DNA from: Candidatus Saccharimonadota bacterium
GTDB taxonomy: Bacteria; Patescibacteriota; Saccharimonadia; Saccharimonadales; Saccharimonadaceae
Length of the DNA: 64,000 nucleotides
Assembly: GCA_017479205.1 (NCBI GenBank)
Contig: JAFVCN010000009.1
Span: 2,179-66,178, forward strand
Reading direction: 5' to 3'
A program made the position numbers and the translations under genes. The notes under the pieces are model-generated. The model made no database searches. It had not been told where the DNA came from and was given only the letters and a program-made list of their open reading frames with translations. Below, in pieces: positions 1-64,000 of the stretch. Within the stretch, counting starts at the first letter, position 1. Each line of letters begins with the position of its first letter.

Positions 1-1
1 T

Positions 2-1429
2 GAATATTTTAAAACGAAAATTGCTGAATTTGGAAAAGACTTTACAAAAACTATTGCTCAAAATGAATATGAAAACCAAACTGTAATTTGTGAATTTTCC
101 GATCCAAATCCATTTAAAGTTTTACATGTTGGACACCTTTACACTTCGATGGTTGGAGATTCGATTTCGAGGCTGGTTGAATTTGCGGGTGGAAAAGTAA
201 TCCGTGCGAATTTTGGCGGGGATGTTGGTTTACACGTTGCGAAGACCTTATACTCTGTTATAAAAAATAATGAATCGACAGATGATATTGAAAAAATTGC
301 TAAAAATTATGTACTCGGAACTAAGGCTTATGAAGAAGATCCAGAAGCAAAAGCGGAAATTACAAAATTAAACCAAACTATCTATGCGATTGCAAAAAGT
401 GGCCCAGATTTTCACTATGAAGACGCAGAAAAAGCTAAAATTGCGAAATTATATTGGGCTGGGCGTGAAGTAAGTTATGATTATTTTAAGAATTTTTATG
501 CAAAAATTGGCGTTAAATTCGATAAATATTATCCAGAGTCAACTGTAGCTGAAAGAGGATTAAAAGAGGTTAAGACTCATATTGGCGAAGTTTATGAAGA
601 AAGTGACGGAGCGATTGTTTATAGGGGTGAAAAGGACGGACTTCATACTCGAGTTTTTATTAACAAAAATGGACTTCCAACTTATGAGGCGAAAGACGTC
701 GGGCTAATCTTTACTAAATATGACGACTATAAGTTTGATAAATCCATTGTCATTACTGGAAACGATATTATAGATTATATGAAAGTCGTTTTGACTTCAA
801 TCTCGAAGTATGCGCCAGAATTAACCGAAAGAACTTTACACTTAACTCATGGTAATGTTCGTTTGCCTGGAAATGAAAAAATGAGTTCAAGAAAAGGGAA
901 CTTCTTAAAAGCGGTAGATGTTTTAGAATTGGTTGATAAGGTATTAGAGCAGGAATACCAGTCAAAAGACGAAAAGGTTTCGCTTGGGGCGATAAAGTAT
1001 GCGTTTTTAAAATATAAAATTGGCGGAAATATTGTGTTTGATCCGAAGGAATCTGTTTCTATGACTGGTAATTCTGGACCGTATCTTCAATATTCGGCCG
1101 TGAGAGCTTCGAAAATTATTGGAAACATTTTAAAAGACGGCGTGTCGAAGCAGAATGAAAAGTGGGAATTATCTGAGCGTGAGCGTGAACTAATTAAGAA
1201 GATTATTGCTTACAAAGATGAGCTGAGCATTATTGTTAAGGAACTTTCACCGAATAAGCTCTGCAGTTATCTTTATGAGCTTGCACAGGAATTTTCTAGA
1301 TTTTATGAAACTACAAAAGTAGCTGACTCTGAATTTGAATTTGAACGTGGACAAATCGTGTTGGCCTATTTGAAAGTTTTAACACACGGTTTAGGGCTTC
1401 TCGGAATTGAAGTTCCAGAAAGGATGTAG
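2..1429 (+). CDS. argS: arginine--tRNA ligase (5' end cut by window edge)
   Basis: Frame is open from nt 2. Class I HIGH-type motif HVGH (LHVGHLYTS), KMSKS-like MSSRKG, and a C-terminal anticodon-binding region ending in PERM as in ArgRS. Confidence 0.88.
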   Translation, partial: EYFKTKIAEFGKDFTKTIAQNEYENQTVICEFSDPNPFKVLHVGHLYTSMVGDSISRLVEFAGGKVIRANFGGDVGLHVAKTLYSVIKNNESTDDIEKIAKNYVLGTKAYEEDPEAKAEITKLNQTIYAIAKSGPDFHYEDAEKAKIAKLYWAGREVSYDYFKNFYAKIGVKFDKYYPESTVAERGLKEVKTHIGEVYEESDGAIVYRGEKDGLHTRVFINKNGLPTYEAKDVGLIFTKYDDYKFDKSIVITGNDIIDYMKVVLTSISKYAPELTERTLHLTHGNVRLPGNEKMSSRKGNFLKAVDVLELVDKVLEQEYQSKDEKVSLGAIKYAFLKYKIGGNIVFDPKESVSMTGNSGPYLQYSAVRASKIIGNILKDGVSKQNEKWELSERERELIKKIIAYKDELSIIVKELSPNKLCSYLYELAQEFSRFYETTKVADSEFEFERGQIVLAYLKVLTHGLGLLGIEVPERM

Positions 1430-1981
1430 ATGGGTAAAAAAGCGAAATTACTTTGGGTTGATTTAGAGATGACGGGGTTAGATCCGCAGAAAGACCGAAT
1501 TCTTGAAGTAGCCTGTATTGCGACGGATTGGGACTTTAACGAGATTGCGCGTATGACTTCGGTAGTGAAAGTTCCAAAAAGAATTATTAAAAAACGAATG
1601 GTTGGCGAATTTTGGGAAAAAAATATTGAGAGCTATAATTCGCTGATTTCACAAAATGAAACTGGAAAAACGACTGAAGAAGTCGAGGAAGAAGTTTTAG
1701 ATTTTGTCGAAAAGAATTTTGGAAAAGAAGTTATTTTAGCTGGAAATTCAATTCATCAAGACCGTAGATTTATTAGAAATGAATGGAAAAGGCTTGACGA
1801 GAGATTGCATTATCGTATGTTTGATGTTAGTGCATGGAAAGTTTATTTCGAGAACGCGATGGATATTAAGTTTACTAAACGCGACGCTCATCGCGCGCTT
1901 GACGATATTGAAGGTTCGATTGAAGAAATTAAATATTACTTAAAACGTGTTCGCGGTTCAAAATTTGAGAAAGGAAGATAA
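1430..1981 (+). CDS. orn: oligoribonuclease (DEDDh 3'-5' exonuclease)
   Basis: LLWVDLEMTGLD, GNSIHQDRRFI and HRALDDIEGSIEEIKYY motifs. About 180 aa. Start abuts the argS stop. Confidence 0.85.
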   Translation: MGKKAKLLWVDLEMTGLDPQKDRILEVACIATDWDFNEIARMTSVVKVPKRIIKKRMVGEFWEKNIESYNSLISQNETGKTTEEVEEEVLDFVEKNFGKEVILAGNSIHQDRRFIRNEWKRLDERLHYRMFDVSAWKVYFENAMDIKFTKRDAHRALDDIEGSIEEIKYYLKRVRGSKFEKGR

Positions 1982-2292
1982 TGGATTTTAAGATTAATGA
2001 AGTTACTGGTATTGGTGAATTTGAATCTGAAGATTTAGTAAAAAAAGAGCAAAAAGTTGGTAAGATTTTCTATGCGCCGAATTCTAAAGCTTTTGTAGTT
2101 TTAAATGAAAATAAGACTATCGAAGTTAGAACTGATAAGAATCTTTCGAAACTGCTGCGTGAAAAATATGAAAGCGTAATGCAGTCACGTTATTTCGGAA
2201 CTGGCGGAATTGAGATTGTTTTATCGGGACAAATCCCGCAGGATGAAATCTATGATCTGGTTCGACTCAGTTATAACTTAACTATTTCTTAG
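1981..2292 (+). CDS. MmcQ/YjbR-family protein (putative DNA-binding)
   Basis: About 100 aa. The C-terminal pattern V.LSGQIPQDEIYDLVRLSY resembles the YjbR family as recalled. ATG overlaps the orn stop. Confidence 0.4.
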   Translation: MDFKINEVTGIGEFESEDLVKKEQKVGKIFYAPNSKAFVVLNENKTIEVRTDKNLSKLLREKYESVMQSRYFGTGGIEIVLSGQIPQDEIYDLVRLSYNLTIS

Positions 2293-2791
2293 TATTTTTC
2301 TTAATATCTTCAAGCAAGTCAATAATTTTTTCGTTATCAGTCGGTCCGGCTGGTTCTTCTGCTTGTTTTTGTTCTAGTTTGAAACGATTAATAAATTTAA
2401 CGAACAAGAAAATACAAAATGCGACGATTAGAAAATCGACTACGGCTTGTAGGAAATTTCCATACTGTAATTTTACGCCTGCGCCATCTCCGAGCCAGTT
2501 TGGTATGGTAATGGATAAATCAGTAAAATCAACACCACCGATAATCATTCCGACGATTGGCATAATGATGTAATTAACTAGAGCGGTAACGATTTTTCCG
2601 AATGCACCGCCAATGATAACGCCTACTGCGAGATCGACTATGTTGCCCTGATTGATAAAATCGCTAAATTCTTTAACGATTTTAGGTTGTTTTTTCTTAA
2701 ATTCAAGCGCGCGAGCTTTCGCTACTTCTGAGCGCTTTTTTACTGCGTCAGCGTGAGCCTTGGCAGTTTCTGTAATTGATTTAGCTGTCAT
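2282..2791 (-). CDS. mscL: large-conductance mechanosensitive channel MscL with about 40-aa K/A-rich N-terminal extension
   Basis: KEFSDFINQGNIVDLAVGVIIGGAFGKIV signature plus a second TM. No internal start codon would remove the extension. Confidence 0.88.
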   Translation of the reverse strand: MTAKSITETAKAHADAVKKRSEVAKARALEFKKKQPKIVKEFSDFINQGNIVDLAVGVIIGGAFGKIVTALVNYIIMPIVGMIIGGVDFTDLSITIPNWLGDGAGVKLQYGNFLQAVVDFLIVAFCIFLFVKFINRFKLEQKQAEEPAGPTDNEKIIDLLEDIKKNTKK

Positions 2792-2841
2792 AATATTTTT
2801 ATTATATCACAATAGGGGTGCTTTCTCTAATAAAAGGAAAG

Positions 2842-3666
2842 CTAGAAGTAAAAGGTAAATCTTAAGATGAAATCTTTAAATAAAAGTAGAATAATTAAGC
2901 CGAGAATTAGGAATGGACCAAACGGGATTTTGCGTTCCTTTTTCAGAATAGCTGAAGGGATTGCATAGACTGAAGCGAACGTATTAGCGAGGAAGAGCTC
3001 GAAAATGGCCAGTTCAAAACGTCCGAGGAAAATGGCGATTGAAACGCATAGGACCCAATCTCCTCCTCCAACCCATTTCTCTTTTGAGATGAAATATAGA
3101 AGGTAATAGATACCAGCAAGAATTGCGATAGATGCTCCGATTTGTAAGAAATCGCCATGATTTAGAATCTGGTACAAGATGGCTAGGGGGATTTCGGAAA
3201 TCATTAGAATAACTGGTAATTCTCCCCATTTTGCGTCGTAGATGAGTAAAATCCAATAAATAATTGAAGCAATAAATAAAATGAGAAGACTAGCGGTAAA
3301 AACAAGATTTTGGGCTAAAAATCCGAGAAATGAAACTAGTCCGCCGTCATGTAGGAATCCAGATGTAAAATGAATTGATAGAGCGAGAAAGGCTAGGCCT
3401 AATGATAGCTCGGCTAGAATTTCTGCGTTGCCGATTTTCTTTTTACAGTTTCGACATTTCCCGCGCAAAAGTAGCCATGATAAAATCGGAATATTATCAT
3501 GCCATTTTAATTTAGTTTTACAGTGCATACAAATTGAGCGAGAACCTAGTTTTTTGGGCTTTTCGTGAATGCGCCAAGCTTGACAGCAAGCGAACGAGCC
3601 GAAAACTGCTCCAAAAATAAACATAATTAAGTAAAAGAATATAAATTCTAAAGGAATATTCATCAT
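2842..3666 (-). CDS. prepilin peptidase (A24 family, PilD-like)
   Basis: N-terminal CxxC...CxxC block (CMHCKTKL...GKCRNCKKKIG) followed by a polytopic A24-type membrane core. Confidence 0.82.
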   Translation of the reverse strand: MMNIPLEFIFFYLIMFIFGAVFGSFACCQAWRIHEKPKKLGSRSICMHCKTKLKWHDNIPILSWLLLRGKCRNCKKKIGNAEILAELSLGLAFLALSIHFTSGFLHDGGLVSFLGFLAQNLVFTASLLILFIASIIYWILLIYDAKWGELPVILMISEIPLAILYQILNHGDFLQIGASIAILAGIYYLLYFISKEKWVGGGDWVLCVSIAIFLGRFELAIFELFLANTFASVYAIPSAILKKERKIPFGPFLILGLIILLLFKDFILRFTFYF

Positions 3667-4604
3667 TGTTTTGTCTCGCTATGAAATCTCTCATGAACTT
3701 CGCGCAGATGCGGGTCGGTAACATGAGTGTAAATTTGAGTAGTGGCAATATTGGCATGTCCAAGTAATGACTGTACTGAGCGTAAATCGGCTCCATTCAT
3801 AAGTAGGTCGGTTGCAAAAGAATGCCTTAAAGTGTGCGGGGTAACATGTTTAGTAATGCCGGCTTTTCTAGTGTAATTTTGGACAATGCGCTCGATTGAG
3901 CGTGGGGTTAATCTTCTATAATCTCCAGAAGTTGAAGTGGTTTGTTGGTTTTGGGAATTGTTTAAAAATAAAGCTGGTAAGGAATCGGTTCGAGCATCAA
4001 GATAATCTTTAATACAGTCAGCAGTTGAGGCGTCGATAAAAATAGGTCGATCCTTTCTACCTTTACCACGGACGACGAACTCGCGACGCTCAAGATTGAT
4101 ACTATCACGATTTAAATTACATAATTCAGAAACACGAAGACCGCCAGAAAACAGAAGTTCGATAATTGCGCGATCGCGTAAGCCGGTTTCCGTATCGCTC
4201 GGGATTTCGTTTAGAAGTCTTTCAATTTCGTCATAATGTAAAAAAGTTACTTGTTTTTTAGCGGCGCGAGGTAAATCAACTAGGCTAGGGTCAAGACTGT
4301 TAATACCGCGTTTTGCTAAATATTTTAAAAAGCCTCTTAAGGCGATAAGATGATAACTTTGAGTAAGGGCGGACAATCTTTCGTGATTCTGATTATCTTC
4401 AAAACGATTAAGCTTTAAACGATATTTGCGAAGCATTTCAGGAGTAATATCTTTTGGTTTTAGATCATCGCCGTCAATTTCTTCTGCGCAAAGTGTATAA
4501 AAACGATCAAGATAAAGGCTGTAATTGTCGATAGTGCGAGTTGAGCGGCCTTTTTCAATTTCGAGACTTTCGAGAAAATCCTGAATTAATTCTGATATAT
4601 ACAT
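3663..4604 (-). CDS. tyrosine site-specific recombinase, XerC/XerD family
   Basis: N-terminal SAM-like core-binding domain. C-terminal RHSFATDLL...LGHANIATTQIYTHV catalytic motif. Stop overlaps the pilD-like start (ATGA). Confidence 0.88.
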   Translation of the reverse strand: MYISELIQDFLESLEIEKGRSTRTIDNYSLYLDRFYTLCAEEIDGDDLKPKDITPEMLRKYRLKLNRFEDNQNHERLSALTQSYHLIALRGFLKYLAKRGINSLDPSLVDLPRAAKKQVTFLHYDEIERLLNEIPSDTETGLRDRAIIELLFSGGLRVSELCNLNRDSINLERREFVVRGKGRKDRPIFIDASTADCIKDYLDARTDSLPALFLNNSQNQQTTSTSGDYRRLTPRSIERIVQNYTRKAGITKHVTPHTLRHSFATDLLMNGADLRSVQSLLGHANIATTQIYTHVTDPHLREVHERFHSETKQ

Positions 4605-4625
4605 ATTATAATTATATCACGCTTA

Positions 4626-4634
4626 TGGTATACT
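4626..4634 (+). promoter_or_regulatory. extended -10 (TGGTATACT) of a leaderless mRNA
   Basis: Exactly 6 nt lie between the hexamer and ATG 4641. No SD is possible. Confidence 0.55.
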
Positions 4635-4640
4635 ATACCT

Positions 4641-5756
4641 ATGGAACCGCAAGGTAATGAAAAGATTTCTGAGAATGTCAATTATGATCAAAATGTTGTA
4701 AATAGTCATATTGATATGAACCCTCCTCAAGTTATTGAGCCGACAACAGGTAGTTCGGTAATTGTTGAACCGAAAAATGAAGTCCCGAATAATGGTTTTC
4801 CGATTGGCTATGGTCCGAATGAACACTTGAAAAAGATTGAAAAGCCAAAGAAGCCGAAGCTTCACGAACGCTTAAAACACGCACGAAAAAAGTTGTCTTT
4901 AAAGGCGAAAATTTTAATTATAACAATTCCGCTTGGATTGGCGCTACTGATTGGCGGTTTTATTGTTTATGCAAATTTGACCGGTATGTTTAAGACAGAT
5001 TATTCTGGGACTTATCTTGCGGCAAAAGAGTTGAGAACGGAAATGCAGAAGCTGCGTTCTGATTCAAATTGTGATAGAGTCTCGGAATACGTAGATAATC
5101 AATACGCTTCAAAAGATACTTATTCAAAATACATTGAAGGATGTAAAACTGCGGGCGAGGGGGTAGATATGAATATCGTAAACAAGATTAGCGATACTGC
5201 AGGAGTTTTGAGAGATGAAGAAATTCGTAAACGCTATGATATTCTAGTGATTGCGATAAAAACTGCTAAAGAAGGAAATAGTGATGTAGATAAAATTTTG
5301 AAAATCTACACAACTTGGCATTCTTGGATTTTAGCAGAATCGGATGGAAATATCTCTCATAATGATTGGGACTGGACAGAAGGAGATTTAACTAATGCAT
5401 CTAATATTTTGATTGAATCTGGAGTGACGGAATTTAAAGACTATGGCGAAAAATGGCTGCAATTAAAACAAGAAGCGGCAGTGGCGACAAATCTTTATTA
5501 TCATCATGACCCAACTCAAACTAATCTTTCTGAACTTTATACCGATATGACGACTAAACAGAATGCTTTTAATGAATGGAAAAAAGAAAATGAGCCAGAT
5601 GTTTCTGAATTATTCCCGCTTGAGCTAGTGGATATGGCGAAATTGTATTCTAAGTTTGAGGATTTTTACGATTATTTGCGTGAAACTTATCAAAATAACT
5701 ACAATTATCAAGTTGGTGGTTGTAAAGAATTTGTAAACAGTATAGTTTGCGATTAA
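4641..5756 (+). CDS. hypothetical membrane-anchored protein
   Basis: Long ORF with one TM (ILIITIPLGLALLIGGFIVYA) after a basic stretch. Leaderless-type promoter immediately upstream. No family recognised. Confidence 0.5.
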   Translation: MEPQGNEKISENVNYDQNVVNSHIDMNPPQVIEPTTGSSVIVEPKNEVPNNGFPIGYGPNEHLKKIEKPKKPKLHERLKHARKKLSLKAKILIITIPLGLALLIGGFIVYANLTGMFKTDYSGTYLAAKELRTEMQKLRSDSNCDRVSEYVDNQYASKDTYSKYIEGCKTAGEGVDMNIVNKISDTAGVLRDEEIRKRYDILVIAIKTAKEGNSDVDKILKIYTTWHSWILAESDGNISHNDWDWTEGDLTNASNILIESGVTEFKDYGEKWLQLKQEAAVATNLYYHHDPTQTNLSELYTDMTTKQNAFNEWKKENEPDVSELFPLELVDMAKLYSKFEDFYDYLRETYQNNYNYQVGGCKEFVNSIVCD

Positions 5757-5854
5757 CTGTGTTATACTAAAAATACATAAGCATTTCCACTATCTTTTAG
5801 AGCCCCAAGGATCGTGGAAACTCTAGTTTTTAGTGGGGAAATAGAAAGGTAGAA

Positions 5855-6265
5855 ATGAAACAAAGAGTTGTTGTTCAAGTCTTGATTAAACATCACGACA
5901 AGTATCTTTTGTTTGGATATAAACATTTTGATAAGCACAAGGAAGGTTATCTTGATCTTGTCGGAGGCACGGTTATTGGCGGAGAGATTTTGACGGCTGG
6001 ATTAAAACGCGAAGTTAAAGAAAAGGTGCATATTGAGTTAGACGACCGTGATATTAGACCGGTTGATTTTGATAGTGAAGTAATGACCTATAAAGGCAAA
6101 ATGACACATGTAATTTTTTTGAGATATTTTGCGGAAATTGATCATGAATCGGCGTATACGAATAAAAAGAATAAGATTTATTGGATTCGCGAAGGGGAAC
6201 TGATGGAGCATGAATTTACACGCTCGACGGAACGTTTTTTGAGGAAAATGGCATTAATTGCTTGA
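5855..6265 (+). CDS. NUDIX-family hydrolase
   Basis: Nudix-box-like GGTVIGGEILTAGLKREVKEKV. About 135 aa. SD GAAAGG upstream. Confidence 0.6.
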   Translation: MKQRVVVQVLIKHHDKYLLFGYKHFDKHKEGYLDLVGGTVIGGEILTAGLKREVKEKVHIELDDRDIRPVDFDSEVMTYKGKMTHVIFLRYFAEIDHESAYTNKKNKIYWIREGELMEHEFTRSTERFLRKMALIA

Positions 6266-6336
6266 CTTTGACAAAAAATAATTATATTTCATAATAAAAG
6301 TTGAAACTAGAAAGCTAAAAGAAAGGAGTATTTTTT

Positions 6337-6996
6337 ATGATTTATGGCTATATTCGTGTTTCAACTGATAAACAAACTTTGGAGAACCAAGTTTTTGAAA
6401 TAAATAATTTTTGTAAACAACAAGGTCTAAAAATTGATGGTTGGATTTCAGAAACTATTAGCGGTACAAAAAATTATGATAAACGTCGACTTGGGAAGTT
6501 GCTCCGAAAGATTAAAAAAGACGATTTAATTATATGTGTCGAGCTATCTCGTCTTGGTAGAAACTTGTTTATGATTATGGAAATCCTAAATATTTGTATG
6601 ACGAAAGAATGTCAAGTTTGGACGATTAAAGACGGCTACCGATTAGGCGACGATATTCAGGCAAAAGTATTAGCGTTTGCGTTCGGATTGTCTGCGGAAA
6701 TTGAAAGAACCTTACTCTCTCAAAGAACAAAAGAGGCTCTAGATCGTCTAAAAGCAGAAGGGAAAAAATTGGGGCGACCAGTAGGTTCGTTTAGGCGAGA
6801 AGCTTATAAACTTTACGGAAAAGAGCAGAAAATTATAATGTTGATGGATAGTGGCTTATCATGGACAAAAATCGGTAAAAGACTGCGTTGTCATCGCCAA
6901 ACCGTCCAGCGTTATGTTTCAAAGTATTTGCCGGAATATGCAAATTTTTATTATCTTGATCCGGCAACTTTTCCAAAAGCTCATGTCGAAGCTTAA
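6337..6996 (+). CDS. small serine recombinase (resolvase/invertase family)
   Basis: [12 protein letters not shown] catalytic-serine motif, resolvase core, C-terminal HTH ([21 protein letters not shown]). SD AAAGGAG upstream. Confidence 0.85.
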
Positions 6997-7062
6997 GGTC
7001 TAGACTTTTTTCGAAAAAAATGGTAAAATATATGCGTTTTATAGAGGAGATAAAAGTAGACT

Positions 7063-9978
7063 ATGGGAAGTGGATTACTTAGTCCTGCTGGAGTGAAAAT
7101 GCAGGGTGGAGACGAAAACTGCATTAAGATTCGTGGCGCTAGACAACACAATTTAAAGGATATCGATATTGATATCCCGCGCGAAAAGTTGGTTGTGATT
7201 ACGGGGCTTTCTGGTTCCGGAAAATCAAGCTTGGCTTTTGATACGATTTATGCAGAAGGACAAAGACGTTATGTTGAAAGTCTTTCAAGTTACGCCAGGA
7301 TGTTCCTTGGTGTAATGGATAAGCCAGATGTTGATACGATTACTGGTTTGTCGCCAGCGATTTCAATTGATCAAAAATCCACTTCTAGAAATCCTCGTTC
7401 TACTGTTGCGACAGTAACAGAAGTATATGATTATCTCCGTTTACTTTTTGCTCGAGTTGGCATTCCACATTGTCCGATTTGTCATCGTGAAGTGCATAGG
7501 CGCTCTGTTGAAGATATTGTCAACGAAGTTATGAAATTGCCTCTTGGTTCTAAACTGATGCTACTTGCTCCGATTGTACAGCAGAAAAAAGGCGAATTTC
7601 AGCATATTTCTGAACAGTATATTAGTAAGGGTTTTTCGCGAGTGCGAGTAGATGGAATTGTTTATGCGCTTGATGAGTTTCCGGAACTTGAGAAGAACAT
7701 TAAACATGACATTGAATTAGTGGTTGATCGCTTTATTTTGAGCCCAGATTTACTAAGTAGAATTTCTGGTTCAATTGAACAGGCTTTGGAGCTTGGAAAT
7801 GGTATTATTAAACTTCTAAAAATTAATGATAATACTTCAAGTATAGAACAAAAGAATCTTGATGAATCAGAAATTATTACTTTCTCACAGCGTTATGCTT
7901 GCGAATATCATCCAGATGAACTAATTCCGGAGCTTGAGCCTAGACTATTTTCTTTTAATGCTCCGCAAGGTGCTTGTCCGACTTGTACTGGACTGGGTTC
8001 TCGTCTAGAAATTGATCCGGGATTGGTATTTAATAAAAATTTGACGATTGCTGAGGGCGGGATTCGTCCGTTTAATCGTATCCGAGATGATTCTTGGTGG
8101 ATGAAACGATTATCGGCAGTGGCGGCACGTCATAATTTCAGTATCTATACGCCGATTAAGGATTTAACTGAGGAGCAAAGACAGATTATTCTTTATGGTA
8201 CTGGGGATGAGAAATATCAAGTAAATATTATTGGCTCAGGAAAATGGCAGAATGGCGCTACTTATGAATCGACCTACGAAGGGGTTATTCCGACTTTGGA
8301 GCGTCGACATAAGGAAACGGATTCCGATTTTATTAGGAAGGACATTGAACGATTTATGCGAATTCGTGAGTGCCAGACTTGTCATGGCGCAAGGTTAAAA
8401 CCGGCTGTTTTAGCTGTGACGATTCACGGGCTTAATATTGTTGATATGTGTAATTTAGATGTAGATGCAACGCTTGAAGTTTTGAATCAAGATTTAGAGT
8501 TTAGCGAATCGGAACAGATGATTGCAAAACCGATTTTGAAAGAAATTCGGGAAAGAATTAAATTTATGCAAGATGTCGGTCTTGGTTATCTTGAATTAGG
8601 TCGAGCAGCAAATACTTTGTCTGGCGGGGAGGCGCAACGTATCCGTCTAGCAACTCAAATTGGCTCTGGTCTTCAAGGCGTACTTTATGTGCTTGATGAA
8701 CCATCGATTGGGCTTCATCAAAGAGATAATGATAAATTAATTGCGACTTTAAAGCATCTTCGTGATTTAAAAAATACCGTGTTAGTAGTCGAGCATGATG
8801 AAGATACGATGTTGTCATCGGACTATCTGATTGATATTGGACCGAAAGCTGGAAATAGAGGGGGAGAAGTAGTAGCGGTTGGAACACCAGAAGAAGTTAA
8901 GAATAATAAAGATTCTATTACTGGACAGTATCTTTCTGGAAAACTTAAAATCGAAACTCCGAAAAAACGTCGTAAGGCAAAGTCCGGAAAAGAATTAGTT
9001 GTTAAGGGGGCGCGCGAAAATAATCTTAAAAATATTGATGTACATTTTCCGCTAGGGGTAATGACGGTAGTTTCAGGCGTTTCTGGTTCTGGAAAGTCAA
9101 CTTTAGTAAATGAGATTTTAGCAAATGAATTATTGGCAGAATATCATCGAGCGCAAACGGTTCCAGGCGAGCATGACGAAATCGAGGGTACGGAAAATCT
9201 GGATAAATGTATCGTGATTGATCAATCGCCGATTGGTCGAACTCCACGTTCAAACCCAGCAACATACACTGGTGTATTTAATCAAATTCGTGAGTTGTTT
9301 GCAAAACAGCCAGAGGCGGAAATTCGCGGCTATAAGGCTGGTCGCTTCTCCTTTAACATTAAAGGCGGGCGCTGTGAGCATTGTCAAGGCGATGGCGTAA
9401 ATAAAATTGAAATGCACTTTTTGCCAGATGTTTATGTAACTTGTCCAGCTTGTCATGGTAAACGTTATAACCGTGAAGCTTTGGAGATTAAATATAAAGG
9501 TAAAGATATCTCGGAAGTACTCGATATGACGATTGATGAAGCGGTTGAATTTTTCGAGAATATTCCGTCGATTGTGCCGAAACTAAAAACTATCCAGGAA
9601 GTCGGATTAGGGTACATTAAACTTGGCCAGCCAGCAACGACTTTCTCTGGCGGAGAAGCACAGCGTATTAAACTTGCAACTGAACTATCCCGTCGCAGTA
9701 CTGGTAAAACATTATATATTTTAGACGAACCGACAACTGGACTTCATACTGATGATGTAAAACGACTGCTTCAAATTCTAAATCGGCTAGTTGATGGTGG
9801 AAACTCGATGATTATTATTGAACATAATCTTCATGTAATTAAATCTGCGGACTGGATTATTGATATGGGACCAGAAGGGGGAGGTAAAGGCGGTCAAGTT
9901 GTTGCGAGCGGAACTCCAGAAGACCTTGCAAAACGAACTGATACTCCAACAGGTCTGTTCTTAAAAACTGTACTATAA
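7063..9978 (+). CDS. uvrA: excinuclease ABC subunit A
   Basis: [14 protein letters not shown], two ABC ATPase modules (GLSGSGKSS and GVSGSGKST), zinc-finger Cys clusters and two LSGGE signatures. An alternative start at ATG 7099 is possible. Confidence 0.95.
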
Positions 9979-10056
9979 AAAAACAGAGAAGAACCCCTTG
10001 TAAAAAACTCAAAAAGAGTGTATAATAGTTAGAAGTTGTAATAATAAAGGAAATAT

Positions 10057-10743
10057 ATGTCTGAAAATAAGTTAAGTTTGAATGCTCGAACTGTTTCTGG
10101 AAAGAAAGTTGCAGGGCTCCGAGCTGAGGGTATGATTCCTTCCGTGATTTATGGTGAAGGTGAACCGATTCTAACACAATCTACCTATAATGAAACTGAA
10201 AAAGTTCTTCTTGCTGCTGGTTATCACTCTACTATTGATGTTGATATTGACGGTAAAAAGAAACTTGTAATTGTTAAAGATGTTAATCTTGATCCAGTTT
10301 CTCGTCGTATCGTAAACGTTGAGTTCCAGGCTGTTTCAGCTGACCGCGCAATTGAAGCGACAACTCCGATTAAGATTGAGAATTTTGAAACTTCTGATGC
10401 TTCTAAAGCTCACTTTACAGTTCTTCAGGTTATGGAAGAAATTGATGTTAAGGCTAAACCTTCTGATCTTCCAAAAGAACTTGTGATTGATGCATCTAAT
10501 ATGGCAACTCTTGAAGATAAACTTACTATTGCTGATATCGTTCTTCCGAAAGGCGTTGAATTTGCAGATAAAGAGTTATCCGGCGAACAGCCAGTTGCTA
10601 TCTTAACTGATCCTGCTGCAGAAGCTGCTGCACGTGAAGCTGAAGATGCTGCTGCTAAAGAAGCTGGCGAAACTGACGCTGCTGATGTTCCGAGCGACAA
10701 TGGTTCTAAACCAGAAGAAGCTGCTGGAGAAAAAACTGAATAA
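10057..10743 (+). CDS. rplY: 50S ribosomal protein L25 / general stress protein Ctc form
   Basis: N-terminal L25 fold signature (GKKVAGLRAEGMIPSVIYG), the second Ctc domain and an acidic A/E-rich tail. Confidence 0.85.
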   Translation: MSENKLSLNARTVSGKKVAGLRAEGMIPSVIYGEGEPILTQSTYNETEKVLLAAGYHSTIDVDIDGKKKLVIVKDVNLDPVSRRIVNVEFQAVSADRAIEATTPIKIENFETSDASKAHFTVLQVMEEIDVKAKPSDLPKELVIDASNMATLEDKLTIADIVLPKGVEFADKELSGEQPVAILTDPAAEAAAREAEDAAAKEAGETDAADVPSDNGSKPEEAAGEKTE

Positions 10744-10798
10744 GTATATTTGACCGTGACGCAGCAAATGTGTTTGCGTCTAGACGAGAATCGGGTTC

Positions 10799-10826
10799 AA
10801 AATAAGTGGTTAACGCCACTTATTTT
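10799..10826. terminator. hairpin terminator (11-bp perfect stem)
   Basis: AAAATAAGTGG-TTAACG-CCACTTATTTT, downstream of rplY. Confidence 0.6.
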
Positions 10827-10846
10827 GCATCAGGGAACTTTAAGTG

Positions 10847-10855
10847 TGATAGAAT
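10847..10855 (+). promoter_or_regulatory. extended -10 (TGATAGAAT) of a leaderless mRNA
   Basis: 6 nt before ATG 10862. Confidence 0.5.
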
Positions 10856-10861
10856 AGATAT

Positions 10862-11284
10862 ATGAATAATTCGGAGGGAAAATTTAATTTTGATGTAGAG
10901 TCCACATCTTTTGATGTGTGGAGTGCGTTAAATGATGGCGAAAGCTGGGATGATTTTGAAAAAACTGAAAATTGGTGGGACGATGAAGATGAGATTGACT
11001 GGAATATCGATGTGCTTTCAGGCAAGAAAATCAGACCTGAGATTTCTGATGTAAGAATTAAACCTAATACTCCTAATATAAAAAATAAGCCTAAAATTCC
11101 TGGCGTAAAAATCAAGAATGTGGTTAATGACGTAAAAATTAGCGATATAAAACCGAATTTTAGTAATGGTCTAAGGCCGAAAAAGATTGATCTTATAAGA
11201 CGAGCTCAAAATTCAGATAAAGCACGAAAAATTAATATTATCGATATGAACGAACCGTCTGAAGATAGTAATATAGATAATTAA
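10862..11284 (+). CDS. hypothetical protein (acidic W/D/E-rich N-terminus, basic K/P/N-rich centre)
   Basis: ORF with a leaderless-type promoter (TGATAGAAT, 6 nt before the ATG) and a downstream hairpin terminator. No family recognised. Confidence 0.4.
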   Translation: MNNSEGKFNFDVESTSFDVWSALNDGESWDDFEKTENWWDDEDEIDWNIDVLSGKKIRPEISDVRIKPNTPNIKNKPKIPGVKIKNVVNDVKISDIKPNFSNGLRPKKIDLIRRAQNSDKARKINIIDMNEPSEDSNIDN

Positions 11285-11291
11285 AAACAAA

Positions 11292-11314
11292 AAAGCCGCT
11301 AAAAAAGCGGCTTT
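11292..11314. terminator. bidirectional terminator between convergent genes
   Basis: AAAGCCGCT-AAAAA-AGCGGCTTT flanked by A and T runs. Confidence 0.7.
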
Positions 11315-11318
11315 AAGA

Positions 11319-11768
11319 TTAGGCGTTTGTATGTCCGACGTAAGCGATATTCTGTGCTAGCGCCTGATCCTGTAAGCGAGCCTGGCGAACTAAATCGTCA
11401 ACGCAGGAGTTAACGGAATGTTTAACGCGGGCTTTTTCTTCAGCTTTTTTACCATCATTCCAACGGTCGAGCGTACCAACTAAATAACCAGTAATGCGGC
11501 GAAGACGTTCGAATTTACCGCCTGCAAAATATTCGTTGTGTTCGTTAAAATATTTTTCGGCTTTTGATTCATTTCCAAATTTCGAAATAAGGGAAACTCC
11601 TAATTCAACGAGTACGCTAGCATGCATATTTTCATACTTATCGACTGTTTCTAGGGCTGTTTTTATTTCAGCTTCTGGAACTTTTGCATATTTATTGAGG
11701 GATTTAGAGAAGCGTTCAAAATCAAATTTTTCAGCATCGCTTGGGTTATGATAGAGAATATTTTTCAT
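11319..11768 (-). CDS. stand-alone protein with NrdD-type C-terminal glycyl-radical motif
   Basis: RRITGYLVGTLDRWNDGKKAEEKARVKH matches the NrdD radical-glycine tail pattern RRxxGYL...GKxxExKxRVKH. Only 149 aa, with no Zn-ribbon cysteines. Own promoter with tandem NrdR boxes. Confidence 0.6.
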   Translation of the reverse strand: MKNILYHNPSDAEKFDFERFSKSLNKYAKVPEAEIKTALETVDKYENMHASVLVELGVSLISKFGNESKAEKYFNEHNEYFAGGKFERLRRITGYLVGTLDRWNDGKKAEEKARVKHSVNSCVDDLVRQARLQDQALAQNIAYVGHTNA

Positions 11769-11811
11769 TTTTTGTCCTTAATTTAATAAAACATTTGTTA
11801 TTCTGCTTATG

Positions 11812-11841
11812 ATTATAAACGCTATATATAGCGTTTGTCAA
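11812..11841 (-). promoter_or_regulatory. sigma-70-type promoter of the NrdD-tail gene
   Basis: On the minus strand: TTGACA (11841-11836), 18-nt spacer, TATAAT (11817-11812). SD AAGGAC precedes ATG 11768. Confidence 0.6.
11819..11834. promoter_or_regulatory. NrdR box 1 (ACGCTATATATAGCGT)
   Basis: Perfect 16-nt palindrome. Matches the NrdR-box consensus acaCwAtATaTwGtgt except for the symmetric positions 3 and 14. Lies in the -35/-10 spacer. Confidence 0.7.
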
Positions 11842-11850
11842 TACTTTTTA

Positions 11851-11866
11851 ACGCTAAATATAGTGT
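11851..11866. promoter_or_regulatory. NrdR box 2 (ACGCTAAATATAGTGT)
   Basis: Second near-consensus box, 32 bp centre to centre from box 1. Confidence 0.65.
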
Positions 11867-11943
11867 TTTTTATAAAAATAGAGTTTTATGCTGTAATTGT
11901 AGATATGAATTTAAAAATTGGGATCTTATAATTCTAAACTAAT

Positions 11944-12198
11944 CTACTTTTTTGTCTTTTTTCTACTATGTTTCTTTATTTTAATAATTGCGAAAATAGC
12001 AATCAGACCCCAAGCTATTTGAAGTGCAAACGAAAACCAGGCGTCACGCGGAAAAAGTCCAATCGCCATCAATATTGCTGACAATAAATTTAATAGCTGG
12101 TAGTTCAAACCTGGCTTTATCTTTTTTGTAGATAACAATAAATATGCTAAGACTACTAAAAATGAGCCAATCCAACCAACAATATCAAAAGCCAACAT
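11944..12198 (-). CDS. small three-TM membrane protein
   Basis: 84 aa with three hydrophobic helices and a basic tail (KKHSRKKTKK). Family uncertain. Confidence 0.4.
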   Translation of the reverse strand: MLAFDIVGWIGSFLVVLAYLLLSTKKIKPGLNYQLLNLLSAILMAIGLFPRDAWFSFALQIAWGLIAIFAIIKIKKHSRKKTKK

Positions 12199-12351
12199 AT
12201 TACAATCCTTTCGCTTATGTTATACATAACCATTGTATCATAAAGTATGTTACGATTATGCTAACTTCCAATTTTAGTCTAGCCATATCTCATATTATGC
12301 ACCAAAATATGTTATAATAATACTAATAATAACAGATATCACAGATTGGTT

Positions 12352-13347
12352 ATGAATTTAAAGATAGGAATTGTTGGGCTGCCAAATGTAGGAAAATCGA
12401 CGCTTTTTAATGCTTTGACGAACGCTGGAGCGTTGGCGGCGAATTATCCTTTTGCAACAATTGAACCGAATATTGGAATTGTTCCAGTTCCGGATGAACG
12501 TCTTGACAAGCTCGCAGAAATGTATGAAACAGAAAAGAAAGTTCCGGCTACGGTTGAGTTTGTTGATATCGCAGGATTGGTAGCTGGAGCGAGTAAAGGG
12601 GAGGGTCTTGGCAATAAGTTTCTTGCACATATTCGTGAATGTCAGGCGATTTGTCATGTTGTGCGTGCTTTCTTGAATGATGATATCGTGCGCGCTGATC
12701 AGGAAGTTGAAACTGATATTTTAAAGCAGGCGAAAGATGATATTGATATTATTAATCTTGAGCTTCAGCTTGCGGATGATGAAACTAAAGAGAAAATCGC
12801 CGCAAAAAGGAAAAAAGATCCAGCTGATGAAAATATTCCATTTTTGACTGATAAACCAGTAATTTATATGTTTAATGTCGATGAAAATGGTTTAGTAGAT
12901 GAAGAACTAAAAACGAAGCTAAAAGCATTGGTTGAGCCGGCGGAAGCGATTTTTGTAAATGCAAAACTTGAAGAAGAAATGTCTGATATGAATAGGACGG
13001 AGAGAAAGGAATTTCTTGAAAGTTATGGCGTAAAAGACGATGCGTTAGGCGAGCTGATTAAGGCGGCATACTCTACGCTTGGACTCCAGTCGTTTTTAAC
13101 TGCTGGCAAGAAAGAGGTGCGGGCTTGGACAATTAAGAAAGGCGCAACTGCTCCAGAGGCGGCAGGTACGATTCATACTGATTTTGAGCGTGGTTTCATT
13201 GCGGCGGAAGTGATGAAGTATGATGATTTAGTTGAACTTGGATCGGAACAAAATGTAAAATCTGCAGGAAAACTAGCCACAGTTGGAAAAACGTATATAA
13301 TGGAAGAAGGAGATATTGTCGAATTTAAGTTCAATGTCTCTAAATAA
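12352..13347 (+). CDS. ychF: ribosome-binding ATPase YchF (Obg-like GTPase family)
   Basis: IGIVGLPNVGKSTLFNALT P-loop, a TGS-like C-terminus (HTDFERGFIAAEV). ATG 12352 is preferred over the TTG at 12346. Confidence 0.9.
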   Translation: MNLKIGIVGLPNVGKSTLFNALTNAGALAANYPFATIEPNIGIVPVPDERLDKLAEMYETEKKVPATVEFVDIAGLVAGASKGEGLGNKFLAHIRECQAICHVVRAFLNDDIVRADQEVETDILKQAKDDIDIINLELQLADDETKEKIAAKRKKDPADENIPFLTDKPVIYMFNVDENGLVDEELKTKLKALVEPAEAIFVNAKLEEEMSDMNRTERKEFLESYGVKDDALGELIKAAYSTLGLQSFLTAGKKEVRAWTIKKGATAPEAAGTIHTDFERGFIAAEVMKYDDLVELGSEQNVKSAGKLATVGKTYIMEEGDIVEFKFNVSK

Positions 13348-13358
13348 CAGGGAGAAGT

Positions 13359-14159
13359 ATGGAATTTAATTTCACTTTCAGACAACTCATTAACCCATTA
13401 ATTTATATTGTTGTCGCTTTTATAATTTATTTTATTTTAGATAGAATTGTCAATTTGTTTTTTGAACGACATAAAGAACGGCTAATCGCGCGACAAATGC
13501 AGAGAATAATTACGTTAAAAGCAATGACTATGAGTATTATAAAATATATTATGGTTATTGGTGTACTTTTAGCGACTTTGTCGAATTTTGGCGTAGATAT
13601 TTCGAGCTTACTCGCGGGGATTGGAATTGCGGGAGCGGTTTTAGGTTTAGCTTTTCAAGATTTAGCAAAAGATGTGATTGCAGGCTTTTCGATTATTACG
13701 GAAGCTCAGTACGAAGTTGGCGATTTAATTGAAGTGAATGGTTTTAAGGGACGTGTTGTTTCGGTTGGCTTAAAAACGACACGAATTAAAAACTATCGCG
13801 GAAAAGTTAAAATTATCTCGAACCGTAATATGGATGAGTTGGTCAATTATTCAAAATATGACACGGTGGCGGAAGTTGAGGTTCAGGCAAGTTATGAAGA
13901 TGATCCAGATAAAGTAGAAAAAGCGCTTGAAAAAGTTAAACAAAATCTTGACGGAAAAATTGAAAATGCAACTGGAGAAATTAGGTTCTTCCCAGTAACT
14001 GGATTAAACGACAGCGGTATTGCTTATAAAATCCAATGTCCTTGCAAGCCGTACAAACATTTTAAGGCGCAGCGTGCAATTCGACGTGAAATTTATAAAG
14101 TCTTTAAGACTGATAAGATTAAAATACCATATAATCAGTTAGAGATTCATTCTAAGTAG
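13359..14159 (+). CDS. mechanosensitive ion channel, MscS family
   Basis: TM3/beta-domain signature LLAGIGIAGAVLGLAFQDLAKDVIAGFSII...GDLIEVNGFKGRVVSVGLKTTRI. Confidence 0.85.
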   Translation: MEFNFTFRQLINPLIYIVVAFIIYFILDRIVNLFFERHKERLIARQMQRIITLKAMTMSIIKYIMVIGVLLATLSNFGVDISSLLAGIGIAGAVLGLAFQDLAKDVIAGFSIITEAQYEVGDLIEVNGFKGRVVSVGLKTTRIKNYRGKVKIISNRNMDELVNYSKYDTVAEVEVQASYEDDPDKVEKALEKVKQNLDGKIENATGEIRFFPVTGLNDSGIAYKIQCPCKPYKHFKAQRAIRREIYKVFKTDKIKIPYNQLEIHSK

Positions 14160-14877
14160 GGATGCGCTCGTCTGGGCAGGAACTAAGGACACGAGAAATT
14201 GCATCTTTTTCTGCTTCGGTAACCCAGAGTCCATATTTATGTTTTACGGCAACTTGTCTTGCGACATATTGACAACGGAAACCTTTATTTTTAGGAAGCC
14301 AAGTTGCCGCATCGCCGTCTGATTTCTGTTGGTTTGCGCTAGAATCGACGGCAATGAGGTTCAGAGGGTCGGTAGCAATATTAAATCTAGTTTCATTAGT
14401 CATGTATTGTGCGCCTTTTTGCCAGGCATCAGATAATGCTACTACATGATCGATTTGCAGACCTTTTGAAATCTGGGTTTTTTCAGTAAAAGTTAGCTCT
14501 TGTCCGGTGTAAGGCTCATAAAGGCTACCGGAAATAACTGTACAATTATCAGAAGAAAGCTTTGCGGTTTCGCCAAAGTCGCGTTTTAGAATGCGCTGTC
14601 TAAGATTGCAGCCGCTTTCGGTCGGCCAAGAATCGTAAAATTTCGTGCGTTCGTAGCCGGTTTTTGGCGCGCGCCCTTTTACCTCTAATTTTTCTAAAAT
14701 CTCTTGGGCGAGCGGGGAATCGGAATTATTAGAACTAATAGCGGTTGTTTCAGAAGATGAGCCAAAATCAATGTAAATGCGTTCATAGGAAGCGGGGTTT
14801 AGAAAAATTGCTAGCGCTATTAAAATAGTAGCTCCGACTATTGCAATAATTCGACGATTGCGATATTTTTTCTGCAT
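14152..14877 (-). CDS. membrane-anchored/secreted HNH-type nuclease (DUF1524-like)
   Basis: N-terminal TM/signal, then IDHVVALSDAWQKG...NLIAVDSSANQQKSDGDAATWLP, as in the DUF1524 (GmrSD C-terminal-like) nuclease family. Confidence 0.6.
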   Translation of the reverse strand: MQKKYRNRRIIAIVGATILIALAIFLNPASYERIYIDFGSSSETTAISSNNSDSPLAQEILEKLEVKGRAPKTGYERTKFYDSWPTESGCNLRQRILKRDFGETAKLSSDNCTVISGSLYEPYTGQELTFTEKTQISKGLQIDHVVALSDAWQKGAQYMTNETRFNIATDPLNLIAVDSSANQQKSDGDAATWLPKNKGFRCQYVARQVAVKHKYGLWVTEAEKDAISRVLSSCPDERIPT

Positions 14878-15518
14878 TATCTTTTTGCGACTAGCATCGC
14901 ATCTCCGTCGCCATTAAAATCTTCTTCAGGAACTTTGCCGATAATTTTTTCTACGACCATTTTGAAAGTAATAAGGCCGACAACTTGTCCGTCGCGATTT
15001 ACGACCATGAAAAAGTAAGAGTTTGTACGCAAGAAAGCTGATAATGCTTCCATTAAAGAGTAATCTTCGCGCATAAAGCAAACCTTTTTATCAAGATAAC
15101 TAGCTGCGCGGTCGGTTTCTTTAATCTCGAGCGAGTTTAAAGACGAAGTATGGAGAATTCCAGCGACTGAACCTTTAACGTCTAGAACCGGAAAATGAGA
15201 AAAGCCGGACTTATAAAGTTTATCTAGCGTGAGTGGTCCCATAAAATCGTTAACATGAACAAAAGTGATTTTTTCTCGGGGAAGCATCAGGTCTTTAACT
15301 CTACGATCACTGAAAGTCATAGCTGACATAATTTTATTACGGTCTTCGCTCGATAAAACGTCTTCTGGCAATTTTCTGAGAACCCAAATTAAATCTTCAG
15401 TGGTTTCTGGTAGATAGAGTTCAGGAATTTCTGGCTCTGTTTCAGCTTCTGTATCTTTTGTTTTTAGTGTACGTATTTTTGTTAGAAAATCTGAAATTTT
15501 TAATTTAATTTTTTCCAT
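14877..15518 (-). CDS. CBS-pair domain protein (CorC/CNNM-type cytosolic module)
   Basis: The motif RVKDLMLPREKITFVHVND precedes two CBS repeats. No DUF21 membrane domain in this ORF. Confidence 0.6.
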   Translation of the reverse strand: MEKIKLKISDFLTKIRTLKTKDTEAETEPEIPELYLPETTEDLIWVLRKLPEDVLSSEDRNKIMSAMTFSDRRVKDLMLPREKITFVHVNDFMGPLTLDKLYKSGFSHFPVLDVKGSVAGILHTSSLNSLEIKETDRAASYLDKKVCFMREDYSLMEALSAFLRTNSYFFMVVNRDGQVVGLITFKMVVEKIIGKVPEEDFNGDGDAMLVAKR

Positions 15519-15596
15519 ATACCTCCGATTTTTCCGCCCACATACCCTAAAATGATGTATAATATATATAATAATTATACCAAACTAGGAGTTAAA

Positions 15597-16304
15597 ATGA
15601 AGAAATCCACAAAAATTATTATTGGTTGTCTCGCTGCTTTGGTCGTTGGAGGTATTGGTTTTGCTATTTTCTCTAGTGCTCAGAAGTCTGCAGAGATGGA
15701 AAAATATAGTGAATGGGATATTATTGAAGGAAATAACGTAAACGGTAATATCGCGGATCACGTAATTGGGAATAAAGATGCTAAAGTTAAAGTAATTGAA
15801 TATGCTGATTTTCAATGTTCAGCTTGCGCAACGACTTTTCCTTATATTCATGAAATAATTGATGAATATAAAGATCAGGTTGCCTTAGTTTTTCGTACTT
15901 ATGTAATCAATTATCATCAGAATGGCACTGCGGCGGCGACGGCGGCGACGGCGGCTGGACTTCAGGGGTATTTTGACGAATATGCAACACTTCTTTTCGC
16001 AAATCAGAATGAATGGTATGATGCGGAAGGCACGAACCGTGATGAGATTTTTAAGAGCTACCTAGAAGACGCTTCTAACGGGGAGGCGGATGTTAAAAAA
16101 TATACAGAAGACTTAAAATCTTCTGCGGTTAAGGAAAAAATTGCTTTTGACCGTGCGTTAGCGCTTCGCGTCAAGTTGTCTGCAACGCCGTTAATTTATA
16201 TTAATCAAGAGAAATATGAAATAGCTTCAGCTAAGGAGTCTGAGTTTAAGGCAGATTTTAAAGCGAAGCTTGAAGAAGCTATTAATAAGGCTTATAACGA
16301 ATAA
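15597..16304 (+). CDS. DsbA-family thiol:disulfide oxidoreductase, membrane-anchored
   Basis: TM anchor, then VIEYADFQCSACATTFPY (CxxC thioredoxin fold). ATG 15597 follows SD AGGAG. The track start at 15552 lies inside the promoter. Confidence 0.7.
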   Translation: MKKSTKIIIGCLAALVVGGIGFAIFSSAQKSAEMEKYSEWDIIEGNNVNGNIADHVIGNKDAKVKVIEYADFQCSACATTFPYIHEIIDEYKDQVALVFRTYVINYHQNGTAAATAATAAGLQGYFDEYATLLFANQNEWYDAEGTNRDEIFKSYLEDASNGEADVKKYTEDLKSSAVKEKIAFDRALALRVKLSATPLIYINQEKYEIASAKESEFKADFKAKLEEAINKAYNE

Positions 16305-16321
16305 CCATAAGAAGAAAACAC

Positions 16322-16349
16322 TTGATTTTTTGATAATTCTTTGATATAA
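16322..16349 (+). promoter_or_regulatory. promoter of the orphan small transcription unit
   Basis: TTGATT, 16-nt spacer, TGATATAAT (extended -10). Confidence 0.5.
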
Positions 16350-16491
16350 TAGATATCGTTGTTCTTTACAGATGGCTAGCTTATGTCTCAGGTCGATTGG
16401 TTCTAATGGAGAAGAGCTAGTTTACAGCCTTTTATCTAGAATAGATAAAAGCGGTCGGTGAACAATGAAAATTAAGGAGTTGAATTTTAAC

Positions 16492-16572
16492 ATGCGTAGA
16501 CTTAAACGTGATTCCTCACGTAAAAGGTCGAAACTACCTCCTGCTCCATGGCAGGAATTTATCGAATATTAA
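16492..16572 (+). CDS. 26-codon basic small ORF (MRRLKRDSSRKRSKLPPAPWQEFIEY); in-frame ATG at 16465 would give 35 aa
   Basis: SD AAGGAG lies 8 nt upstream of ATG 16492. It sits between its own near-consensus promoter and a strong terminator. Coding status is unproven. Confidence 0.25.
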   Translation: MRRLKRDSSRKRSKLPPAPWQEFIEY

Positions 16573-16584
16573 TTCGAGCAATTG

Positions 16585-16610
16585 TCCCCTCTTTTCTAGA
16601 GGGGATTTTT
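16585..16610 (+). terminator. intrinsic terminator
   Basis: TCCCCTCT-TTTCT-AGAGGGGA followed by TTTTT. Confidence 0.7.
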
Positions 16611-16646
16611 GTGTTATACTTAATAAGTTAATAGAGAGTTATTTTT

Positions 16647-18452
16647 ATGAGAATTTTATCAGGAGAATGTAAAAATAAAATTAAAGAAACCGTTACTGTC
16701 GAGGGATGGGTTAATTCTCGTCGAGACCATGGAGGCTTAATTTTTATTGACCTTCGCGATGAACAGGGGATTATTCAGTTAGTCGTAACTCCTGATACGA
16801 AAGAGGCTTTCAGTCTTGCGGAAAGTGTTCGTGATGAGTTCGTTTTAAAGGCAACTGGTAAAATGCGTGAGCGTGCGCCAGAGCTTAAAAATCCGAATAT
16901 TGAAACTGGAGATATAGAACTAGTTGTAGAAACTCTCGAGCTCTTAAATAAATCTGATACTCCGCCAGTTAATACGCATGATGATGGTCAGGAGTCGGGA
17001 GAAGATTTGAGATTAAAATATCGCTATCTTGATCTTAGACGACCATATATGCAAAAGATGATGCGTCGTCGTTCTGATTTCTATAAGTTTTTGCGTGATT
17101 TTATGTATGAGAAAGATTTTATCGAAGTTACGACTCCGATTCTTGCAAACTCATCTCCTGAGGGGGCTCGTGATTTTCTCGTTCCATCTCGTCTTCATCC
17201 TGGTCAGTTCTATGCTTTGCCGCAGGCGCCACAGCAGTTTAAACAGCTTTTGATGGTTGGTGGGGTTCCGCGCTATTTTCAGTTAGCGCCATGCTTTAGA
17301 GATGAAGATCCGAGAGCAGACCGTTTGTATGGCGATTTTTATCAACTGGATTTAGAGATGGCATTTGTTGATAATGGCGAAGAAATTCGAAAAACGACTG
17401 AACCGTTAATTAAGAAGCTCGTGAAAGAATTTGCTAATAAGAAGTTAGTTCTAAATGCTCCGACAGCGAAGAAATATCTTCCTGAAGGAGAAGAATTTGT
17501 ACCGCGTATTCCGTTTGATGTCGCAATGGATGTGTATGGAGTAGATAAGCCAGATCTTCGATATGGAATGGAATTAGTTGATTTAACAGAGGCTCTTAAA
17601 GGAACTGAATTTAAAGTTTTCCAGAGTCCAGTCGTAAAAGCGCTTTGTGTAAAAAATGGAGCGTCTTTAACTCGTTCTCAAATTGATAATTTTACCGATG
17701 AGGCGCGAAAACTTGGTGCTGGTGGTTTAGCTTATATTATTTATGAAAATGGAGCTGAAAAAAGTCCGATTGCTAAATTCCTAAAACCAGAAGAACTAGC
17801 GAAAATTAAAGAATTAACTGGAGCGGAAGATGGCGATGCAGTCTTCTTTGGAGCGGACACCCGCGAAAAGGTAAATAAAGTTTTAGGTCAGCTTCGCATT
17901 CAGTTTGCAGATCATTTTGAATTAAAAAATAATGATGAAGTCGCGCTTTGCTGGATTACAGACTTCCCATTTTATGAATTTAATGATGGAGAGAAGAAGA
18001 TTGATTTTGGACATAACCCATTCTCGATGCCAAAAGGTGGGTTAAAAGCGCTAGAAGATGCTAAAACTGATGAAGAAAAATTAGCGATTGTTGCTGATCA
18101 GTACGATATGGTAATGAACGGCTATGAAATTTGTTCTGGTGCAGTTAGAAATCATAATCCAGAGATTATGTATAAGGTCTTCGGAATCCTCGGTTATGAT
18201 GAAAAATATGTTGAGGAACGCTTTGGCGGAATGCTAAATGCCTTTAAGTTCGGTGCGCCGCCACACGCTGGTTGTGCCTTCGGAATTGAGCGAATCTTTA
18301 TGGTCTTAATCGATGCAAAAAATATTCGTGATATTGTTGCGTTCCCGAAGAATGGATCAGGTATTGATTTAATGATGGGTTCGCCTACGCCAGTTGATGA
18401 ATATCAGCTGGAAGATACACATATCGCAGTAATTTCGGAAGACGAAGAATAG
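16647..18452 (+). CDS. aspS: aspartate--tRNA ligase
   Basis: OB-fold N-terminus, class II motifs (FRDEDPRADR, GSGIDLMM region) and the bacterial insertion domain. 601 aa. Confidence 0.95.
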   Translation: MRILSGECKNKIKETVTVEGWVNSRRDHGGLIFIDLRDEQGIIQLVVTPDTKEAFSLAESVRDEFVLKATGKMRERAPELKNPNIETGDIELVVETLELLNKSDTPPVNTHDDGQESGEDLRLKYRYLDLRRPYMQKMMRRRSDFYKFLRDFMYEKDFIEVTTPILANSSPEGARDFLVPSRLHPGQFYALPQAPQQFKQLLMVGGVPRYFQLAPCFRDEDPRADRLYGDFYQLDLEMAFVDNGEEIRKTTEPLIKKLVKEFANKKLVLNAPTAKKYLPEGEEFVPRIPFDVAMDVYGVDKPDLRYGMELVDLTEALKGTEFKVFQSPVVKALCVKNGASLTRSQIDNFTDEARKLGAGGLAYIIYENGAEKSPIAKFLKPEELAKIKELTGAEDGDAVFFGADTREKVNKVLGQLRIQFADHFELKNNDEVALCWITDFPFYEFNDGEKKIDFGHNPFSMPKGGLKALEDAKTDEEKLAIVADQYDMVMNGYEICSGAVRNHNPEIMYKVFGILGYDEKYVEERFGGMLNAFKFGAPPHAGCAFGIERIFMVLIDAKNIRDIVAFPKNGSGIDLMMGSPTPVDEYQLEDTHIAVISEDEE

Positions 18453-18463
18453 TAGTATAGAAA

Positions 18464-18498
18464 ATTAGCACTCGACCTTGTAAAGTGCTAATTTTTTT
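18464..18498 (+). terminator. intrinsic terminator after aspS
   Basis: ATTAGCACT ... AGTGCTAAT followed by TTTTTT. Confidence 0.65.
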
Positions 18499-18516
18499 GA
18501 TATAATAGGGGTAGTT

Positions 18517-21000
18517 ATGAATGATGATTTTAATATGATTACTAATAATCTTTCTGAAAATGCTCGTTTTGCGCTTCAGAAAGCGGATTTTTATGCTAAA
18601 AGATATAATTTTGGAGCAGTCCAGACAGACCATCTTTTGTTGGGTATTTTAGAACAAGATACTAGCTCTGGGGCACATCTTTTAGCGGATGAGGGGATTC
18701 ATCTTGAAGATGCTGAAAAAACGATTAAGTCTGAGGCAAAAGAGGTTAAAGGGCAAGAAATGTCTATGATGTCCTTAACTGAAGCGGTCGTTTTAACTTT
18801 GAGAATGGCAAGTAAAATTGCGCAAGATAATGGAGTAAAAGTAATCGGCACGGAACATATACTTTATGCTCTAATTTCGCAGCCAAATTCAAAAGCGCTG
18901 TTAATGTTAGAGGAACTTGATGTGGATATTGACCGCTTAGAGCATGCGATTGAAGATTTTATTGAAAAACAAGCTGAAGATTCAAAAGTTGAGGAGAAGA
19001 AAGCTGAATATAAACGCAAAAGACCAGTTAAATGGCTAAAACGCTACGGTTTAGACTTAACGGAAGCGGCAAGAAATGGAAAGCTAGATACAGTAATTGG
19101 ACGTGATAAAGAAATTGAACGTACGATTACAGTGCTTTGTCGTAGGACTAAATCTAATCCAGTACTAATCGGCGAGGCTGGAGTCGGTAAGACGGCAATT
19201 GTTGAGGGATTAGCTACAAGAATTGCGAAAGACGAAGTTCCAGGATCTTTAATTGGTAAAAGAATCTATCAGGTAGATTTAAGCTCGGTGGTTGCTGGCA
19301 CTAAGTTTCGTGGAGAATTTGAGGAGAGGATTAAAGGAATTATTGACGAAGCGATGGAGGATAGGAATCTAATTCTATTTATCGATGAGATTCATCTTCT
19401 GATGGGGGCTGGCTCTGGCGAGGGTTCAATGGATGCGGCAAACATTCTAAAACCGGCGTTAGCGCGAGGGCAGATTCGTTTGATCGGTGCAACGACGATG
19501 GATGAATATCGTAAATCAGTTGAAAAAGATAAGGCACTTTCTCGACGTTTTCAGATTGTGCAGGTTGATGAACCGTCTCCAGCTATTACGCTAAGGATTT
19601 TAAAAGGTGTTAAAGGCCATTATGAAAAACATCACGGAGTAATTATTCCGGATTCTATTTTAGAAACGGCGGTAGCGATGGCTGGACGTTATATTAATGA
19701 TCGTTTTATGCCAGATAAGGTAATTGATGTAATTGATGAGGCAAGCGCGATTGCAAAAGTTTCGGCCGATAAAAAAGGTGGCGGTAGATATAAGAAGCTG
19801 AAAATTGAGATTAAAACTTTAGAAGATAAGCAGGAAGAGGCGGCTGATGCGGAAGATTTTGAGCGAGCGGCAATGTGTAAAACGAGAATTAAACAGCTCG
19901 AAAAAGAAGTTGAAAAATTAGAGAAGGCCGGAGCGAAGAATCTTGAAAATCCAAAATTAAAGGAGGAAGATTTAGCGAATGCAATTTCTCTTAAAACTGG
20001 TATTCCGGTTTCTAAGGTGCATGGTTCAGAAAAAGCACTTCTGATTAATCTTGAGGAACGTCTATCTAAAGAGGTAATAGGACAAGAAGAAGCGATTAAG
20101 GCTGTTTCAAAGGCAATTAGGCGTGGTCGTTCTGGTATCGGCGATCCGAAAAGACCGATTGGCTCGTTCTTGTTTATGGGTCCGACTGGTGTTGGAAAAA
20201 CTGAACTCGCAAGAGTAATTGCGCGAGAAGTGTTTGGTGGGGATAACGCTCTAATTAAAATTGATATGAGCGAGTTTGGCGAGAAACATAATGTTTCTAG
20301 ATTAGTCGGAGCGCCAGCTGGTTATGTTGGTTATGACGATGGCGGAAAGCTGACTGAAGCAGTACGACGTCATCCATATTCAGTCGTATTATTTGATGAG
20401 ATTGAAAAAGCCCATCCAGATGTCTTTAATATGTTACTTCAGATTTTAGAGGACGGTGTCTTAACTGATGGTCAGGGAAATAAGATCAAATTTAATAATA
20501 CCGTTGTAATTTTAACATCAAATCTTGGTGCTTCAGAAATGTATGATGATCAGGAACTAGGTTTTGCGGTAAGGACTAAGGCAGATAAGAAGAAACTTGA
20601 CGAGGAATACGAAAATAGCAAAAATGCCGCAATGCGTGAACTGAAAAAGACAATGCGCCCAGAGCTAATTAACCGCCTTGATGCGATTGAAGTATTCCAT
20701 GCTTTAACTAGAAAACAGGTTGAACAAATCTTTAACAATCTACTTGAAGAATTAAAGAAACGTTTAGCAGAGAAGAGTATTGGTTTGAAATTAACTGATG
20801 AAGTTAAAGATTTCTTAATTGAAACTGGCTACGATCCAAAAAATGGAGCAAGGCCGCTTCGCCGTGCGATTGAAGATCATCTCGAATCCGTCCTTGCTGA
20901 AGCGATTTTAAATGAAGATGTTAAAAAAGGTGAGATAATAGAAGCAGAACTAACTAAGGATAAAAAGATTAAGCTTAAAATCTTAAAGAAGGAAAAATAA
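18517..21000 (+). CDS. clpC: ATP-dependent Clp protease ATP-binding subunit ClpC
   Basis: Clp_N repeats, D1 [19 protein letters not shown]-like linker, D2 [18 protein letters not shown], and an LGF ClpP-docking loop (DDQELGFAV). Confidence 0.9.
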
Positions 21001-21986
21001 TGGCGGAAAAAACTAATAAAGCTAAAATTGGGATAATAGTTTTCGGTGTTTTAATTGCAATTTTAGGTTTTGAGGCGTTTTCGTTTTTCGGGGGATTTGA
21101 TTATATTAAAGCAAGTAGTTTTACTCCATCAGGAGAGATGCAAGGAATTATTGACGAACTGGGTTTAACGGATCGTGGAGTTCGTACATTTCGAGCAGTT
21201 AGACCGAATTTGGCTTCGCGGACGGTCTTTAATGAAAAATGCAATTCTCATGATTCCGAGATTTATGTACTGGGCTGTTATGTAACGGGGGATGATATAA
21301 TCTATCTTTATAATATTGAGGTTCCTGAACTAAATGGCGTTAGAGAATCAACGGCGGCACACGAATTATTGCATGCAGTTTATAATCGTTTGCCGTTTTG
21401 GGAGAAAAATGATTTAAACAGTAAACTGCGTAAAGTTTATGATTCTCTTGATGAAAAAAGCGATATTAAGACCTCAATGGAACTTTATTCGGATGAAGAA
21501 TTTTATGACGAGCTTCATTCCCGTATCGGTACAGAAATTAAGGAATTACCGGTTGAGTTAGAAAATCACTACGCTAAAATCTTTAATGACCAGGATAAAA
21601 TCGTTGATTTTTATAATAAATATAGTGGAACTTTCAAGGCTTTAGAAAAAGAGATGGAGACTTTAGGCTCTAAGATTGAGGAGGGAAAGAGGTATATTGA
21701 CGAGGAAACTGCTAGACTCGATGCTTTAGCAAATGAGCTAAACAAGAAGATTGAAGATTATAATAAGAGGGTCGTGGCAGGAAGTAACGGTTCGGCTATT
21801 CAGACTGAGGGAAATAATTTACAAAAAGAAATTTCTGAGCTTGAAGATATGTATAAAAAATTGAATGAATATATTAATGAATATAATAAAATGATTGACG
21901 AATATAATAGCAATGTAATTCAGACGAATGATATTCTGGATTCAATCAATAGCAATAGTTCAAAGGTTGAAATGGTTAATAATTAG
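21000..21986 (+). CDS. membrane-anchored protein with HExxH motif and C-terminal coiled coil
   Basis: One N-terminal [12 protein letters not shown] (HExxH), and a K/E/N-rich heptad-like C-terminus. Translationally coupled to clpC (TAATG) and 11 nt upstream of clpP. Confidence 0.5.
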
Positions 21987-21997
21987 AAAGGAATAAA

Positions 21998-22579
21998 ATG
22001 AAAGATTATCTAGTCCCAAATGTAATTGAAGAAACTAATAAAGGCGAGCGTGCATATGATATTTATTCGCGTCTTTTAAAGGATCGTATTATCTTCCTCG
22101 GCGAAGATGTTAATTCGCACACAGCGAATTTAGTCGTAGCACAGCTACTATTTCTCGCGCATGAGGACCCAAAGAAAGATATTAAACTTTATATTAACTC
22201 CCCAGGTGGCTCGGTTTATGATGGTCTAGCGATTATTGATACAATGAACTTTATTGAGCCAGATGTCCAGACAATCGGAATCGGACTTCAGGCTTCAATG
22301 GGTGCGATGCTTCTCTCTTGCGGCGCAAAAGGGAAACGCTACGTTCTTCCGAACTCTCGAATTATGATTCATCAACCATCTTCTGGTACAGAAGGAAAAA
22401 TTACCGATCAGGAAATTGCTCTCCGCGAAGGTGTATATCTAAAGAAACGCCTTGCAGAGATTTTTGCGAAAAATACTGGTAAAGATTTAAAGACGGTTGA
22501 AAAAGATATGGACCGTGACAACTGGATGTCTGCGGAAGAAGCAAAAGACTATGGTATTATTGATGAAATTGTAAAATAA
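21998..22579 (+). CDS. clpP: ATP-dependent Clp protease proteolytic subunit
   Basis: [19 protein letters not shown], catalytic Ser context GLQASMGA, His context MIHQP. Confidence 0.95.
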
Positions 22580-22585
22580 GCAAGC

Positions 22586-22709
22586 AAAAAACGAATAGCT
22601 TTTCAGACGAACTGGAGCGGCGACGGGCCATAGCGACATGTAGAAAGCCCGAGCCCCATAACGATGGGCGCGAGGGCTTACGGTCGGATGAAAAGTCTAT
22701 TCGTTTTTT
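22586..22709. terminator. 124-nt clamp hairpin with GC-rich core between clpP and rbr (bidirectional terminator and/or small structured RNA)
   Basis: A 20-bp outer stem (AAAAAACGAATAGCTTTTCA / TGAAAAGTCTATTCGTTTTTT, one bulge) encloses an 83-nt G+C-rich interior. Confidence 0.5.
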
Positions 22710-22725
22710 ATTGTGCTGTTCTACG

Positions 22726-23265
22726 CTAAAAGTTTACGACTCGTTTTTCAAAGAAGCTTCGTGGATGGTCACAAACCGGGCAGACTTCTGGTGCTTCATC
22801 TCCAACAAAGACATACCCACAGTTTCGACACTTCCAAACTGTTACGTCGTCGCCTTTAAAGACGATGTCGTCATCAATATTCTGAAGTAACTTTTTATAT
22901 CTATCTTCGTGTTCCTTTTCGATTGCTCCGACCTGCTCAAATTTTGTTGCAATTTCTTCAAAGCCCTCTTCACGAGCAATTTTTGCAAATTCTTTATACA
23001 TTTCAGTATATTCGTAATCTTCGCCTTCGATTGCAAGTTCAAGGTTCTCTTTTGTGTTGCCAACGCCATCATTAAGGAGTTTGTACCAGATTTTAGCGTG
23101 TTCTTTTTCATTATCGGAAGTTTCATTAAAAATTTCTGCGATTTGTTCATAACCGTCTTTTTTAGCGCGCGAAGCGTAGAACTGATATTTTACGCGAGCC
23201 TGGCTTTCTCCGGCGAAAGCAGTTTGAAGATTCTGATAAGTTTTGCTAGATTTAAAATCAGCCAT
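22726..23265 (-). CDS. rbr: rubrerythrin
   Basis: Ferritin-like di-iron domain (ExxH pairs) plus a C-terminal rubredoxin CRNCG...CPVCDHP. Confidence 0.9.
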   Translation of the reverse strand: MADFKSSKTYQNLQTAFAGESQARVKYQFYASRAKKDGYEQIAEIFNETSDNEKEHAKIWYKLLNDGVGNTKENLELAIEGEDYEYTEMYKEFAKIAREEGFEEIATKFEQVGAIEKEHEDRYKKLLQNIDDDIVFKGDDVTVWKCRNCGYVFVGDEAPEVCPVCDHPRSFFEKRVVNF

Positions 23266-23332
23266 ATTTTCTCCCAGTTAAATGGTATATGCTATAATTA
23301 TAACAGATATTTACAGTTTTTCGGAGGTCCGT

Positions 23333-24358
23333 ATGGGAATTGAACGTACTGTCGAGAGAGTAGTAGATAATACTGCTCACGAAGAAGAAACAGAAGATGA
23401 AGTTATTGAACAGAGCTTACGCCCGACTACTTTTTCAGAATATATTGGACAAGAGCGTTTAAAGAAAAATCTTAAGTTAGCGATTGACGCCGTTAAAAAA
23501 CGTGATGATGGAACGGCACTAGATCACGTTTTGCTTTATGGTCCGCCAGGGCTAGGAAAAACTACGATGGCAAATGTGATTGCGCATGAAGTGGGAGCGA
23601 ATCTTCGCGTAACGAGCGGTCCGGCGATTGAGCGAGCTGGGGATTTAGCGTCAATTTTGACTAATCTTCAGGAAGGTGATGTTCTGTTTATCGACGAGAT
23701 TCATCGTCTAAGGCGGGCGGTTGAAGAAATTTTGTATTCGGCGATGGAAGATTATAAACTTGATATTGTGATTGGGAAAGGCCCAGCGGCGCGTAGTGTT
23801 CGATTAGATTTACCACATTTTACTGTGATTGGTGCGACGACTAGGACCGGTTCGCTTGCCGGACCTTTAAGAGATCGTTTCGGAATTACACATCGTCTTG
23901 AATATTATAAGATTCCGGAAATTGAAAAGATTATTGAGCGTACGGCCAGTATTTTAAATACTCCGATTAAGCCTGAAGCGACTGAAATTTTGGCAACTCG
24001 CTCTCGTTTAACTCCGCGTATTGCAAACCGATTAACGAAACGCGTGCGTGATTATGCGGATGTAAACGGCGACGGTATTATTGATGCGAAGATAGCTGAA
24101 GATGCTTTAAACCTAATGGAGATTGATGCATTGGGACTTGATCCGGCTGATCGAAATATGATTAGCTTAATGCTTGAAAATTACGGTGATCGTCCAGTTG
24201 GGCTTACGACGATTGCAGCCCTAACTGGAGATGAAACGACGACGATTGAAGACTATTATGAACCATATCTTATCCAGCTTGGTTTTATTGAAAAAACTCC
24301 GCGAGGTAGGGTAGTAACAAGAAAAGCAAAAGAACACTTAAATAACTTGAAAAAATAA
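23333..24358 (+). CDS. ruvB: Holliday junction branch migration helicase RuvB
   Basis: [34 protein letters not shown] 23333 follows SD GGAGG. The track start at 23282 lies inside the promoter. Confidence 0.95.
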
Positions 24359-24399
24359 TGGTTTTATGTTAAAATAAATTAACTTAAGAGGATCACAAA

Positions 24400-24993
24400 A
24401 TGAAAAGTGATTTAGCAAAATTACGCCACGCTCGCTCGAAGAAAGATTTTCCCGATATTTCGCTCGAGGAAAATGAGTATGTTGTTTTGAAGATTAAGCG
24501 CTCTGGAATCATACCGGTTTTGGTCTGGTCCGGGGTTATTTTGTCGGCAATTTTCTTTATTGCCCTTAACATTATTATTGCAAACGCTTCAACTGGTATG
24601 TTTTCGATGAATAGCGCTTCAAAAGGCTTTTTCTCGATTGTGCTTGACGTTGTCTTCGGAGTAGTCTTAATTGCCGCTCTTGTTTCCTCAAACGTCTATG
24701 CAAGCAATAAACTTTTTGTCACAAATAAACGTATTATTCAAAAAACTCAGGCTTCCCTCTTTTCTAGCGCAACTAATGTGATTGATTTAATCTCAATTGA
24801 GGACGTTTCATTTAAACAAACCGGGCTTTTTGAACACATCTTAAAAATCGGAACTCTTAGGATGTCTACTGTTGGTGACGAAACAACTTACACCTTTAAA
24901 TGCGTCGATACCCCGATAGACGAGCTAGAAGTAATTACTCATCTTGTCCACGTTGAAAAGCAGGAAAACGAAGTTAATATTAAATCTCGTTAA
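24400..24993 (+). CDS. membrane protein with bacterial PH (bPH/YdbS-like) domain
   Basis: Two TMs followed by LFVTNKRIIQKT...IEDVSFKQTGLFEHILKIGTLRM, typical of bPH_2-type proteins. Confidence 0.5.
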   Translation: MKSDLAKLRHARSKKDFPDISLEENEYVVLKIKRSGIIPVLVWSGVILSAIFFIALNIIIANASTGMFSMNSASKGFFSIVLDVVFGVVLIAALVSSNVYASNKLFVTNKRIIQKTQASLFSSATNVIDLISIEDVSFKQTGLFEHILKIGTLRMSTVGDETTYTFKCVDTPIDELEVITHLVHVEKQENEVNIKSR

Positions 24994-25481
24994 AAACGAT
25001 TCATAAGGGAATGAGTAATAGCGGCAGCAAGAGCGTCTGCGGCGTCATCTGGTTTTGGAATATCTTTAAGATTAAGGTGTAATTTCACCATTTCCTGCAT
25101 TTGTTTTTTGTCGGCTGAACCGTATCCGGTCATGGTCTTTTTAATCTCGTTTGGGGTATATTCATAAATCGGTAAATTATGCTGTTTACAAACTAAAATA
25201 ACGACGCCTCTTGCTTCAGCGACTGAAATACCAGTTGTAATATTTTTAGTGAAGAATAGTTTTTCGATTGAGACGACATCAGGCTTATTTAAGTTGATAA
25301 TTTCGTGCATTGAATCGTAAATGTCTTCTAGACGTTCTGGCAGGGGAGTATGAGGAGGCGTAGAAATAACGCCATTATCAATCATTTTGGCCGCGCCGCG
25401 CAGAGTATTTTTACTTGATTTGAGTTCTATAACTCCGAAGCCGCAGATGCCTGTTCCTGGATCAATTCCTAAAATTCTCAT
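24990..25481 (-). CDS. ruvC: crossover junction endodeoxyribonuclease RuvC
   Basis: MRILGIDPGTGICGFGVIE with RNase H-like fold acidic residues. Coupled to radA (ATGA overlap). Confidence 0.9.
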   Translation of the reverse strand: MRILGIDPGTGICGFGVIELKSSKNTLRGAAKMIDNGVISTPPHTPLPERLEDIYDSMHEIINLNKPDVVSIEKLFFTKNITTGISVAEARGVVILVCKQHNLPIYEYTPNEIKKTMTGYGSADKKQMQEMVKLHLNLKDIPKPDDAADALAAAITHSLMNRF

Positions 25482-26833
25482 TTTTCGTTTACATATTTAA
25501 TTAAAGTTTCACGGAGGTCTTTTGCTGGAATTACGAATTTATCTTTGATGGTACTTGGAGCGATAGCATGCTTAAAACCGAGCTTCTTGCTTTCGGCGAT
25601 TCTCTGATCAGGACGGAAGGCACTTCTGATTTCTCCACCAAGTCCAACTTCACCAAATACGACATAATCTTCTGAAAGTTTTCGGCCGGCTGCTGCGGAA
25701 GCAATGGCCATACAAACTGCTAAATCGGCGGCTGAATCGTTTAGCTTCATCCCGCCAACGACATTGATAAAAATATCTTTATCATCTAATTTTAACTTTG
25801 TTCGGCGTTCAATTACGGCAATTAAGAGCTGAAGACGATTTAAATCGAAGCCAGAAGCCGTGCGTTTTGGGTATCCAAAATTAGAAGGAGTAACGAGAGC
25901 TTGAATTTCGACTAGAATCGGACGAGTTCCTTCAAGGGTAGCAAGAATAATCGAACCGTCGGTATTTTGTCGTTCAGCAAGAAGCGCGGCGGAAGGATTT
26001 TTAACTTCCTTAAGACCTTTTTCGTCCATCTCGAAAATAGCAACTTCGCTGGTTGAACCAAAACGATTTTTGACGGCTCGAATCGTTTTAAATCCACCAT
26101 ATCTGTCGCCTTCAAAATTGATTACGACATCAACAAGATGTTCGAGAACTTTTGGACCGGCGAGCGTACCCTCCTTTGTAACGTGTCCAACAATAATAAC
26201 CGCCGTATCGGTCGCCTTCGCCGCACGGATAATTAAGTTTCCGCAGTTTGTAACCTGAGAAACAGTTCCCGGCGCAGAGGATATCTCGTCCATTGCGAGC
26301 GTCTGGATTGAGTCGATAATTACGAGGTCAAACTCGCCGGTTTCGATAGTTTTTGCAATGTCATTCGCGGAAGTTGAGCTAGCGAAATTTAGCTTATCCG
26401 ACTCTGCACCAAGACGCATTGCGCGCATTTTTACTTGTCCAGCCGATTCCTCACCTGAAACATAGAGGACGGTTTTAGTTTTAGAAACGGTCGCGCAAAT
26501 TTGCATTAAAATAGTTGATTTTCCAATTCCTGGCTGTCCGGCAAGGAGGTTTACTGAACCCATTAAAATTCCGCCGCCGAGCACAGTATTTAAATCTTCA
26601 AATTCAGTCTTAAGTCTTTCTTTATTGTCTGCTGGTTCAATTTTGGAAATGTCAGTAAAATCGAGTTTTTTTCCAGAAATTTGAGCCTTTTTAATAGCTG
26701 ATTTTGCTTCGGAATCTGGAATATCAACTTGTTCGACAAGGGTACCCCACTCGCTACAATTCTCGCATTTTCCAGCCCACTTCGGGAAGCTAGCTCCGCA
26801 GTTCTGACAAATAAACCTCGTCTTTTGTTTCAT
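25478..26833 (-). CDS. radA: DNA repair protein RadA/Sms
   Basis: N-terminal C4 zinc finger (CQNCG...CENCSEW), RecA-like GQPGIGKST, KNRFG motif, Lon-like C-terminal domain. Confidence 0.95.
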   Translation of the reverse strand: MKQKTRFICQNCGASFPKWAGKCENCSEWGTLVEQVDIPDSEAKSAIKKAQISGKKLDFTDISKIEPADNKERLKTEFEDLNTVLGGGILMGSVNLLAGQPGIGKSTILMQICATVSKTKTVLYVSGEESAGQVKMRAMRLGAESDKLNFASSTSANDIAKTIETGEFDLVIIDSIQTLAMDEISSAPGTVSQVTNCGNLIIRAAKATDTAVIIVGHVTKEGTLAGPKVLEHLVDVVINFEGDRYGGFKTIRAVKNRFGSTSEVAIFEMDEKGLKEVKNPSAALLAERQNTDGSIILATLEGTRPILVEIQALVTPSNFGYPKRTASGFDLNRLQLLIAVIERRTKLKLDDKDIFINVVGGMKLNDSAADLAVCMAIASAAAGRKLSEDYVVFGEVGLGGEIRSAFRPDQRIAESKKLGFKHAIAPSTIKDKFVIPAKDLRETLIKYVNEK

Positions 26834-26885
26834 ATCTATAATTTTACCTTATCTTGAGAAAAATAACAATTAAATCGAGGTATAA

Positions 26886-26910
26886 CAAAAATGGCCCGCA
26901 GATAGCGGGA
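26886..26910 (-). terminator. intrinsic terminator after the 84-aa ORF
   Basis: Minus strand reads CCCGC-TATCT-GCGGG, then CCATTTTT. Confidence 0.55.
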
Positions 26911-26919
26911 CATTTAAAG

Positions 26920-27174
26920 TTAAACGTTCATGGCAACCCACGAAAGATCCTTAGCGTCGAAGACTAGACGATAAGTTTCACGCCCAGCGACAACGTCGAA
27001 AATGTGTTTTGCACTATTTCCGACGAAACGGATCTGCGTCTTGAGAAGTTCTGTAACTTCGATTTCTTCCTCGCCACGTCGCTTAAAAGTTAGCGGCTGA
27101 CAAGGCGTCATCTCATAGCCGAAAAGGGCCATGACCTCGACGCGTTCTTCTTTATTATTGTTAAAGTTTTTCAT
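26920..27174 (-). CDS. hypothetical 84-aa protein
   Basis: SD TAGGAG upstream, hairpin terminator downstream, long structured leader. No family recognised. Confidence 0.4.
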   Translation of the reverse strand: MKNFNNNKEERVEVMALFGYEMTPCQPLTFKRRGEEEIEVTELLKTQIRFVGNSAKHIFDVVAGRETYRLVFDAKDLSWVAMNV

Positions 27175-27353
27175 AAATTACTCCTAAAATTATTGTTTCT
27201 AGAAGTCATTTATGTGAGCCTGATTTATTGGCTCCTGGCGACCGATATAAATGACAATGTCGACCGCTTTGAACTTTTTTCAAACCTAGGGACCGAAGTA
27301 TAGGTTGATAATTTTATTTTAACACAAACACTTTGTTTTTACTACAATAAGCT

Positions 27354-27381
27354 AAAAGACCGCGAAAATCGCGGTCTTTTT
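27354..27381 (-). terminator. intrinsic terminator after the beta-helix gene
   Basis: AAAAGACCGCG-AAAAT-CGCGGTCTTTTT. Confidence 0.7.
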
Positions 27382-27386
27382 CATGG

Positions 27387-28559
27387 CTACTGGGCTTGTT
27401 GTTTATTCATCATCATACGGCGAGTGCTGCTATTTTGTCCGCCCTGTTGTTGAGTCCTTTGCTCGCTAGCTTGCCCGCCAGCCTGTTCGCCTGGATTCAT
27501 TTGGCCTCCGCCTCCACCACCCATCATTTGGTTTGTAATCGAAGTAGTCTTAGTTCCATTTACGATAATAGTTCCGCCATTGTATTTCGCTTCACCATCA
27601 TAGTCAAACGGACTTTGTGCGGTAATATTGAGTGTCCCTCCATTGATATAAATATAACCATTCGAGTCGACCGCATCCGTATCCCCCTGTCCCATATCAA
27701 CCGTAATTTCTCCGCCGTTAATCTCGATTCCGACCGTATATTCAGAAGATTTATTCGCGGCGTTAATTCCGTCATCTGTCGCGGTAATTTTAATTGTGCC
27801 ACCGTTAATTTTAATGGAAGTTCCTTCTAACCCCTCGCGAGCGGTAACGGTAATGTTCCCGTCGTTAATTTCAAGATATCCGTCGGTATGAATTCCATCC
27901 CCAGAAGCCTTAATCGTAAACGTCCCACCATCAATTTTTGCTGAATAATTAGTGTTAATTCCGTCATCGCCAGATTCAATGATATAAGCTCCAGAATCAA
28001 TTTCAAGATCATCTTTACAAACGATACCGTGAAGAGTGGATTTAATATTAAGCGTGCCGTCACCAGATAACTTTAAATCGGCTTTTGAATGGATAGCGCC
28101 TTTTAGAGTGTCGTTTGTTGTGGCGTTTATGGTGTTTTCGCCAACTAATTCAATATAGGTATTTCCATTACTTTCAATATAGATGGCCGGGCCATTAGGA
28201 TTGGTGATTGAAACATTATCTAGAATAATTTTTACTTCATCTTTGTCGCCGGCTTTAACATGAATATAACCGTTACTAATTGAACCGGTTACTCGATAGA
28301 TCCCGGCTGCGCTGATTAAGTTCTCGCCTTCAGCGAGCGTAAGGGTTGAGCCATCTCCAGAGAGAGTAGTTTCAGCTACGCCAGTACCATCGCTTTTGGT
28401 TGAACCGTTAATCATTGTATAAGCGACCGCCCCAGAAACTCCGGCAATTAAGACTACTGCGCCAGTAATGCCGACGATTTTCTTCCAGTTTGTCGGCTTT
28501 TTTGCTGGCTTTTCTGGTTCTAAAACTGATTTTTCTGAATTTGATTTATTTTCTTCCAT
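27387..28559 (-). CDS. membrane-anchored beta-helix carbohydrate-binding-type protein (Cthe_2159-like) with G/Q-rich tail
   Basis: N-terminal TM. Repeated GDDGI/GDGIH/DDGINA...INGGT motifs and DAVDSNGYIYINGGT, as in the Cthe_2159 family. Confidence 0.5.
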   Translation of the reverse strand: MEENKSNSEKSVLEPEKPAKKPTNWKKIVGITGAVVLIAGVSGAVAYTMINGSTKSDGTGVAETTLSGDGSTLTLAEGENLISAAGIYRVTGSISNGYIHVKAGDKDEVKIILDNVSITNPNGPAIYIESNGNTYIELVGENTINATTNDTLKGAIHSKADLKLSGDGTLNIKSTLHGIVCKDDLEIDSGAYIIESGDDGINTNYSAKIDGGTFTIKASGDGIHTDGYLEINDGNITVTAREGLEGTSIKINGGTIKITATDDGINAANKSSEYTVGIEINGGEITVDMGQGDTDAVDSNGYIYINGGTLNITAQSPFDYDGEAKYNGGTIIVNGTKTTSITNQMMGGGGGGQMNPGEQAGGQASEQRTQQQGGQNSSTRRMMMNKQQAQ

Positions 28560-28592
28560 ATTAACTCCTTTTAATTTCTACGGATTTTCAAG

Positions 28593-29273
28593 CTATAGCT
28601 CCTCTTCAAGCAACATGTGCGAGAGAGCGACTTTTAAATTACCGTTTTTAACACGTATTTTATCGATAAACTCTTTCTCGTTTATGCCATCTTTTAGCTC
28701 GACTCGATAAACTAGCTCGAAAAGCGAACCCATATTAGTAGTTTTGGCTTTCTCAAGCATATTTGAACGAGTGTAAGCTAAAAAGATGTCGTCGAAAACA
28801 TTAGTGTAATCAATATCTTCAGGGACTAGAATAGTAAGACGTTTTTCGCGAGCGGCGCTTTCTCCGAACGAAAGTGCGGCTAGGATAATTAGCATAAGGG
28901 AAACTGCGATTGTAAAGATTCCCGCGAATGCGATATAACCTGTTCCGACCGCAAGCCCAATCGCCATCGCGAAGAAGACCGAGAGAATTGAGCGTGAATT
29001 TCCCGGAATTGAACGAAAGCGAACGAGCGAGAAAATCCCCATCACCGCGACCCCTGCGCCAAGATTTCCGTTTACGAGCATAATCGCGACCGAAACTAGC
29101 ATTGGTAGAATCGCAAGAGTCGTAACCATACCGGCTGAAGCGGAACGACCATAACTGCGTTTTGCGGTAAACTGATGGACAAGGGCGACGATTAGCCCTA
29201 GTATAAATGCGACACCTAAACAGATAAAGAAACTGCTTGGCGTGATTGTATCTGTGATGATTGTATTAAACAT
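28593..29273 (-). CDS. DUF4956-family membrane protein
   Basis: Polytopic N-terminus with FSLVRFRSIPGNSRSILSVFFAMAIGLAVGTGY, plus a soluble C-terminal domain. Confidence 0.55.
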   Translation of the reverse strand: MFNTIITDTITPSSFFICLGVAFILGLIVALVHQFTAKRSYGRSASAGMVTTLAILPMLVSVAIMLVNGNLGAGVAVMGIFSLVRFRSIPGNSRSILSVFFAMAIGLAVGTGYIAFAGIFTIAVSLMLIILAALSFGESAAREKRLTILVPEDIDYTNVFDDIFLAYTRSNMLEKAKTTNMGSLFELVYRVELKDGINEKEFIDKIRVKNGNLKVALSHMLLEEEL

Positions 29274-29364
29274 ATTTTTCCTTTATTTAATTATTCGATT
29301 TTATGTTCTTATTGTATCGTCTGAACCTTAAATGTTTCTTAAAAGTTTTTTATAGTCTTAAGGT

Positions 29365-30111
29365 TTATCCATAAATTTTCTGTAGTACTTTACCATATTT
29401 CGAGAAGCTTGCGGGATAAATTTTTAATCTAGAAATTGCGTCAACAAACCATTTTGGGTAACATTTAGCGCTTTTAACCTCCATAACGACCTCACCTTTT
29501 TTGAAGAATAAGTTGCCTTGATCGCCTTTTTCTAATCTTAAATCTGTTTCGCGACTACGAATATTGCGATCGAAAGTTAAGCGAAAGGTTGGATCTTTTT
29601 CATCAACATAGCTAGTGCGGTCGTAAGCAAGGAATAGCGCTGGATGGAGACGATAATAACGAAAACAATAACGAATTTCCTCTTCGATTTGGGGGTTATT
29701 AGAATAGTTTTTAACAGTTTCATCATCAACAATAGTAGCTAAATCTCCATTATCTCCAAGATATTCCGCTTCACGTTCATCGCAGAATTTATAAAAATCA
29801 GCTAATTTTATCGGGATACGGCGTTTATAACCAGTACCATCAAACTTTTTCTTGATTTCAACAAAAACTGTTTCATCGAGATTTTTAGGGATTTCATAGC
29901 TACGGACGCGAATTTTCTCCTTAAAAAGCGGTTTCTCTAGAGAGTGAATACCGAGCCATTTTGAATCAGTATCAAAATAAACTGATAGATTAGTCCCCTT
30001 AAAATATTTATCCTGTTTCAGGTATGGCTCGATAATATCAAGTAGAGCCTTAACTTGTTTCTCAGTTAGGATATATTTAGTTTCAACTCTTTCAAAAATC
30101 GTTTGTATCAT
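29365..30111 (-). CDS. VTC-domain (CYTH-like triphosphate tunnel / polyphosphate-polymerase-like) protein
   Basis: FERVETKYIL start motif, with length and charged-strand pattern typical of bacterial VTC-domain proteins. Sits next to DUF4956, as in known gene neighbourhoods. Confidence 0.55.
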   Translation of the reverse strand: MIQTIFERVETKYILTEKQVKALLDIIEPYLKQDKYFKGTNLSVYFDTDSKWLGIHSLEKPLFKEKIRVRSYEIPKNLDETVFVEIKKKFDGTGYKRRIPIKLADFYKFCDEREAEYLGDNGDLATIVDDETVKNYSNNPQIEEEIRYCFRYYRLHPALFLAYDRTSYVDEKDPTFRLTFDRNIRSRETDLRLEKGDQGNLFFKKGEVVMEVKSAKCYPKWFVDAISRLKIYPASFSKYGKVLQKIYG

Positions 30112-30182
30112 ATTTGCATTATAGGTTTTAAAGCTTAAAGAAAACTTAAGAAGAGTTAAGACTTCTTAAAATGTTATTATAC

Positions 30183-30211
30183 TTGACTTTTTAAGATGTT
30201 TATGCTATAAT
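30183..30211 (+). promoter_or_regulatory. consensus promoter
   Basis: TTGACT, 17-nt spacer, TGCTATAAT. Confidence 0.6.
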
Positions 30212-30307
30212 AGAAGCATAACCTGGTATTTTGCCAATGAGCAATAGTACCTTAACAGTTGGTGGTGAAACAGCACAAAGTACAATTTTCTAAGGAGGAA
30301 CAGTATT

Positions 30308-30871
30308 ATGGGTAAAATGAAAGATTTTTTTGCAACACTGAAAAATGAAGACCTGGAGGATATCGAGGAGAAGGCGCCGAAGAAGGTAAAGAAGCCTTCT
30401 GAGAAGGCTGCTCCAAAAGAGACATCCAAAAAGGATGAGGCTCGAGAGCCGGTATCTTCAACTGAAGCGCTTCTGAATGCGTTTGAATACGCTGCGTCAC
30501 AAGATGTTAGCGCAGACCTGACCGCAGCTCTGAAAGGGAAGGAGATTTCGAATAACCTTCGGAAACTTCTACAGGTTTTGGTCGACAACGACCATGTCCG
30601 GAAGCTCCTGCTCTCGCAGGCGGAAGTAAAGAAGCCGGAACCGAAGCCCGATGAATACGACCTCGATCCGGTTTATACGGATAAGGACGGCAAGGTTGTT
30701 CCGGACGAAGTTATCGAGGCGATGATCAAATCGGGAACGGCGCTTGAGGCGCTCGGCGTAACGGCAAAGCTCGAAAGACGGTCGAAAAAGACCGGCGAGA
30801 TTATCGGCGAAGCGAGCGAAGAAGAGTTTAAGAAGTATTTCGATGACCTTTATAAGGCATCGAAGAAATAA
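30308..30871 (+). CDS. hypothetical K/E-rich protein (first gene of G+C-richer block)
   Basis: Consensus promoter, strong SD TAAGGAGGA and a GC-hairpin terminator downstream. No family recognised. Confidence 0.5.
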   Translation: MGKMKDFFATLKNEDLEDIEEKAPKKVKKPSEKAAPKETSKKDEAREPVSSTEALLNAFEYAASQDVSADLTAALKGKEISNNLRKLLQVLVDNDHVRKLLLSQAEVKKPEPKPDEYDLDPVYTDKDGKVVPDEVIEAMIKSGTALEALGVTAKLERRSKKTGEIIGEASEEEFKKYFDDLYKASKK

Positions 30872-30897
30872 AACCACCAACTCCAGTTACACCAGGG

Positions 30898-30922
30898 GAA
30901 AGGACGCTTCGGCGTCCTTTTC
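30898..30922 (+). terminator. intrinsic terminator
   Basis: AGGACGC-TTCG-GCGTCCT followed by TTTTC. Confidence 0.7.
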
Positions 30923-30962
30923 TAATGCGATTTTACCATAAGCGGAATATCTGTTATTATTA

Positions 30963-30991
30963 TTGACAAAATTGCTTATGTATGATATAAT
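30963..30991 (+). promoter_or_regulatory. perfect consensus promoter
   Basis: TTGACA, 17-nt spacer, TGATATAAT. Confidence 0.65.
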
Positions 30992-30997
30992 GGAATC

Positions 30998-31267
30998 AGT
31001 CTATGGAATTGGGAGCTACCCCTGTTAAATAACCATAATAGGGAAAGGTAAAGAACAATTTTGTGACGACCATTAAAAACCGAATCATCTCAGGTACAAA
31101 TGTACCTGTTTTTAATATATTGTTTATCGTTTACATATATCGCCCCTCTCGGGGAAGTTTAAGCGAAAGCTTAAGCGGTTCGAGAGAGGCGTGGTGAACC
31201 TCTCGAGAATTGACACTTGCACACGCCGTGATTACGGCTCGTACACAATTCTAAAGGAGGAATCATT
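30998..31267 (+). promoter_or_regulatory. about 270-nt structured leader (candidate riboswitch/attenuator or small RNA plus leader)
   Basis: Internal intrinsic terminator at 31091-31113. Downstream is a long hairpin with a GAAA tetraloop and competing CCTCTCG/CGAGAGAGG pairings before SD AAAGGAGGA. Confidence 0.4.
31091..31113 (+). terminator. intrinsic terminator inside the leader
   Basis: CAGGTACA-AA-TGTACCTG followed by TTTTT. Confidence 0.6.
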
Positions 31268-31885
31268 ATGTTAGTAATCAATATCATTGTAGATCTGATC
31301 CTGATGGGTATAGCGGCTCATCTCTTTGCTTCGGAGCTCGAATCCGTTTCGGCGACTAGAGCTTTGAAGGACGCGGATAACCCAAAGCGTTATCTGGAAC
31401 TGGGCATAATCGGACGGATAGTTTTAGCGGCGGTTCCGATGGTTCTTTTCGTAATAATCCTACTCATTAAGAGATGGTTTATTCCGACATCAATCATTGT
31501 GCTGATCGTTGCATTGCTGTCTGAAGTAGCTTTTGTCTGGCTTAGGTTAAATGGATTTAAGACCTTTAAGGTCTGGTTAATGTTTTATTTTGCATTAACC
31601 TGGACCGGGATGAATCGAGATGCGTTCGACATATCGAAAATGACAACCTGGACTATTGCTTGGTCTGTTATTATGTCGATTACGGCGCTATTTACGATCA
31701 TCGCAGCGATTATACTGATTGGCCATGATCCGGACGCAGAGGAAGAGGACGATGAAGAAGATACAGGAATTTCTCCAATTTGGGGGAAAATCTTCAAAAT
31801 CGTTATCGTGATTGTAGCAGTAGTTGTAGTGTTTAGTTTGGCATACTGGCTTTGCAATAGCCTGATTGTGCCTAGGCTTTTATAA
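31268..31885 (+). CDS. hypothetical polytopic membrane protein with acidic loop (DPDAEEEDDEEDTG)
   Basis: About 6 hydrophobic helices. SD AAAGGAGGA upstream. No family recognised. Confidence 0.5.
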   Translation: MLVINIIVDLILMGIAAHLFASELESVSATRALKDADNPKRYLELGIIGRIVLAAVPMVLFVIILLIKRWFIPTSIIVLIVALLSEVAFVWLRLNGFKTFKVWLMFYFALTWTGMNRDAFDISKMTTWTIAWSVIMSITALFTIIAAIILIGHDPDAEEEDDEEDTGISPIWGKIFKIVIVIVAVVVVFSLAYWLCNSLIVPRLL

Positions 31886-31902
31886 GGAAGGGGGAACTAC
31901 CT

Positions 31903-33624
31903 ATGAGAAGAGTTATAGCGATTTTTCTGGTAGTAGCTCTCGTGGCTACTTCAGGAGTCCTGGTTTCTTTAGCTAAGGCGGGTGTCTTCTCCCGCTCTAA
32001 AGATAATGAGGATACAACAACCGAAACGGCTAGTACCGAAGAGCAGACTGATTCTACCATTGAGGTGGAAACGCATAATGACGGGATTAGTAAAGACGAT
32101 CCGTTGTATAATGCGAAGATTACTCTGAAGGTTAACGTGACGGATGACGACCTGAGGAAGTTTGTCGTGGATTATACCAAGAAATTTGATGACATTTCAA
32201 TGCCGTCAAATAACGACAAGCGTACTTCAGCACCAGCAAAAGTTGGCTGGGGTGAGGAAGACATGAAGATGTATGATGCAGTCGGAATGCATTTCTCTAC
32301 CGTCGAGAAGGGTAAAACCAAGTATTCAAAGAAGGACATCGAGACTATGGTCGACGAACTCCGTAAGGCAATTCGCCAAAACCCGGTCATCGGAATGATG
32401 GTACTTGAAGGAATGCAATATATGGAGCTGACGGACGGAACTATCGTTGCCGAACTCAATGCAGATTGGGTAAAGAAGGCTCTTGAGCTCTATGACGAGT
32501 ATGGCGTAGGGGTATGGCTTACATACCACACAAAGTACTGGGAGATTTACGGGTTTGAGCTTCCGCACGACGGCCAGTCGGTCGAAGAGTGGAGAGCGGC
32601 TCACCCTGACGCTCCTGAAGTAACAGAAGAGCTGATGAAACTCGTTACGGTTAGTGATGAGAAAAAAGAATATCAGCTCTTCATCAGTGAAGAGGACCCT
32701 AATAACTACGATAAGGTGTCTAAGTATATCTTGATGTGGTTAGACAGGCTGACTTGTGAAGGAGTTGAAACATACTCCACAAGTACCTTTTGGTACTTGA
32801 ACAGTCAGATGGATGCAAATCTGGTCCGTGCTATCAGAAACACCGATAAGAATCGCGTAGAATCTCTTCCTAGTCTTAACTTTTCTGTAAGAGTGAAAGA
32901 CGATAACGGAAAGATCAGACAGATTTTCTTCGGTTTTAATATATATGATATGAGGTTGTTAATCTTTGAGCGGACAGCAACTCCGACAAAGACAATTCAG
33001 CCGAGCAATCCGAAGCCGACGGGCAACACCAACCCTCCGGCACCGACTGGCAATACGAATCCGCCGAACCCGAGCGGTGGAACGAATCCGCCGAACCCGA
33101 GTGGAGGTACAAATCCTCCGAATCCGAATCCTGGAGATAATCCGAATCCTCCAGGGCCGAATCCGCCGAAGCCTCCTACTCCGGTAAATCCGGGCAAGGA
33201 CGACGGTGACGGTTCCGTTCATCATGGCGATGCGGATAAGGGCGGCGGCGAAGGCCAAGGCGGAACGGGCGCTCCGACAGGTGACCATAGTAAGGATGAT
33301 ATGCAGGACGCTCACGGTGGCTCTGATCAAAATCAGGGACACAGTAATACGAATACGGTTACTCCGGATACTCCTCCGGCCTCAAATACCGGACATCAGG
33401 ATAACGCTGCAGGATCTGGCACGAATGGTCAGAACGCTCCGGCGGATGATCATAACTCTAATACCGTAGAGAATACTAACGAGTCGCAGATGAACTACGG
33501 AGAAGACTCCGGAGCAAAATCTAACGACGATGTTAATACCTCTGGTAGCGGAGCTCCGGCTGGAACTGATAATGACATGAGTAATGACATGAGTGACGGC
33601 GCAATCGCTGAACCGGGAACCTAA
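31903..33624 (+). CDS. secreted/anchored protein with Pro-rich nonapeptide repeats and low-complexity tail
   Basis: Signal/TM MRRVIAIFLVVALVATSGVLV, a globular domain of about 330 aa, PTGNTNPPA/PSGGTNPPN repeats and a G/D/N/S/T-rich end. SD GGAAGGGGG upstream. Confidence 0.55.
   Translation: MRRVIAIFLVVALVATSGVLVSLAKAGVFSRSKDNEDTTTETASTEEQTDSTIEVETHNDGISKDDPLYNAKITLKVNVTDDDLRKFVVDYTKKFDDISMPSNNDKRTSAPAKVGWGEEDMKMYDAVGMHFSTVEKGKTKYSKKDIETMVDELRKAIRQNPVIGMMVLEGMQYMELTDGTIVAELNADWVKKALELYDEYGVGVWLTYHTKYWEIYGFELPHDGQSVEEWRAAHPDAPEVTEELMKLVTVSDEKKEYQLFISEEDPNNYDKVSKYILMWLDRLTCEGVETYSTSTFWYLNSQMDANLVRAIRNTDKNRVESLPSLNFSVRVKDDNGKIRQIFFGFNIYDMRLLIFERTATPTKTIQPSNPKPTGNTNPPAPTGNTNPPNPSGGTNPPNPSGGTNPPNPNPGDNPNPPGPNPPKPPTPVNPGKDDGDGSVHHGDADKGGGEGQGGTGAPTGDHSKDDMQDAHGGSDQNQGHSNTNTVTPDTPPASNTGHQDNAAGSGTNGQNAPADDHNSNTVENTNESQMNYGEDSGAKSNDDVNTSGSGAPAGTDNDMSNDMSDGAIAEPGT
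33001..33195 (+). repeat. imperfect tandem 27-nt repeats encoding PTGNTNPPA / PTGNTNPPN / PSGGTNPPN x2, then a degenerate Pro-rich run
   Basis: Read directly from the nucleotide and protein sequence. Confidence 0.8.
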
Positions 33625-33654
33625 TTTTCCGATAAACAATAAGAAGCACTTTTT

Positions 33655-33680
33655 GGGAGGGGGCTTAAAAACCTCCTCCC
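33655..33680 (+). terminator. GC hairpin after the Pro-rich protein gene (no T run)
   Basis: GGGAGGGGG-CTTAAAAA-CCTCCTCCC. Confidence 0.4.
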
Positions 33681-33820
33681 AATTCTAGGAATTTGTGTTT
33701 GAGATGATTCGGTTTTGGTGGCAAAGACGAAAATTAACAATTCGGCTAGCAAAACCGCGAAGAAAAGTCACGGTAGATGACAATTCTTCAAAAATATTAA
33801 CTATAAGAAAGGAGCTTAAA

Positions 33821-35422
33821 GTGAAAAAAGCTATTAAACTCGTTACGATGGCTGCTGCAGTTGCTACTGTTGGCGCTATCACAACCGCGATCGTTTCGGC
33901 TTGGGGAGATAACTCCGGCGGACGTCGTACTTATACCGTCGCTGAAATCAATAAGGGCGATTTAGGTAATAAAATTGTCTTTAACTCGATTAAAGACGAC
34001 TCGCTCAAAGCGGGTTCAATCAAAGATGAGCGTAACTTCGTTGCGGCTCGTGACGCTTCTACCGGTAATAACGGTGTTAATAACGTCTGGCAGAACAATG
34101 AAATCACGGTTGAGGAAGGCAAAACTTACATCATCCGTCTTTATGTTCATAATAACAACCCTAATGGCAGAAATGCCGTTGCTAAAGACGTTTCTACGAA
34201 CTTTAGTCTAGGTACAGTTGTTTCTACCGAACAGCGTGTCGATGGTTATATTAACTCTTCAAATGCTACCCCGTCTAAATACTGGGATGATGTCGTTTTC
34301 AAGAGTAATAACGGTAAAAAATTCTATCTTGATTACGTTGAAGGGTCTGCTCTTCTCGAAAATCAGGGCGTCGGTAAAAACGGCGGCGTAAAACTTGCTG
34401 ATAATGTCGTTACGAACGGCGTTAAAATCGGCTACGACAGCTTAAACGGTGAAGTTCCGGGCTGTTACAGCTTCGATAACTATATTACTATCGAAGTTAA
34501 ACCAGTTTTTGAATCTTCTGAAATCTCAAAAACTGTTAGAAAACTTACTGATCAGAAATTCAGCGAAAGCGTAAATGCTACAATTGGCGAAACTGTTGAA
34601 TTCCAGATTATGTACAAAAACTTAAACGCAACTCAGGTAAGTAATACTACTCTTCGTGATTCTCTTCCGAAGGGTCTAGAATATGTTGCAAACTCTACTA
34701 AGATTTACAACTCTACTTATCCAAACGGTGCAGCTGTTACTAGCGATAAATTAACTGCTGAAGGTATTAATATCGGCGGTTATAAAGTTGGTGCAAATGC
34801 CTATATCCGTTTCCAGGCTAAGGTTGTAGATAATAGCCTTACCTGTGGTACAAACCGCTTAATTAACTGGGCAAAAGCAGTTAACTATGTTGGTACTTCT
34901 ACAAACGTAAACTACTTTGCTGTCCAGGATAGTGCAGAAGTTTATGTTGAAAAAACATGTGAACAGCCAAAAGAAGAACACAAATGTGAAGTAATCTCTG
35001 GCGTTTACTATGGTAAAGAAGGTAAGGTCGTTACTAAGGAAGTTTACGATAAAGAATGTACAACTCCAAAGACCGAGCATAAATGTGAAGTCGTTTCTGG
35101 TGTTTACTACGGTAAAAACGGAAATATTGTCGACGAAAAGACTTATAAGTCTGAATGTGAATCTACCCCAACCCCAACTGAAACTCACAAATGTGAAATC
35201 GTTAAGGGTACCTACTATGGTGTAAATGGCGATACGGTTGACTACAGTACTTATAAAGCTCAGTGTGAGAAGGGCAGCAATGGAACAGTTGATACTCTTC
35301 CAAAAACTGGTGCAGCTTCAATTGCAACTGGTGTTGCTGGCCTCGGCGGAACAGTTACCGTCGCTGGTTATTATCTTGCTAGCCGTAAACAGCTTAAAAA
35401 GTATTATTTAAGTAAAAAATAG
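33821..35422 (+). CDS. LPXTG-anchored surface protein with DUF11-like fold and three Cys-bracketed repeats
   Basis: GTG 33821 lies 7 nt after AAAGGAG. Signal peptide is present. LPKTG (35297-35311), a hydrophobic helix and a basic tail (RKQLKKYYLSKK) form a sortase sorting signal. Confidence 0.8.
   Translation: MKKAIKLVTMAAAVATVGAITTAIVSAWGDNSGGRRTYTVAEINKGDLGNKIVFNSIKDDSLKAGSIKDERNFVAARDASTGNNGVNNVWQNNEITVEEGKTYIIRLYVHNNNPNGRNAVAKDVSTNFSLGTVVSTEQRVDGYINSSNATPSKYWDDVVFKSNNGKKFYLDYVEGSALLENQGVGKNGGVKLADNVVTNGVKIGYDSLNGEVPGCYSFDNYITIEVKPVFESSEISKTVRKLTDQKFSESVNATIGETVEFQIMYKNLNATQVSNTTLRDSLPKGLEYVANSTKIYNSTYPNGAAVTSDKLTAEGINIGGYKVGANAYIRFQAKVVDNSLTCGTNRLINWAKAVNYVGTSTNVNYFAVQDSAEVYVEKTCEQPKEEHKCEVISGVYYGKEGKVVTKEVYDKECTTPKTEHKCEVVSGVYYGKNGNIVDEKTYKSECESTPTPTETHKCEIVKGTYYGVNGDTVDYSTYKAQCEKGSNGTVDTLPKTGAASIATGVAGLGGTVTVAGYYLASRKQLKKYYLSKK
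34972..35274 (+). repeat. three tandem repeats of about 100-111 nt, each encoding HKCE(V/I)xxGxYYGxxGxxVxxxxYxxxC
   Basis: EHKCEVISGVYYGKEGKVVTKEVYDKEC / EHKCEVVSGVYYGKNGNIVDEKTYKSEC / HKCEIVKGTYYGVNGDTVDYSTYKAQC. Confidence 0.8.
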
Positions 35423-35459
35423 ACCGCTCCTCGCTTGAGCAAAACTTAAGCGAAAAAAA

Positions 35460-35489
35460 GTACCTCCCGAATTTTGGGAGGTACTTTTT
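35460..35489 (+). terminator. intrinsic terminator after the LPXTG gene
   Basis: GTACCTCCC-GAATTTT-GGGAGGTAC followed by TTTTT. Confidence 0.75.
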
Positions 35490-35506
35490 GTGGACAGAAA
35501 AGTGTG

Positions 35507-35536
35507 TTGACGCTGTCAACGCGCTTATGCTATAAT
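35507..35536 (+). promoter_or_regulatory. promoter with operator-like palindrome; near-leaderless
   Basis: TTGACG, 18-nt spacer, TGCTATAAT, with ATG 9 nt downstream. GTTGACGCTGTCAAC (35506-35520) is an inverted repeat over the -35. Confidence 0.55.
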
Positions 35537-35545
35537 TAAATTACG

Positions 35546-36502
35546 ATGGGTCAAGAAAATAAAAACCTTTTTAATAATCGTCTTGGGATGCGTCCGAGTC
35601 GTAACCTTTCTGCGACAGAAGAATTAAATCGTATCTCTGCTGATTCGAATCCTAACCCAGCTCCGACTGGAGATATTGTGTTGAGTAGTGGCGCGCCAAA
35701 ATCTTCTGGTGGCGGTAAGAAAGTTTTGATTATTAGCTTAATTATTTTAGTTTTTGCAGCTCTAGTAGGAGGTGCAATTTTCTTTATGATACAGGAGCAG
35801 GGGGGCAACGGCAGTAGTTCCTCATCTAGCGTAAAAGGCGATTATAAAATAGAGTTTAATCAGTTTGCTAATTACTTGATTAGGGGCGAAGTAAAAGATA
35901 CTGCTCTGACTGGTACGAATGATAGTTTAGGGAATTATGCGTTCAATAAAGCAATTCGTGGTGACGAGAATACGAAAAAGAGTTTTATGGAAAAAGCGTA
36001 TGGGTTATATGAGAAATTTAATAATGATTATTCGGCGTCTAATATTGAAGATGATGATTTGAATGCTCGAGTTAAGAGCTATTATGGTAGCATTAAAATG
36101 CTTTATCTTTACGAAATGTCGGATAAACTTAGTGACGAAGAGATATTCCGAGAGTATATTGAAAAAGGTGAAGATAGTGCGCGAGAGTTAGTTGATAATT
36201 CGTATGCAGAGATGTTTAACTCGGACTCTGAAGTTGCAAAGACATACGCGGAAGTACTGCGTGAAGCTAATAGCGCCTATTTAGCTCAGCTAGTTAAATA
36301 TGCAGGTGTTGGCTGTGTTAGTAAGGAAAATGGGCTTGATCGAAAATGTGTGGGTTTGAAGATTCCGTATGATGATGATACAAAGAATTACGAAAAAATG
36401 AGTCAAAAAGTATATAAGATGTATAATAGTGCAGTTTCGGAAATTACAAATGAATGCTGGAATATTTCAGAAGCTATAAATAAAAATGGAGAGGAGAGCT
36501 AA
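35546..36502 (+). CDS. hypothetical type II membrane-anchored protein
   Basis: A cytoplasmic N-terminus of about 60 aa, one TM (VLIISLIILVFAALVGGAIFFMI) and an extracytoplasmic domain. Near-leaderless promoter. Coupled to the next gene. Confidence 0.5.
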   Translation: MGQENKNLFNNRLGMRPSRNLSATEELNRISADSNPNPAPTGDIVLSSGAPKSSGGGKKVLIISLIILVFAALVGGAIFFMIQEQGGNGSSSSSSVKGDYKIEFNQFANYLIRGEVKDTALTGTNDSLGNYAFNKAIRGDENTKKSFMEKAYGLYEKFNNDYSASNIEDDDLNARVKSYYGSIKMLYLYEMSDKLSDEEIFREYIEKGEDSARELVDNSYAEMFNSDSEVAKTYAEVLREANSAYLAQLVKYAGVGCVSKENGLDRKCVGLKIPYDDDTKNYEKMSQKVYKMYNSAVSEITNECWNISEAINKNGEES

Positions 36503-36503
36503 A

Positions 36504-39500
36504 ATGCGCAAAAGGTTCTCAATTATCACTGTTCTTGGCGTAGTCTTTCTTGTTAGTCTATTATCTATATTTGTGCCGGTGGCTGATGTTTTTGCTGCTT
36601 CAGCAATAGATGATAAATATGTAACTAAAGATCTTTTAAACTGTTATACGCAACGTCTAAAAACCGAAATTAAACCTGATGAAGTAGATGCTACTGAGGA
36701 TTTATTACTTGATGAATGGAAGCAATATAACTGGGGTGGAAAGCCTAAAGACGAACGAGAGCCGCTCGGAACATACCATACGACGGAAAGTGGAAATGAT
36801 GAGGTTGGTTGTATTAAATTACTTGAGAGCCTTGGATTTGGCGTAAATCAGTCTAATGCTGGCGATGTTTTGACAAAACTAGGCTATGAAGCACAAACAT
36901 CAAACGGTAAATGTATGACGCTAACGCTTCAAAAACATGATGGCACGAACGATAAATACCTTGATTATACGAATCAGCCTAAAATTTGTGCTGGTAGCGT
37001 TGATTCTAACGGAGTAATTCAGGGCGAGTTATTAACGTACGCTGCTGAAGTTCCTGATGATGTAAATGACGAGGTATGGGCTGGTTTCTATCTTAACGGT
37101 AATGAAGTCCATTTTCAGATGGGTGGCGGTATAGATGTAATGCATACTGGTTCGCATAGTTGTGGATTTTTAGGTCTTAGTACATGTTATGACTATGTTA
37201 CATATACCGTAGGCTCTACGAAATGGAGTGATTTAGTAAGTCAAATTGATCAAGGGCTAAAACAAGGGTTTGACGATATAGGTAATTTCTGTTATTCGAT
37301 GGTCTGTAAGTATAAAAGCTATAGCGAATCTAATGGCGGCACCAGTGCGGTTTCATCGTACAAAATGTCGAGTGCGACAGATGCATTTAAAAAAGGATAT
37401 AAGAGTGCTTTTGGGAAAGATTACCCAGGCGATGCTACTGCGCTTAAAGTGACCAAAAAAGAGCAAGCTGTACTTTATCAAAATTATTTGAACGATTATT
37501 ATGGAATTAAGGCTGATGCTTGTGCTGATACGAAGGAAAAATCTACCGAGAAAGCTACGGACCTCGGCAGTACTTGGGTTCAGACAAAAATGTATGGGGC
37601 GGATGGTAAGGCTAAATTTTGTTATATAAGCGCTACAAAAAATGAAGGTAATGGCGTTTATGGTGTTAACGGTAGCAATAATACGACTGGTATTGTAAGT
37701 AACGGTCGGTTAAACTGGCAGGATTTGGCAGCATGGCTACTAAGTGATGGTCCAAATTCTGTTGATGCAGGCTCAGTTACGGAACCAGGTACAGGCGGGG
37801 GCGGGGGAAGTGGTAGTGGAAATATTGGGGATGGGAGTTCGTCAGATCCGTGCGAAAGAGACCCAGAATCTGAAGAGTGTCTTGAACAGCGTTGTTATCA
37901 AGAGGCTGGTTCAATGGGTTGGATTATTTGTCCAATTATCTTTGGTACGCGTAATGTTGCGGAGAATATCTATGCGACGATTGAGCCCATGATTCAGGTG
38001 GATGGTACGATAGTATCGCAGCTAGGCAGTAATGATAGTAATATTTATCGAGCATGGAATACATTTCGCGGTTTTGCTAATATCCTCTTCGTGATTCTAT
38101 TCTTAATAGTAATTTTCTCGCAGCTTACTGGTTTTGGAATTGATAATTATGGCATAAAAAAGATGCTTCCAAAACTTATAATCACGGCAATTTTAATTAA
38201 TCTTTCATTCGTGGTTTGTGCTCTTGCAGTTGATTTATCTAATATTGCAGGTAGTGCAATTAAGGGCCTATTCGAAAACTTACCAGTCAGTGGAACTATG
38301 CTGGATGGTATGAATGCCGTTAAGGGACAGAGTCATATCGTTGGCAAAGTTGTTGGCGCTCTCGCTGGTGGTGCCGGCGGTCTTGTTGCTACTTTTTCTC
38401 TTGGTGGTTGGACTCTAATTATTCCAATTCTTCTATTTCTCTTAACAACTGTTATATCAATTATCTTTGCACTTATAGTCTTAGGACTACGCCAAGCCGC
38501 GGTTATTCTTCTTATTGTATTCGCACCATTTGCAATTGCACTTTATGCTCTTCCAAATACGGAAAAAATTACGAAGAAATGGCTCGATATCTTTAAGGGT
38601 GTCCTCATGGTTTACCCTGTTGTTGGTGCACTAATTGGAGCAGGATTCTTTGCGTCTAAAATTCTTTTGGGTAATTCACCAAGTTTTCTTATGACAATTA
38701 TCGCAGGCCTGCTCTGTGTTATTCCATATTTCTTAATTCCAAGTTTAACTCGTAGATCTCTTGAGGCGGTTGGAAATATTGGTGAAAGACTTGGCAATAT
38801 GGGGCGCAATCTCGGTGGTAGAGCTAGTAATGCTGTTGGAAATTCGGAAGGCGTCAGGAATCTTAGACAGAGTTCTGCAGATAATGCGAGGTTTCGTCGT
38901 GCAAACTCAAGGTTAAGTCGTGGACTCGACAGTTTAACCATGAATGCTGCTGAAAAATATAAAAATGGTGGTGGTGGAATTAGGGGTGCAATCGCTCGAC
39001 GTACTATTGCTAGTAATAGTCGTCTCCGAGCCGCACAGAGAAATAATGACGCCCGCGTTCAGAATTCTCGTGACACTGTTTTACAAGGCGCAATGGCTGC
39101 AGCAAGCGAAACAAATCGTATGGAAACTGGTGGTTATGCTGCTCGTGCCGCAGGCCTTGAATCTAAGGCATTAGATGAGACTGTTTCCGACTATGAGAAA
39201 CTTATTGGCAGTGATAACTTTGTTGATGCTGCAGGTAATTCAGTTAATTTCCAAAATAACGGAGAGATTGCTAAAGCTCTTGAGAATGAACTTGCGATGG
39301 GTGATGGTAGTGATGCATCGAAAGCAAGAATTCGTGCCCTTACAAATACTCTTGCTGGTAAAGGGAAAGATGGACGTGATCTCATGTATAGCACTGTTGA
39401 TAATGCGCAGTCGCGGGCTGCTCAGGAGGGTAAAGATATCTCTGATAATATCAAGACCTTCTCAAGTAATATTCTTAATAACCATGGCGGTGCGATGAAA

Positions 39501-40124
39501 GATAATTATCGACCTATTTATGAATTCGCAAAGAAAACTGCTGCTACTGGTGTATCGGATAATAATAAGAACAGAATTACAGATTACGCTACGGCTGGTA
39601 TCAGTAGTCTTACCTCAAGCGATATGGCAAATATGGATATTCAACAGCTTACGCGTCTTGCTGATAATGCAGCAGCCGGTAACTTAAGCCCTCAAGATAG
39701 CCAGACTCTCAACCGTCTTGTTGGCGAAGCTATGGCGAACGAACAGGTTCAGAAAAACCAGAAAACGCTTGCTCAATTCCAGAGAATTCAGGGTGCGCTT
39801 GGTACTACTACTTCGACAACTCAAGCTGGTGGTGCTGCTCAAGAGGGAGCTGAGTTTAAGGTAAACCAAGCTGAAAATGCTGCAACTTCCGCTCAGGTAA
39901 TGAGTAATCAGAGCGAGATTATTCAGAACGTTGTTTCAGGGAATCTAACTCCAGCGCAGGGTGATCGTTGGATTGAAATTACAAAAAATCCAACTGCGGC
40001 AGAACAAGAATTTATCAATCGAACAAATCAGAAAATCGCTGATGGAACTTACACGCAGGAACAAGCAAATAAGTTAATTCGAAATATGGTTGATAAATCT
40101 TTGGAGGATAACCCAAATAGGTAA
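36504..40124 (+). CDS. 1206-aa polytopic membrane protein (signal peptide, Cys-containing ectodomain, Gly-rich linker, about 6-7 TM core, long A/N/Q-rich C-terminal region); VirB6/TrbL-like topology only
   Basis: ATG 36504 follows GGAGAGGAGAG. Hydrophobic core spans roughly nt 38050-38760. The function call rests on topology, not on a recognised motif. Confidence 0.55.
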   Translation: MRKRFSIITVLGVVFLVSLLSIFVPVADVFAASAIDDKYVTKDLLNCYTQRLKTEIKPDEVDATEDLLLDEWKQYNWGGKPKDEREPLGTYHTTESGNDEVGCIKLLESLGFGVNQSNAGDVLTKLGYEAQTSNGKCMTLTLQKHDGTNDKYLDYTNQPKICAGSVDSNGVIQGELLTYAAEVPDDVNDEVWAGFYLNGNEVHFQMGGGIDVMHTGSHSCGFLGLSTCYDYVTYTVGSTKWSDLVSQIDQGLKQGFDDIGNFCYSMVCKYKSYSESNGGTSAVSSYKMSSATDAFKKGYKSAFGKDYPGDATALKVTKKEQAVLYQNYLNDYYGIKADACADTKEKSTEKATDLGSTWVQTKMYGADGKAKFCYISATKNEGNGVYGVNGSNNTTGIVSNGRLNWQDLAAWLLSDGPNSVDAGSVTEPGTGGGGGSGSGNIGDGSSSDPCERDPESEECLEQRCYQEAGSMGWIICPIIFGTRNVAENIYATIEPMIQVDGTIVSQLGSNDSNIYRAWNTFRGFANILFVILFLIVIFSQLTGFGIDNYGIKKMLPKLIITAILINLSFVVCALAVDLSNIAGSAIKGLFENLPVSGTMLDGMNAVKGQSHIVGKVVGALAGGAGGLVATFSLGGWTLIIPILLFLLTTVISIIFALIVLGLRQAAVILLIVFAPFAIALYALPNTEKITKKWLDIFKGVLMVYPVVGALIGAGFFASKILLGNSPSFLMTIIAGLLCVIPYFLIPSLTRRSLEAVGNIGERLGNMGRNLGGRASNAVGNSEGVRNLRQSSADNARFRRANSRLSRGLDSLTMNAAEKYKNGGGGIRGAIARRTIASNSRLRAAQRNNDARVQNSRDTVLQGAMAAASETNRMETGGYAARAAGLESKALDETVSDYEKLIGSDNFVDAAGNSVNFQNNGEIAKALENELAMGDGSDASKARIRALTNTLAGKGKDGRDLMYSTVDNAQSRAAQEGKDISDNIKTFSSNILNNHGGAMKDNYRPIYEFAKKTAATGVSDNNKNRITDYATAGISSLTSSDMANMDIQQLTRLADNAAAGNLSPQDSQTLNRLVGEAMANEQVQKNQKTLAQFQRIQGALGTTTSTTQAGGAAQEGAEFKVNQAENAATSAQVMSNQSEIIQNVVSGNLTPAQGDRWIEITKNPTAAEQEFINRTNQKIADGTYTQEQANKLIRNMVDKSLEDNPNR

Positions 40125-40128
40125 ACAT

Positions 40129-40155
40129 AAACGCCTTGCGAAAAACAAGGCGTTT
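40129..40155 (+). terminator. hairpin terminator after the 1206-aa gene
   Basis: AAACGCCTTG-CGAAAAA-CAAGGCGTTT. Confidence 0.6.
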
Positions 40156-40193
40156 ATGCTATACTAAAACTAACTCTAAAGAAAGATAAAAAT

Positions 40194-40352
40194 ATGCAAA
40201 ACACAAATACTACACAAGAAACATTAAATGTTCCGGAAACGGGTTTAATTGATAATGTTACTGCTACGGCTGGTGTGATGTTCGCAATTTTTGCGATTTC
40301 GGCACTTTTAGTTGTTGCTTTGTCGATGAAAACTGCAAAGGCAGATAATTAG
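40194..40352 (+). CDS. 52-aa ORF consisting of a short polar head plus an LPXTG-like sorting signal (NVPETG, TM, KTAKADN)
   Basis: Not in the ORF track (below 60 aa). Own TGCTATACT -10 at 40157-40165. Preceded by the terminator of the upstream giant gene. Confidence 0.4.
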   Translation: MQNTNTTQETLNVPETGLIDNVTATAGVMFAIFAISALLVVALSMKTAKADN

Positions 40353-40505
40353 CTAGATAAGTTCAATAAAAATATCAATTCTCTTGTGTTTTTTTGTGAA
40401 GTTTGCTATAATAGAAGTAACAAATAAATTACTTGTACTCATGTTAAAAACTTTCGGGTTTTTGTGTCGCAAGCATAAAATCATCTAAATTTTTAAGGGA
40501 AAATA

Positions 40506-42683
40506 ATGAATCAAAAAGAACGAGAACGCCGTGAAAGGCTGATGAAAATGCAGGCTGAACGTCTTCCAGAAATAAAACGTCGTTTTGCTGAAAGCCAGAA
40601 AAAAGCGCAAGAAATTGTTGAAGAGCCTTCAGTTACTGGGGAAGCAGTGATTTTTGAAGAAGTTCAGAAACGTAACTTTAATTCAAACTTTAAGCCAGGC
40701 GGAAAAGACGCACATTTAGTAAAGAAAAAGGCTACGAAGAAACAGTCGGTAAAAAAGGCAACTGGAAAGGCTACGAAAGCTGATAAAGCTCAATCTCGAA
40801 AAGTTGATCTTTCAGTTTCTACCAAAAAAGGTGAGATGATGCATCACCAGAGAATGCTCTCACAGGATGTGAATGCTCAGGCAACGCAGCATATTATTGG
40901 TGTTCCAGTTAATAAATCTCGTTATAACGGTTACAACGGAGCCCAAATTACAAATGGGCAGCTAAAACAGGCTCGTCCGGATAATGATTCGGTTTTAATT
41001 ATTCCAATCGGGGGAACTGGCGAATTTGGAATTGGTAAAAACATGACCGTAATTCAGTATAAAGACGAAGCGATTGTGATCGATATGGGCGTTCTCTTTG
41101 CTGGAGATGATTATCCTGGCGTGAATTACATGGTTCCGGATATTAAATATCTTGAAGATAATATGAACAAAGTGAAGGCGATTTGTTTTACGCACGCTCA
41201 TCTTGATCATATTGGCGCTTGTCGTCATCTACTTCCAAAATTCCCGACGACAGTTCCGATTTATGGTTCGGAATTTACGATCGGTATGATTAAAAAACAG
41301 ATGTCTGAACTCGATGAAGTTCCAGATATGAATTATCTTCCAGTTGACCCGTTAAAGAACGAAAAAATTAAAGTTTCCGAGAATTTGAGTATTGAATTTA
41401 TCCATATGCTTCACTCGATTCCTGGAAACTGCGCGATTGTTGTTAGAACTCCGAATGGCGTAATTTATGTTTCTGGGGACTGGCGTATTGAACAGAATCC
41501 GATGGGTACTCAAGCAGATTTCAAACGTCTCGATGAGATTGTTAAAAACGAGGGAATTGCTTTGATGCTGAACGAATCAACAAATATTGATTCGCCGGGG
41601 CATCATCCTCATTCGGAATATGATGTGGGTGAGAATCTCGGAAAAGTAATGGATCATTACGCAAATGGACGCGTGATTGTTTCTTGTTTCTCGTCTCAGA
41701 TTTCTCGTATTGGAATGGTTATGGAAGAAGCGGCAAAGCGCGGTAGGAAAGTTGCGTTTGCTGGTTTTTCGATGATTAATAACGTCGAAGTTGCGCTTAG
41801 GACTCATCAGGTAAAAGCTCCAAAAGATACGATTATGAAGATGGAAGATATTATTAAACTTCCAGATGATAAGGTAACGATTATTTGTACTGGTTCACAG
41901 GGTGAGTTAAACGCGGTGCTAAACCGTATGGTAACGGGAGCACATAAATATATTAAGATTAAATCGACCGATACAATCGTCTTTTCATCGAATCCGATTC
42001 CTGGTAATGAGCCGCATGTTGTTTCGACGGTTGATGGGCTGCTTCGCGAAGGTGCGCAGGTAATTCAAAATGGCAAAACGCATTTATCGAATATTGGTCC
42101 ACTACATCTTTCCGGACACGCTTATTATGAAGATCATGTTGACCTTGTTACGCGCTTAAATCCGCTTAATTATATGCCTTATCACGGCGAATTCTATATG
42201 ATGCAACATAATGCCGAGATGGCAGAAAATGTTATCGGTATCCCGAAAGACCGTATTATTATCTCGGATGATGGCGACGTTGTTGAGCTGACTAAGGATA
42301 AGAAGATTAGGAAGACCGGTCGTATTCATGTTGGAAATAAGCTTTATGATGATGCAGATATGCCAGTTCACGAAGCGGTTGTAAAAGATCGTATTCATAT
42401 CTCGCGTGAAGGTATCTTTGTGATTGTTCTAACTCTCTCAAAGAAAACTGGTCGTCTAATTAAAACTCCTGATATTGTATCGCGCGCATTTATCTATCTA
42501 GATAATTCGGAAGAGCTGATTGGCAAAATTCGTCATTATCTTCGAGTTAAGACTGATCGTTCAGTTTCGACTGATCCAGAACTTAAAGTTCTGAAAGATG
42601 AAATTAAGGAAGATGTAACACGTATCCTCTTTGATGCAACTGGACATACTCCGATTGTTATTCCAGTTATCAATAAGGTATAA
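40506..42683 (+). CDS. rnj: ribonuclease J (beta-CASP metallo-beta-lactamase) with about 150-aa basic N-terminal extension
   Basis: FTHAHLDHIGA (HxHxDH), beta-CASP motifs, C-terminal domain. The N-terminus is K/R/Q-rich. Confidence 0.9.
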   Translation: MNQKERERRERLMKMQAERLPEIKRRFAESQKKAQEIVEEPSVTGEAVIFEEVQKRNFNSNFKPGGKDAHLVKKKATKKQSVKKATGKATKADKAQSRKVDLSVSTKKGEMMHHQRMLSQDVNAQATQHIIGVPVNKSRYNGYNGAQITNGQLKQARPDNDSVLIIPIGGTGEFGIGKNMTVIQYKDEAIVIDMGVLFAGDDYPGVNYMVPDIKYLEDNMNKVKAICFTHAHLDHIGACRHLLPKFPTTVPIYGSEFTIGMIKKQMSELDEVPDMNYLPVDPLKNEKIKVSENLSIEFIHMLHSIPGNCAIVVRTPNGVIYVSGDWRIEQNPMGTQADFKRLDEIVKNEGIALMLNESTNIDSPGHHPHSEYDVGENLGKVMDHYANGRVIVSCFSSQISRIGMVMEEAAKRGRKVAFAGFSMINNVEVALRTHQVKAPKDTIMKMEDIIKLPDDKVTIICTGSQGELNAVLNRMVTGAHKYIKIKSTDTIVFSSNPIPGNEPHVVSTVDGLLREGAQVIQNGKTHLSNIGPLHLSGHAYYEDHVDLVTRLNPLNYMPYHGEFYMMQHNAEMAENVIGIPKDRIIISDDGDVVELTKDKKIRKTGRIHVGNKLYDDADMPVHEAVVKDRIHISREGIFVIVLTLSKKTGRLIKTPDIVSRAFIYLDNSEELIGKIRHYLRVKTDRSVSTDPELKVLKDEIKEDVTRILFDATGHTPIVIPVINKV

Positions 42684-42690
42684 TATATAT

Positions 42691-43605
42691 ATGGAACTAA
42701 CTCAATTTCTAAGTGAACTGACGACTTGGATTTTGTACTTCTTCATTTATTCTTGTCTTGGTTGGATTTTTGAGTCGCTTTGGTGCTCGGTTAGAGCAAG
42801 ACCGATTCATTTTATTAACCGTGGATTTCTTTTTGGACCGATTTGTCCGATTTACGGGGTTGGGGTAGTGCTTGCAACTTTCTTTATTGAGCCGCTTCAT
42901 CTAAATTGGTTTTCTGAAATTCTTGTTATTATGCTGGTTTGTAGCGTAGTTGAATATATCGCAAGTTATGTGATGGAAAAGAAATATCATGTTCGGTGGT
43001 GGAGCTATGATAACTGGTATAATCCAAGTATTAATGGACGAGTTTCGATCGGAACTTCAATTGGTTTTGGAGTTGGGGGATATGCAGTTATTCATTATGT
43101 TCATCCGATTGTTGTTGGTTTTGTAGCTAGTCTTTCGTTTGGTATGAAAATGACGATTACGGTAGTTGCTACTATTGTTTATTTGATTGATAATTATATG
43201 AGTAATGCCGCTGCTTCGAGCGTTAAGCATGCGCTTAAAGGCGGGCATGTTGATTTAACTGATGAAATTAAACGCTATGCCGTAAACTATTATCGAAAAC
43301 AAACTAGAAAAACTAGGCGTTTTGCACGCTCGATTCTACGTAAAATGAAGCGTGCGCAGAAGATTGCAATTAGGCAATTAAAAAAGACGCATCGCCAGTT
43401 AAAACGAGCGGCTAAAAAGGCGCAAAACCACCAGTTCGCGCGTCAGAAATGGCTTGAGTCAAAATTGAATTTAAAACAGGCTCGCTCAAAAAACCGTGCC
43501 GAATATCGTGCTAAAAGAAGTGAAACTCGCCGTGAAATCGCTAAGGTCGATTTAAAGACAATTCCGAAAAAGACTGAAAAATTAAAGAAAAATTCAAAAT
43601 TCTAA
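42691..43605 (+). CDS. polytopic membrane protein (putative ABC-transporter type IV / CmpB-like family) with long K/R-rich tail
   Basis: FFIYSCLGWIFESLWCSV...RGFLFGPICPIYGVG resembles that family. ATG 42691 lies 6 nt after TATAAT. Confidence 0.5.
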   Translation: MELTQFLSELTTWILYFFIYSCLGWIFESLWCSVRARPIHFINRGFLFGPICPIYGVGVVLATFFIEPLHLNWFSEILVIMLVCSVVEYIASYVMEKKYHVRWWSYDNWYNPSINGRVSIGTSIGFGVGGYAVIHYVHPIVVGFVASLSFGMKMTITVVATIVYLIDNYMSNAAASSVKHALKGGHVDLTDEIKRYAVNYYRKQTRKTRRFARSILRKMKRAQKIAIRQLKKTHRQLKRAAKKAQNHQFARQKWLESKLNLKQARSKNRAEYRAKRSETRREIAKVDLKTIPKKTEKLKKNSKF

Positions 43606-43652
43606 AAAAGTTGTTTTTTTGTGAAATATACTGTAAAATAGACTTATAACTT

Positions 43653-44204
43653 ATGAAAGAAAATAAAAAGAGAGTATTTAGAAAAATTTGCGGAATAATG
43701 TTTCTTATTGTAGGCATAATATTCTTGTCGGCATTTATTATCGAACTGATAAATGGAAATGCGTTTAATATTTTGTCTATGAATGATTGTATTGCTAATA
43801 TAGTTATGGCTGTACTCTTCGAAATTGCATATCTAGTGCTTGGAGTCATCGGTACTTGCCTAGGGGTTTTGTTGTTATTGAATCAAAGAAATATAAGAAT
43901 GATAAAAATTTTAGCTATTGTGTTTTTGGTATTTTTTGCTATTTCTAGAAACATTAGCTTTGTTCAATCGGCAAATTACGAAAGAGAGTGGGGGGCGGTA
44001 GTTGATATTGTCGACAATAGCAAGGAGGCGGATGTAAAAAATAATATTATCGTGTTGAAAAATGATGCTGATAGCTCTACAACACAAGAGTGGGTTAAAG
44101 CGAATCGTGAAACTGGTTCGTTGATATTAATGCGAATGCTTTTGTCTACTTTTATAGTAATATTGGTAAGTATCGCTATAATAAATATGCTCCCAGAAAA
44201 ATAG
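43653..44204 (+). CDS. hypothetical membrane protein
   Basis: Four predicted TMs plus a loop. No family recognised. Confidence 0.4.
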   Translation: MKENKKRVFRKICGIMFLIVGIIFLSAFIIELINGNAFNILSMNDCIANIVMAVLFEIAYLVLGVIGTCLGVLLLLNQRNIRMIKILAIVFLVFFAISRNISFVQSANYEREWGAVVDIVDNSKEADVKNNIIVLKNDADSSTTQEWVKANRETGSLILMRMLLSTFIVILVSIAIINMLPEK

Positions 44205-44206
44205 CA

Positions 44207-44641
44207 CTAAAAATCAATCCAGGAATTAGGTAGTCCGAGTTGGATGATTTCGGGATTTTCTTCTTCGCGAATATCTTCTAATGCTTTAAGTTGCTTTTTT
44301 CTAGAAGTTAAGAGAAAAACTTTTTCTTTTGCCATTTTCTTTGCTTTTTTAAGAACGTTTAGGTCAATTAGAAAGATATAATCAAAGTTTTTGAATTTTG
44401 TAAGATTTTTCGAGAGAACGAAATAGATTTCTGCTCCTTGAAAATAAATTTTATATCTATTTTCATCTTCGACATCAACTTCAATTTTTGAAAACGCAGG
44501 CGCTTCTTTAATTTTAGGAATTAACTCAAGACTTTCCCCGACAAAAACTACCGATTTATTTTTCGGTAGATCTTTAACTTTGCTTGAGATAAAATTCAAA
44601 TCTTCTCGAAGTGAATCTCCTAAAATTTCAGTAATTTTCAT
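44207..44641 (-). CDS. hypothetical cytosolic protein (144 aa)
   Basis: Start moved to Met37 of the track ORF, because the first 36 codons are the translated tRNA-Leu gene. Confidence 0.45.
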   Translation of the reverse strand: MKITEILGDSLREDLNFISSKVKDLPKNKSVVFVGESLELIPKIKEAPAFSKIEVDVEDENRYKIYFQGAEIYFVLSKNLTKFKNFDYIFLIDLNVLKKAKKMAKEKVFLLTSRKKQLKALEDIREEENPEIIQLGLPNSWIDF

Positions 44642-44668
44642 ATTGTAAAAATAGGTCAAATTGTCGCG

Positions 44669-44755
44669 TGGTACCCGGAACAAGACTTGAACTTGCACAG
44701 TGTTGCCACCACTAGCACCTGAAGCTAGCGCGTCTACCAATTCCGCCATCCGGGC
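44669..44755 (-). tRNA. tRNA-Leu (anticodon CAG), type II long variable arm, CCA encoded
   Basis: Reverse complement reads GCCCGGATGGCGGAATTGGTAGACGCGCTAGCTTCAGGTGCTAGTGGTGGCAACACTGTGCAAGTTCAAGTCTTGTTCCGGGTACCA. Acceptor, D, anticodon (CTAGC/TTCAGGT/GCTAG), variable and T arms all fold by hand. Confidence 0.9.
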
Positions 44756-44818
44756 TTATCTCTTTAATTATATCAAAAATTAGGTTATAATTAAAGAGAA
44801 TAAAGAAGGAGAGGTAAA

Positions 44819-46123
44819 ATGATTAATCTAAAATTGCATTCCGATATTGATGCTTCAGCTCTTGCTGTTCAAACTAGTTCTGCCGAAAATTTAGTGCCTG
44901 AAATTAGAAGTGATGCAATGGCCGGCTGGTTTACCCTCCCAGAAGACTATGATAAGAAAGAATTTGAACGAATTAAGACTTGCACGAAAAAGATTCAAAG
45001 TGATAGCGACTATTTAGTTTGTATCGGTATTGGTGGTTCTTATCTCGGGCATAGGGCAGTGATTGACGCTCTTAGTTCTCAGATTAAAAGTCGTACAAAA
45101 ATTCTTTATTCAGGAAATAATATTTCGACGATTGAATTTCAGAAGATTTTTGACGAAATCGGCGATAAGGATTTCTCGGTTAACGTAATTTCTAAATCTG
45201 GGACAACAACTGAACCGGCGGTTGCTTTTAGAATTTTTAAGGAAAAGCTATTTGAAAAATATGGCGAGAATGAGGCTTTCTCGAGAATCTATGCGACGAC
45301 TGACGCGGAAACTGGCGCGCTTCATGATGAGTCACTTTATAATCACTATGAGCGATTTGTTGTTCCTGATCCAGTAGGCGGGCGCTACTCGGTTTTAACT
45401 GCAGTAGGGCTACTGCCGTTAGCGGTTGCTGGAGTTGATATTGATGAATTGATGGCTGGCGCAAGAGAGGAAGAGGCGGCGGTCGTGACGGAGCCGATTT
45501 CTAGCACGATTGCGGATTCGATTTTTAAGTATGCTTCGATTCGACATATTTTACGCTCGAGAAATTATGATACGGAAGTATTAGCAAGTTTTGAGCCATG
45601 TATGGAATATTTTGAGAAATGGTGGCAGCAGCTATTTGGCGAGTCGGAAGGAAAGGAAGATAAAGGAATTTTTCCAGCAACTGCAGTTTATACGACCGAT
45701 TTACACTCACTCGGTCAGTATATGCAGCAAGGTCGTCCGAATATCTTTGAAACAATTATTACGTTTGAGAACAATCCAACGCCAAAAAATACAAATCGAG
45801 TTAATGGCGAAATTGTGGTCCCGAAAATGGATAAGGATTTAGATGGATTAGGCTATCTCGAAGATAAAGAGTTAGGATTTATTAATGATAAAGCTGAAGC
45901 TGCAACAATGACTGCGCATTCTGAACATATCCCAGTCATTGAACTTGAATTGCCAGATTTGTCTGAACGAAGTTTAGGAAGCTTAATTTATTTCTTCGAG
46001 CTTGCTTGTGCAATTTCAGCAAAGTTACAACAAGTTAATCCGTTTGATCAGCCTGGCGTAGAAGCTTATAAAAATGAGATGTTTAGACTTTTGAAAAAAC
46101 CTGGTTATTCTAAAAGTGCTTAA
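44819..46123 (+). CDS. pgi: glucose-6-phosphate isomerase
   Basis: Short bacterial-type PGI: VCIGIGGSYLGHRAV, SKSGTTTEP, GRYSVLTAVGLLP, ESEGK. Confidence 0.9.
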   Translation: MINLKLHSDIDASALAVQTSSAENLVPEIRSDAMAGWFTLPEDYDKKEFERIKTCTKKIQSDSDYLVCIGIGGSYLGHRAVIDALSSQIKSRTKILYSGNNISTIEFQKIFDEIGDKDFSVNVISKSGTTTEPAVAFRIFKEKLFEKYGENEAFSRIYATTDAETGALHDESLYNHYERFVVPDPVGGRYSVLTAVGLLPLAVAGVDIDELMAGAREEEAAVVTEPISSTIADSIFKYASIRHILRSRNYDTEVLASFEPCMEYFEKWWQQLFGESEGKEDKGIFPATAVYTTDLHSLGQYMQQGRPNIFETIITFENNPTPKNTNRVNGEIVVPKMDKDLDGLGYLEDKELGFINDKAEAATMTAHSEHIPVIELELPDLSERSLGSLIYFFELACAISAKLQQVNPFDQPGVEAYKNEMFRLLKKPGYSKSA

Positions 46124-46146
46124 ATTGTGATAGAATAATTTCAGAT

Positions 46147-47751
46147 ATGAACAAATTGAATTATGGTGGGCCAGTTGTTCTTGCGGTTTTAGACGGCGTG
46201 GGCTTAAGTAAAAGAGTTGAAGGTAATGCAGTTTTAGCGGCGCATACTGAATTTTTGAATAATGCAATTAGAACACAGAAAACAATGGCGCTTCAAGCGA
46301 GTGGCGAGGCGGTAGGGATTCTACCTGGACAAATGGGTAATTCTGAGGTGGGGCATAACGCGTTGGGCTCCGGGCAGATTATTAAACAGGGAATTGCAAA
46401 AATCGAAGACGAGTTTAATTCTGGTAAAATTTGGGAAAGTACGGCTTGGACTGGAGCGATTGCAAACGTAAAGGCTCAAAATTCAACGTTGCATTTTTCG
46501 GGAATTTTTAGTGATGGTGGCGTTCATAGCGATATAAATCATCTTTTTAAAATGTTACAGCGCGCTAGTGATGAAGGCGTAAAGAGAGTTCGTATTCATT
46601 TAGTTTTAGACGGTCGGGATGTCCATCCTCAGTCAGCTGAAAAATACATTAAGAATCTAGAAGATTTCTTAAAAACTTTAACGGATGACTACGGCAATCC
46701 GCGAGATTATAAAGTTGCTGGGGGTGGCGGACGGATGATTTATGTTGCGGATCGTTATGAAACGGATTGGAGTGTTGTTGAAAGAGGCTGGAACGCGATG
46801 ATTTATGGGAAAGCTGAATACTATTTTGATTCTGCGATTGAAGCTATTTCGCTTTTGAGAGAGAAAAACCCAGAATTGCAAGATCAATATTGTCCACCGT
46901 TTGTGATTACGGAGAATAATATTCCGGTTGGATTAGTCAATGATGGCGATAGTTTTATCTATTATGATTTTCGTGCGGATCGAGCGATTGAGATTGCTCA
47001 AGCGTTTACGTATGAAATGTTTGACGGGTTTAATCGCGGAACTGAAAATAATAGACGATTAGATGTTTTCTTTGCGGGGATGACTGAATATAATTCAGAT
47101 ACCCATGTTCCGCAGTATCGATTAGTTGAGCCAGTTCAGATTCAGGATTCGCTACATGAATTTTTAGGGAAGAATAATATACCACAATTAGCGATAGCTG
47201 AAACTGCTAAATTTGGGCATATAACCTATTATTTTAATGGGAATAGCTATGAAAAATATGATGACGAGGAACAGGTTTGTATAGAATCGGACACTTGTCC
47301 GTATAATGAAAGGCCGTGGATGAAGTCGGCAGAAACGACTGATGCTTTGCTTGAAAAAATTGAAGACTATAAATTTATTCGGATTAACTATGCTGGAGGG
47401 GACATGGTCGGGCATTTTGGCGATATGGAAGCGACAATTACGGCACTTGAAGCGATAGATTTACAGCTTGCGCGTATTGCGAAAAGAGTCGATGAGCTTG
47501 GTGGGATGATGGTTATTACTGCGGATCACGGAAATGCGGAAGAATTGTTAGATGAAAATGGAAAGATTAAAACTTCTCACACGACAAATCTAGTACCATG
47601 TATCTTCTATGATAATACCGATAATCGTGATAAATATGAGCTAAATCGTATTGCTGATGCTGGACTTTCTAATATTGCACCAACTTTAGCGAATTTACTG
47701 GGATTAACAGAACTACCTAAAACTTGGAGAAGTAGTTTAATAAAAAATTAG
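46147..47751 (+). CDS. gpmI: 2,3-bisphosphoglycerate-independent phosphoglycerate mutase
   Basis: VLAVLDGVG, GNSEVGHNALGSG, ITADHGNAE motifs. 534 aa. Confidence 0.93.
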   Translation: MNKLNYGGPVVLAVLDGVGLSKRVEGNAVLAAHTEFLNNAIRTQKTMALQASGEAVGILPGQMGNSEVGHNALGSGQIIKQGIAKIEDEFNSGKIWESTAWTGAIANVKAQNSTLHFSGIFSDGGVHSDINHLFKMLQRASDEGVKRVRIHLVLDGRDVHPQSAEKYIKNLEDFLKTLTDDYGNPRDYKVAGGGGRMIYVADRYETDWSVVERGWNAMIYGKAEYYFDSAIEAISLLREKNPELQDQYCPPFVITENNIPVGLVNDGDSFIYYDFRADRAIEIAQAFTYEMFDGFNRGTENNRRLDVFFAGMTEYNSDTHVPQYRLVEPVQIQDSLHEFLGKNNIPQLAIAETAKFGHITYYFNGNSYEKYDDEEQVCIESDTCPYNERPWMKSAETTDALLEKIEDYKFIRINYAGGDMVGHFGDMEATITALEAIDLQLARIAKRVDELGGMMVITADHGNAEELLDENGKIKTSHTTNLVPCIFYDNTDNRDKYELNRIADAGLSNIAPTLANLLGLTELPKTWRSSLIKN

Positions 47752-47810
47752 ATTGGTCCGATCGGGGCACGTGGTCTTCCGTAACTCCCCGGTTTAACCA
47801 ATCTAATTTT
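47748..47810. terminator. bidirectional clamp-type terminator between gpmI and galU
   Basis: Outer stem TTAGATTGGT/ACCAATCTAA, inner stem TCGGGG/CCCCGG, loop containing CACGTG. A run before, T run after. Confidence 0.6.
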
Positions 47811-47812
47811 CA

Positions 47813-48643
47813 TTAACCTAAAACGACATTATTCGCGTGTAGCCAGCCTTCGACTGTCCCGCCATCAAGGTATTCTCCAGCGGTTCTAGCAACACGAATA
47901 CAACCACCTTTTTCGACAAAAGTAGCGAATGGATCGGTAATCATATACTCCTGATCCTCTGGGCCGAAATTATTATTGTGATAATAATCGACAATTTCTT
48001 TTAAAAGTGATGGAGAGAGAATGTATTTTGAAACTGAAGCGAGTCCAGTAACTTGTTCTGGCGCAGGTTTTTCGGTAATTTTAACAAGGCGTTCATTTTC
48101 AATAGTCAGCGCACCGCCATTTAGGAGCGCTTCGTATGGATGATCAATACCAAGAATTGCACTCTCGTTCTCGTCTTTGACGGCCTTGAGTAAAGATTCT
48201 GCTGAACTTTCTCCTCCTGGATTCCAAATGAAATCATCACCCATAAAACAGAAAACAGGTTCGTTAATATTGTATTCCTCAACGACCATCGCAACTGGAA
48301 CTGCAGTTCCGTAGGCTCCGGCTGGATCCTGAATTGTATAGTGAATTGTAACTCCTTCAGGCAAGGTTTTTGCAAGTTCTAAACGGTCAGATTTTCCGCG
48401 CTCTTCAAGATATTGATTTAGAGCAAGATTATCTTTGTAAAACTCTTGAACTTGGCATGGCTCGACGTTTGAAATAACCATATAAATATCGGTTACTCCA
48501 GCATTAATTAATTCCTGAACGGAATAATCGACTAGAGGTCTATTTCCGACCGGTAGCATTGATTTTTCAATAATTTTTGTAATAGGTAACCTGCGTGTTC
48601 CCCATCCTGCAACAGGAATGATGGCTTTAGTAATCTTTTTCAT
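47813..48643 (-). CDS. galU: UTP--glucose-1-phosphate uridylyltransferase-like sugar nucleotidyltransferase
   Basis: KAIIPVAGWGTRRLPITK...MLPV N-terminal signature of the GalU/GtaB family. Confidence 0.75.
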   Translation of the reverse strand: MKKITKAIIPVAGWGTRRLPITKIIEKSMLPVGNRPLVDYSVQELINAGVTDIYMVISNVEPCQVQEFYKDNLALNQYLEERGKSDRLELAKTLPEGVTIHYTIQDPAGAYGTAVPVAMVVEEYNINEPVFCFMGDDFIWNPGGESSAESLLKAVKDENESAILGIDHPYEALLNGGALTIENERLVKITEKPAPEQVTGLASVSKYILSPSLLKEIVDYYHNNNFGPEDQEYMITDPFATFVEKGGCIRVARTAGEYLDGGTVEGWLHANNVVLG

Positions 48644-48757
48644 AATAACTTAATTATAACACTAGTAATAGTGAAATAAAAACGCTTATGCTACGCTTAT
48701 GTGATATAATATGGTAAACATAAGCGATAAAGAAAAAAGAAAGGAAAACGTCTAAAA

Positions 48758-49714
48758 ATGCTTTGTCCAAATTGTAATACAGAAAACGATGACTCGGCAA
48801 ATTTCTGTACAAATTGCCGCACGCCGCTAAAGGACGCTATGACAACGCCAACTTCGACTCCAGCGGAGCCGGTTAAAGAGGAGCCGGTCGAACAACCTGT
48901 AGCGTCAGCAGTTGAGGCTCCAGTAGAATCAGTAGCAGAACCAGTAAAACCTGCGACTGCTCCAGTTACTCCGACTACAGCGGCTTCTGACAATGTTAAT
49001 TTCTTCGCTTTTATGATTGCTGGTTTATTAAAACCGATGACTGCGCTAAAGGAAAACCTTCCGAAATTTAGTAATATTAAAAACTCAATAATCTTTACAG
49101 TTATTATTACTGTTATTAGTACGATTCTCTCGCTAATTACTGCTATATATACGACAGTTCGCGAACAATCTTGTACTGGCGGACTTTTTTCTGAAAAGAA
49201 ATGTGAATTGAAGTTTGATTTTGAAAATCTAGAAGATTTTAAATGGTTTGAGGTAATCGGCCAGAATCTTTTGACTACTATTGCGTTTATCGCTGTGATC
49301 GCGGGAATTTTCTTTGCACTTTCTCGCGCGTTCAAGAAAAATCAGACTAACTATTTCAAGATGCTAGCGGTGGTGTCATTAGCAGCAGTTCCGATGATTC
49401 TTGCAACTTTTGTCGGCGGATTTATTGGATACATTAATGGCTTAATCGGAATTGTAGTAATCTTGCTCGGTACGATGTACGGTTTTTATATCTTCCACGA
49501 AGGGATTAATGATGAGGTTCAGCTTGAGGGAGATAAGAAGATTTATTACAACATTATTTGTGTTGCACTACTTCTAGTAGCGTTTTATATTTATCTTCGC
49601 TTTATGTTTGGCGAGCTTGCAGATGCAATGTTCTCTGGCGGTTTTAAACTTGGCGGTTTTAGTTCCAGCTCTAGCTCAAGTTACTCTGATTATTCAAAAT
49701 ATCTTGATTTCTAA
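48758..49714 (+). CDS. zinc-ribbon membrane protein
   Basis: N-terminal CPNC...CTNC ribbon, a P/A/E/V-rich linker, about 5 TMs (Yip1-like topology) and a poly-Ser tail. Confidence 0.55.
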   Translation: MLCPNCNTENDDSANFCTNCRTPLKDAMTTPTSTPAEPVKEEPVEQPVASAVEAPVESVAEPVKPATAPVTPTTAASDNVNFFAFMIAGLLKPMTALKENLPKFSNIKNSIIFTVIITVISTILSLITAIYTTVREQSCTGGLFSEKKCELKFDFENLEDFKWFEVIGQNLLTTIAFIAVIAGIFFALSRAFKKNQTNYFKMLAVVSLAAVPMILATFVGGFIGYINGLIGIVVILLGTMYGFYIFHEGINDEVQLEGDKKIYYNIICVALLLVAFYIYLRFMFGELADAMFSGGFKLGGFSSSSSSSYSDYSKYLDF

Positions 49715-49726
49715 GGACATAAGAAG

Positions 49727-52501
49727 ATGGATGGGAATAAGTTTTGCGCAAATTGTGGTAATGATTTAAAAGCAGAAAATAAATTCTGTCCAAAATGTGG
49801 AGCCGACGTTAAGCCGGCTCCAGCTTCGGAGTCTTTGGAAAAAACGGAGGCTCCAGTTGAGAATTTTACCGAAAAAGTAGCAAAAAATAATCCTATACCG
49901 GGCTTTTTAAAGAAAGCAAAAAGCTTTATATTTTCCCATAAAAAACAGTTTATTATCGGCGGTAGTGTCGTCGGTATTTTAATTGTTGGATTAGTTTTAT
50001 TTAATATCCTTTGGGATTTTACAAAAATAGAATGGGATAAAGAATATAGTGATGTTGCAGTTAATATGACTGCGAGTCGAAAAGTAACTTTGAATGTAAA
50101 AGCAGAAGATCGAGAGAAAAATAAAATTTCTGAAATTGAATTCTCTGGGGATGGGGAATTTGAAGTTGATGGCACAAAAGTCATTTGGACAATGCCAAAG
50201 AAAACTGGGACTTATAAAATTTACGCAAAAGCTCCGAGCGGTAAGACGATTGAGAAATCGATTGAATATGTTAGTGTTGATGCTGACAGTAAAATTTTAA
50301 ATGGTGTTATATCTGAAGAAATTGATGATAAAACGACTGATAGTGATGGCGATGGAATTATGAATGCCGAAGAAAAAGAACTTGGAACAAATCCAAATCT
50401 TGCTGATACCGATATGGATGGAATTTTAGATAGTCAGGAGCTAGATGGAACTAATACTGATCCATTAAAAGCCGATACTGATGATGACGGGCTATTAGAT
50501 GGAGATGAAATCGCTTTAGGACTTGATCCGAATAAAGCAGATTCAAAAGGCGATGGAGTAAAAGATAATGAACGCAGTCTTTCTTATAAGATTGAAGAAA
50601 ATGACGTTAATTTAACTATAAATGGCAAAGGAAATATTGCTAGCTCGAGCGTAAATGTGATTAAAAACTCAAACTTTAGCGAGATTGAAGGAATCTCTGA
50701 TGAGATTTATCAGTTCTCAACACAAGGGACTTTAGAAAAAGCTGATGTAACGATTAAATACAATGAAGCGGAACTTCGTAAAAATAATGTTTCGGAAAGA
50801 GATTTAACTCTTTATCGTTTTGATGATGAAAATAAGACTCTTGAAAAAGTCGAAAGTAAGGTTGATGCTGACGCTAATATCCTAACCGCCACGTTAAATC
50901 ATTTTAGTAAATATGTTTTAGGAAATAGCAGTGTCGAGGTTTCTGCTTTATCGGCACAGGTAATGTTTGTAATTGATAATTCAGTTTCAATGTATACTGA
51001 GTCGCAGATTTTAGGGGCTGGTTATGATAGTGTAACTGGTGCGGACGGAAACGACTCGAATTTTAGGCGATTAACTTTGACAAATAATATGATTGATAAG
51101 TTAACTGGAAGTTATAAATTTGGAGTAGCAGAATTCTCTGGAAATTATGTTAATCTTCAAAAATTTGTTGATGATAAAAATTCAGCTAAAAACGCTGTAA
51201 ATAGTATGAAATTAAAATGGAATAGTAACGCGAGTGGGACTAATATCTCGACCGCAATGACACGGGGTATTTCTGAATTCTCTGGAACTGATAAAAATGG
51301 ACATTACATGATTCTTCTAACTGATGGGCAAGACACATCGGATAATTTTAGTGCAGTTAAAAAGTCTATTATTACGGCGGCACAAGAAAAGAATGTAAAA
51401 ATTTGTACGATTGGGCTTGGAGATGAAATTGATACGGAAATTTTAAATGAGATTTCAGAAGCAACTGGCTGTGATTATTATAATGCAAATGATTCTGGCG
51501 CGTTAGATGAGATTTATGCTGTAATTAGCGCTGATATTAACTTTGGATATGTAGATACGGACGATGATAATACTACGGACGGCATGATTTCTGCTGATAG
51601 CGGTTTTATACCTACGCGTGATGGTTTTTCTTTTGGTAACTATGGTACGGAATTGTCGGACGGCGGGCATTGTTATGGGATGGCACTTTTTGCAATGTTA
51701 CGTTTTCAAGGAAAACTTCCGAGCTCGCTTGATTATAGAAATAATCAGGTGCTTTGGGTGTCGTTAAAGGCAGATGGATATAATTTAAAAACCGACTCTT
51801 ATTTTAGAAGCTCGAAGAACTTGTATGATTTTAGATTTACAACTCCTGGACTTAAATTATACTTCCAGGATGATGAACGATCGGCCGACTATCGCGATCG
51901 AGTCGAAGATGATACATGGAGAATTAAGAAGGACTATGTCTCAGATTTAGAAGATTCTGGAGCGAGTATTAAAGTAAAAGAGGTCGGTTATACTTATCAT
52001 GATGATGCGAGCGGTAAAGACTTTACTAAATATGAAAGCGCGACTTTAAATGAGAATGAAACTATTTCAGAGAAAGTTAAACGTGACGAGAGCGATTTAC
52101 TAAAGGCAATTTGGAGATTATTTATCGTTCAAAAGGGAAACGATAAGAGGACGAATTTCGAATCTGATCCAGATAAGGCTTGGATCGAATTAAATTCAGA
52201 GCTTGAAGCAGGTCAGCCTACGTTACTTGTAATTAATAGTAATCACGCGATCAATGCGACAAAAATTATTCAGGATAATAGCGATTCGAATAAGTTTAAG
52301 ATTGGAGTTTATAATAATAATTTTCCAGGAGAGACACAATACATTACCGTTACGCGTACAAAGACTAAAGCAACAATAAATCCGACTAAATGGATATTGA
52401 ATTTAAGTAATAGTTATACCTACGCCTTCGAGTATGATAGTGATGGTGATGGAGAAGTTGAAAAGACTACGGTTTCTCTTGCAAATCCGGTGGTCGAATA
52501 A
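49727..52501 (+). CDS. zinc-ribbon/TM/Ig-like/thrombospondin-type-3 repeat/vWA/Cys-peptidase-like multidomain surface protein
   Basis: CANCG...CPKCG ribbon, one TM, Asp-rich Ca-binding repeats (DSDGDG, DTDMDG, DTDDDG), a vWA MIDAS motif (VIDNSVSM) and C-terminal GGHCYGMA with a downstream NHAINA. Confidence 0.6.
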   Translation: MDGNKFCANCGNDLKAENKFCPKCGADVKPAPASESLEKTEAPVENFTEKVAKNNPIPGFLKKAKSFIFSHKKQFIIGGSVVGILIVGLVLFNILWDFTKIEWDKEYSDVAVNMTASRKVTLNVKAEDREKNKISEIEFSGDGEFEVDGTKVIWTMPKKTGTYKIYAKAPSGKTIEKSIEYVSVDADSKILNGVISEEIDDKTTDSDGDGIMNAEEKELGTNPNLADTDMDGILDSQELDGTNTDPLKADTDDDGLLDGDEIALGLDPNKADSKGDGVKDNERSLSYKIEENDVNLTINGKGNIASSSVNVIKNSNFSEIEGISDEIYQFSTQGTLEKADVTIKYNEAELRKNNVSERDLTLYRFDDENKTLEKVESKVDADANILTATLNHFSKYVLGNSSVEVSALSAQVMFVIDNSVSMYTESQILGAGYDSVTGADGNDSNFRRLTLTNNMIDKLTGSYKFGVAEFSGNYVNLQKFVDDKNSAKNAVNSMKLKWNSNASGTNISTAMTRGISEFSGTDKNGHYMILLTDGQDTSDNFSAVKKSIITAAQEKNVKICTIGLGDEIDTEILNEISEATGCDYYNANDSGALDEIYAVISADINFGYVDTDDDNTTDGMISADSGFIPTRDGFSFGNYGTELSDGGHCYGMALFAMLRFQGKLPSSLDYRNNQVLWVSLKADGYNLKTDSYFRSSKNLYDFRFTTPGLKLYFQDDERSADYRDRVEDDTWRIKKDYVSDLEDSGASIKVKEVGYTYHDDASGKDFTKYESATLNENETISEKVKRDESDLLKAIWRLFIVQKGNDKRTNFESDPDKAWIELNSELEAGQPTLLVINSNHAINATKIIQDNSDSNKFKIGVYNNNFPGETQYITVTRTKTKATINPTKWILNLSNSYTYAFEYDSDGDGEVEKTTVSLANPVVE
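50336..50572 (+). repeat. thrombospondin type-3-like Asp-rich calcium-binding repeats (coding)
   Basis: Repeated D-x-D-x-D-G-(I/L/V) units: DSDGDGI, DTDMDGI, DTDDDGL, SKGDGV. Confidence 0.7.
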
Positions 52502-52513
52502 TATAATAAACTT

Positions 52514-53254
52514 ATGAATTTTTTGATAATGCTAATTTCGGTGGTGGTGACTGCATTACTCAGTATTTCTGGTGGGGTGTTATTGCTTTATGGTAAAGGA
52601 AAAACAGTAAGATTTATCCAGAAAATTGGGCCTGTAATTGCGTTTGCAGTTTTAACGTATGCGGTTTTTGGCGATATTATCCCAGAGATTTTAGAAGAAG
52701 GGGAACTAGAAACGATGACGTTACTAATACTGATTGTTGCAGGGTTTTTCGCAGCGACTTTGATTGGGTTTGTTATGGGTCAGTTCCATCATCATAATGA
52801 TTTACATCATCACGATTCTCGACCGCACACGATCGAAACCCACGGCGACAAACAAATTAAAAATATAACTCAAGCTTATACAATGTTGGCAGTTGATTCG
52901 GTTCATGCGATTGCGGATGGAATTGTGCTTGGAACGGGTTTTATTGCTAGCCCGGCAACGGGTGTTTCGGCTTGTCTGGCGACTGTTGCGCATGAGATTC
53001 CGCAGGAGGTTGGAGATTTTTCGATTATGCAGCGTGCAAAAATTAAAAAGGGAACTATCTTGAAAATGCAGGTTATTTCTAGTCTGGCTTCTGTTCCAGC
53101 AGCAATAATTGCTTATCTAATTGGTAATGTTTTGCTCGAAGCTCTGCCGACTGTTCTGGCAGTGGTTGCAGGATTTCTGCTGTATGTTGCGTTTGGAGAG
53201 TTGGTTTGTATCTTTGAATCGATCCGCTCTAAAATCCCAAAGCAATTGAAATGA
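52514..53254 (+). CDS. ZIP-family divalent metal transporter
   Basis: His-rich loop (HHHNDLHHHDSRPH) and the HEIPQEVGDF signature. Confidence 0.8.
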   Translation: MNFLIMLISVVVTALLSISGGVLLLYGKGKTVRFIQKIGPVIAFAVLTYAVFGDIIPEILEEGELETMTLLILIVAGFFAATLIGFVMGQFHHHNDLHHHDSRPHTIETHGDKQIKNITQAYTMLAVDSVHAIADGIVLGTGFIASPATGVSACLATVAHEIPQEVGDFSIMQRAKIKKGTILKMQVISSLASVPAAIIAYLIGNVLLEALPTVLAVVAGFLLYVAFGELVCIFESIRSKIPKQLK

Positions 53255-53286
53255 TAGATTTTTCTAAAATGTGATACAATAAGCTT

Positions 53287-54330
53287 ATGGAAATTATACT
53301 TCAGATTGTTTTACTGATTGTCGGGTTCGTTATTTTGATTAAAGGTGCTGATATGTTTGTTGATGGTGCTAGCGCGACAGCGGAAAATTTTAAAGTTCCA
53401 AAAATGTTAATCGGATTAACAATTGTAGCTTTCGGGACGAGCGCTCCGGAGTTTGCGGTTTCAGTAAAGTCGTTGATTTCAGGAAATACTGATATGTTAC
53501 TGGGAAACGTTATCGGTTCAAATATCTTAAATATTCTGTTAATTATTGGCGTAGCTGCTATTATTAAGCCGTTAGTAGTTAAGAATAACACCGTGAAGAA
53601 AGAGCTTCCAATCGTAATACTGATGACTTTAATGTTTGTAGCGTTGCTGGCTGATAGCTTCTTCGATCCAAACGTAGCTGCTAGTTTTTCAAGACAGGAT
53701 GGGGTAGTGATTGTTATTGCATTTTTGATTTTTATCTACTATCTAATTCAGATGAACCGTGCGAAGAAAACTACTGAGGAATTAAAGAAAGTCAATAAAA
53801 CGCTTGAGCTACTAGAAGACACAAAAACTGAGCCTGTGAAAAAAGAGGATGAGGTGGATGAGGCGCCGTCGATGAAGCTTGGAAAAGCTCTAATTCTTAC
53901 AGTACTCGGAATTGCTGGGATTGTAATAGGTTCAAATTTTGTGGTTGATTCAGCTAGTAGTGTCGCCTCGATTTTAGGAGTTTCTGCGCGTCTAATTTCA
54001 CTTACGATTGTTGCGCTGGGGACTTCGCTTCCTGAGCTTGTAACTTCAATTGTTGCAACCAGAAAAGGCGAGGTAGACCTTGCGATTGGTAATGTTGTAG
54101 GTTCTAACATCTTTAATATTGGCGTGGTTACGGGAGTCCCAGTTGCAATTCTTGGCGGTATTCCAGAGATTTCATTTAGTCTTGTTGATATTGTGATGGT
54201 TCTAGGCTCGGCATTCTTACTTTATGTTTTTGCGAGAGATGACCGCATTGTTTCACGTCGCGAAGGTATGATTCTATTAATCTTTTTCGTGATATATTAC
54301 GGTTATGTAGTCGTATCAGGTTTAATATAA
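53287..54330 (+). CDS. calcium/sodium antiporter (CaCA family, YrbG-like)
   Basis: Two alpha-repeats: GTSAPEFAVS and GTSLPELVTS. Confidence 0.85.
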   Translation: MEIILQIVLLIVGFVILIKGADMFVDGASATAENFKVPKMLIGLTIVAFGTSAPEFAVSVKSLISGNTDMLLGNVIGSNILNILLIIGVAAIIKPLVVKNNTVKKELPIVILMTLMFVALLADSFFDPNVAASFSRQDGVVIVIAFLIFIYYLIQMNRAKKTTEELKKVNKTLELLEDTKTEPVKKEDEVDEAPSMKLGKALILTVLGIAGIVIGSNFVVDSASSVASILGVSARLISLTIVALGTSLPELVTSIVATRKGEVDLAIGNVVGSNIFNIGVVTGVPVAILGGIPEISFSLVDIVMVLGSAFLLYVFARDDRIVSRREGMILLIFFVIYYGYVVVSGLI

Positions 54331-54355
54331 ATAATACTTGTGTTATACTAAAAGA

Positions 54356-55369
54356 GTGAAAATTAGGGAAAATGTAAATATTTCTGAACTTTCGACGATG
54401 AAAATCGGCGGTATTGCTCGATATGTTTTTGAGATTGAGGATACGACTGAGGTTTTTATGATTATTCCGAAAATGGAGGAAATGGGGATTAAAAAATACT
54501 ATTTTCTCGGCTCTGGAGCGAATACCTTTGCAACGGATGATGGTTTTGATGGTGTAATTATTGTTAATAAAATTCAGGGAATTCAAAAAGAAGACTTGGG
54601 CGATAAGATTAGGTACACAGTTGGCGGAGGTGTAGATTGGGATGAGTTCGTTGATGAAACTGTAAAGAACGGCTTGACTGGGATAGAATGTTTGGCTGGC
54701 ATTCCTGGAACTGTTGGAGCGGCGCCGGTTCAGAATATCGGAGCTTATGGACAAGAAGTAAAAGATTCTATATCGAAAATCTTGGCGCTTGACATGAAAA
54801 AACAACAATTCGTGAGTCTTAGTAGAGAAGAGTGTGATTTTTCTTATCGACATTCAATTTTTAACTCTGGTTTAAGAGGTAGGTATTTTATCTATGCAGT
54901 TGAATTTATTCTAGAAAAGGGAGAAATTCAGGGCGAGCTGTATCGTTCTTTGCAGACATATTTGGATGAAAATAAAATTTCTTCGCGCAGTCCGGAGGTT
55001 TTAGCGGAAGCCGTGCGAGAAGTACGAAATTCAAAGCTCCCAATTGCCGGTGAGGAGGCTAGCTCGGGTAGTTTCTTTAAAAATATTTATGTAAAAGAAG
55101 ACGAAATTGAAGAGCTAGATAAACGCGGAATTCCGCATCATGGTACAAAAATTAATGTAGCATGGTTAATTGAACAGTCTGGTTTAATTGGAAAAACCTT
55201 TCATGGCTTTAGGGTTTCAGAAAAAGCGCCATTAGTATTAATTAATGATTCAGCGAAAAGTTATGAGGAGCTCAAGAAAGCAGTTCAGGAGATTTCGAAA
55301 GTTGTTGAGGAAAAATTTGGTTTTAAGCTAGAACAGGAGCCAAATGTAATAGGAGTGGATAATGACTAA
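54356..55369 (+). CDS. murB: UDP-N-acetylenolpyruvoylglucosamine reductase
   Basis: FAD-binding N-terminus (LSTMKIGG...YFLGSGANT) and the MurB C-terminal domain (GSFFKN). Start is uncertain: GTG 54356 is preferred, and the track uses TTG 54338. Confidence 0.82.
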   Translation: MKIRENVNISELSTMKIGGIARYVFEIEDTTEVFMIIPKMEEMGIKKYYFLGSGANTFATDDGFDGVIIVNKIQGIQKEDLGDKIRYTVGGGVDWDEFVDETVKNGLTGIECLAGIPGTVGAAPVQNIGAYGQEVKDSISKILALDMKKQQFVSLSREECDFSYRHSIFNSGLRGRYFIYAVEFILEKGEIQGELYRSLQTYLDENKISSRSPEVLAEAVREVRNSKLPIAGEEASSGSFFKNIYVKEDEIEELDKRGIPHHGTKINVAWLIEQSGLIGKTFHGFRVSEKAPLVLINDSAKSYEELKKAVQEISKVVEEKFGFKLEQEPNVIGVDND

Positions 55370-56195
55370 GATATTGGATGGAAGAGAATTGGCTGGTTTT
55401 ATTAAAGCTCGTCAGGAACATCAGGTAAGGGTTCTAAAATCTCAGAAGAAAAAGCCGTGTCTTGTTATTTTGCGTGATTCAAATAATCCAGTGATTACAA
55501 AATATGTTGAATTAAAAAAGCGATATGGTGAAGATATTGGAGTAGAAGTAATCGATGCGTTTTTAGAGAATGCCACTACGGAAGAGTTTATTCGTGAGAT
55601 TCAAAAATATAATCATGACGAAAATGTACATGGTATGATTGTTCAACTTCCGCTGCTTGAAGATAAAAATACTGAAGAAATTGTTAATGAAATTGCGGCC
55701 GAGAAAGATGTTGACGGGCTGGCGAAATATGAAGGGCGTGAGAGCGAACGGGTTTTTGATTCGGCGACAGCAACCGCGATTAACTGGTTGTTAGCTGGAC
55801 ATAATATTGAGCTTGAGAGTAAGAAGATCGCGATTGTAGGACGAGGAAAGCTGGTAGGAAGTCCGTTAATCCGAATGTGGACTAATTCAGGATATAATAT
55901 CGAGGTATTTCATCGCGGTTCAGATTTTTCAAAACTAAAAGAATTTGACGTAATTGTAACAGCAACTGGAAACCCGCATTTAATTACGAATGAAATGATA
56001 AAAGCTGGGGCGGTAGTGGTTGATGCTGGAACTGCAAGTGAAGGCGGACATCTAGTTGGAGATATTAATGAAGAAATTAGAGAACGACAGGATTTAACTG
56101 CGATTACTCCGAAGATCGGTGGGGTTGGGCCACTAACTGTAACCGTGCTTTTTGAAGATGTTTTGAAAGCTTGCGAAAATACCCTAAAAGTCTAA
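55362..56195 (+). CDS. folD: bifunctional methylenetetrahydrofolate dehydrogenase/cyclohydrolase
   Basis: ILDGRELA start, VQLPL, VDG, GRGKLVG, GGVGPLT motifs. Confidence 0.9.
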   Translation: MTKILDGRELAGFIKARQEHQVRVLKSQKKKPCLVILRDSNNPVITKYVELKKRYGEDIGVEVIDAFLENATTEEFIREIQKYNHDENVHGMIVQLPLLEDKNTEEIVNEIAAEKDVDGLAKYEGRESERVFDSATATAINWLLAGHNIELESKKIAIVGRGKLVGSPLIRMWTNSGYNIEVFHRGSDFSKLKEFDVIVTATGNPHLITNEMIKAGAVVVDAGTASEGGHLVGDINEEIRERQDLTAITPKIGGVGPLTVTVLFEDVLKACENTLKV

Positions 56196-56200
56196 AAAAA

Positions 56201-56209
56201 TGCTATAAT
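56201..56209 (+). promoter_or_regulatory. extended -10 (TGCTATAAT) of a leaderless mRNA
   Basis: 6 nt before ATG 56216. Confidence 0.55.
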
Positions 56210-56215
56210 AAAAAT

Positions 56216-56599
56216 ATGTTGACGACAGGTCTAATTTCTTGGTGGTATATAGACGGTTATAAACTTTTTGCGTCTAGGATTTGGACTAAACTTGGGGATA
56301 CGGCTGATTTCTTTTCGATTGGTTCGCTTTTAAGAACGCTTTTTGCGCCCTATCGCCAGATTTCAGCAAACGCTTCTGGTAATTCAATAGATGCTAAATT
56401 TATGGCATTTCTCGATCGCTTAGTTTCAAGATTAGTTGGCGGAGTTGCGAGGTTAGGAATTATTTTATTTGGTATAATTGTGATAATTTTACAGTTAATT
56501 TTGTCGATAGCCAGCCTGGTTATTTGGCCACTTTTGCCAGTTATACCAATTATCTGTATTATTTTAAGCATTATGGGGGTAACGATATGGATCAAATAA
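56216..56599 (+). CDS. hypothetical small membrane protein (128 aa)
   Basis: ATG 56216 lies 6 nt after TGCTATAAT. Two C-terminal TMs. Overlaps the next gene by 13 nt. Confidence 0.45.
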   Translation: MLTTGLISWWYIDGYKLFASRIWTKLGDTADFFSIGSLLRTLFAPYRQISANASGNSIDAKFMAFLDRLVSRLVGGVARLGIILFGIIVIILQLILSIASLVIWPLLPVIPIICIILSIMGVTIWIK

Positions 56600-58989
56600 A
56601 TCAGTATAATCCGAATTCGGCTCGTGCAAAATATGCGCGTCTTGGGCATACGCTTGGTTCGCCGCTTTTGACTGGACTTTTGGTTATAGCCTTAATACTT
56701 GCGTTGGTCTTTGGCGGGATTCTAGTATTCTCTTGCAATGCTTTAGGGTGGCTTGCAATCGGTATTGCGGATATTATATTGATTTTAATTATCTATATCA
56801 AAATGTTATTTGTAAAAGTGCCGCTTGGGAAGACGGATAATATTAATGATATTCTATCGAGCAATGTTTTAGCTTTGCTTGGACAAAAACCGACAGTAAA
56901 GATGGTTGCGTCGAGTTTGATGAAGACTCGTTCTGGAAATTTTTTGGCGCTTCGTTTTGGGCTAATTCCTAGATTATTAGAAGGTGTAGCAAGTGATTTG
57001 CCAGAAGATATGGTGCCAATTTTCGAGACTTCAAGAAAAATTGCGAAAAAGATTAATGCGAGCCAGATTTCTGGCGGAATTATTGCAATCGCAATTATTG
57101 AAAATCATCCGAACCATGAAGAAATTTTATCGCGAATGCGACTCGATTTAGGGGATTTATATGAGGGGATTACCTGGTATAACTATTTGCATGGATTAGT
57201 TAAAGATTCAAAGAAAAAACGCCGTGATGGTGGAATCGGAAGAGATTTTACCTTTGGATTTACGCCGCTACTTTCGCGTTTTGGGCAAAATATATCTGCT
57301 TCAAGAAGCCTAACAACAAAAACCCAACTTTTTCGAGCTTCAAATCAAGAAGCAATTGCTCAAATGACGGAAATTTTTAGTCGTACTGGTCGTCAGAATG
57401 TCGCTCTGATTGGTCCGGATGGCTGTGGGCGTTCAACTATCGTAAATGCGTTTTCAGAGTTATTACTTGACGCAAATTCGAAGATTAACAGGGATTTAAA
57501 GTATCGTCAGATTTTTAAACTTGATGCAGGGTCTATTATAGGCGGAACGGGCGGACAAGGAGATATTGAACGTCTTGTAACTGGTCTTTTGAACGAAGCT
57601 TATTCTGCTAAAAATATTATTATTTACCTAAATAACGCTCACCTTTTCTTTGAGAACGGTGTCGGTTCGGTTGATATTTCAAATCTACTTTTGCCGGTTT
57701 TAGAGGCGGGGAAGTTACGTATGATTTTAAGTCTTGATGAGCAGCGTTTTCTTGAGATTTCTGCGAAAAATCCAGCGCTTGCAAATGTTTTAAATAAAAT
57801 TATGATTGCTCCGAGTAATGAAGAAGAAACTATAAAAATCATGGAAGATCAGGTGCCATTTTTGGAGTTTAAACATAAAGTTACTTATACCTATTGGTCT
57901 CTGAAAGAAGCATATCGATTAGGGGATAGATATGTAAAAAATGTGGCGATGCCTGGAAAAGCAATTCGAGTACTTGAAGACGCGGCGAGATATGCAAGAG
58001 GTGGGTTAGTATTCGGAGAAAGCGTTTCGGAGGCGATTGAAAAATCTGAAGGAGTAAAACTGCAAACCGCTAATGATTCGACAGAAGAAAAGAATAAACT
58101 TTTGAATCTTGAAAAACTAATCCATGAAAGAATGATCGACCAGGAGCCGGCAGTTCATGCTGTTTCGGATGCTCTGCGTCGTGCGGCAGTTGGGGTAAGA
58201 AATGAAAATAAACCAATTGGAACTTATCTATTCTTGGGACCGACTGGGGTAGGAAAAACGGAGCTTGCTAAAGCCCTAGCAGAAGTTTATTTTAACGGCG
58301 AGTCGGAAATCATCCGAATTGATATGAATGAATATGTAGAGAGCACAGATGTTAATAGGTTAATTGCTGAGGGTTCGGTAGATGCGATGTCTTTGGCGGC
58401 TCAGGTACAGAAGCATCCGTTTTCCGTGGTGTTACTAGATGAGATTGAAAAGGCTTCGCCACAAGTTCTAACTACTTTACTGCAGATGCTTGATGAAGGT
58501 ATTTTAAGAGATGCAAAAAATCGTGAGATTTCCTTTAGGGATGCTATTGTAATTTGTACCTCGAACGCTGGAGCTGATGTGATTCGTGAAAAAATCCAAA
58601 ATGGTGAAAAATATGAAAATTTGAAGAATGAAATTGTGAATCAGCTAATTTCTAATCGTGAATTTAAGCCAGAGTTTCTGAACCGTTTTGACGAAATCTG
58701 TCTGTTTAAGCCGCTTTCTAAAGATGATTTAGGGAAGATTTGCGACTTACTAATTGCGGGCGTAAATAAAACGCTTGCTCCGCAGAAAATAGCAGTTTCA
58801 TTAGCTGAAGATGCAAAAGATGTTTTAATCGAGGCTGGATATGACCCGTTACTTGGTGCTCGTCCTATGCGAAGAATAGTTAGTAAAACGGTTGAAAATA
58901 TCGTGGCTAAGGCTAGCCTTAGTGGAGATATTTCGAGTGGTTCCAATATTATAATATCTAAAGCTGAAATTGAGGAGGAGCTAAAGTGA
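56587..58989 (+). CDS. membrane-anchored Clp/Hsp100-family AAA+ protein with degenerate D1 module
   Basis: ATG 56587 follows GGGGG. Two N-terminal TMs. D1 has GPDGCGRS (no Walker A Lys) and IYLNNAH (no Walker B DE). D2 is intact ([25 protein letters not shown]). No IGF/LGF ClpP-docking loop seen. Confidence 0.75.
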   Translation: MDQINQYNPNSARAKYARLGHTLGSPLLTGLLVIALILALVFGGILVFSCNALGWLAIGIADIILILIIYIKMLFVKVPLGKTDNINDILSSNVLALLGQKPTVKMVASSLMKTRSGNFLALRFGLIPRLLEGVASDLPEDMVPIFETSRKIAKKINASQISGGIIAIAIIENHPNHEEILSRMRLDLGDLYEGITWYNYLHGLVKDSKKKRRDGGIGRDFTFGFTPLLSRFGQNISASRSLTTKTQLFRASNQEAIAQMTEIFSRTGRQNVALIGPDGCGRSTIVNAFSELLLDANSKINRDLKYRQIFKLDAGSIIGGTGGQGDIERLVTGLLNEAYSAKNIIIYLNNAHLFFENGVGSVDISNLLLPVLEAGKLRMILSLDEQRFLEISAKNPALANVLNKIMIAPSNEEETIKIMEDQVPFLEFKHKVTYTYWSLKEAYRLGDRYVKNVAMPGKAIRVLEDAARYARGGLVFGESVSEAIEKSEGVKLQTANDSTEEKNKLLNLEKLIHERMIDQEPAVHAVSDALRRAAVGVRNENKPIGTYLFLGPTGVGKTELAKALAEVYFNGESEIIRIDMNEYVESTDVNRLIAEGSVDAMSLAAQVQKHPFSVVLLDEIEKASPQVLTTLLQMLDEGILRDAKNREISFRDAIVICTSNAGADVIREKIQNGEKYENLKNEIVNQLISNREFKPEFLNRFDEICLFKPLSKDDLGKICDLLIAGVNKTLAPQKIAVSLAEDAKDVLIEAGYDPLLGARPMRRIVSKTVENIVAKASLSGDISSGSNIIISKAEIEEELK

Positions 58990-59561
58990 AGCGCGCTATT
59001 TTAATTTTTATTTTAACAACAATTGGGATTGTTTCTACTCATATTATAACTGGCCTAACGGATTTTCATATTGACTATTCGATCTCGAAATATGTTGGGA
59101 TGTCTAGTGTATCCAGCATTGTCTTTTTAATTGCAAATTCGTTAGTTGCATGTTTTATCTGGAATGAAGTGGGTCAAAAATTAAATAATAAAATTCAACG
59201 AGCACTAATAATTCTTATTATTATTAGTCTAATAGGACTTTCAATTTGTCCGCTTGGATTTTATGATTATGTAATTCCTGAGCCGGTCATTTTTGGACGA
59301 ACGCCGATTTCTCTTTTTCATGTTGTTTTTGCTCGAGCAATGTTTGCTTTGATGGCAATTTTTGCGGGATATACTTTTTATCTTAATGACATTAAAAAGA
59401 AATACAAAAAAATCTCGACGAAGTTTTCACTTGGTTTTATAATGTATGCAGTTTTCTGTATTGTTTGTTGTGTATTTTTCCCAGATTTCTTCTGGGGGTT
59501 AAATATTATTTTAGAAAGTGCATACCTGCTTGGATTTTTTGTGGTCTTGTTAACGATTTAA
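58986..59561 (+). CDS. hypothetical polytopic membrane protein
   Basis: GTG start overlaps the upstream stop (GTGA). About 6 TMs. No family recognised. Confidence 0.4.
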   Translation: MKRAILIFILTTIGIVSTHIITGLTDFHIDYSISKYVGMSSVSSIVFLIANSLVACFIWNEVGQKLNNKIQRALIILIIISLIGLSICPLGFYDYVIPEPVIFGRTPISLFHVVFARAMFALMAIFAGYTFYLNDIKKKYKKISTKFSLGFIMYAVFCIVCCVFFPDFFWGLNIILESAYLLGFFVVLLTI

Positions 59562-61406
59562 TTAGCTTAAATTATTTTTTCTAAGTGCTTGGCAATTCGC
59601 AATAAGACGGCGAGAAAAGGCTTCGCGGGCGTCGTTAGCGTTATTGTTGTCGCCTTTCCAAACGTCAAGAGCAGGGGATTGTAGCGCCCTTGCGAATGAG
59701 AAAGTTACTGGCCAAGGGAATGGCCCGTTATTGGTAATAGCTTGAAGATTATTAGTTGCTTGTTCGACGCTTTGGCCGCCAGAGAGAAAGACGATTCCGG
59801 CTAATTCTTTAGGGCAATGTTCACGTAAAACCCGAGCAGTCCACTCACCAACTTCTTCTGGAGAAGACTGATTTTCGAATTTTTTACCAGCGAGAACCAT
59901 ATTAACCTTTAAAAGACAGCATTCAATATTAACATTAAAACGTTTTAGCTGTTCGAATAGAGTGTCTAAAATCTGTCCAGTAATTTTTGCACAGGTTTCA
60001 ACAGAATAATATCCGTCATGGACAAGTTCTGGCTCGACAATTGGAACGATTCCCGCGTTTTGACAATCTCTGGCATATTCTGCTAGGATTTCACAGTTTC
60101 TTGTAATGGCAAAAGTGGATGGAGTTTTAACCGTAACTTCATTGCCGCCTACGCCATCTAAACTAACTTCAAAAGCGGTACGCCATTTAGCGAATCTTGC
60201 ACCCATTTCATAATATTCAGCTAATCTTTCAGGTAAGTCATCTAAGCCTTTAGTGTATTTTTCGGAGACATATTCTGGTTCAGTAAAAGGCTCAAGTCCT
60301 TGATCAACTTTAATACCTGGAATAATTCCGAGCGAAGTCAAGAATGATATGAAATCTTGTCCGTTGTCGGCGTGTTGCCTTGCAGTTTCATCGAAAAGAA
60401 TTACTCCGTTAACGTAATCGGAAAGATGGTGTGTAGTGAAGAAGATATTGCGATAATCTCGGCGATGTTGTTCGTCGTCTGGAATCCCCGCTTCTTCAAA
60501 TTTTTTATGAATTGAGCCGCCGCTTTCATCTGCTGCTAAAATGCCTTTACCTGGACTAACTAAAGATCTGGCGATTAATCTTAAATTGCCGTCACGTTCT
60601 TTGTGGTCACTTAATTTTTTCCTTAAAACTTCTTTACTAAGGGAGCCGGTAATTTTTGAATTTTCAACGTTAATAGAAGCTAGTTCTAGAGCGTCTTTAG
60701 TAGATGCTCCGGCGATCATTGTTCCGAAGATTGTCGCCGCAATAATAGAATAACTTGTTAAATGGGTCATTAAATCATTTTTAGAGACACGATAACGCCT
60801 AACGTATTCTCCGCAACGAATTTCATTGTCTAAAATTAAACAATTTACTCCGCCAGTATGAGCTTCTTTTAAAACATCATCCGAGAAAACAACATTTGAA
60901 ATTCGGACTAATTCTCGCGCGGACGAGCGAGTTTCGGCCGGCATTTCATCATATTTTTTAGTAGCTGCAAAAAAGGCTAATTTAGCGTGAGTTAAGCCGA
61001 TATAGTTCTTAATTTTTGAAACTAATTCTTCGTCGATTTCTGCGGAGCGGTCGACAAAAATCCAGTCTACTGGGTTATTCGGCGCAATGAATTTTGTAAC
61101 TTTTCGTTCGCTAGGAACAAAATAGGAAATTTTATCATCAGCATTTAAAATGTAGCGATAAGAATCGGCGATATGGTCTTCTTCAGGGCGAGAAATAACT
61201 GCCTCTAGCCCAAGATTTTTAAAGACTTCTAAAGTAACGTTCGCTCCACCAAAAACGGAGGTTCTAGAAAAGTAGGAATGATGTTCGCCGTTAAACGCGA
61301 CATCCATCCAAGGAATTCCATTTTCATCAGTTTCAAAATTATTTTGTTTAGAATCAAGATTAAGATAAACATCCTTGATTATATTTCCTACAATCAAAAT
61401 ACGCAT
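59562..61406 (-). CDS. fusion protein: N-terminal PfkB/ribokinase-like domain (catalytic motif degenerate) + C-terminal class I fructose-bisphosphate aldolase
   Basis: C-terminal about 335 aa: GILAADES, GARFAKWR, IVEPE, LLKVNMV (Schiff-base Lys), LSGGQS, FSFARALQ. N-terminal about 270 aa: FGGANV sugar-kinase motif, but THLTSYSI where DTxGAGD is expected. Confidence 0.8.
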   Translation of the reverse strand: MRILIVGNIIKDVYLNLDSKQNNFETDENGIPWMDVAFNGEHHSYFSRTSVFGGANVTLEVFKNLGLEAVISRPEEDHIADSYRYILNADDKISYFVPSERKVTKFIAPNNPVDWIFVDRSAEIDEELVSKIKNYIGLTHAKLAFFAATKKYDEMPAETRSSARELVRISNVVFSDDVLKEAHTGGVNCLILDNEIRCGEYVRRYRVSKNDLMTHLTSYSIIAATIFGTMIAGASTKDALELASINVENSKITGSLSKEVLRKKLSDHKERDGNLRLIARSLVSPGKGILAADESGGSIHKKFEEAGIPDDEQHRRDYRNIFFTTHHLSDYVNGVILFDETARQHADNGQDFISFLTSLGIIPGIKVDQGLEPFTEPEYVSEKYTKGLDDLPERLAEYYEMGARFAKWRTAFEVSLDGVGGNEVTVKTPSTFAITRNCEILAEYARDCQNAGIVPIVEPELVHDGYYSVETCAKITGQILDTLFEQLKRFNVNIECCLLKVNMVLAGKKFENQSSPEEVGEWTARVLREHCPKELAGIVFLSGGQSVEQATNNLQAITNNGPFPWPVTFSFARALQSPALDVWKGDNNNANDAREAFSRRLIANCQALRKNNLS

Positions 61407-61520
61407 ATTACTTTAATTTTACCATAAACTTTTTGCTTTGTAAAAAGTTTATGGTAGGTGAGCCTTAAAAACGAGCTATCTAGGTTCGTTTTTTAAGTTT
61501 TTATTCTGGCAATCAAAAAT

Positions 61521-61547
61521 AAAAAGAGCCCCTAAGGGCTCTTTTTT
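61521..61547 (-). terminator. bidirectional-type terminator after rpmA
   Basis: AAAAAGAGCCC-CTAA-GGGCTCTTTTTT. Overlaps the rpmA stop codon. Confidence 0.7.
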
Positions 61548-61818
61548 AGCGAACTTCTACGCGAACGCGAGGTAAGCTTTTACCAGAGAGGTGAGTCTTT
61601 TTCGTTTTAACGAAAGTAACGACTCCGTCTTTAGCGGCGTGAATCGTAAAGTTTTTCGACATATAGGTTCCAGGACCAGCAATTTTAGTCGAGCCAGTTT
61701 GGCGAACTAGAACTTCACCATTTCGAACCTTTTGTCCACCAAAGCGTTTAACGCCGAGGCGCTGTCCAGCGTTATTGTGGACGTTCTTGGCGGTACCGCC
61801 AGCTTTAACGTGTGACAT
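61546..61818 (-). CDS. rpmA: 50S ribosomal protein L27
   Basis: SHVKAGGTAKN...QRLGVKRFGGQKV signature. 90 aa. Confidence 0.9.
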   Translation of the reverse strand: MSHVKAGGTAKNVHNNAGQRLGVKRFGGQKVRNGEVLVRQTGSTKIAGPGTYMSKNFTIHAAKDGVVTFVKTKKTHLSGKSLPRVRVEVR

Positions 61819-61822
61819 ATTA

Positions 61823-62941
61823 TTATTTCTTCCTTAATACTATTATTTCTCGAGCCACAATTTGCCCCTCTCTAAAGTAGAGCATATCCTCTTGACTCAA
61901 GTGGTTTAACTTCTCTACATTATACCCCAGTTTTGTGATTTCGTCAAGGATATTTAAGCGTTCGTATTTACCGTTTGGACGTAGCCAAGCTGGTATTGCG
62001 AGCGCAAGCGGCGTTTTAGGAGAGATTTGAACAGAAATATTTTTTAAGAAACCTAAAATTATCTTTGAACATTCTTGTTTTTGCTCTTTTAGTTTAATTT
62101 CTAATGGAGGCTGGGACATAGGGGCGCCGAGATAGGTTTCGCAGGCTACTCCGTCGATATCTAAGCTCCATTGGAAGTCGGTTGCATCGCCAACTTCAAC
62201 TTTAAAATCTTTAATATCGTGATTTTTCTTGAGCCAATTTAAGTTTTTCTCGCTATATTCAACCATTCTGTCGGATAAATCGGTCCCATAAACGGAAAAA
62301 CCATCTAGAGCAGCTTCTTGAAGTAAGACACCAGTTCCGCAAAATGGATCTAAAATTCGGGAATCTTTTGGTAGAGGTCCAAGAAGATTAACTAGAATTT
62401 GAGCTAGTTTAGGGGGGAGCATTCCGACCTTTGCGTCGCGCATTGGTCGTTTTTGGTCGCGATTTTTATAGGCTGTAATGTTTTGTACTCCGATTAATGT
62501 ATAAAACTCTCGCCCAACTTTTAAAAATTCAATATGGCCTGGTTTTTCGCCCATTTGGTTATGATGTGAGGTGGCGGAAGAAAGAGTAGCTTCGCTATTT
62601 GCAAGAACACGGCAAGAGCGATTCTGCCGACTTAAAATCTTTTTAATTTTCATAGCTTCGGCTTGAGACTTGTGTCGATTTGAATCTTTAGAATAATCTG
62701 AAATACCAATGATGAATTTTCCGGAAAAATCGAGAGATAAAAGATAATCGACTGGAGAGGTAGTTAAAAGTTCCCCGAATTTAACTGAACCGCCAAAATA
62801 GTTAATATTTGGTTTTTTATCACTTTCAAAGACTGCTAAATTTGGTCCGATTTTTCGGACAGATTCTCCAAATTGACTGGTAAGTTCGGCAAGGGAAACA
62901 TTTGAAAGTCGTCCAAGTACCGCTAGATATTTTTTAATCAT
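61823..62941 (-). CDS. class I SAM-dependent methyltransferase, Trm11/RlmL-like (probable RNA m2G type)
   Basis: An N-terminal THUMP-like region is plausible. Motif I is ILDPFCGTGVLLQEA. The motif IV position reads ETYLGAP rather than DPPY. Confidence 0.45.
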   Translation of the reverse strand: MIKKYLAVLGRLSNVSLAELTSQFGESVRKIGPNLAVFESDKKPNINYFGGSVKFGELLTTSPVDYLLSLDFSGKFIIGISDYSKDSNRHKSQAEAMKIKKILSRQNRSCRVLANSEATLSSATSHHNQMGEKPGHIEFLKVGREFYTLIGVQNITAYKNRDQKRPMRDAKVGMLPPKLAQILVNLLGPLPKDSRILDPFCGTGVLLQEAALDGFSVYGTDLSDRMVEYSEKNLNWLKKNHDIKDFKVEVGDATDFQWSLDIDGVACETYLGAPMSQPPLEIKLKEQKQECSKIILGFLKNISVQISPKTPLALAIPAWLRPNGKYERLNILDEITKLGYNVEKLNHLSQEDMLYFREGQIVAREIIVLRKK

Positions 62942-62944
62942 ATG

Positions 62945-62953
62945 TGCTACAAT
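62945..62953 (+). promoter_or_regulatory. extended -10 (TGCTACAAT) of a leaderless mRNA
   Basis: 6 nt before ATG 62960. Lies 3 nt upstream of the divergent methyltransferase start codon (62939-62941). Confidence 0.5.
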
Positions 62954-62959
62954 TATAAC

Positions 62960-64000
62960 ATGTTTAGAAAGATTTTATCAGCTATAACGCTTGTCTTGGT
63001 GGCTTTTGTAGTATACCAGGCTTGGCCTCAGATTACGGAAACTATTGGTTGTGTCACAACTGGAGTTTGTCCAGAGGGCGGAGAATTTCATATGAATCTT
63101 TTAATCGTATTGCTCTTAATTCCGGAGCAACTTTTTATGTATTTTACAGCTGGGCAGATGTTCTTTTCTTATATGAAGGCGAAAAAGACGACAAAAAAGA
63201 TTTCCGCCTGGAATCTAGCGCGGATTTCGTTTGAATTAAATTTTGTAAATCATGCGGTCCCGAGTGGAGGCGTGTCTGGGCTAGGGTATATTGCTTGGCG
63301 TCTTCATGAATATGGCGCGACGGCGGGACAAGTTAGCTTTATGTATCTGCTTAGATATATTATTACTATTATTGCAAATCAGACGCAAACTATTATTGCG
63401 ATTGTTGCGCTTTTGATTTTTAATGCAGTGCCGAAAGATGCAATGTGGATGGTTGGACTAGTAGGGCTGATGTCGGTTGGAATTATCGCTGTTATTGCGC
63501 TTGGAATCGTGATTGCAAGTAACCGAAAATTGATTGATTGGTTTTCGAAAGAATCGGCAAGATTTTGTAATTTTATAGTGAAGAAAATTACTTTTGGAAA
63601 GAAAACAAATGTTTTACCTTATCAAAAAGTTCATAAATTCTTTTTGGATTTACATGAAGATTTGTTAGCGGCGAGAAAGGATAAAAGAATTCTTGTGCGT
63701 CCAATTCTCTGGGGAATTCTTTATAACTTTTTGGAGATTGCAACTTATGAGATTGTTGCAGTTTCACTTGGGCATGGCGAAATTTTCCCGCAGATTATGG
63801 TTGCGGAAGCGCTTGCGAGCGTAGTAGGAGCGATCCTGCCAACGCCAGGAGGAGTTGGGGGCTATGAAGGTTCGATGATAGCGGTAATGTGTGCGCTTGG
63901 AACGGCACTTCCGATTGCTTCGACAGTAGTAATTGTAACGCGAGTAATTGTACTGGTAAATACAATAGTTTCTGGGTACGGTTTTTATCAGAATGCAATT
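62960..64000 (+). CDS. flippase-like / lysylphosphatidylglycerol-synthase-TM-type (UPF0104) membrane protein, 3' end cut by window edge
   Basis: Hand translation from ATG 62960 gives 347 codons with no stop through nt 64000. Contains LPTPGGVGGYEGSMIA, a motif typical of this family. Absent from the ORF track because it has no stop codon. Confidence 0.7.
   Translation, partial: MFRKILSAITLVLVAFVVYQAWPQITETIGCVTTGVCPEGGEFHMNLLIVLLLIPEQLFMYFTAGQMFFSYMKAKKTTKKISAWNLARISFELNFVNHAVPSGGVSGLGYIAWRLHEYGATAGQVSFMYLLRYIITIIANQTQTIIAIVALLIFNAVPKDAMWMVGLVGLMSVGIIAVIALGIVIASNRKLIDWFSKESARFCNFIVKKITFGKKTNVLPYQKVHKFFLDLHEDLLAARKDKRILVRPILWGILYNFLEIATYEIVAVSLGHGEIFPQIMVAEALASVVGAILPTPGGVGGYEGSMIAVMCALGTALPIASTVVIVTRVIVLVNTIVSGYGFYQNAI

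Follow-up and report, generated by a model that had tools for sequence, protein, structure and literature searches.

Within the window, the whole 64,000-nucleotide stretch of Saccharibacteria DNA that was analysed, positions 30183 to 40352 carry seven genes, here called g1 to g7, with their promoters, one terminator and a leader RNA. The features, all on the forward strand, are as follows.

30183–30211, + strand: g1 promoter, TTGACT-17-TATAAT with an extended TG (11 of 12 in a consensus scan; identical in L085 and L086)
30259–30705, + strand: mosaic tract seen in DNA alignment, reaching from the last part of the 5' UTR through the N-terminal two-thirds of g1
30308–30871, + strand: g1, 187 aa, K/E/D-rich, no transmembrane (TM) segment, GC3 0.56
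30902–30922, + strand: g1 intrinsic terminator, read from the sequence, GGACGC-TTCG-GCGTCC followed by a T run
30963–30991, + strand: promoter of the leader and the g2–g3(–g4) unit, TTGACA-17-TATAAT with an extended TG (12 of 12 consensus)
30998–31267, + strand: conserved structured leader RNA of about 270 nt (covariance model R1 and alignments)
31268–31885, + strand: g2, 205-aa polytopic membrane protein with five strong hydrophobic segments, GC3 0.46
31903–33624, + strand: g3, 573 aa, with an N-terminal signal or anchor, GC3 0.49
33821–35422, + strand: g4, 533-aa wall-anchored protein (Pfam and TIGRFAM profiles, sequence features)
35507–35536, + strand: g5 promoter, TTGACG-18-TATAAT, ending 9 nt upstream of the g5 ATG
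35546–36502, + strand: g5, type II (bitopic) protein of 318 aa whose ectodomain is helical, with two conserved Cys
36504–40124, + strand: g6, a giant of 1206 aa
40194–40352, + strand: g7, 52 aa, MQNTNTTQETLN-VPETG-TM-KTAKADN, little beyond a sortase-type sorting signal

The preliminary description took the block for a cell-surface or secretion module, a view supported by a signal, an anchor or TM segments in six of the seven products, by the LPXTG and CLIPPER features of g4 and by the putative placement of g6 in the VirB6/TrbL superfamily. Its accounts of the individual proteins hold generally, except that the start of g4 moves from 33695 to a GTG at 33821 (SD AAGGAG). Its statement that no product matched a recognised family apart from the sortase signal does not stand, as two of the seven fall into known families, g4 into DUF11/CLIPPER and g6, by its predicted affiliation, into TrbL/VirB6.

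The layout of g4 comprises a signal peptide (residues 7–25), a DUF11/CLIPPER (isopeptide) domain, Cys-containing HKCE repeats and a C-terminus of LPKTG, TM segment and basic tail that reads LPKTG-AASIATGVAGLGGTVTVAGYYLAS-RKQLKKYYLSKK. DUF11 (PF01345) is matched at 4.3e-6 and 27.5 bits (cut-off 24.6), TIGR01451 at 3.5e-10 and 39.7 bits (cut-off 24), the Pfam profile Gram_pos_anchor at 20.5 bits (cut-off 20) and TIGR01167 at 17.7 (cut-off 15.9). CLIPPER is the new name of the DUF11 isopeptide domain (PMC12617251). These profile matches identify g4 as a DUF11/CLIPPER protein anchored by sortase; no sortase turned up in the window ORFs scanned. An ORF 74.5% identical to g7 lies directly 3' of a giant in L006, and a single 52-aa representative (73% identity) was recovered among 1.84 billion proteins.

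Profile and sequence searches detected no relatives of known function for g1, g2, g3 or g5. Orthologues of g1 are detectable by HMM in five other loci, and many further loci have positional analogues upstream of g3, namely K/E/D-rich proteins of about 200 aa with high GC3. In g3, a conserved domain (residues ~70–360) precedes a low-complexity tail rich in Pro, Gly, Asn and Asp; the protein has no Pfam or PDB match, and its AlphaFold model (mean pLDDT 57.6) gave no significant fold match.

The full -35/-10 promoters noted at first reading (30183–30211 and 30963–30991) were borne out by their consensus scores, and the Shine-Dalgarno (SD) sites of the first genes are as strong as described, that of g2 being perfect. 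Across six species, the 30963–30991 promoter keeps its -35, spacer and -10, and a hairpin with a T run recurs at the position of the g1 terminator. The g5 promoter lies so close to the ATG that the g5–g6 transcript is predicted to be leaderless. Similarly, about 15 of the 53 window genes have a -10 box 6–11 nt ahead of the ATG, making leaderless starts common. The contrast once drawn between the block and its leaderless surroundings is thus only partly right: leaderless genes abound, but g5 inside the block is one of them, and several genes outside it have strong SD sites.

From these signals, two adjacent units can be proposed. Unit A would consist of g1, with its own consensus promoter and terminator, and of a second consensus promoter serving the structured leader RNA, g2, g3 and probably g4. 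Its products would be a membrane protein (g2), a signal-anchored protein with a long Pro/Gly-rich spacer (g3) and a sortase-anchored, adhesin-like CLIPPER/isopeptide protein (g4). Unit B would be a leaderless g5–g6 operon, joined by g7 in this lineage, with one bitopic, helical product and one polytopic product of an extended VirB6/TrbL-like type.

Conservation and codon choice of the cluster

Gene order is kept in L001–L005 and in most of the 84 related loci, among which g6 occurs in 82, g5 in 70, g4 in 51 and g3 in at least 27, with folD and murB as the usual neighbours of the cluster. The cluster is conserved in Saccharibacteria of the ruminant gut and the human mouth. Its exact flanks in the window, a VTC gene and rnj (RNase J, 40506–42683), are common to the near relatives L085 and L086 and to the distant L006, all of which have the block at this site. 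The genes scanned at the block edges include no integrase, tRNA or other mobile-element gene; the nearest tRNA is Leu-CAG (44669–44755), and recombinases lie at 3663–6996.

Whether the block is fast-evolving, as was also suggested, depends on the range of comparison. At long range, g1, g2, g3 and g5 are far more divergent than murB or folD, whereas among near relatives g2–g6 are 96–99% identical with a dN/dS of 0.08–0.21, comparable to the flanking genes. In g1, the mosaic tract is about 65% identical to L085 and L086, while its flanks are about 99% identical. The g1 protein is 74% identical to these relatives with a dS of about 1, compared with 0.05–0.12 for g2–g6. This alignment pattern indicates a probable allelic replacement of about 450 bp by recombination. 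The tract is the only piece of the block that looks exchanged.

Compositional measurements confine the anomaly to the first three genes. The G+C contents given earlier for four 60-nt lines proved right on recount (56.7, 46.7, 36.7 and 38.3%), and many antisense ORFs do pile up over 30.2–33.6 kb. The segment 30308–33624 has a G+C content of 0.463, against 0.382 +/- 0.014 in 3.3-kb windows outside the block (z 5.7), and is the strongest tetranucleotide outlier of the window. GC3 reaches 0.56 in g1, the highest in the window, 0.46 in g2 and 0.49 in g3, against the 0.30–0.33 expected if each protein were encoded with the codon usage of the window (z +7.9, +4.5 and +8.6). Amino-acid bias consequently does not account for the shift, and the deviation persists under the very correction by which it was to be judged. 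Codon usage in g4, g5 and g6 is ordinary (GC3 z +1.5, -0.2 and -2.4); as a set, then, the seven genes do not stand out in composition, and the claim of a distinct block survives for 30308–33624 alone.

The codon bias seen in the window is shared by orthologues of g1–g3 from 25 other loci, and the favoured codons of the pooled orthologues agree with those of the window. Paired over 26 loci, the comparison shows two-fold purine sites gaining 0.235 in G (26/26 loci, p 3e-8) and two-fold pyrimidine sites 0.142 in C (p 6e-7), while four-fold GC changes by -0.023, which is not significant. The bias is independent of the background GC3 of the locus (0.31–0.57); there is no preference for GCC, GCG, GTG or CGC, and a specific avoidance of CCA. 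A two-fold shift without a four-fold shift, recurring in so many loci, points to selection rather than foreign DNA. The gene for L25 (10057–10743), the sole ribosomal protein encoded in the window, has a GC3 of 0.19 and no preference for NNC or AAG, so the bias of g1–g3 differs from that of a presumably highly expressed gene.

Two other origins of the composition can be weighed against these data. If the block, or at least 30.3–33.6 kb, were an island recently acquired from a G+C-richer donor, the outlying G+C, GC3 and tetranucleotide values of g1–g3 would follow, as would the general rise of G- and C-ending codons in the window, where four-fold GC3 is also up by about 0.11, and the genuine recombination tract in g1. 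However, genes, order and flanks are alike in near and distant relatives, the bias recurs in orthologues from 25 other loci at any background GC3, four-fold sites are not enriched across those relatives, and no mobility gene was found among the border genes scanned. Horizontal acquisition, the origin first proposed, is thus very improbable, and the genomic-island idea can be removed as a false lead. GC-biased gene conversion, acting on variable surface-antigen genes at a hot spot of recombination, would also fit the sharp tract in g1, the fast long-range divergence of g1–g3 and the four-fold rise within the window. This mechanism is improbable too, if less so: over the 26 loci four-fold sites gain no G+C while two-fold sites shift strongly, the codon preferences are as listed above, and g2 and g3 are 96–98% identical among near relatives with ordinary dS.

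Selection thus remains the preferred reading of the codon pattern. The G+C-rich look of g1–g3 would arise from a gene-specific synonymous choice of G at two-fold purine and C at two-fold pyrimidine sites, kept by selection in orthologues across the class, to which the Pro/Gly/Ala-rich tail of g3 would contribute further. Taken with the consensus promoters, the perfect SD sites and the 5' stem-loop leader, this choice would most simply suggest that the g1–g3 region is tuned for strong or tightly controlled expression, yielding abundant surface proteins. On the whole, the block is probably an ancestral, Saccharibacteria-specific envelope gene cluster of two adjacent units and not a foreign insert. 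What the data show directly is that the cluster is conserved and syntenic, that its codon pattern recurs, that some products match known families and that its leader RNA covaries; the level of expression is inferred.

The leader RNA upstream of g2

Several elements can be distinguished within the leader RNA.

within 30998–31267, + strand: 5' stem-loop with closing pair AGUC...GAC, within a few nt of the 5' end
31065–31095, + strand: near-invariant 31-nt block, GACGACCATTAAAAACCGAATCATCTCAGGT
31091–31108, + strand: hairpin SL2
31184–31204, + strand: hairpin HP2, GAGAGG...CCTCTC, followed by the g2 SD site

With covariance model R1, 32 instances were recovered from genome loci and 100 from 100 sources, and covariation supports two helices. 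Across 81 distinct sequences, in an alignment fitted to the covariance model, 98% of cells are paired, and both sides vary in nine of 13 pairs (82 cells); none of 500 shuffles reaches the observed score, and slid controls are 44–55% paired. All 32 genome-locus instances lie on the same strand, upstream of g2 or g3, with 60–190 nt between the leader and the SD site of the next gene. The core also occurs in at least 120 metagenome contigs, and where enough sequence is present (n = 58), a g3 homologue lies downstream in 50/58 and a g4 homologue in 52/58. Rfam 15 gave no leader match in the window at E <= 1 and, for L027, nothing at E <= 10 except chance snoRNA-like matches; no description was found in the literature. 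By its covariation, the leader is a previously undescribed structured RNA.

The element between g1 and g2 could also be a small RNA gene in its own right, or code for a short leader peptide, rather than act in cis as the leader of g2–g3. The element does have its own consensus promoter, and in the window SL2 is followed by a T run (31091–31115) that would terminate a transcript of about 110 nt. In many relatives, however, SL2 is followed by a weak T tract or by none, a second promoter before g2 is not evident, and the strand and the spacing to the next SD site argue for a leader. A short ORF can be read across the invariant block in each species, but its start and stop codons are not conserved, and its third positions are invariant. 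Either form of this alternative is therefore rather unlikely.

As a cis-acting leader, the RNA could represent a new, Saccharibacteria-specific class of regulatory RNA that senses a metabolite, protein or RNA and switches on a dominant surface-protein operon, which, with the adjoining orphan VirB6-like g5–g6 conduit, would form a virB4-independent host-contact apparatus. This composite proposal is offered tentatively and is doubtful as a whole. So strongly conserved a leader could nevertheless be a regulatory element in these reduced genomes, and, together with the consensus promoter, it would offer a natural expression element for Patescibacteria genetic tools.

The g5–g6 pair and type IV secretion

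The giant g6, 100% identical to NCBI protein IJ798_00735, is predicted to combine a signal peptide, a Cys-rich ectodomain of about 450 aa, a TrbL/VirB6-like TM core (residues ~470–750) and a cytoplasmic tail of about 450 aa with helical repeats. About six hydrophobic segments lie at residues 527–746, in addition to the N-terminal signal, in keeping with the five or more TM helices of TrbL/VirB6 proteins, and the TM core is the best-conserved part of the family. In 70 of 82 loci g5 adjoins the giant as its obligate upstream partner, and tandem g5–g6 pairs occur in L001 (three), L006 (two) and L060 (two). No Pfam or PDB match was found for g5.

A precomputed match to Pfam TrbL_3 covers the g6 entry and all nine of its database relatives, several of them marked weak, and 13 of 41 family members match Pfam TrbL (PF04610), with a best E-value of 9e-7. 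The window protein itself scores E = 0.18 (12 bits) over residues ~557–725 and profile positions 25–183 of 215, and the weak matches of three family sequences are collinear on the profile. The AlphaFold model, built on a nine-sequence alignment, is confident for the ectodomain and tail only, with pLDDT below 40 in the TM core, and Foldseek found nothing in the PDB at E <= 1e-3. No PDB sequence match and no plasmid match were obtained. On the evidence of the other family members and the weak precomputed match, g6 probably belongs to the TrbL/VirB6 superfamily.

It could still be that g5–g6 are unrelated to type IV secretion, the giant being a transporter, a wall-biogenesis factor or an adhesion scaffold whose likeness to TrbL is that of a generic helical bundle. 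The subthreshold score of the window protein and the absence of PDB and plasmid matches agree with this, as do the usual neighbours murB and folD. In addition, no virB4, virD4, virB3, virB8 or pilin gene was found among the genes scanned in the window or in the annotated loci L001–L005, neighbours of about 730 aa in several other loci being taken for FtsK and RNase J on the model of L003 and the window. Set against it are the 13 family members that match TrbL collinearly across nearly the whole profile and the TrbL_3 match in every database relative. Moreover, VirB6 genes apart from virB4 are known in Patescibacteria (176/480; PMC12102498). A function outside type IV secretion is accordingly a contender, albeit a somewhat unlikely one.

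In the favoured reading, g5 and g6 would together build a conduit or scaffold in the membrane, related to the channel subunit found in type IV secretion systems (T4SS) of Gram-positive bacteria. Apart from any virB4 cluster, the pair would probably act with the neighbouring wall-anchored proteins where the cell touches its host bacterium; a part in secretion and host contact is what we infer for the cluster. Saccharibacteria spend their lives attached to other bacteria, by means that, like their way of feeding, are little understood. Growth on the host requires their T4SS and several adhesins, by a mechanism that is unexplained (PMC10633639, PMC11665869). To this setting the present analysis adds a widely conserved envelope cluster (a membrane protein, a secreted protein bearing a spacer, an LPXTG protein with an isopeptide domain, and the VirB6-like giant plus its partner) and an unusual codon selection on its first genes.

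Comparison with known systems

Firmicutes transcripts are stabilized or switched by leader elements such as the 5' stem-loops of the aprE and ermC leaders and the STAB-SD of cryIIIA. The g2 leader may resemble these elements in its stem-loop within a few nt of the 5' end, in an SD-like GGAGG far 5' of the true SD, in an organism with RNase J, and in its association with genes of very strong expression signals. In the g2 leader, however, a covarying hairpin pairs this GGAGG with CCUCC, and the near-invariant 31-nt single-stranded block has no counterpart in the aprE, ermC or cryIIIA leaders.

VirB6-like proteins of Gram-positive conjugation include ConG (ICEBs1), TcpH (pCW3) and PrgH (pCF10), and in pCF10 the LPXTG adhesins PrgA/B/C are encoded upstream of the channel genes. 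Like ConG, TcpH and PrgH, g6 would be a large polytopic VirB6-family protein of a single-membrane (monoderm) cell, and g4, like PrgA/B/C, a sortase-anchored surface protein encoded just upstream of a VirB6-type gene. In contrast to those systems, the cluster has no relaxase, coupling protein, VirB4, VirB3 or VirB8 gene, is chromosomal, core and non-mobile, and resembles them in sequence at the superfamily level only.

Closer to home are the giants of other Saccharibacteria. SEML1_0011 and SEML1_0013, giant T4SS membrane proteins of Southlakia epibionticum, have been assigned ARM-repeat tails (Table S2, PMC10633639). Compared by description, these proteins, TM7x_00055/TM7x_00060 and g6 are all polytopic, about 1000–1200 aa long and encoded by bacteria of one class (PMC10633639, PMC12102498). 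With SEML1_0013, g6 would share the TrbL/VirB6-type assignment, and with both SEML1 giants the helical, ARM-like C-terminal tail; g5 resembles SEML1_0012 in that a gene for a bitopic protein (about 280–300 aa) lies immediately 5' of a giant. In contrast, the SEML1 and TM7x giants lie in a dnaA-proximal cluster with virB4, prgI and VirB2-like pilins, none of which is near g5–g6; their TM core lies near residue 150, whereas that of g6 follows the ectodomain of about 450 aa; and g5 is predicted to be all-helical, whereas SEML1_0012 is NTF2-like.

The Rickettsiales rvhB6a–e genes offer a further parallel (PMC12857230). They belong to another phylum and envelope type, and g6 differs in lacking an established link to a VirB4 machine and in having an obligate small partner gene, g5. 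Nonetheless, rvhB6a–e encode very large VirB6-like proteins with big hydrophilic domains, as g6 appears to do, and in both cases the genes are tandemly duplicated and lie apart from other T4SS genes in the reduced genomes of obligately host-dependent bacteria (PMC12857230).

Layout and conservation of the gene block

The window has a G+C content of 38.8% and carries mainly housekeeping genes, including argS, uvrA, rplY (L25), aspS, clpC, clpP, ruvB and radA, together with rnj, pgi, iPGM, murB, folD and an aldolase gene. Among them lies a block of seven genes, all on the forward strand, flanked on one side by a divergent Cthe_2159/DUF4956/VTC trio (27387-30111, reverse strand) and on the other by RNase J.

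Genes and leader RNA of the block
30308-30871, forward: g1, K/E/D-rich protein without a transmembrane (TM) segment
30998-31267 (core 31065-31108 plus 31184-31204), forward: leader RNA, also present in L001-L003, L006, L007, L010, L027 and others, and in L088-L167
31268-31885, forward: g2, protein with five strong hydrophobic segments
31903-33624, forward: g3, protein with a Pro/Gly/Asn/Asp-rich tail
33821-35422, forward (start corrected): g4, LPXTG/CLIPPER protein
35546-36502, forward: g5, bitopic protein with two conserved Cys
36504-40124, forward: g6, giant protein
40194-40352, forward: g7, mini-ORF

When one genome was scanned for each species, 251 relatives of g6 were recovered. Contigs carrying relatives 26-80% identical to g6 present a recurrent gene series encoding proteins of about 200, 250, 530, 500 (CLIPPER), 300 and 1170 (TrbL_3) amino acids. 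The titles of the 79 retained loci name Saccharibacteria, with a few unclassified or misnamed bins, and their sources are the ruminant gut, the human mouth and elsewhere. ORF calling and HMM labelling of 84 loci placed g6 in 82 of them and g5 in 70; g4 was detected in 51, and at least 27 contain g3. The genes run g3-g4-(zero to five inserted genes)-g5-g6, and folD and murB usually come next. In some species the g5-g6 pair is also tandemly duplicated, with three pairs in L001 (9098-22447), two in L006 (one inverted) and two in L060. An additional uncharacterised protein of about 1050 amino acids follows the giant in L024, L029, L076 and L080.

The preliminary description had suggested a horizontally acquired or fast-evolving surface or secretion module. 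Acquisition as an island is refuted by the same gene order and flanks in relatives and by a codon pattern that recurs in orthologues. Two near relatives (L085 and L086) carry the block between the VTC gene and rnj in identical context, and the same flanks enclose it in L006, the nearest species representative, whose giant is about 50% identical to g6. Against L085 and L086, the g2-g6 proteins are 96-99% identical with dN/dS of 0.08-0.21, and the flanking genes have dN/dS of 0.09-0.13. The surface or secretion part of the proposal is supported and sharpened: the block forms a conserved, Saccharibacteria-specific envelope unit, with a mechanism that we infer.

Several neighbouring genes have features of their own. 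The trio, whose Cthe_2159 member is a carbohydrate-binding protein, is kept beside the block in L006, L085 and L086. RNase J (40506-42683, forward) carries about 160 additional N-terminal residues, rich in K/R/Q, ahead of its metallo-beta-lactamase domain, which begins near residue 163. The longest ORF of the adjoining CmpB-family gene (42631-43605, forward) opens at TTG and shares 53 nt with the end of rnj; its true start probably lies further downstream. At 48758-52501 (forward), two adjacent genes each begin with a zinc-ribbon domain, the first encoding a Yip1-domain membrane protein of 318 amino acids and the second a 924-residue protein in which TSP3 repeats are combined with a VWA domain, and they are candidates for another surface or adhesion pair. 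A tyrosine recombinase of Xer or phage-integrase type (3663-4604, reverse), an HTH-domain serine resolvase (6337-6996, forward) and a GmrSD_C-type nuclease (14152-14877, reverse) all lie far from the block, and none of these three window genes stands at its borders.

Composition and codon usage of g1-g3

The G+C counts of the preliminary description were exact on recount. The interval 30308-33624 has 46.3% G+C, compared with 38.2 +/- 1.4% in same-length windows taken from outside the block (z 5.7), and is the strongest tetranucleotide outlier. The compositional anomaly, originally ascribed to all seven genes, holds for g1-g3 and fails for g4, g5 and g6. An expected GC3 was calculated for each gene, given the protein it encodes and the codon usage of the window. 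GC3 exceeds expectation in g1 (+0.26, z 7.9), g2 (+0.14, z 4.5) and g3 (+0.16, z 8.6), but not in g4 (z 1.5), g5 (z -0.2) or g6 (z -2.4). The anomaly thus survives correction for amino-acid bias and is not due to Pro/Gly/Ala content. Across relatives, g3 orthologues keep a GC3 of about 0.48-0.55 against local backgrounds of 0.31-0.57, g1 orthologues range from 0.43 to 0.63, and g4, g5 and g6 fall below background. The DUF4956 gene of the flanking trio also has a raised GC3 (0.43, z +3.8).

If the bias came from foreign origin or from GC-biased gene conversion, four-fold degenerate sites would be expected to show it most strongly. In a paired comparison of g1-g3 with the remainder of the same locus across 26 loci, G rose by 0.235 at two-fold purine-ending codons (26/26 loci, p 3e-8) and C by 0.142 at two-fold pyrimidine-ending codons (p 6e-7), whereas four-fold G+C changed by a non-significant -0.023. 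In the window's own g1-g3, four-fold G+C is somewhat up (+0.11). The window and the pooled orthologues favour an identical set of codons (AAG, CAG, GAG, TTC, AAC, TAC, GAC and ATC); in both sets CCA is strongly depleted and GCC, GCG and GTG show no rise. The codon-specific, cross-species character of this pattern points to selection on synonymous sites. Because the bias accompanies consensus extended -10 promoters, perfect Shine-Dalgarno (SD) sites and a structured leader, we infer that it reflects expression tuning.

Other genes follow different patterns. The g4 gene has a separate signature, with C up by 0.15 at two-fold pyrimidine sites and four-fold G+C down by 0.19. The sole ribosomal protein gene in the window, L25/Ctc (10057-10743, forward), displays none of the g1-g3 codon preference; its low GC3 (0.19, with four-fold G+C of 0.14) is opposite to that of g1-g3, indicating at least two codon regimes in the genome. 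The only tRNA gene in the window is tRNA-Leu(CAG) (44669-44755, reverse), and CTG, the codon that it reads, accounts for 0.31 of Leu codons in g1-g3 versus 0.05 elsewhere.

Evidence of exchange within the block is confined to g1. Compared with L085 (3840-4320) and L086, the window is about 99% identical up to about 30258, about 65% identical with indels over 30259-30705, and again about 99% identical from 30706, with sharp edges. Over the whole gene, protein identity is 74% and dS is about 1. The alignment marks 30259-30705 as a recombination tract in which the N-terminal two-thirds of g1 have been replaced, which points to allelic exchange among strains.

Expression signals and the leader RNA

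The block had also been credited with distinct expression signals. The two consensus promoters hold, as do the strong SD sites; the distinction breaks down at g5, a leaderless gene inside the block (promoter 35507-35536). Leaderless starts are indeed common in the window, where a -10 box precedes the ATG by 6-11 nt in about 15 of 53 genes.

The most novel element of the cluster is the leader RNA located upstream of g2 and g3. Only 3 positions of the 396-nt g1-g2 spacer differ between the window and L085, and the synonymous divergence of neighbouring genes is 0.05-0.12. In six species with proteins about 45-50% identical, this spacer retains the g1 terminator, the promoter including its own spacer, the SD site, the hairpins SL2 and HP2 (GGAGG...CCUCC) of the leader, and an identical 34-nt block, GACGACCATTAAAAACCGAATCATCTCAGGTACA. 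The block occurs in 22 loci at six or fewer mismatches. The leader as a whole combines a near-invariant stretch of 31 nt with two hairpins that covary. In minimum free energy folds, a 5' stem-loop closed by AGUC...GAC adjoins the transcription start.

RNAalifold on a MAFFT alignment recovered SL2 only partly, with five sequences misaligned, and a covariance model was used instead. This model found 32 instances in genome loci, all on the same strand and upstream of g2 or g3. An exact degenerate pattern located the leader core in at least 120 metagenome contigs, once in each; where enough sequence was available downstream, g3 followed in 50 and g4 in 52 of 58 contigs. Across 81 distinct sequences, 98% of cells are paired, and in 9 of 13 pairs both partners have changed (82 cells). 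The score is not attained by any shuffle, and slid controls are paired at 44-55%. The leader matches no Rfam family, and a literature search found no published description. A leader peptide read through the invariant block was rejected, as neither start nor stop codons are conserved and third positions do not vary. For an anti-terminator helix between the transcript 5' end and the 5' arm of SL2, changes appeared uncompensated on inspection by eye. The element may act as stabiliser or as switch, or be a small RNA of its own.

Envelope proteins and the probable TrbL/VirB6 link

Single-protein searches of Pfam, NCBIfam and PHROGs returned no match for g1, g2, g3, g5 or g7. The g3 protein starts with a signal or anchor at its N terminus; a conserved domain of about 300 residues and a tail of about 210 follow. 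Members of the g3 and g5 families gave only chance-level matches, both in Pfam (every member) and with profiles against PDB sequences. The AlphaFold model of g3 (pLDDT 57.6) had no significant fold match; its only resemblances, to PAS- or NTF2-like folds, have E above 0.25, and a VirB8-like fold was not adopted. A classical wall-anchored protein, g4 combines a signal peptide with a DUF11/CLIPPER domain that scores above curated thresholds; it also contains Cys-containing HKCE repeats, and at its C terminus LPKTG precedes a TM segment and basic tail. CLIPPER is the new name for DUF11, an intramolecular-isopeptide domain (PMC12617251). The g5 ectodomain looks helix-rich from sequence, and its weak PDB matches are solely helical bundles or coiled coils; on these two observations, g5 as a VirB8 homologue was rejected as unlikely.

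In the 52-residue g7 protein, a short N-terminal peptide precedes VPETG; a TM segment comes next and a basic tail last. A copy 74.5% identical lies directly 3' of a giant in L006 (3146-3298, reverse), the sole g7-like ORF among 84 giants, and only one 52-residue representative exists among 1.84 billion proteins. The gene is therefore real but lineage-restricted, and it may encode a sortase-processed mini-protein or a sortase decoy.

The g6 giant begins with a signal peptide and a Cys-rich ectodomain of about 450 residues (14 Cys), continues into a polytopic core of high conservation, in which motifs such as SQLTGxGIDNYGIKKxLPK are invariant, and ends in a helical tail of about 450 residues. 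The window also encodes a DsbA-like thioredoxin (15552-16304, forward), consistent with disulfide bonds forming in the Cys-rich ectodomains of g6, g4 and g5. All nine database relatives of g6 carry a precomputed TrbL_3 match, and 13 of 41 family members match Pfam TrbL (best 9e-7). The weak matches of three sequences run in the same order and span nearly the whole profile; the window's own g6 is sub-threshold (E = 0.18). These matches would link the g6 core to the TrbL/VirB6 superfamily. No match was found to PDB sequences with the single sequence or a 41-sequence profile, or to plasmids by tblastn with the core. An AlphaFold model from a nine-sequence alignment was poor, leaving the TM core unmodelled, and with this model Foldseek returned only helical-repeat look-alikes.

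Among the genes scanned in the window, and in the annotated related loci, no virB4, virD4, prgI or pilin gene was found. Among VirB6 homologues in Patescibacteria, 176 of 480 lie away from virB4 (PMC12102498). Saccharibacteria's type IV secretion system (T4SS) is essential and encoded near dnaA, and its membrane part includes the giants SEML1_0011 and SEML1_0013 (about 1000-1100 residues, with ARM-like tails), between which stands a 279-residue NTF2-like protein (PMC10633639). The g5-g6 pair resembles this arrangement and, by analogy, looks like a paralogous, dispersed counterpart of the T4SS giants.
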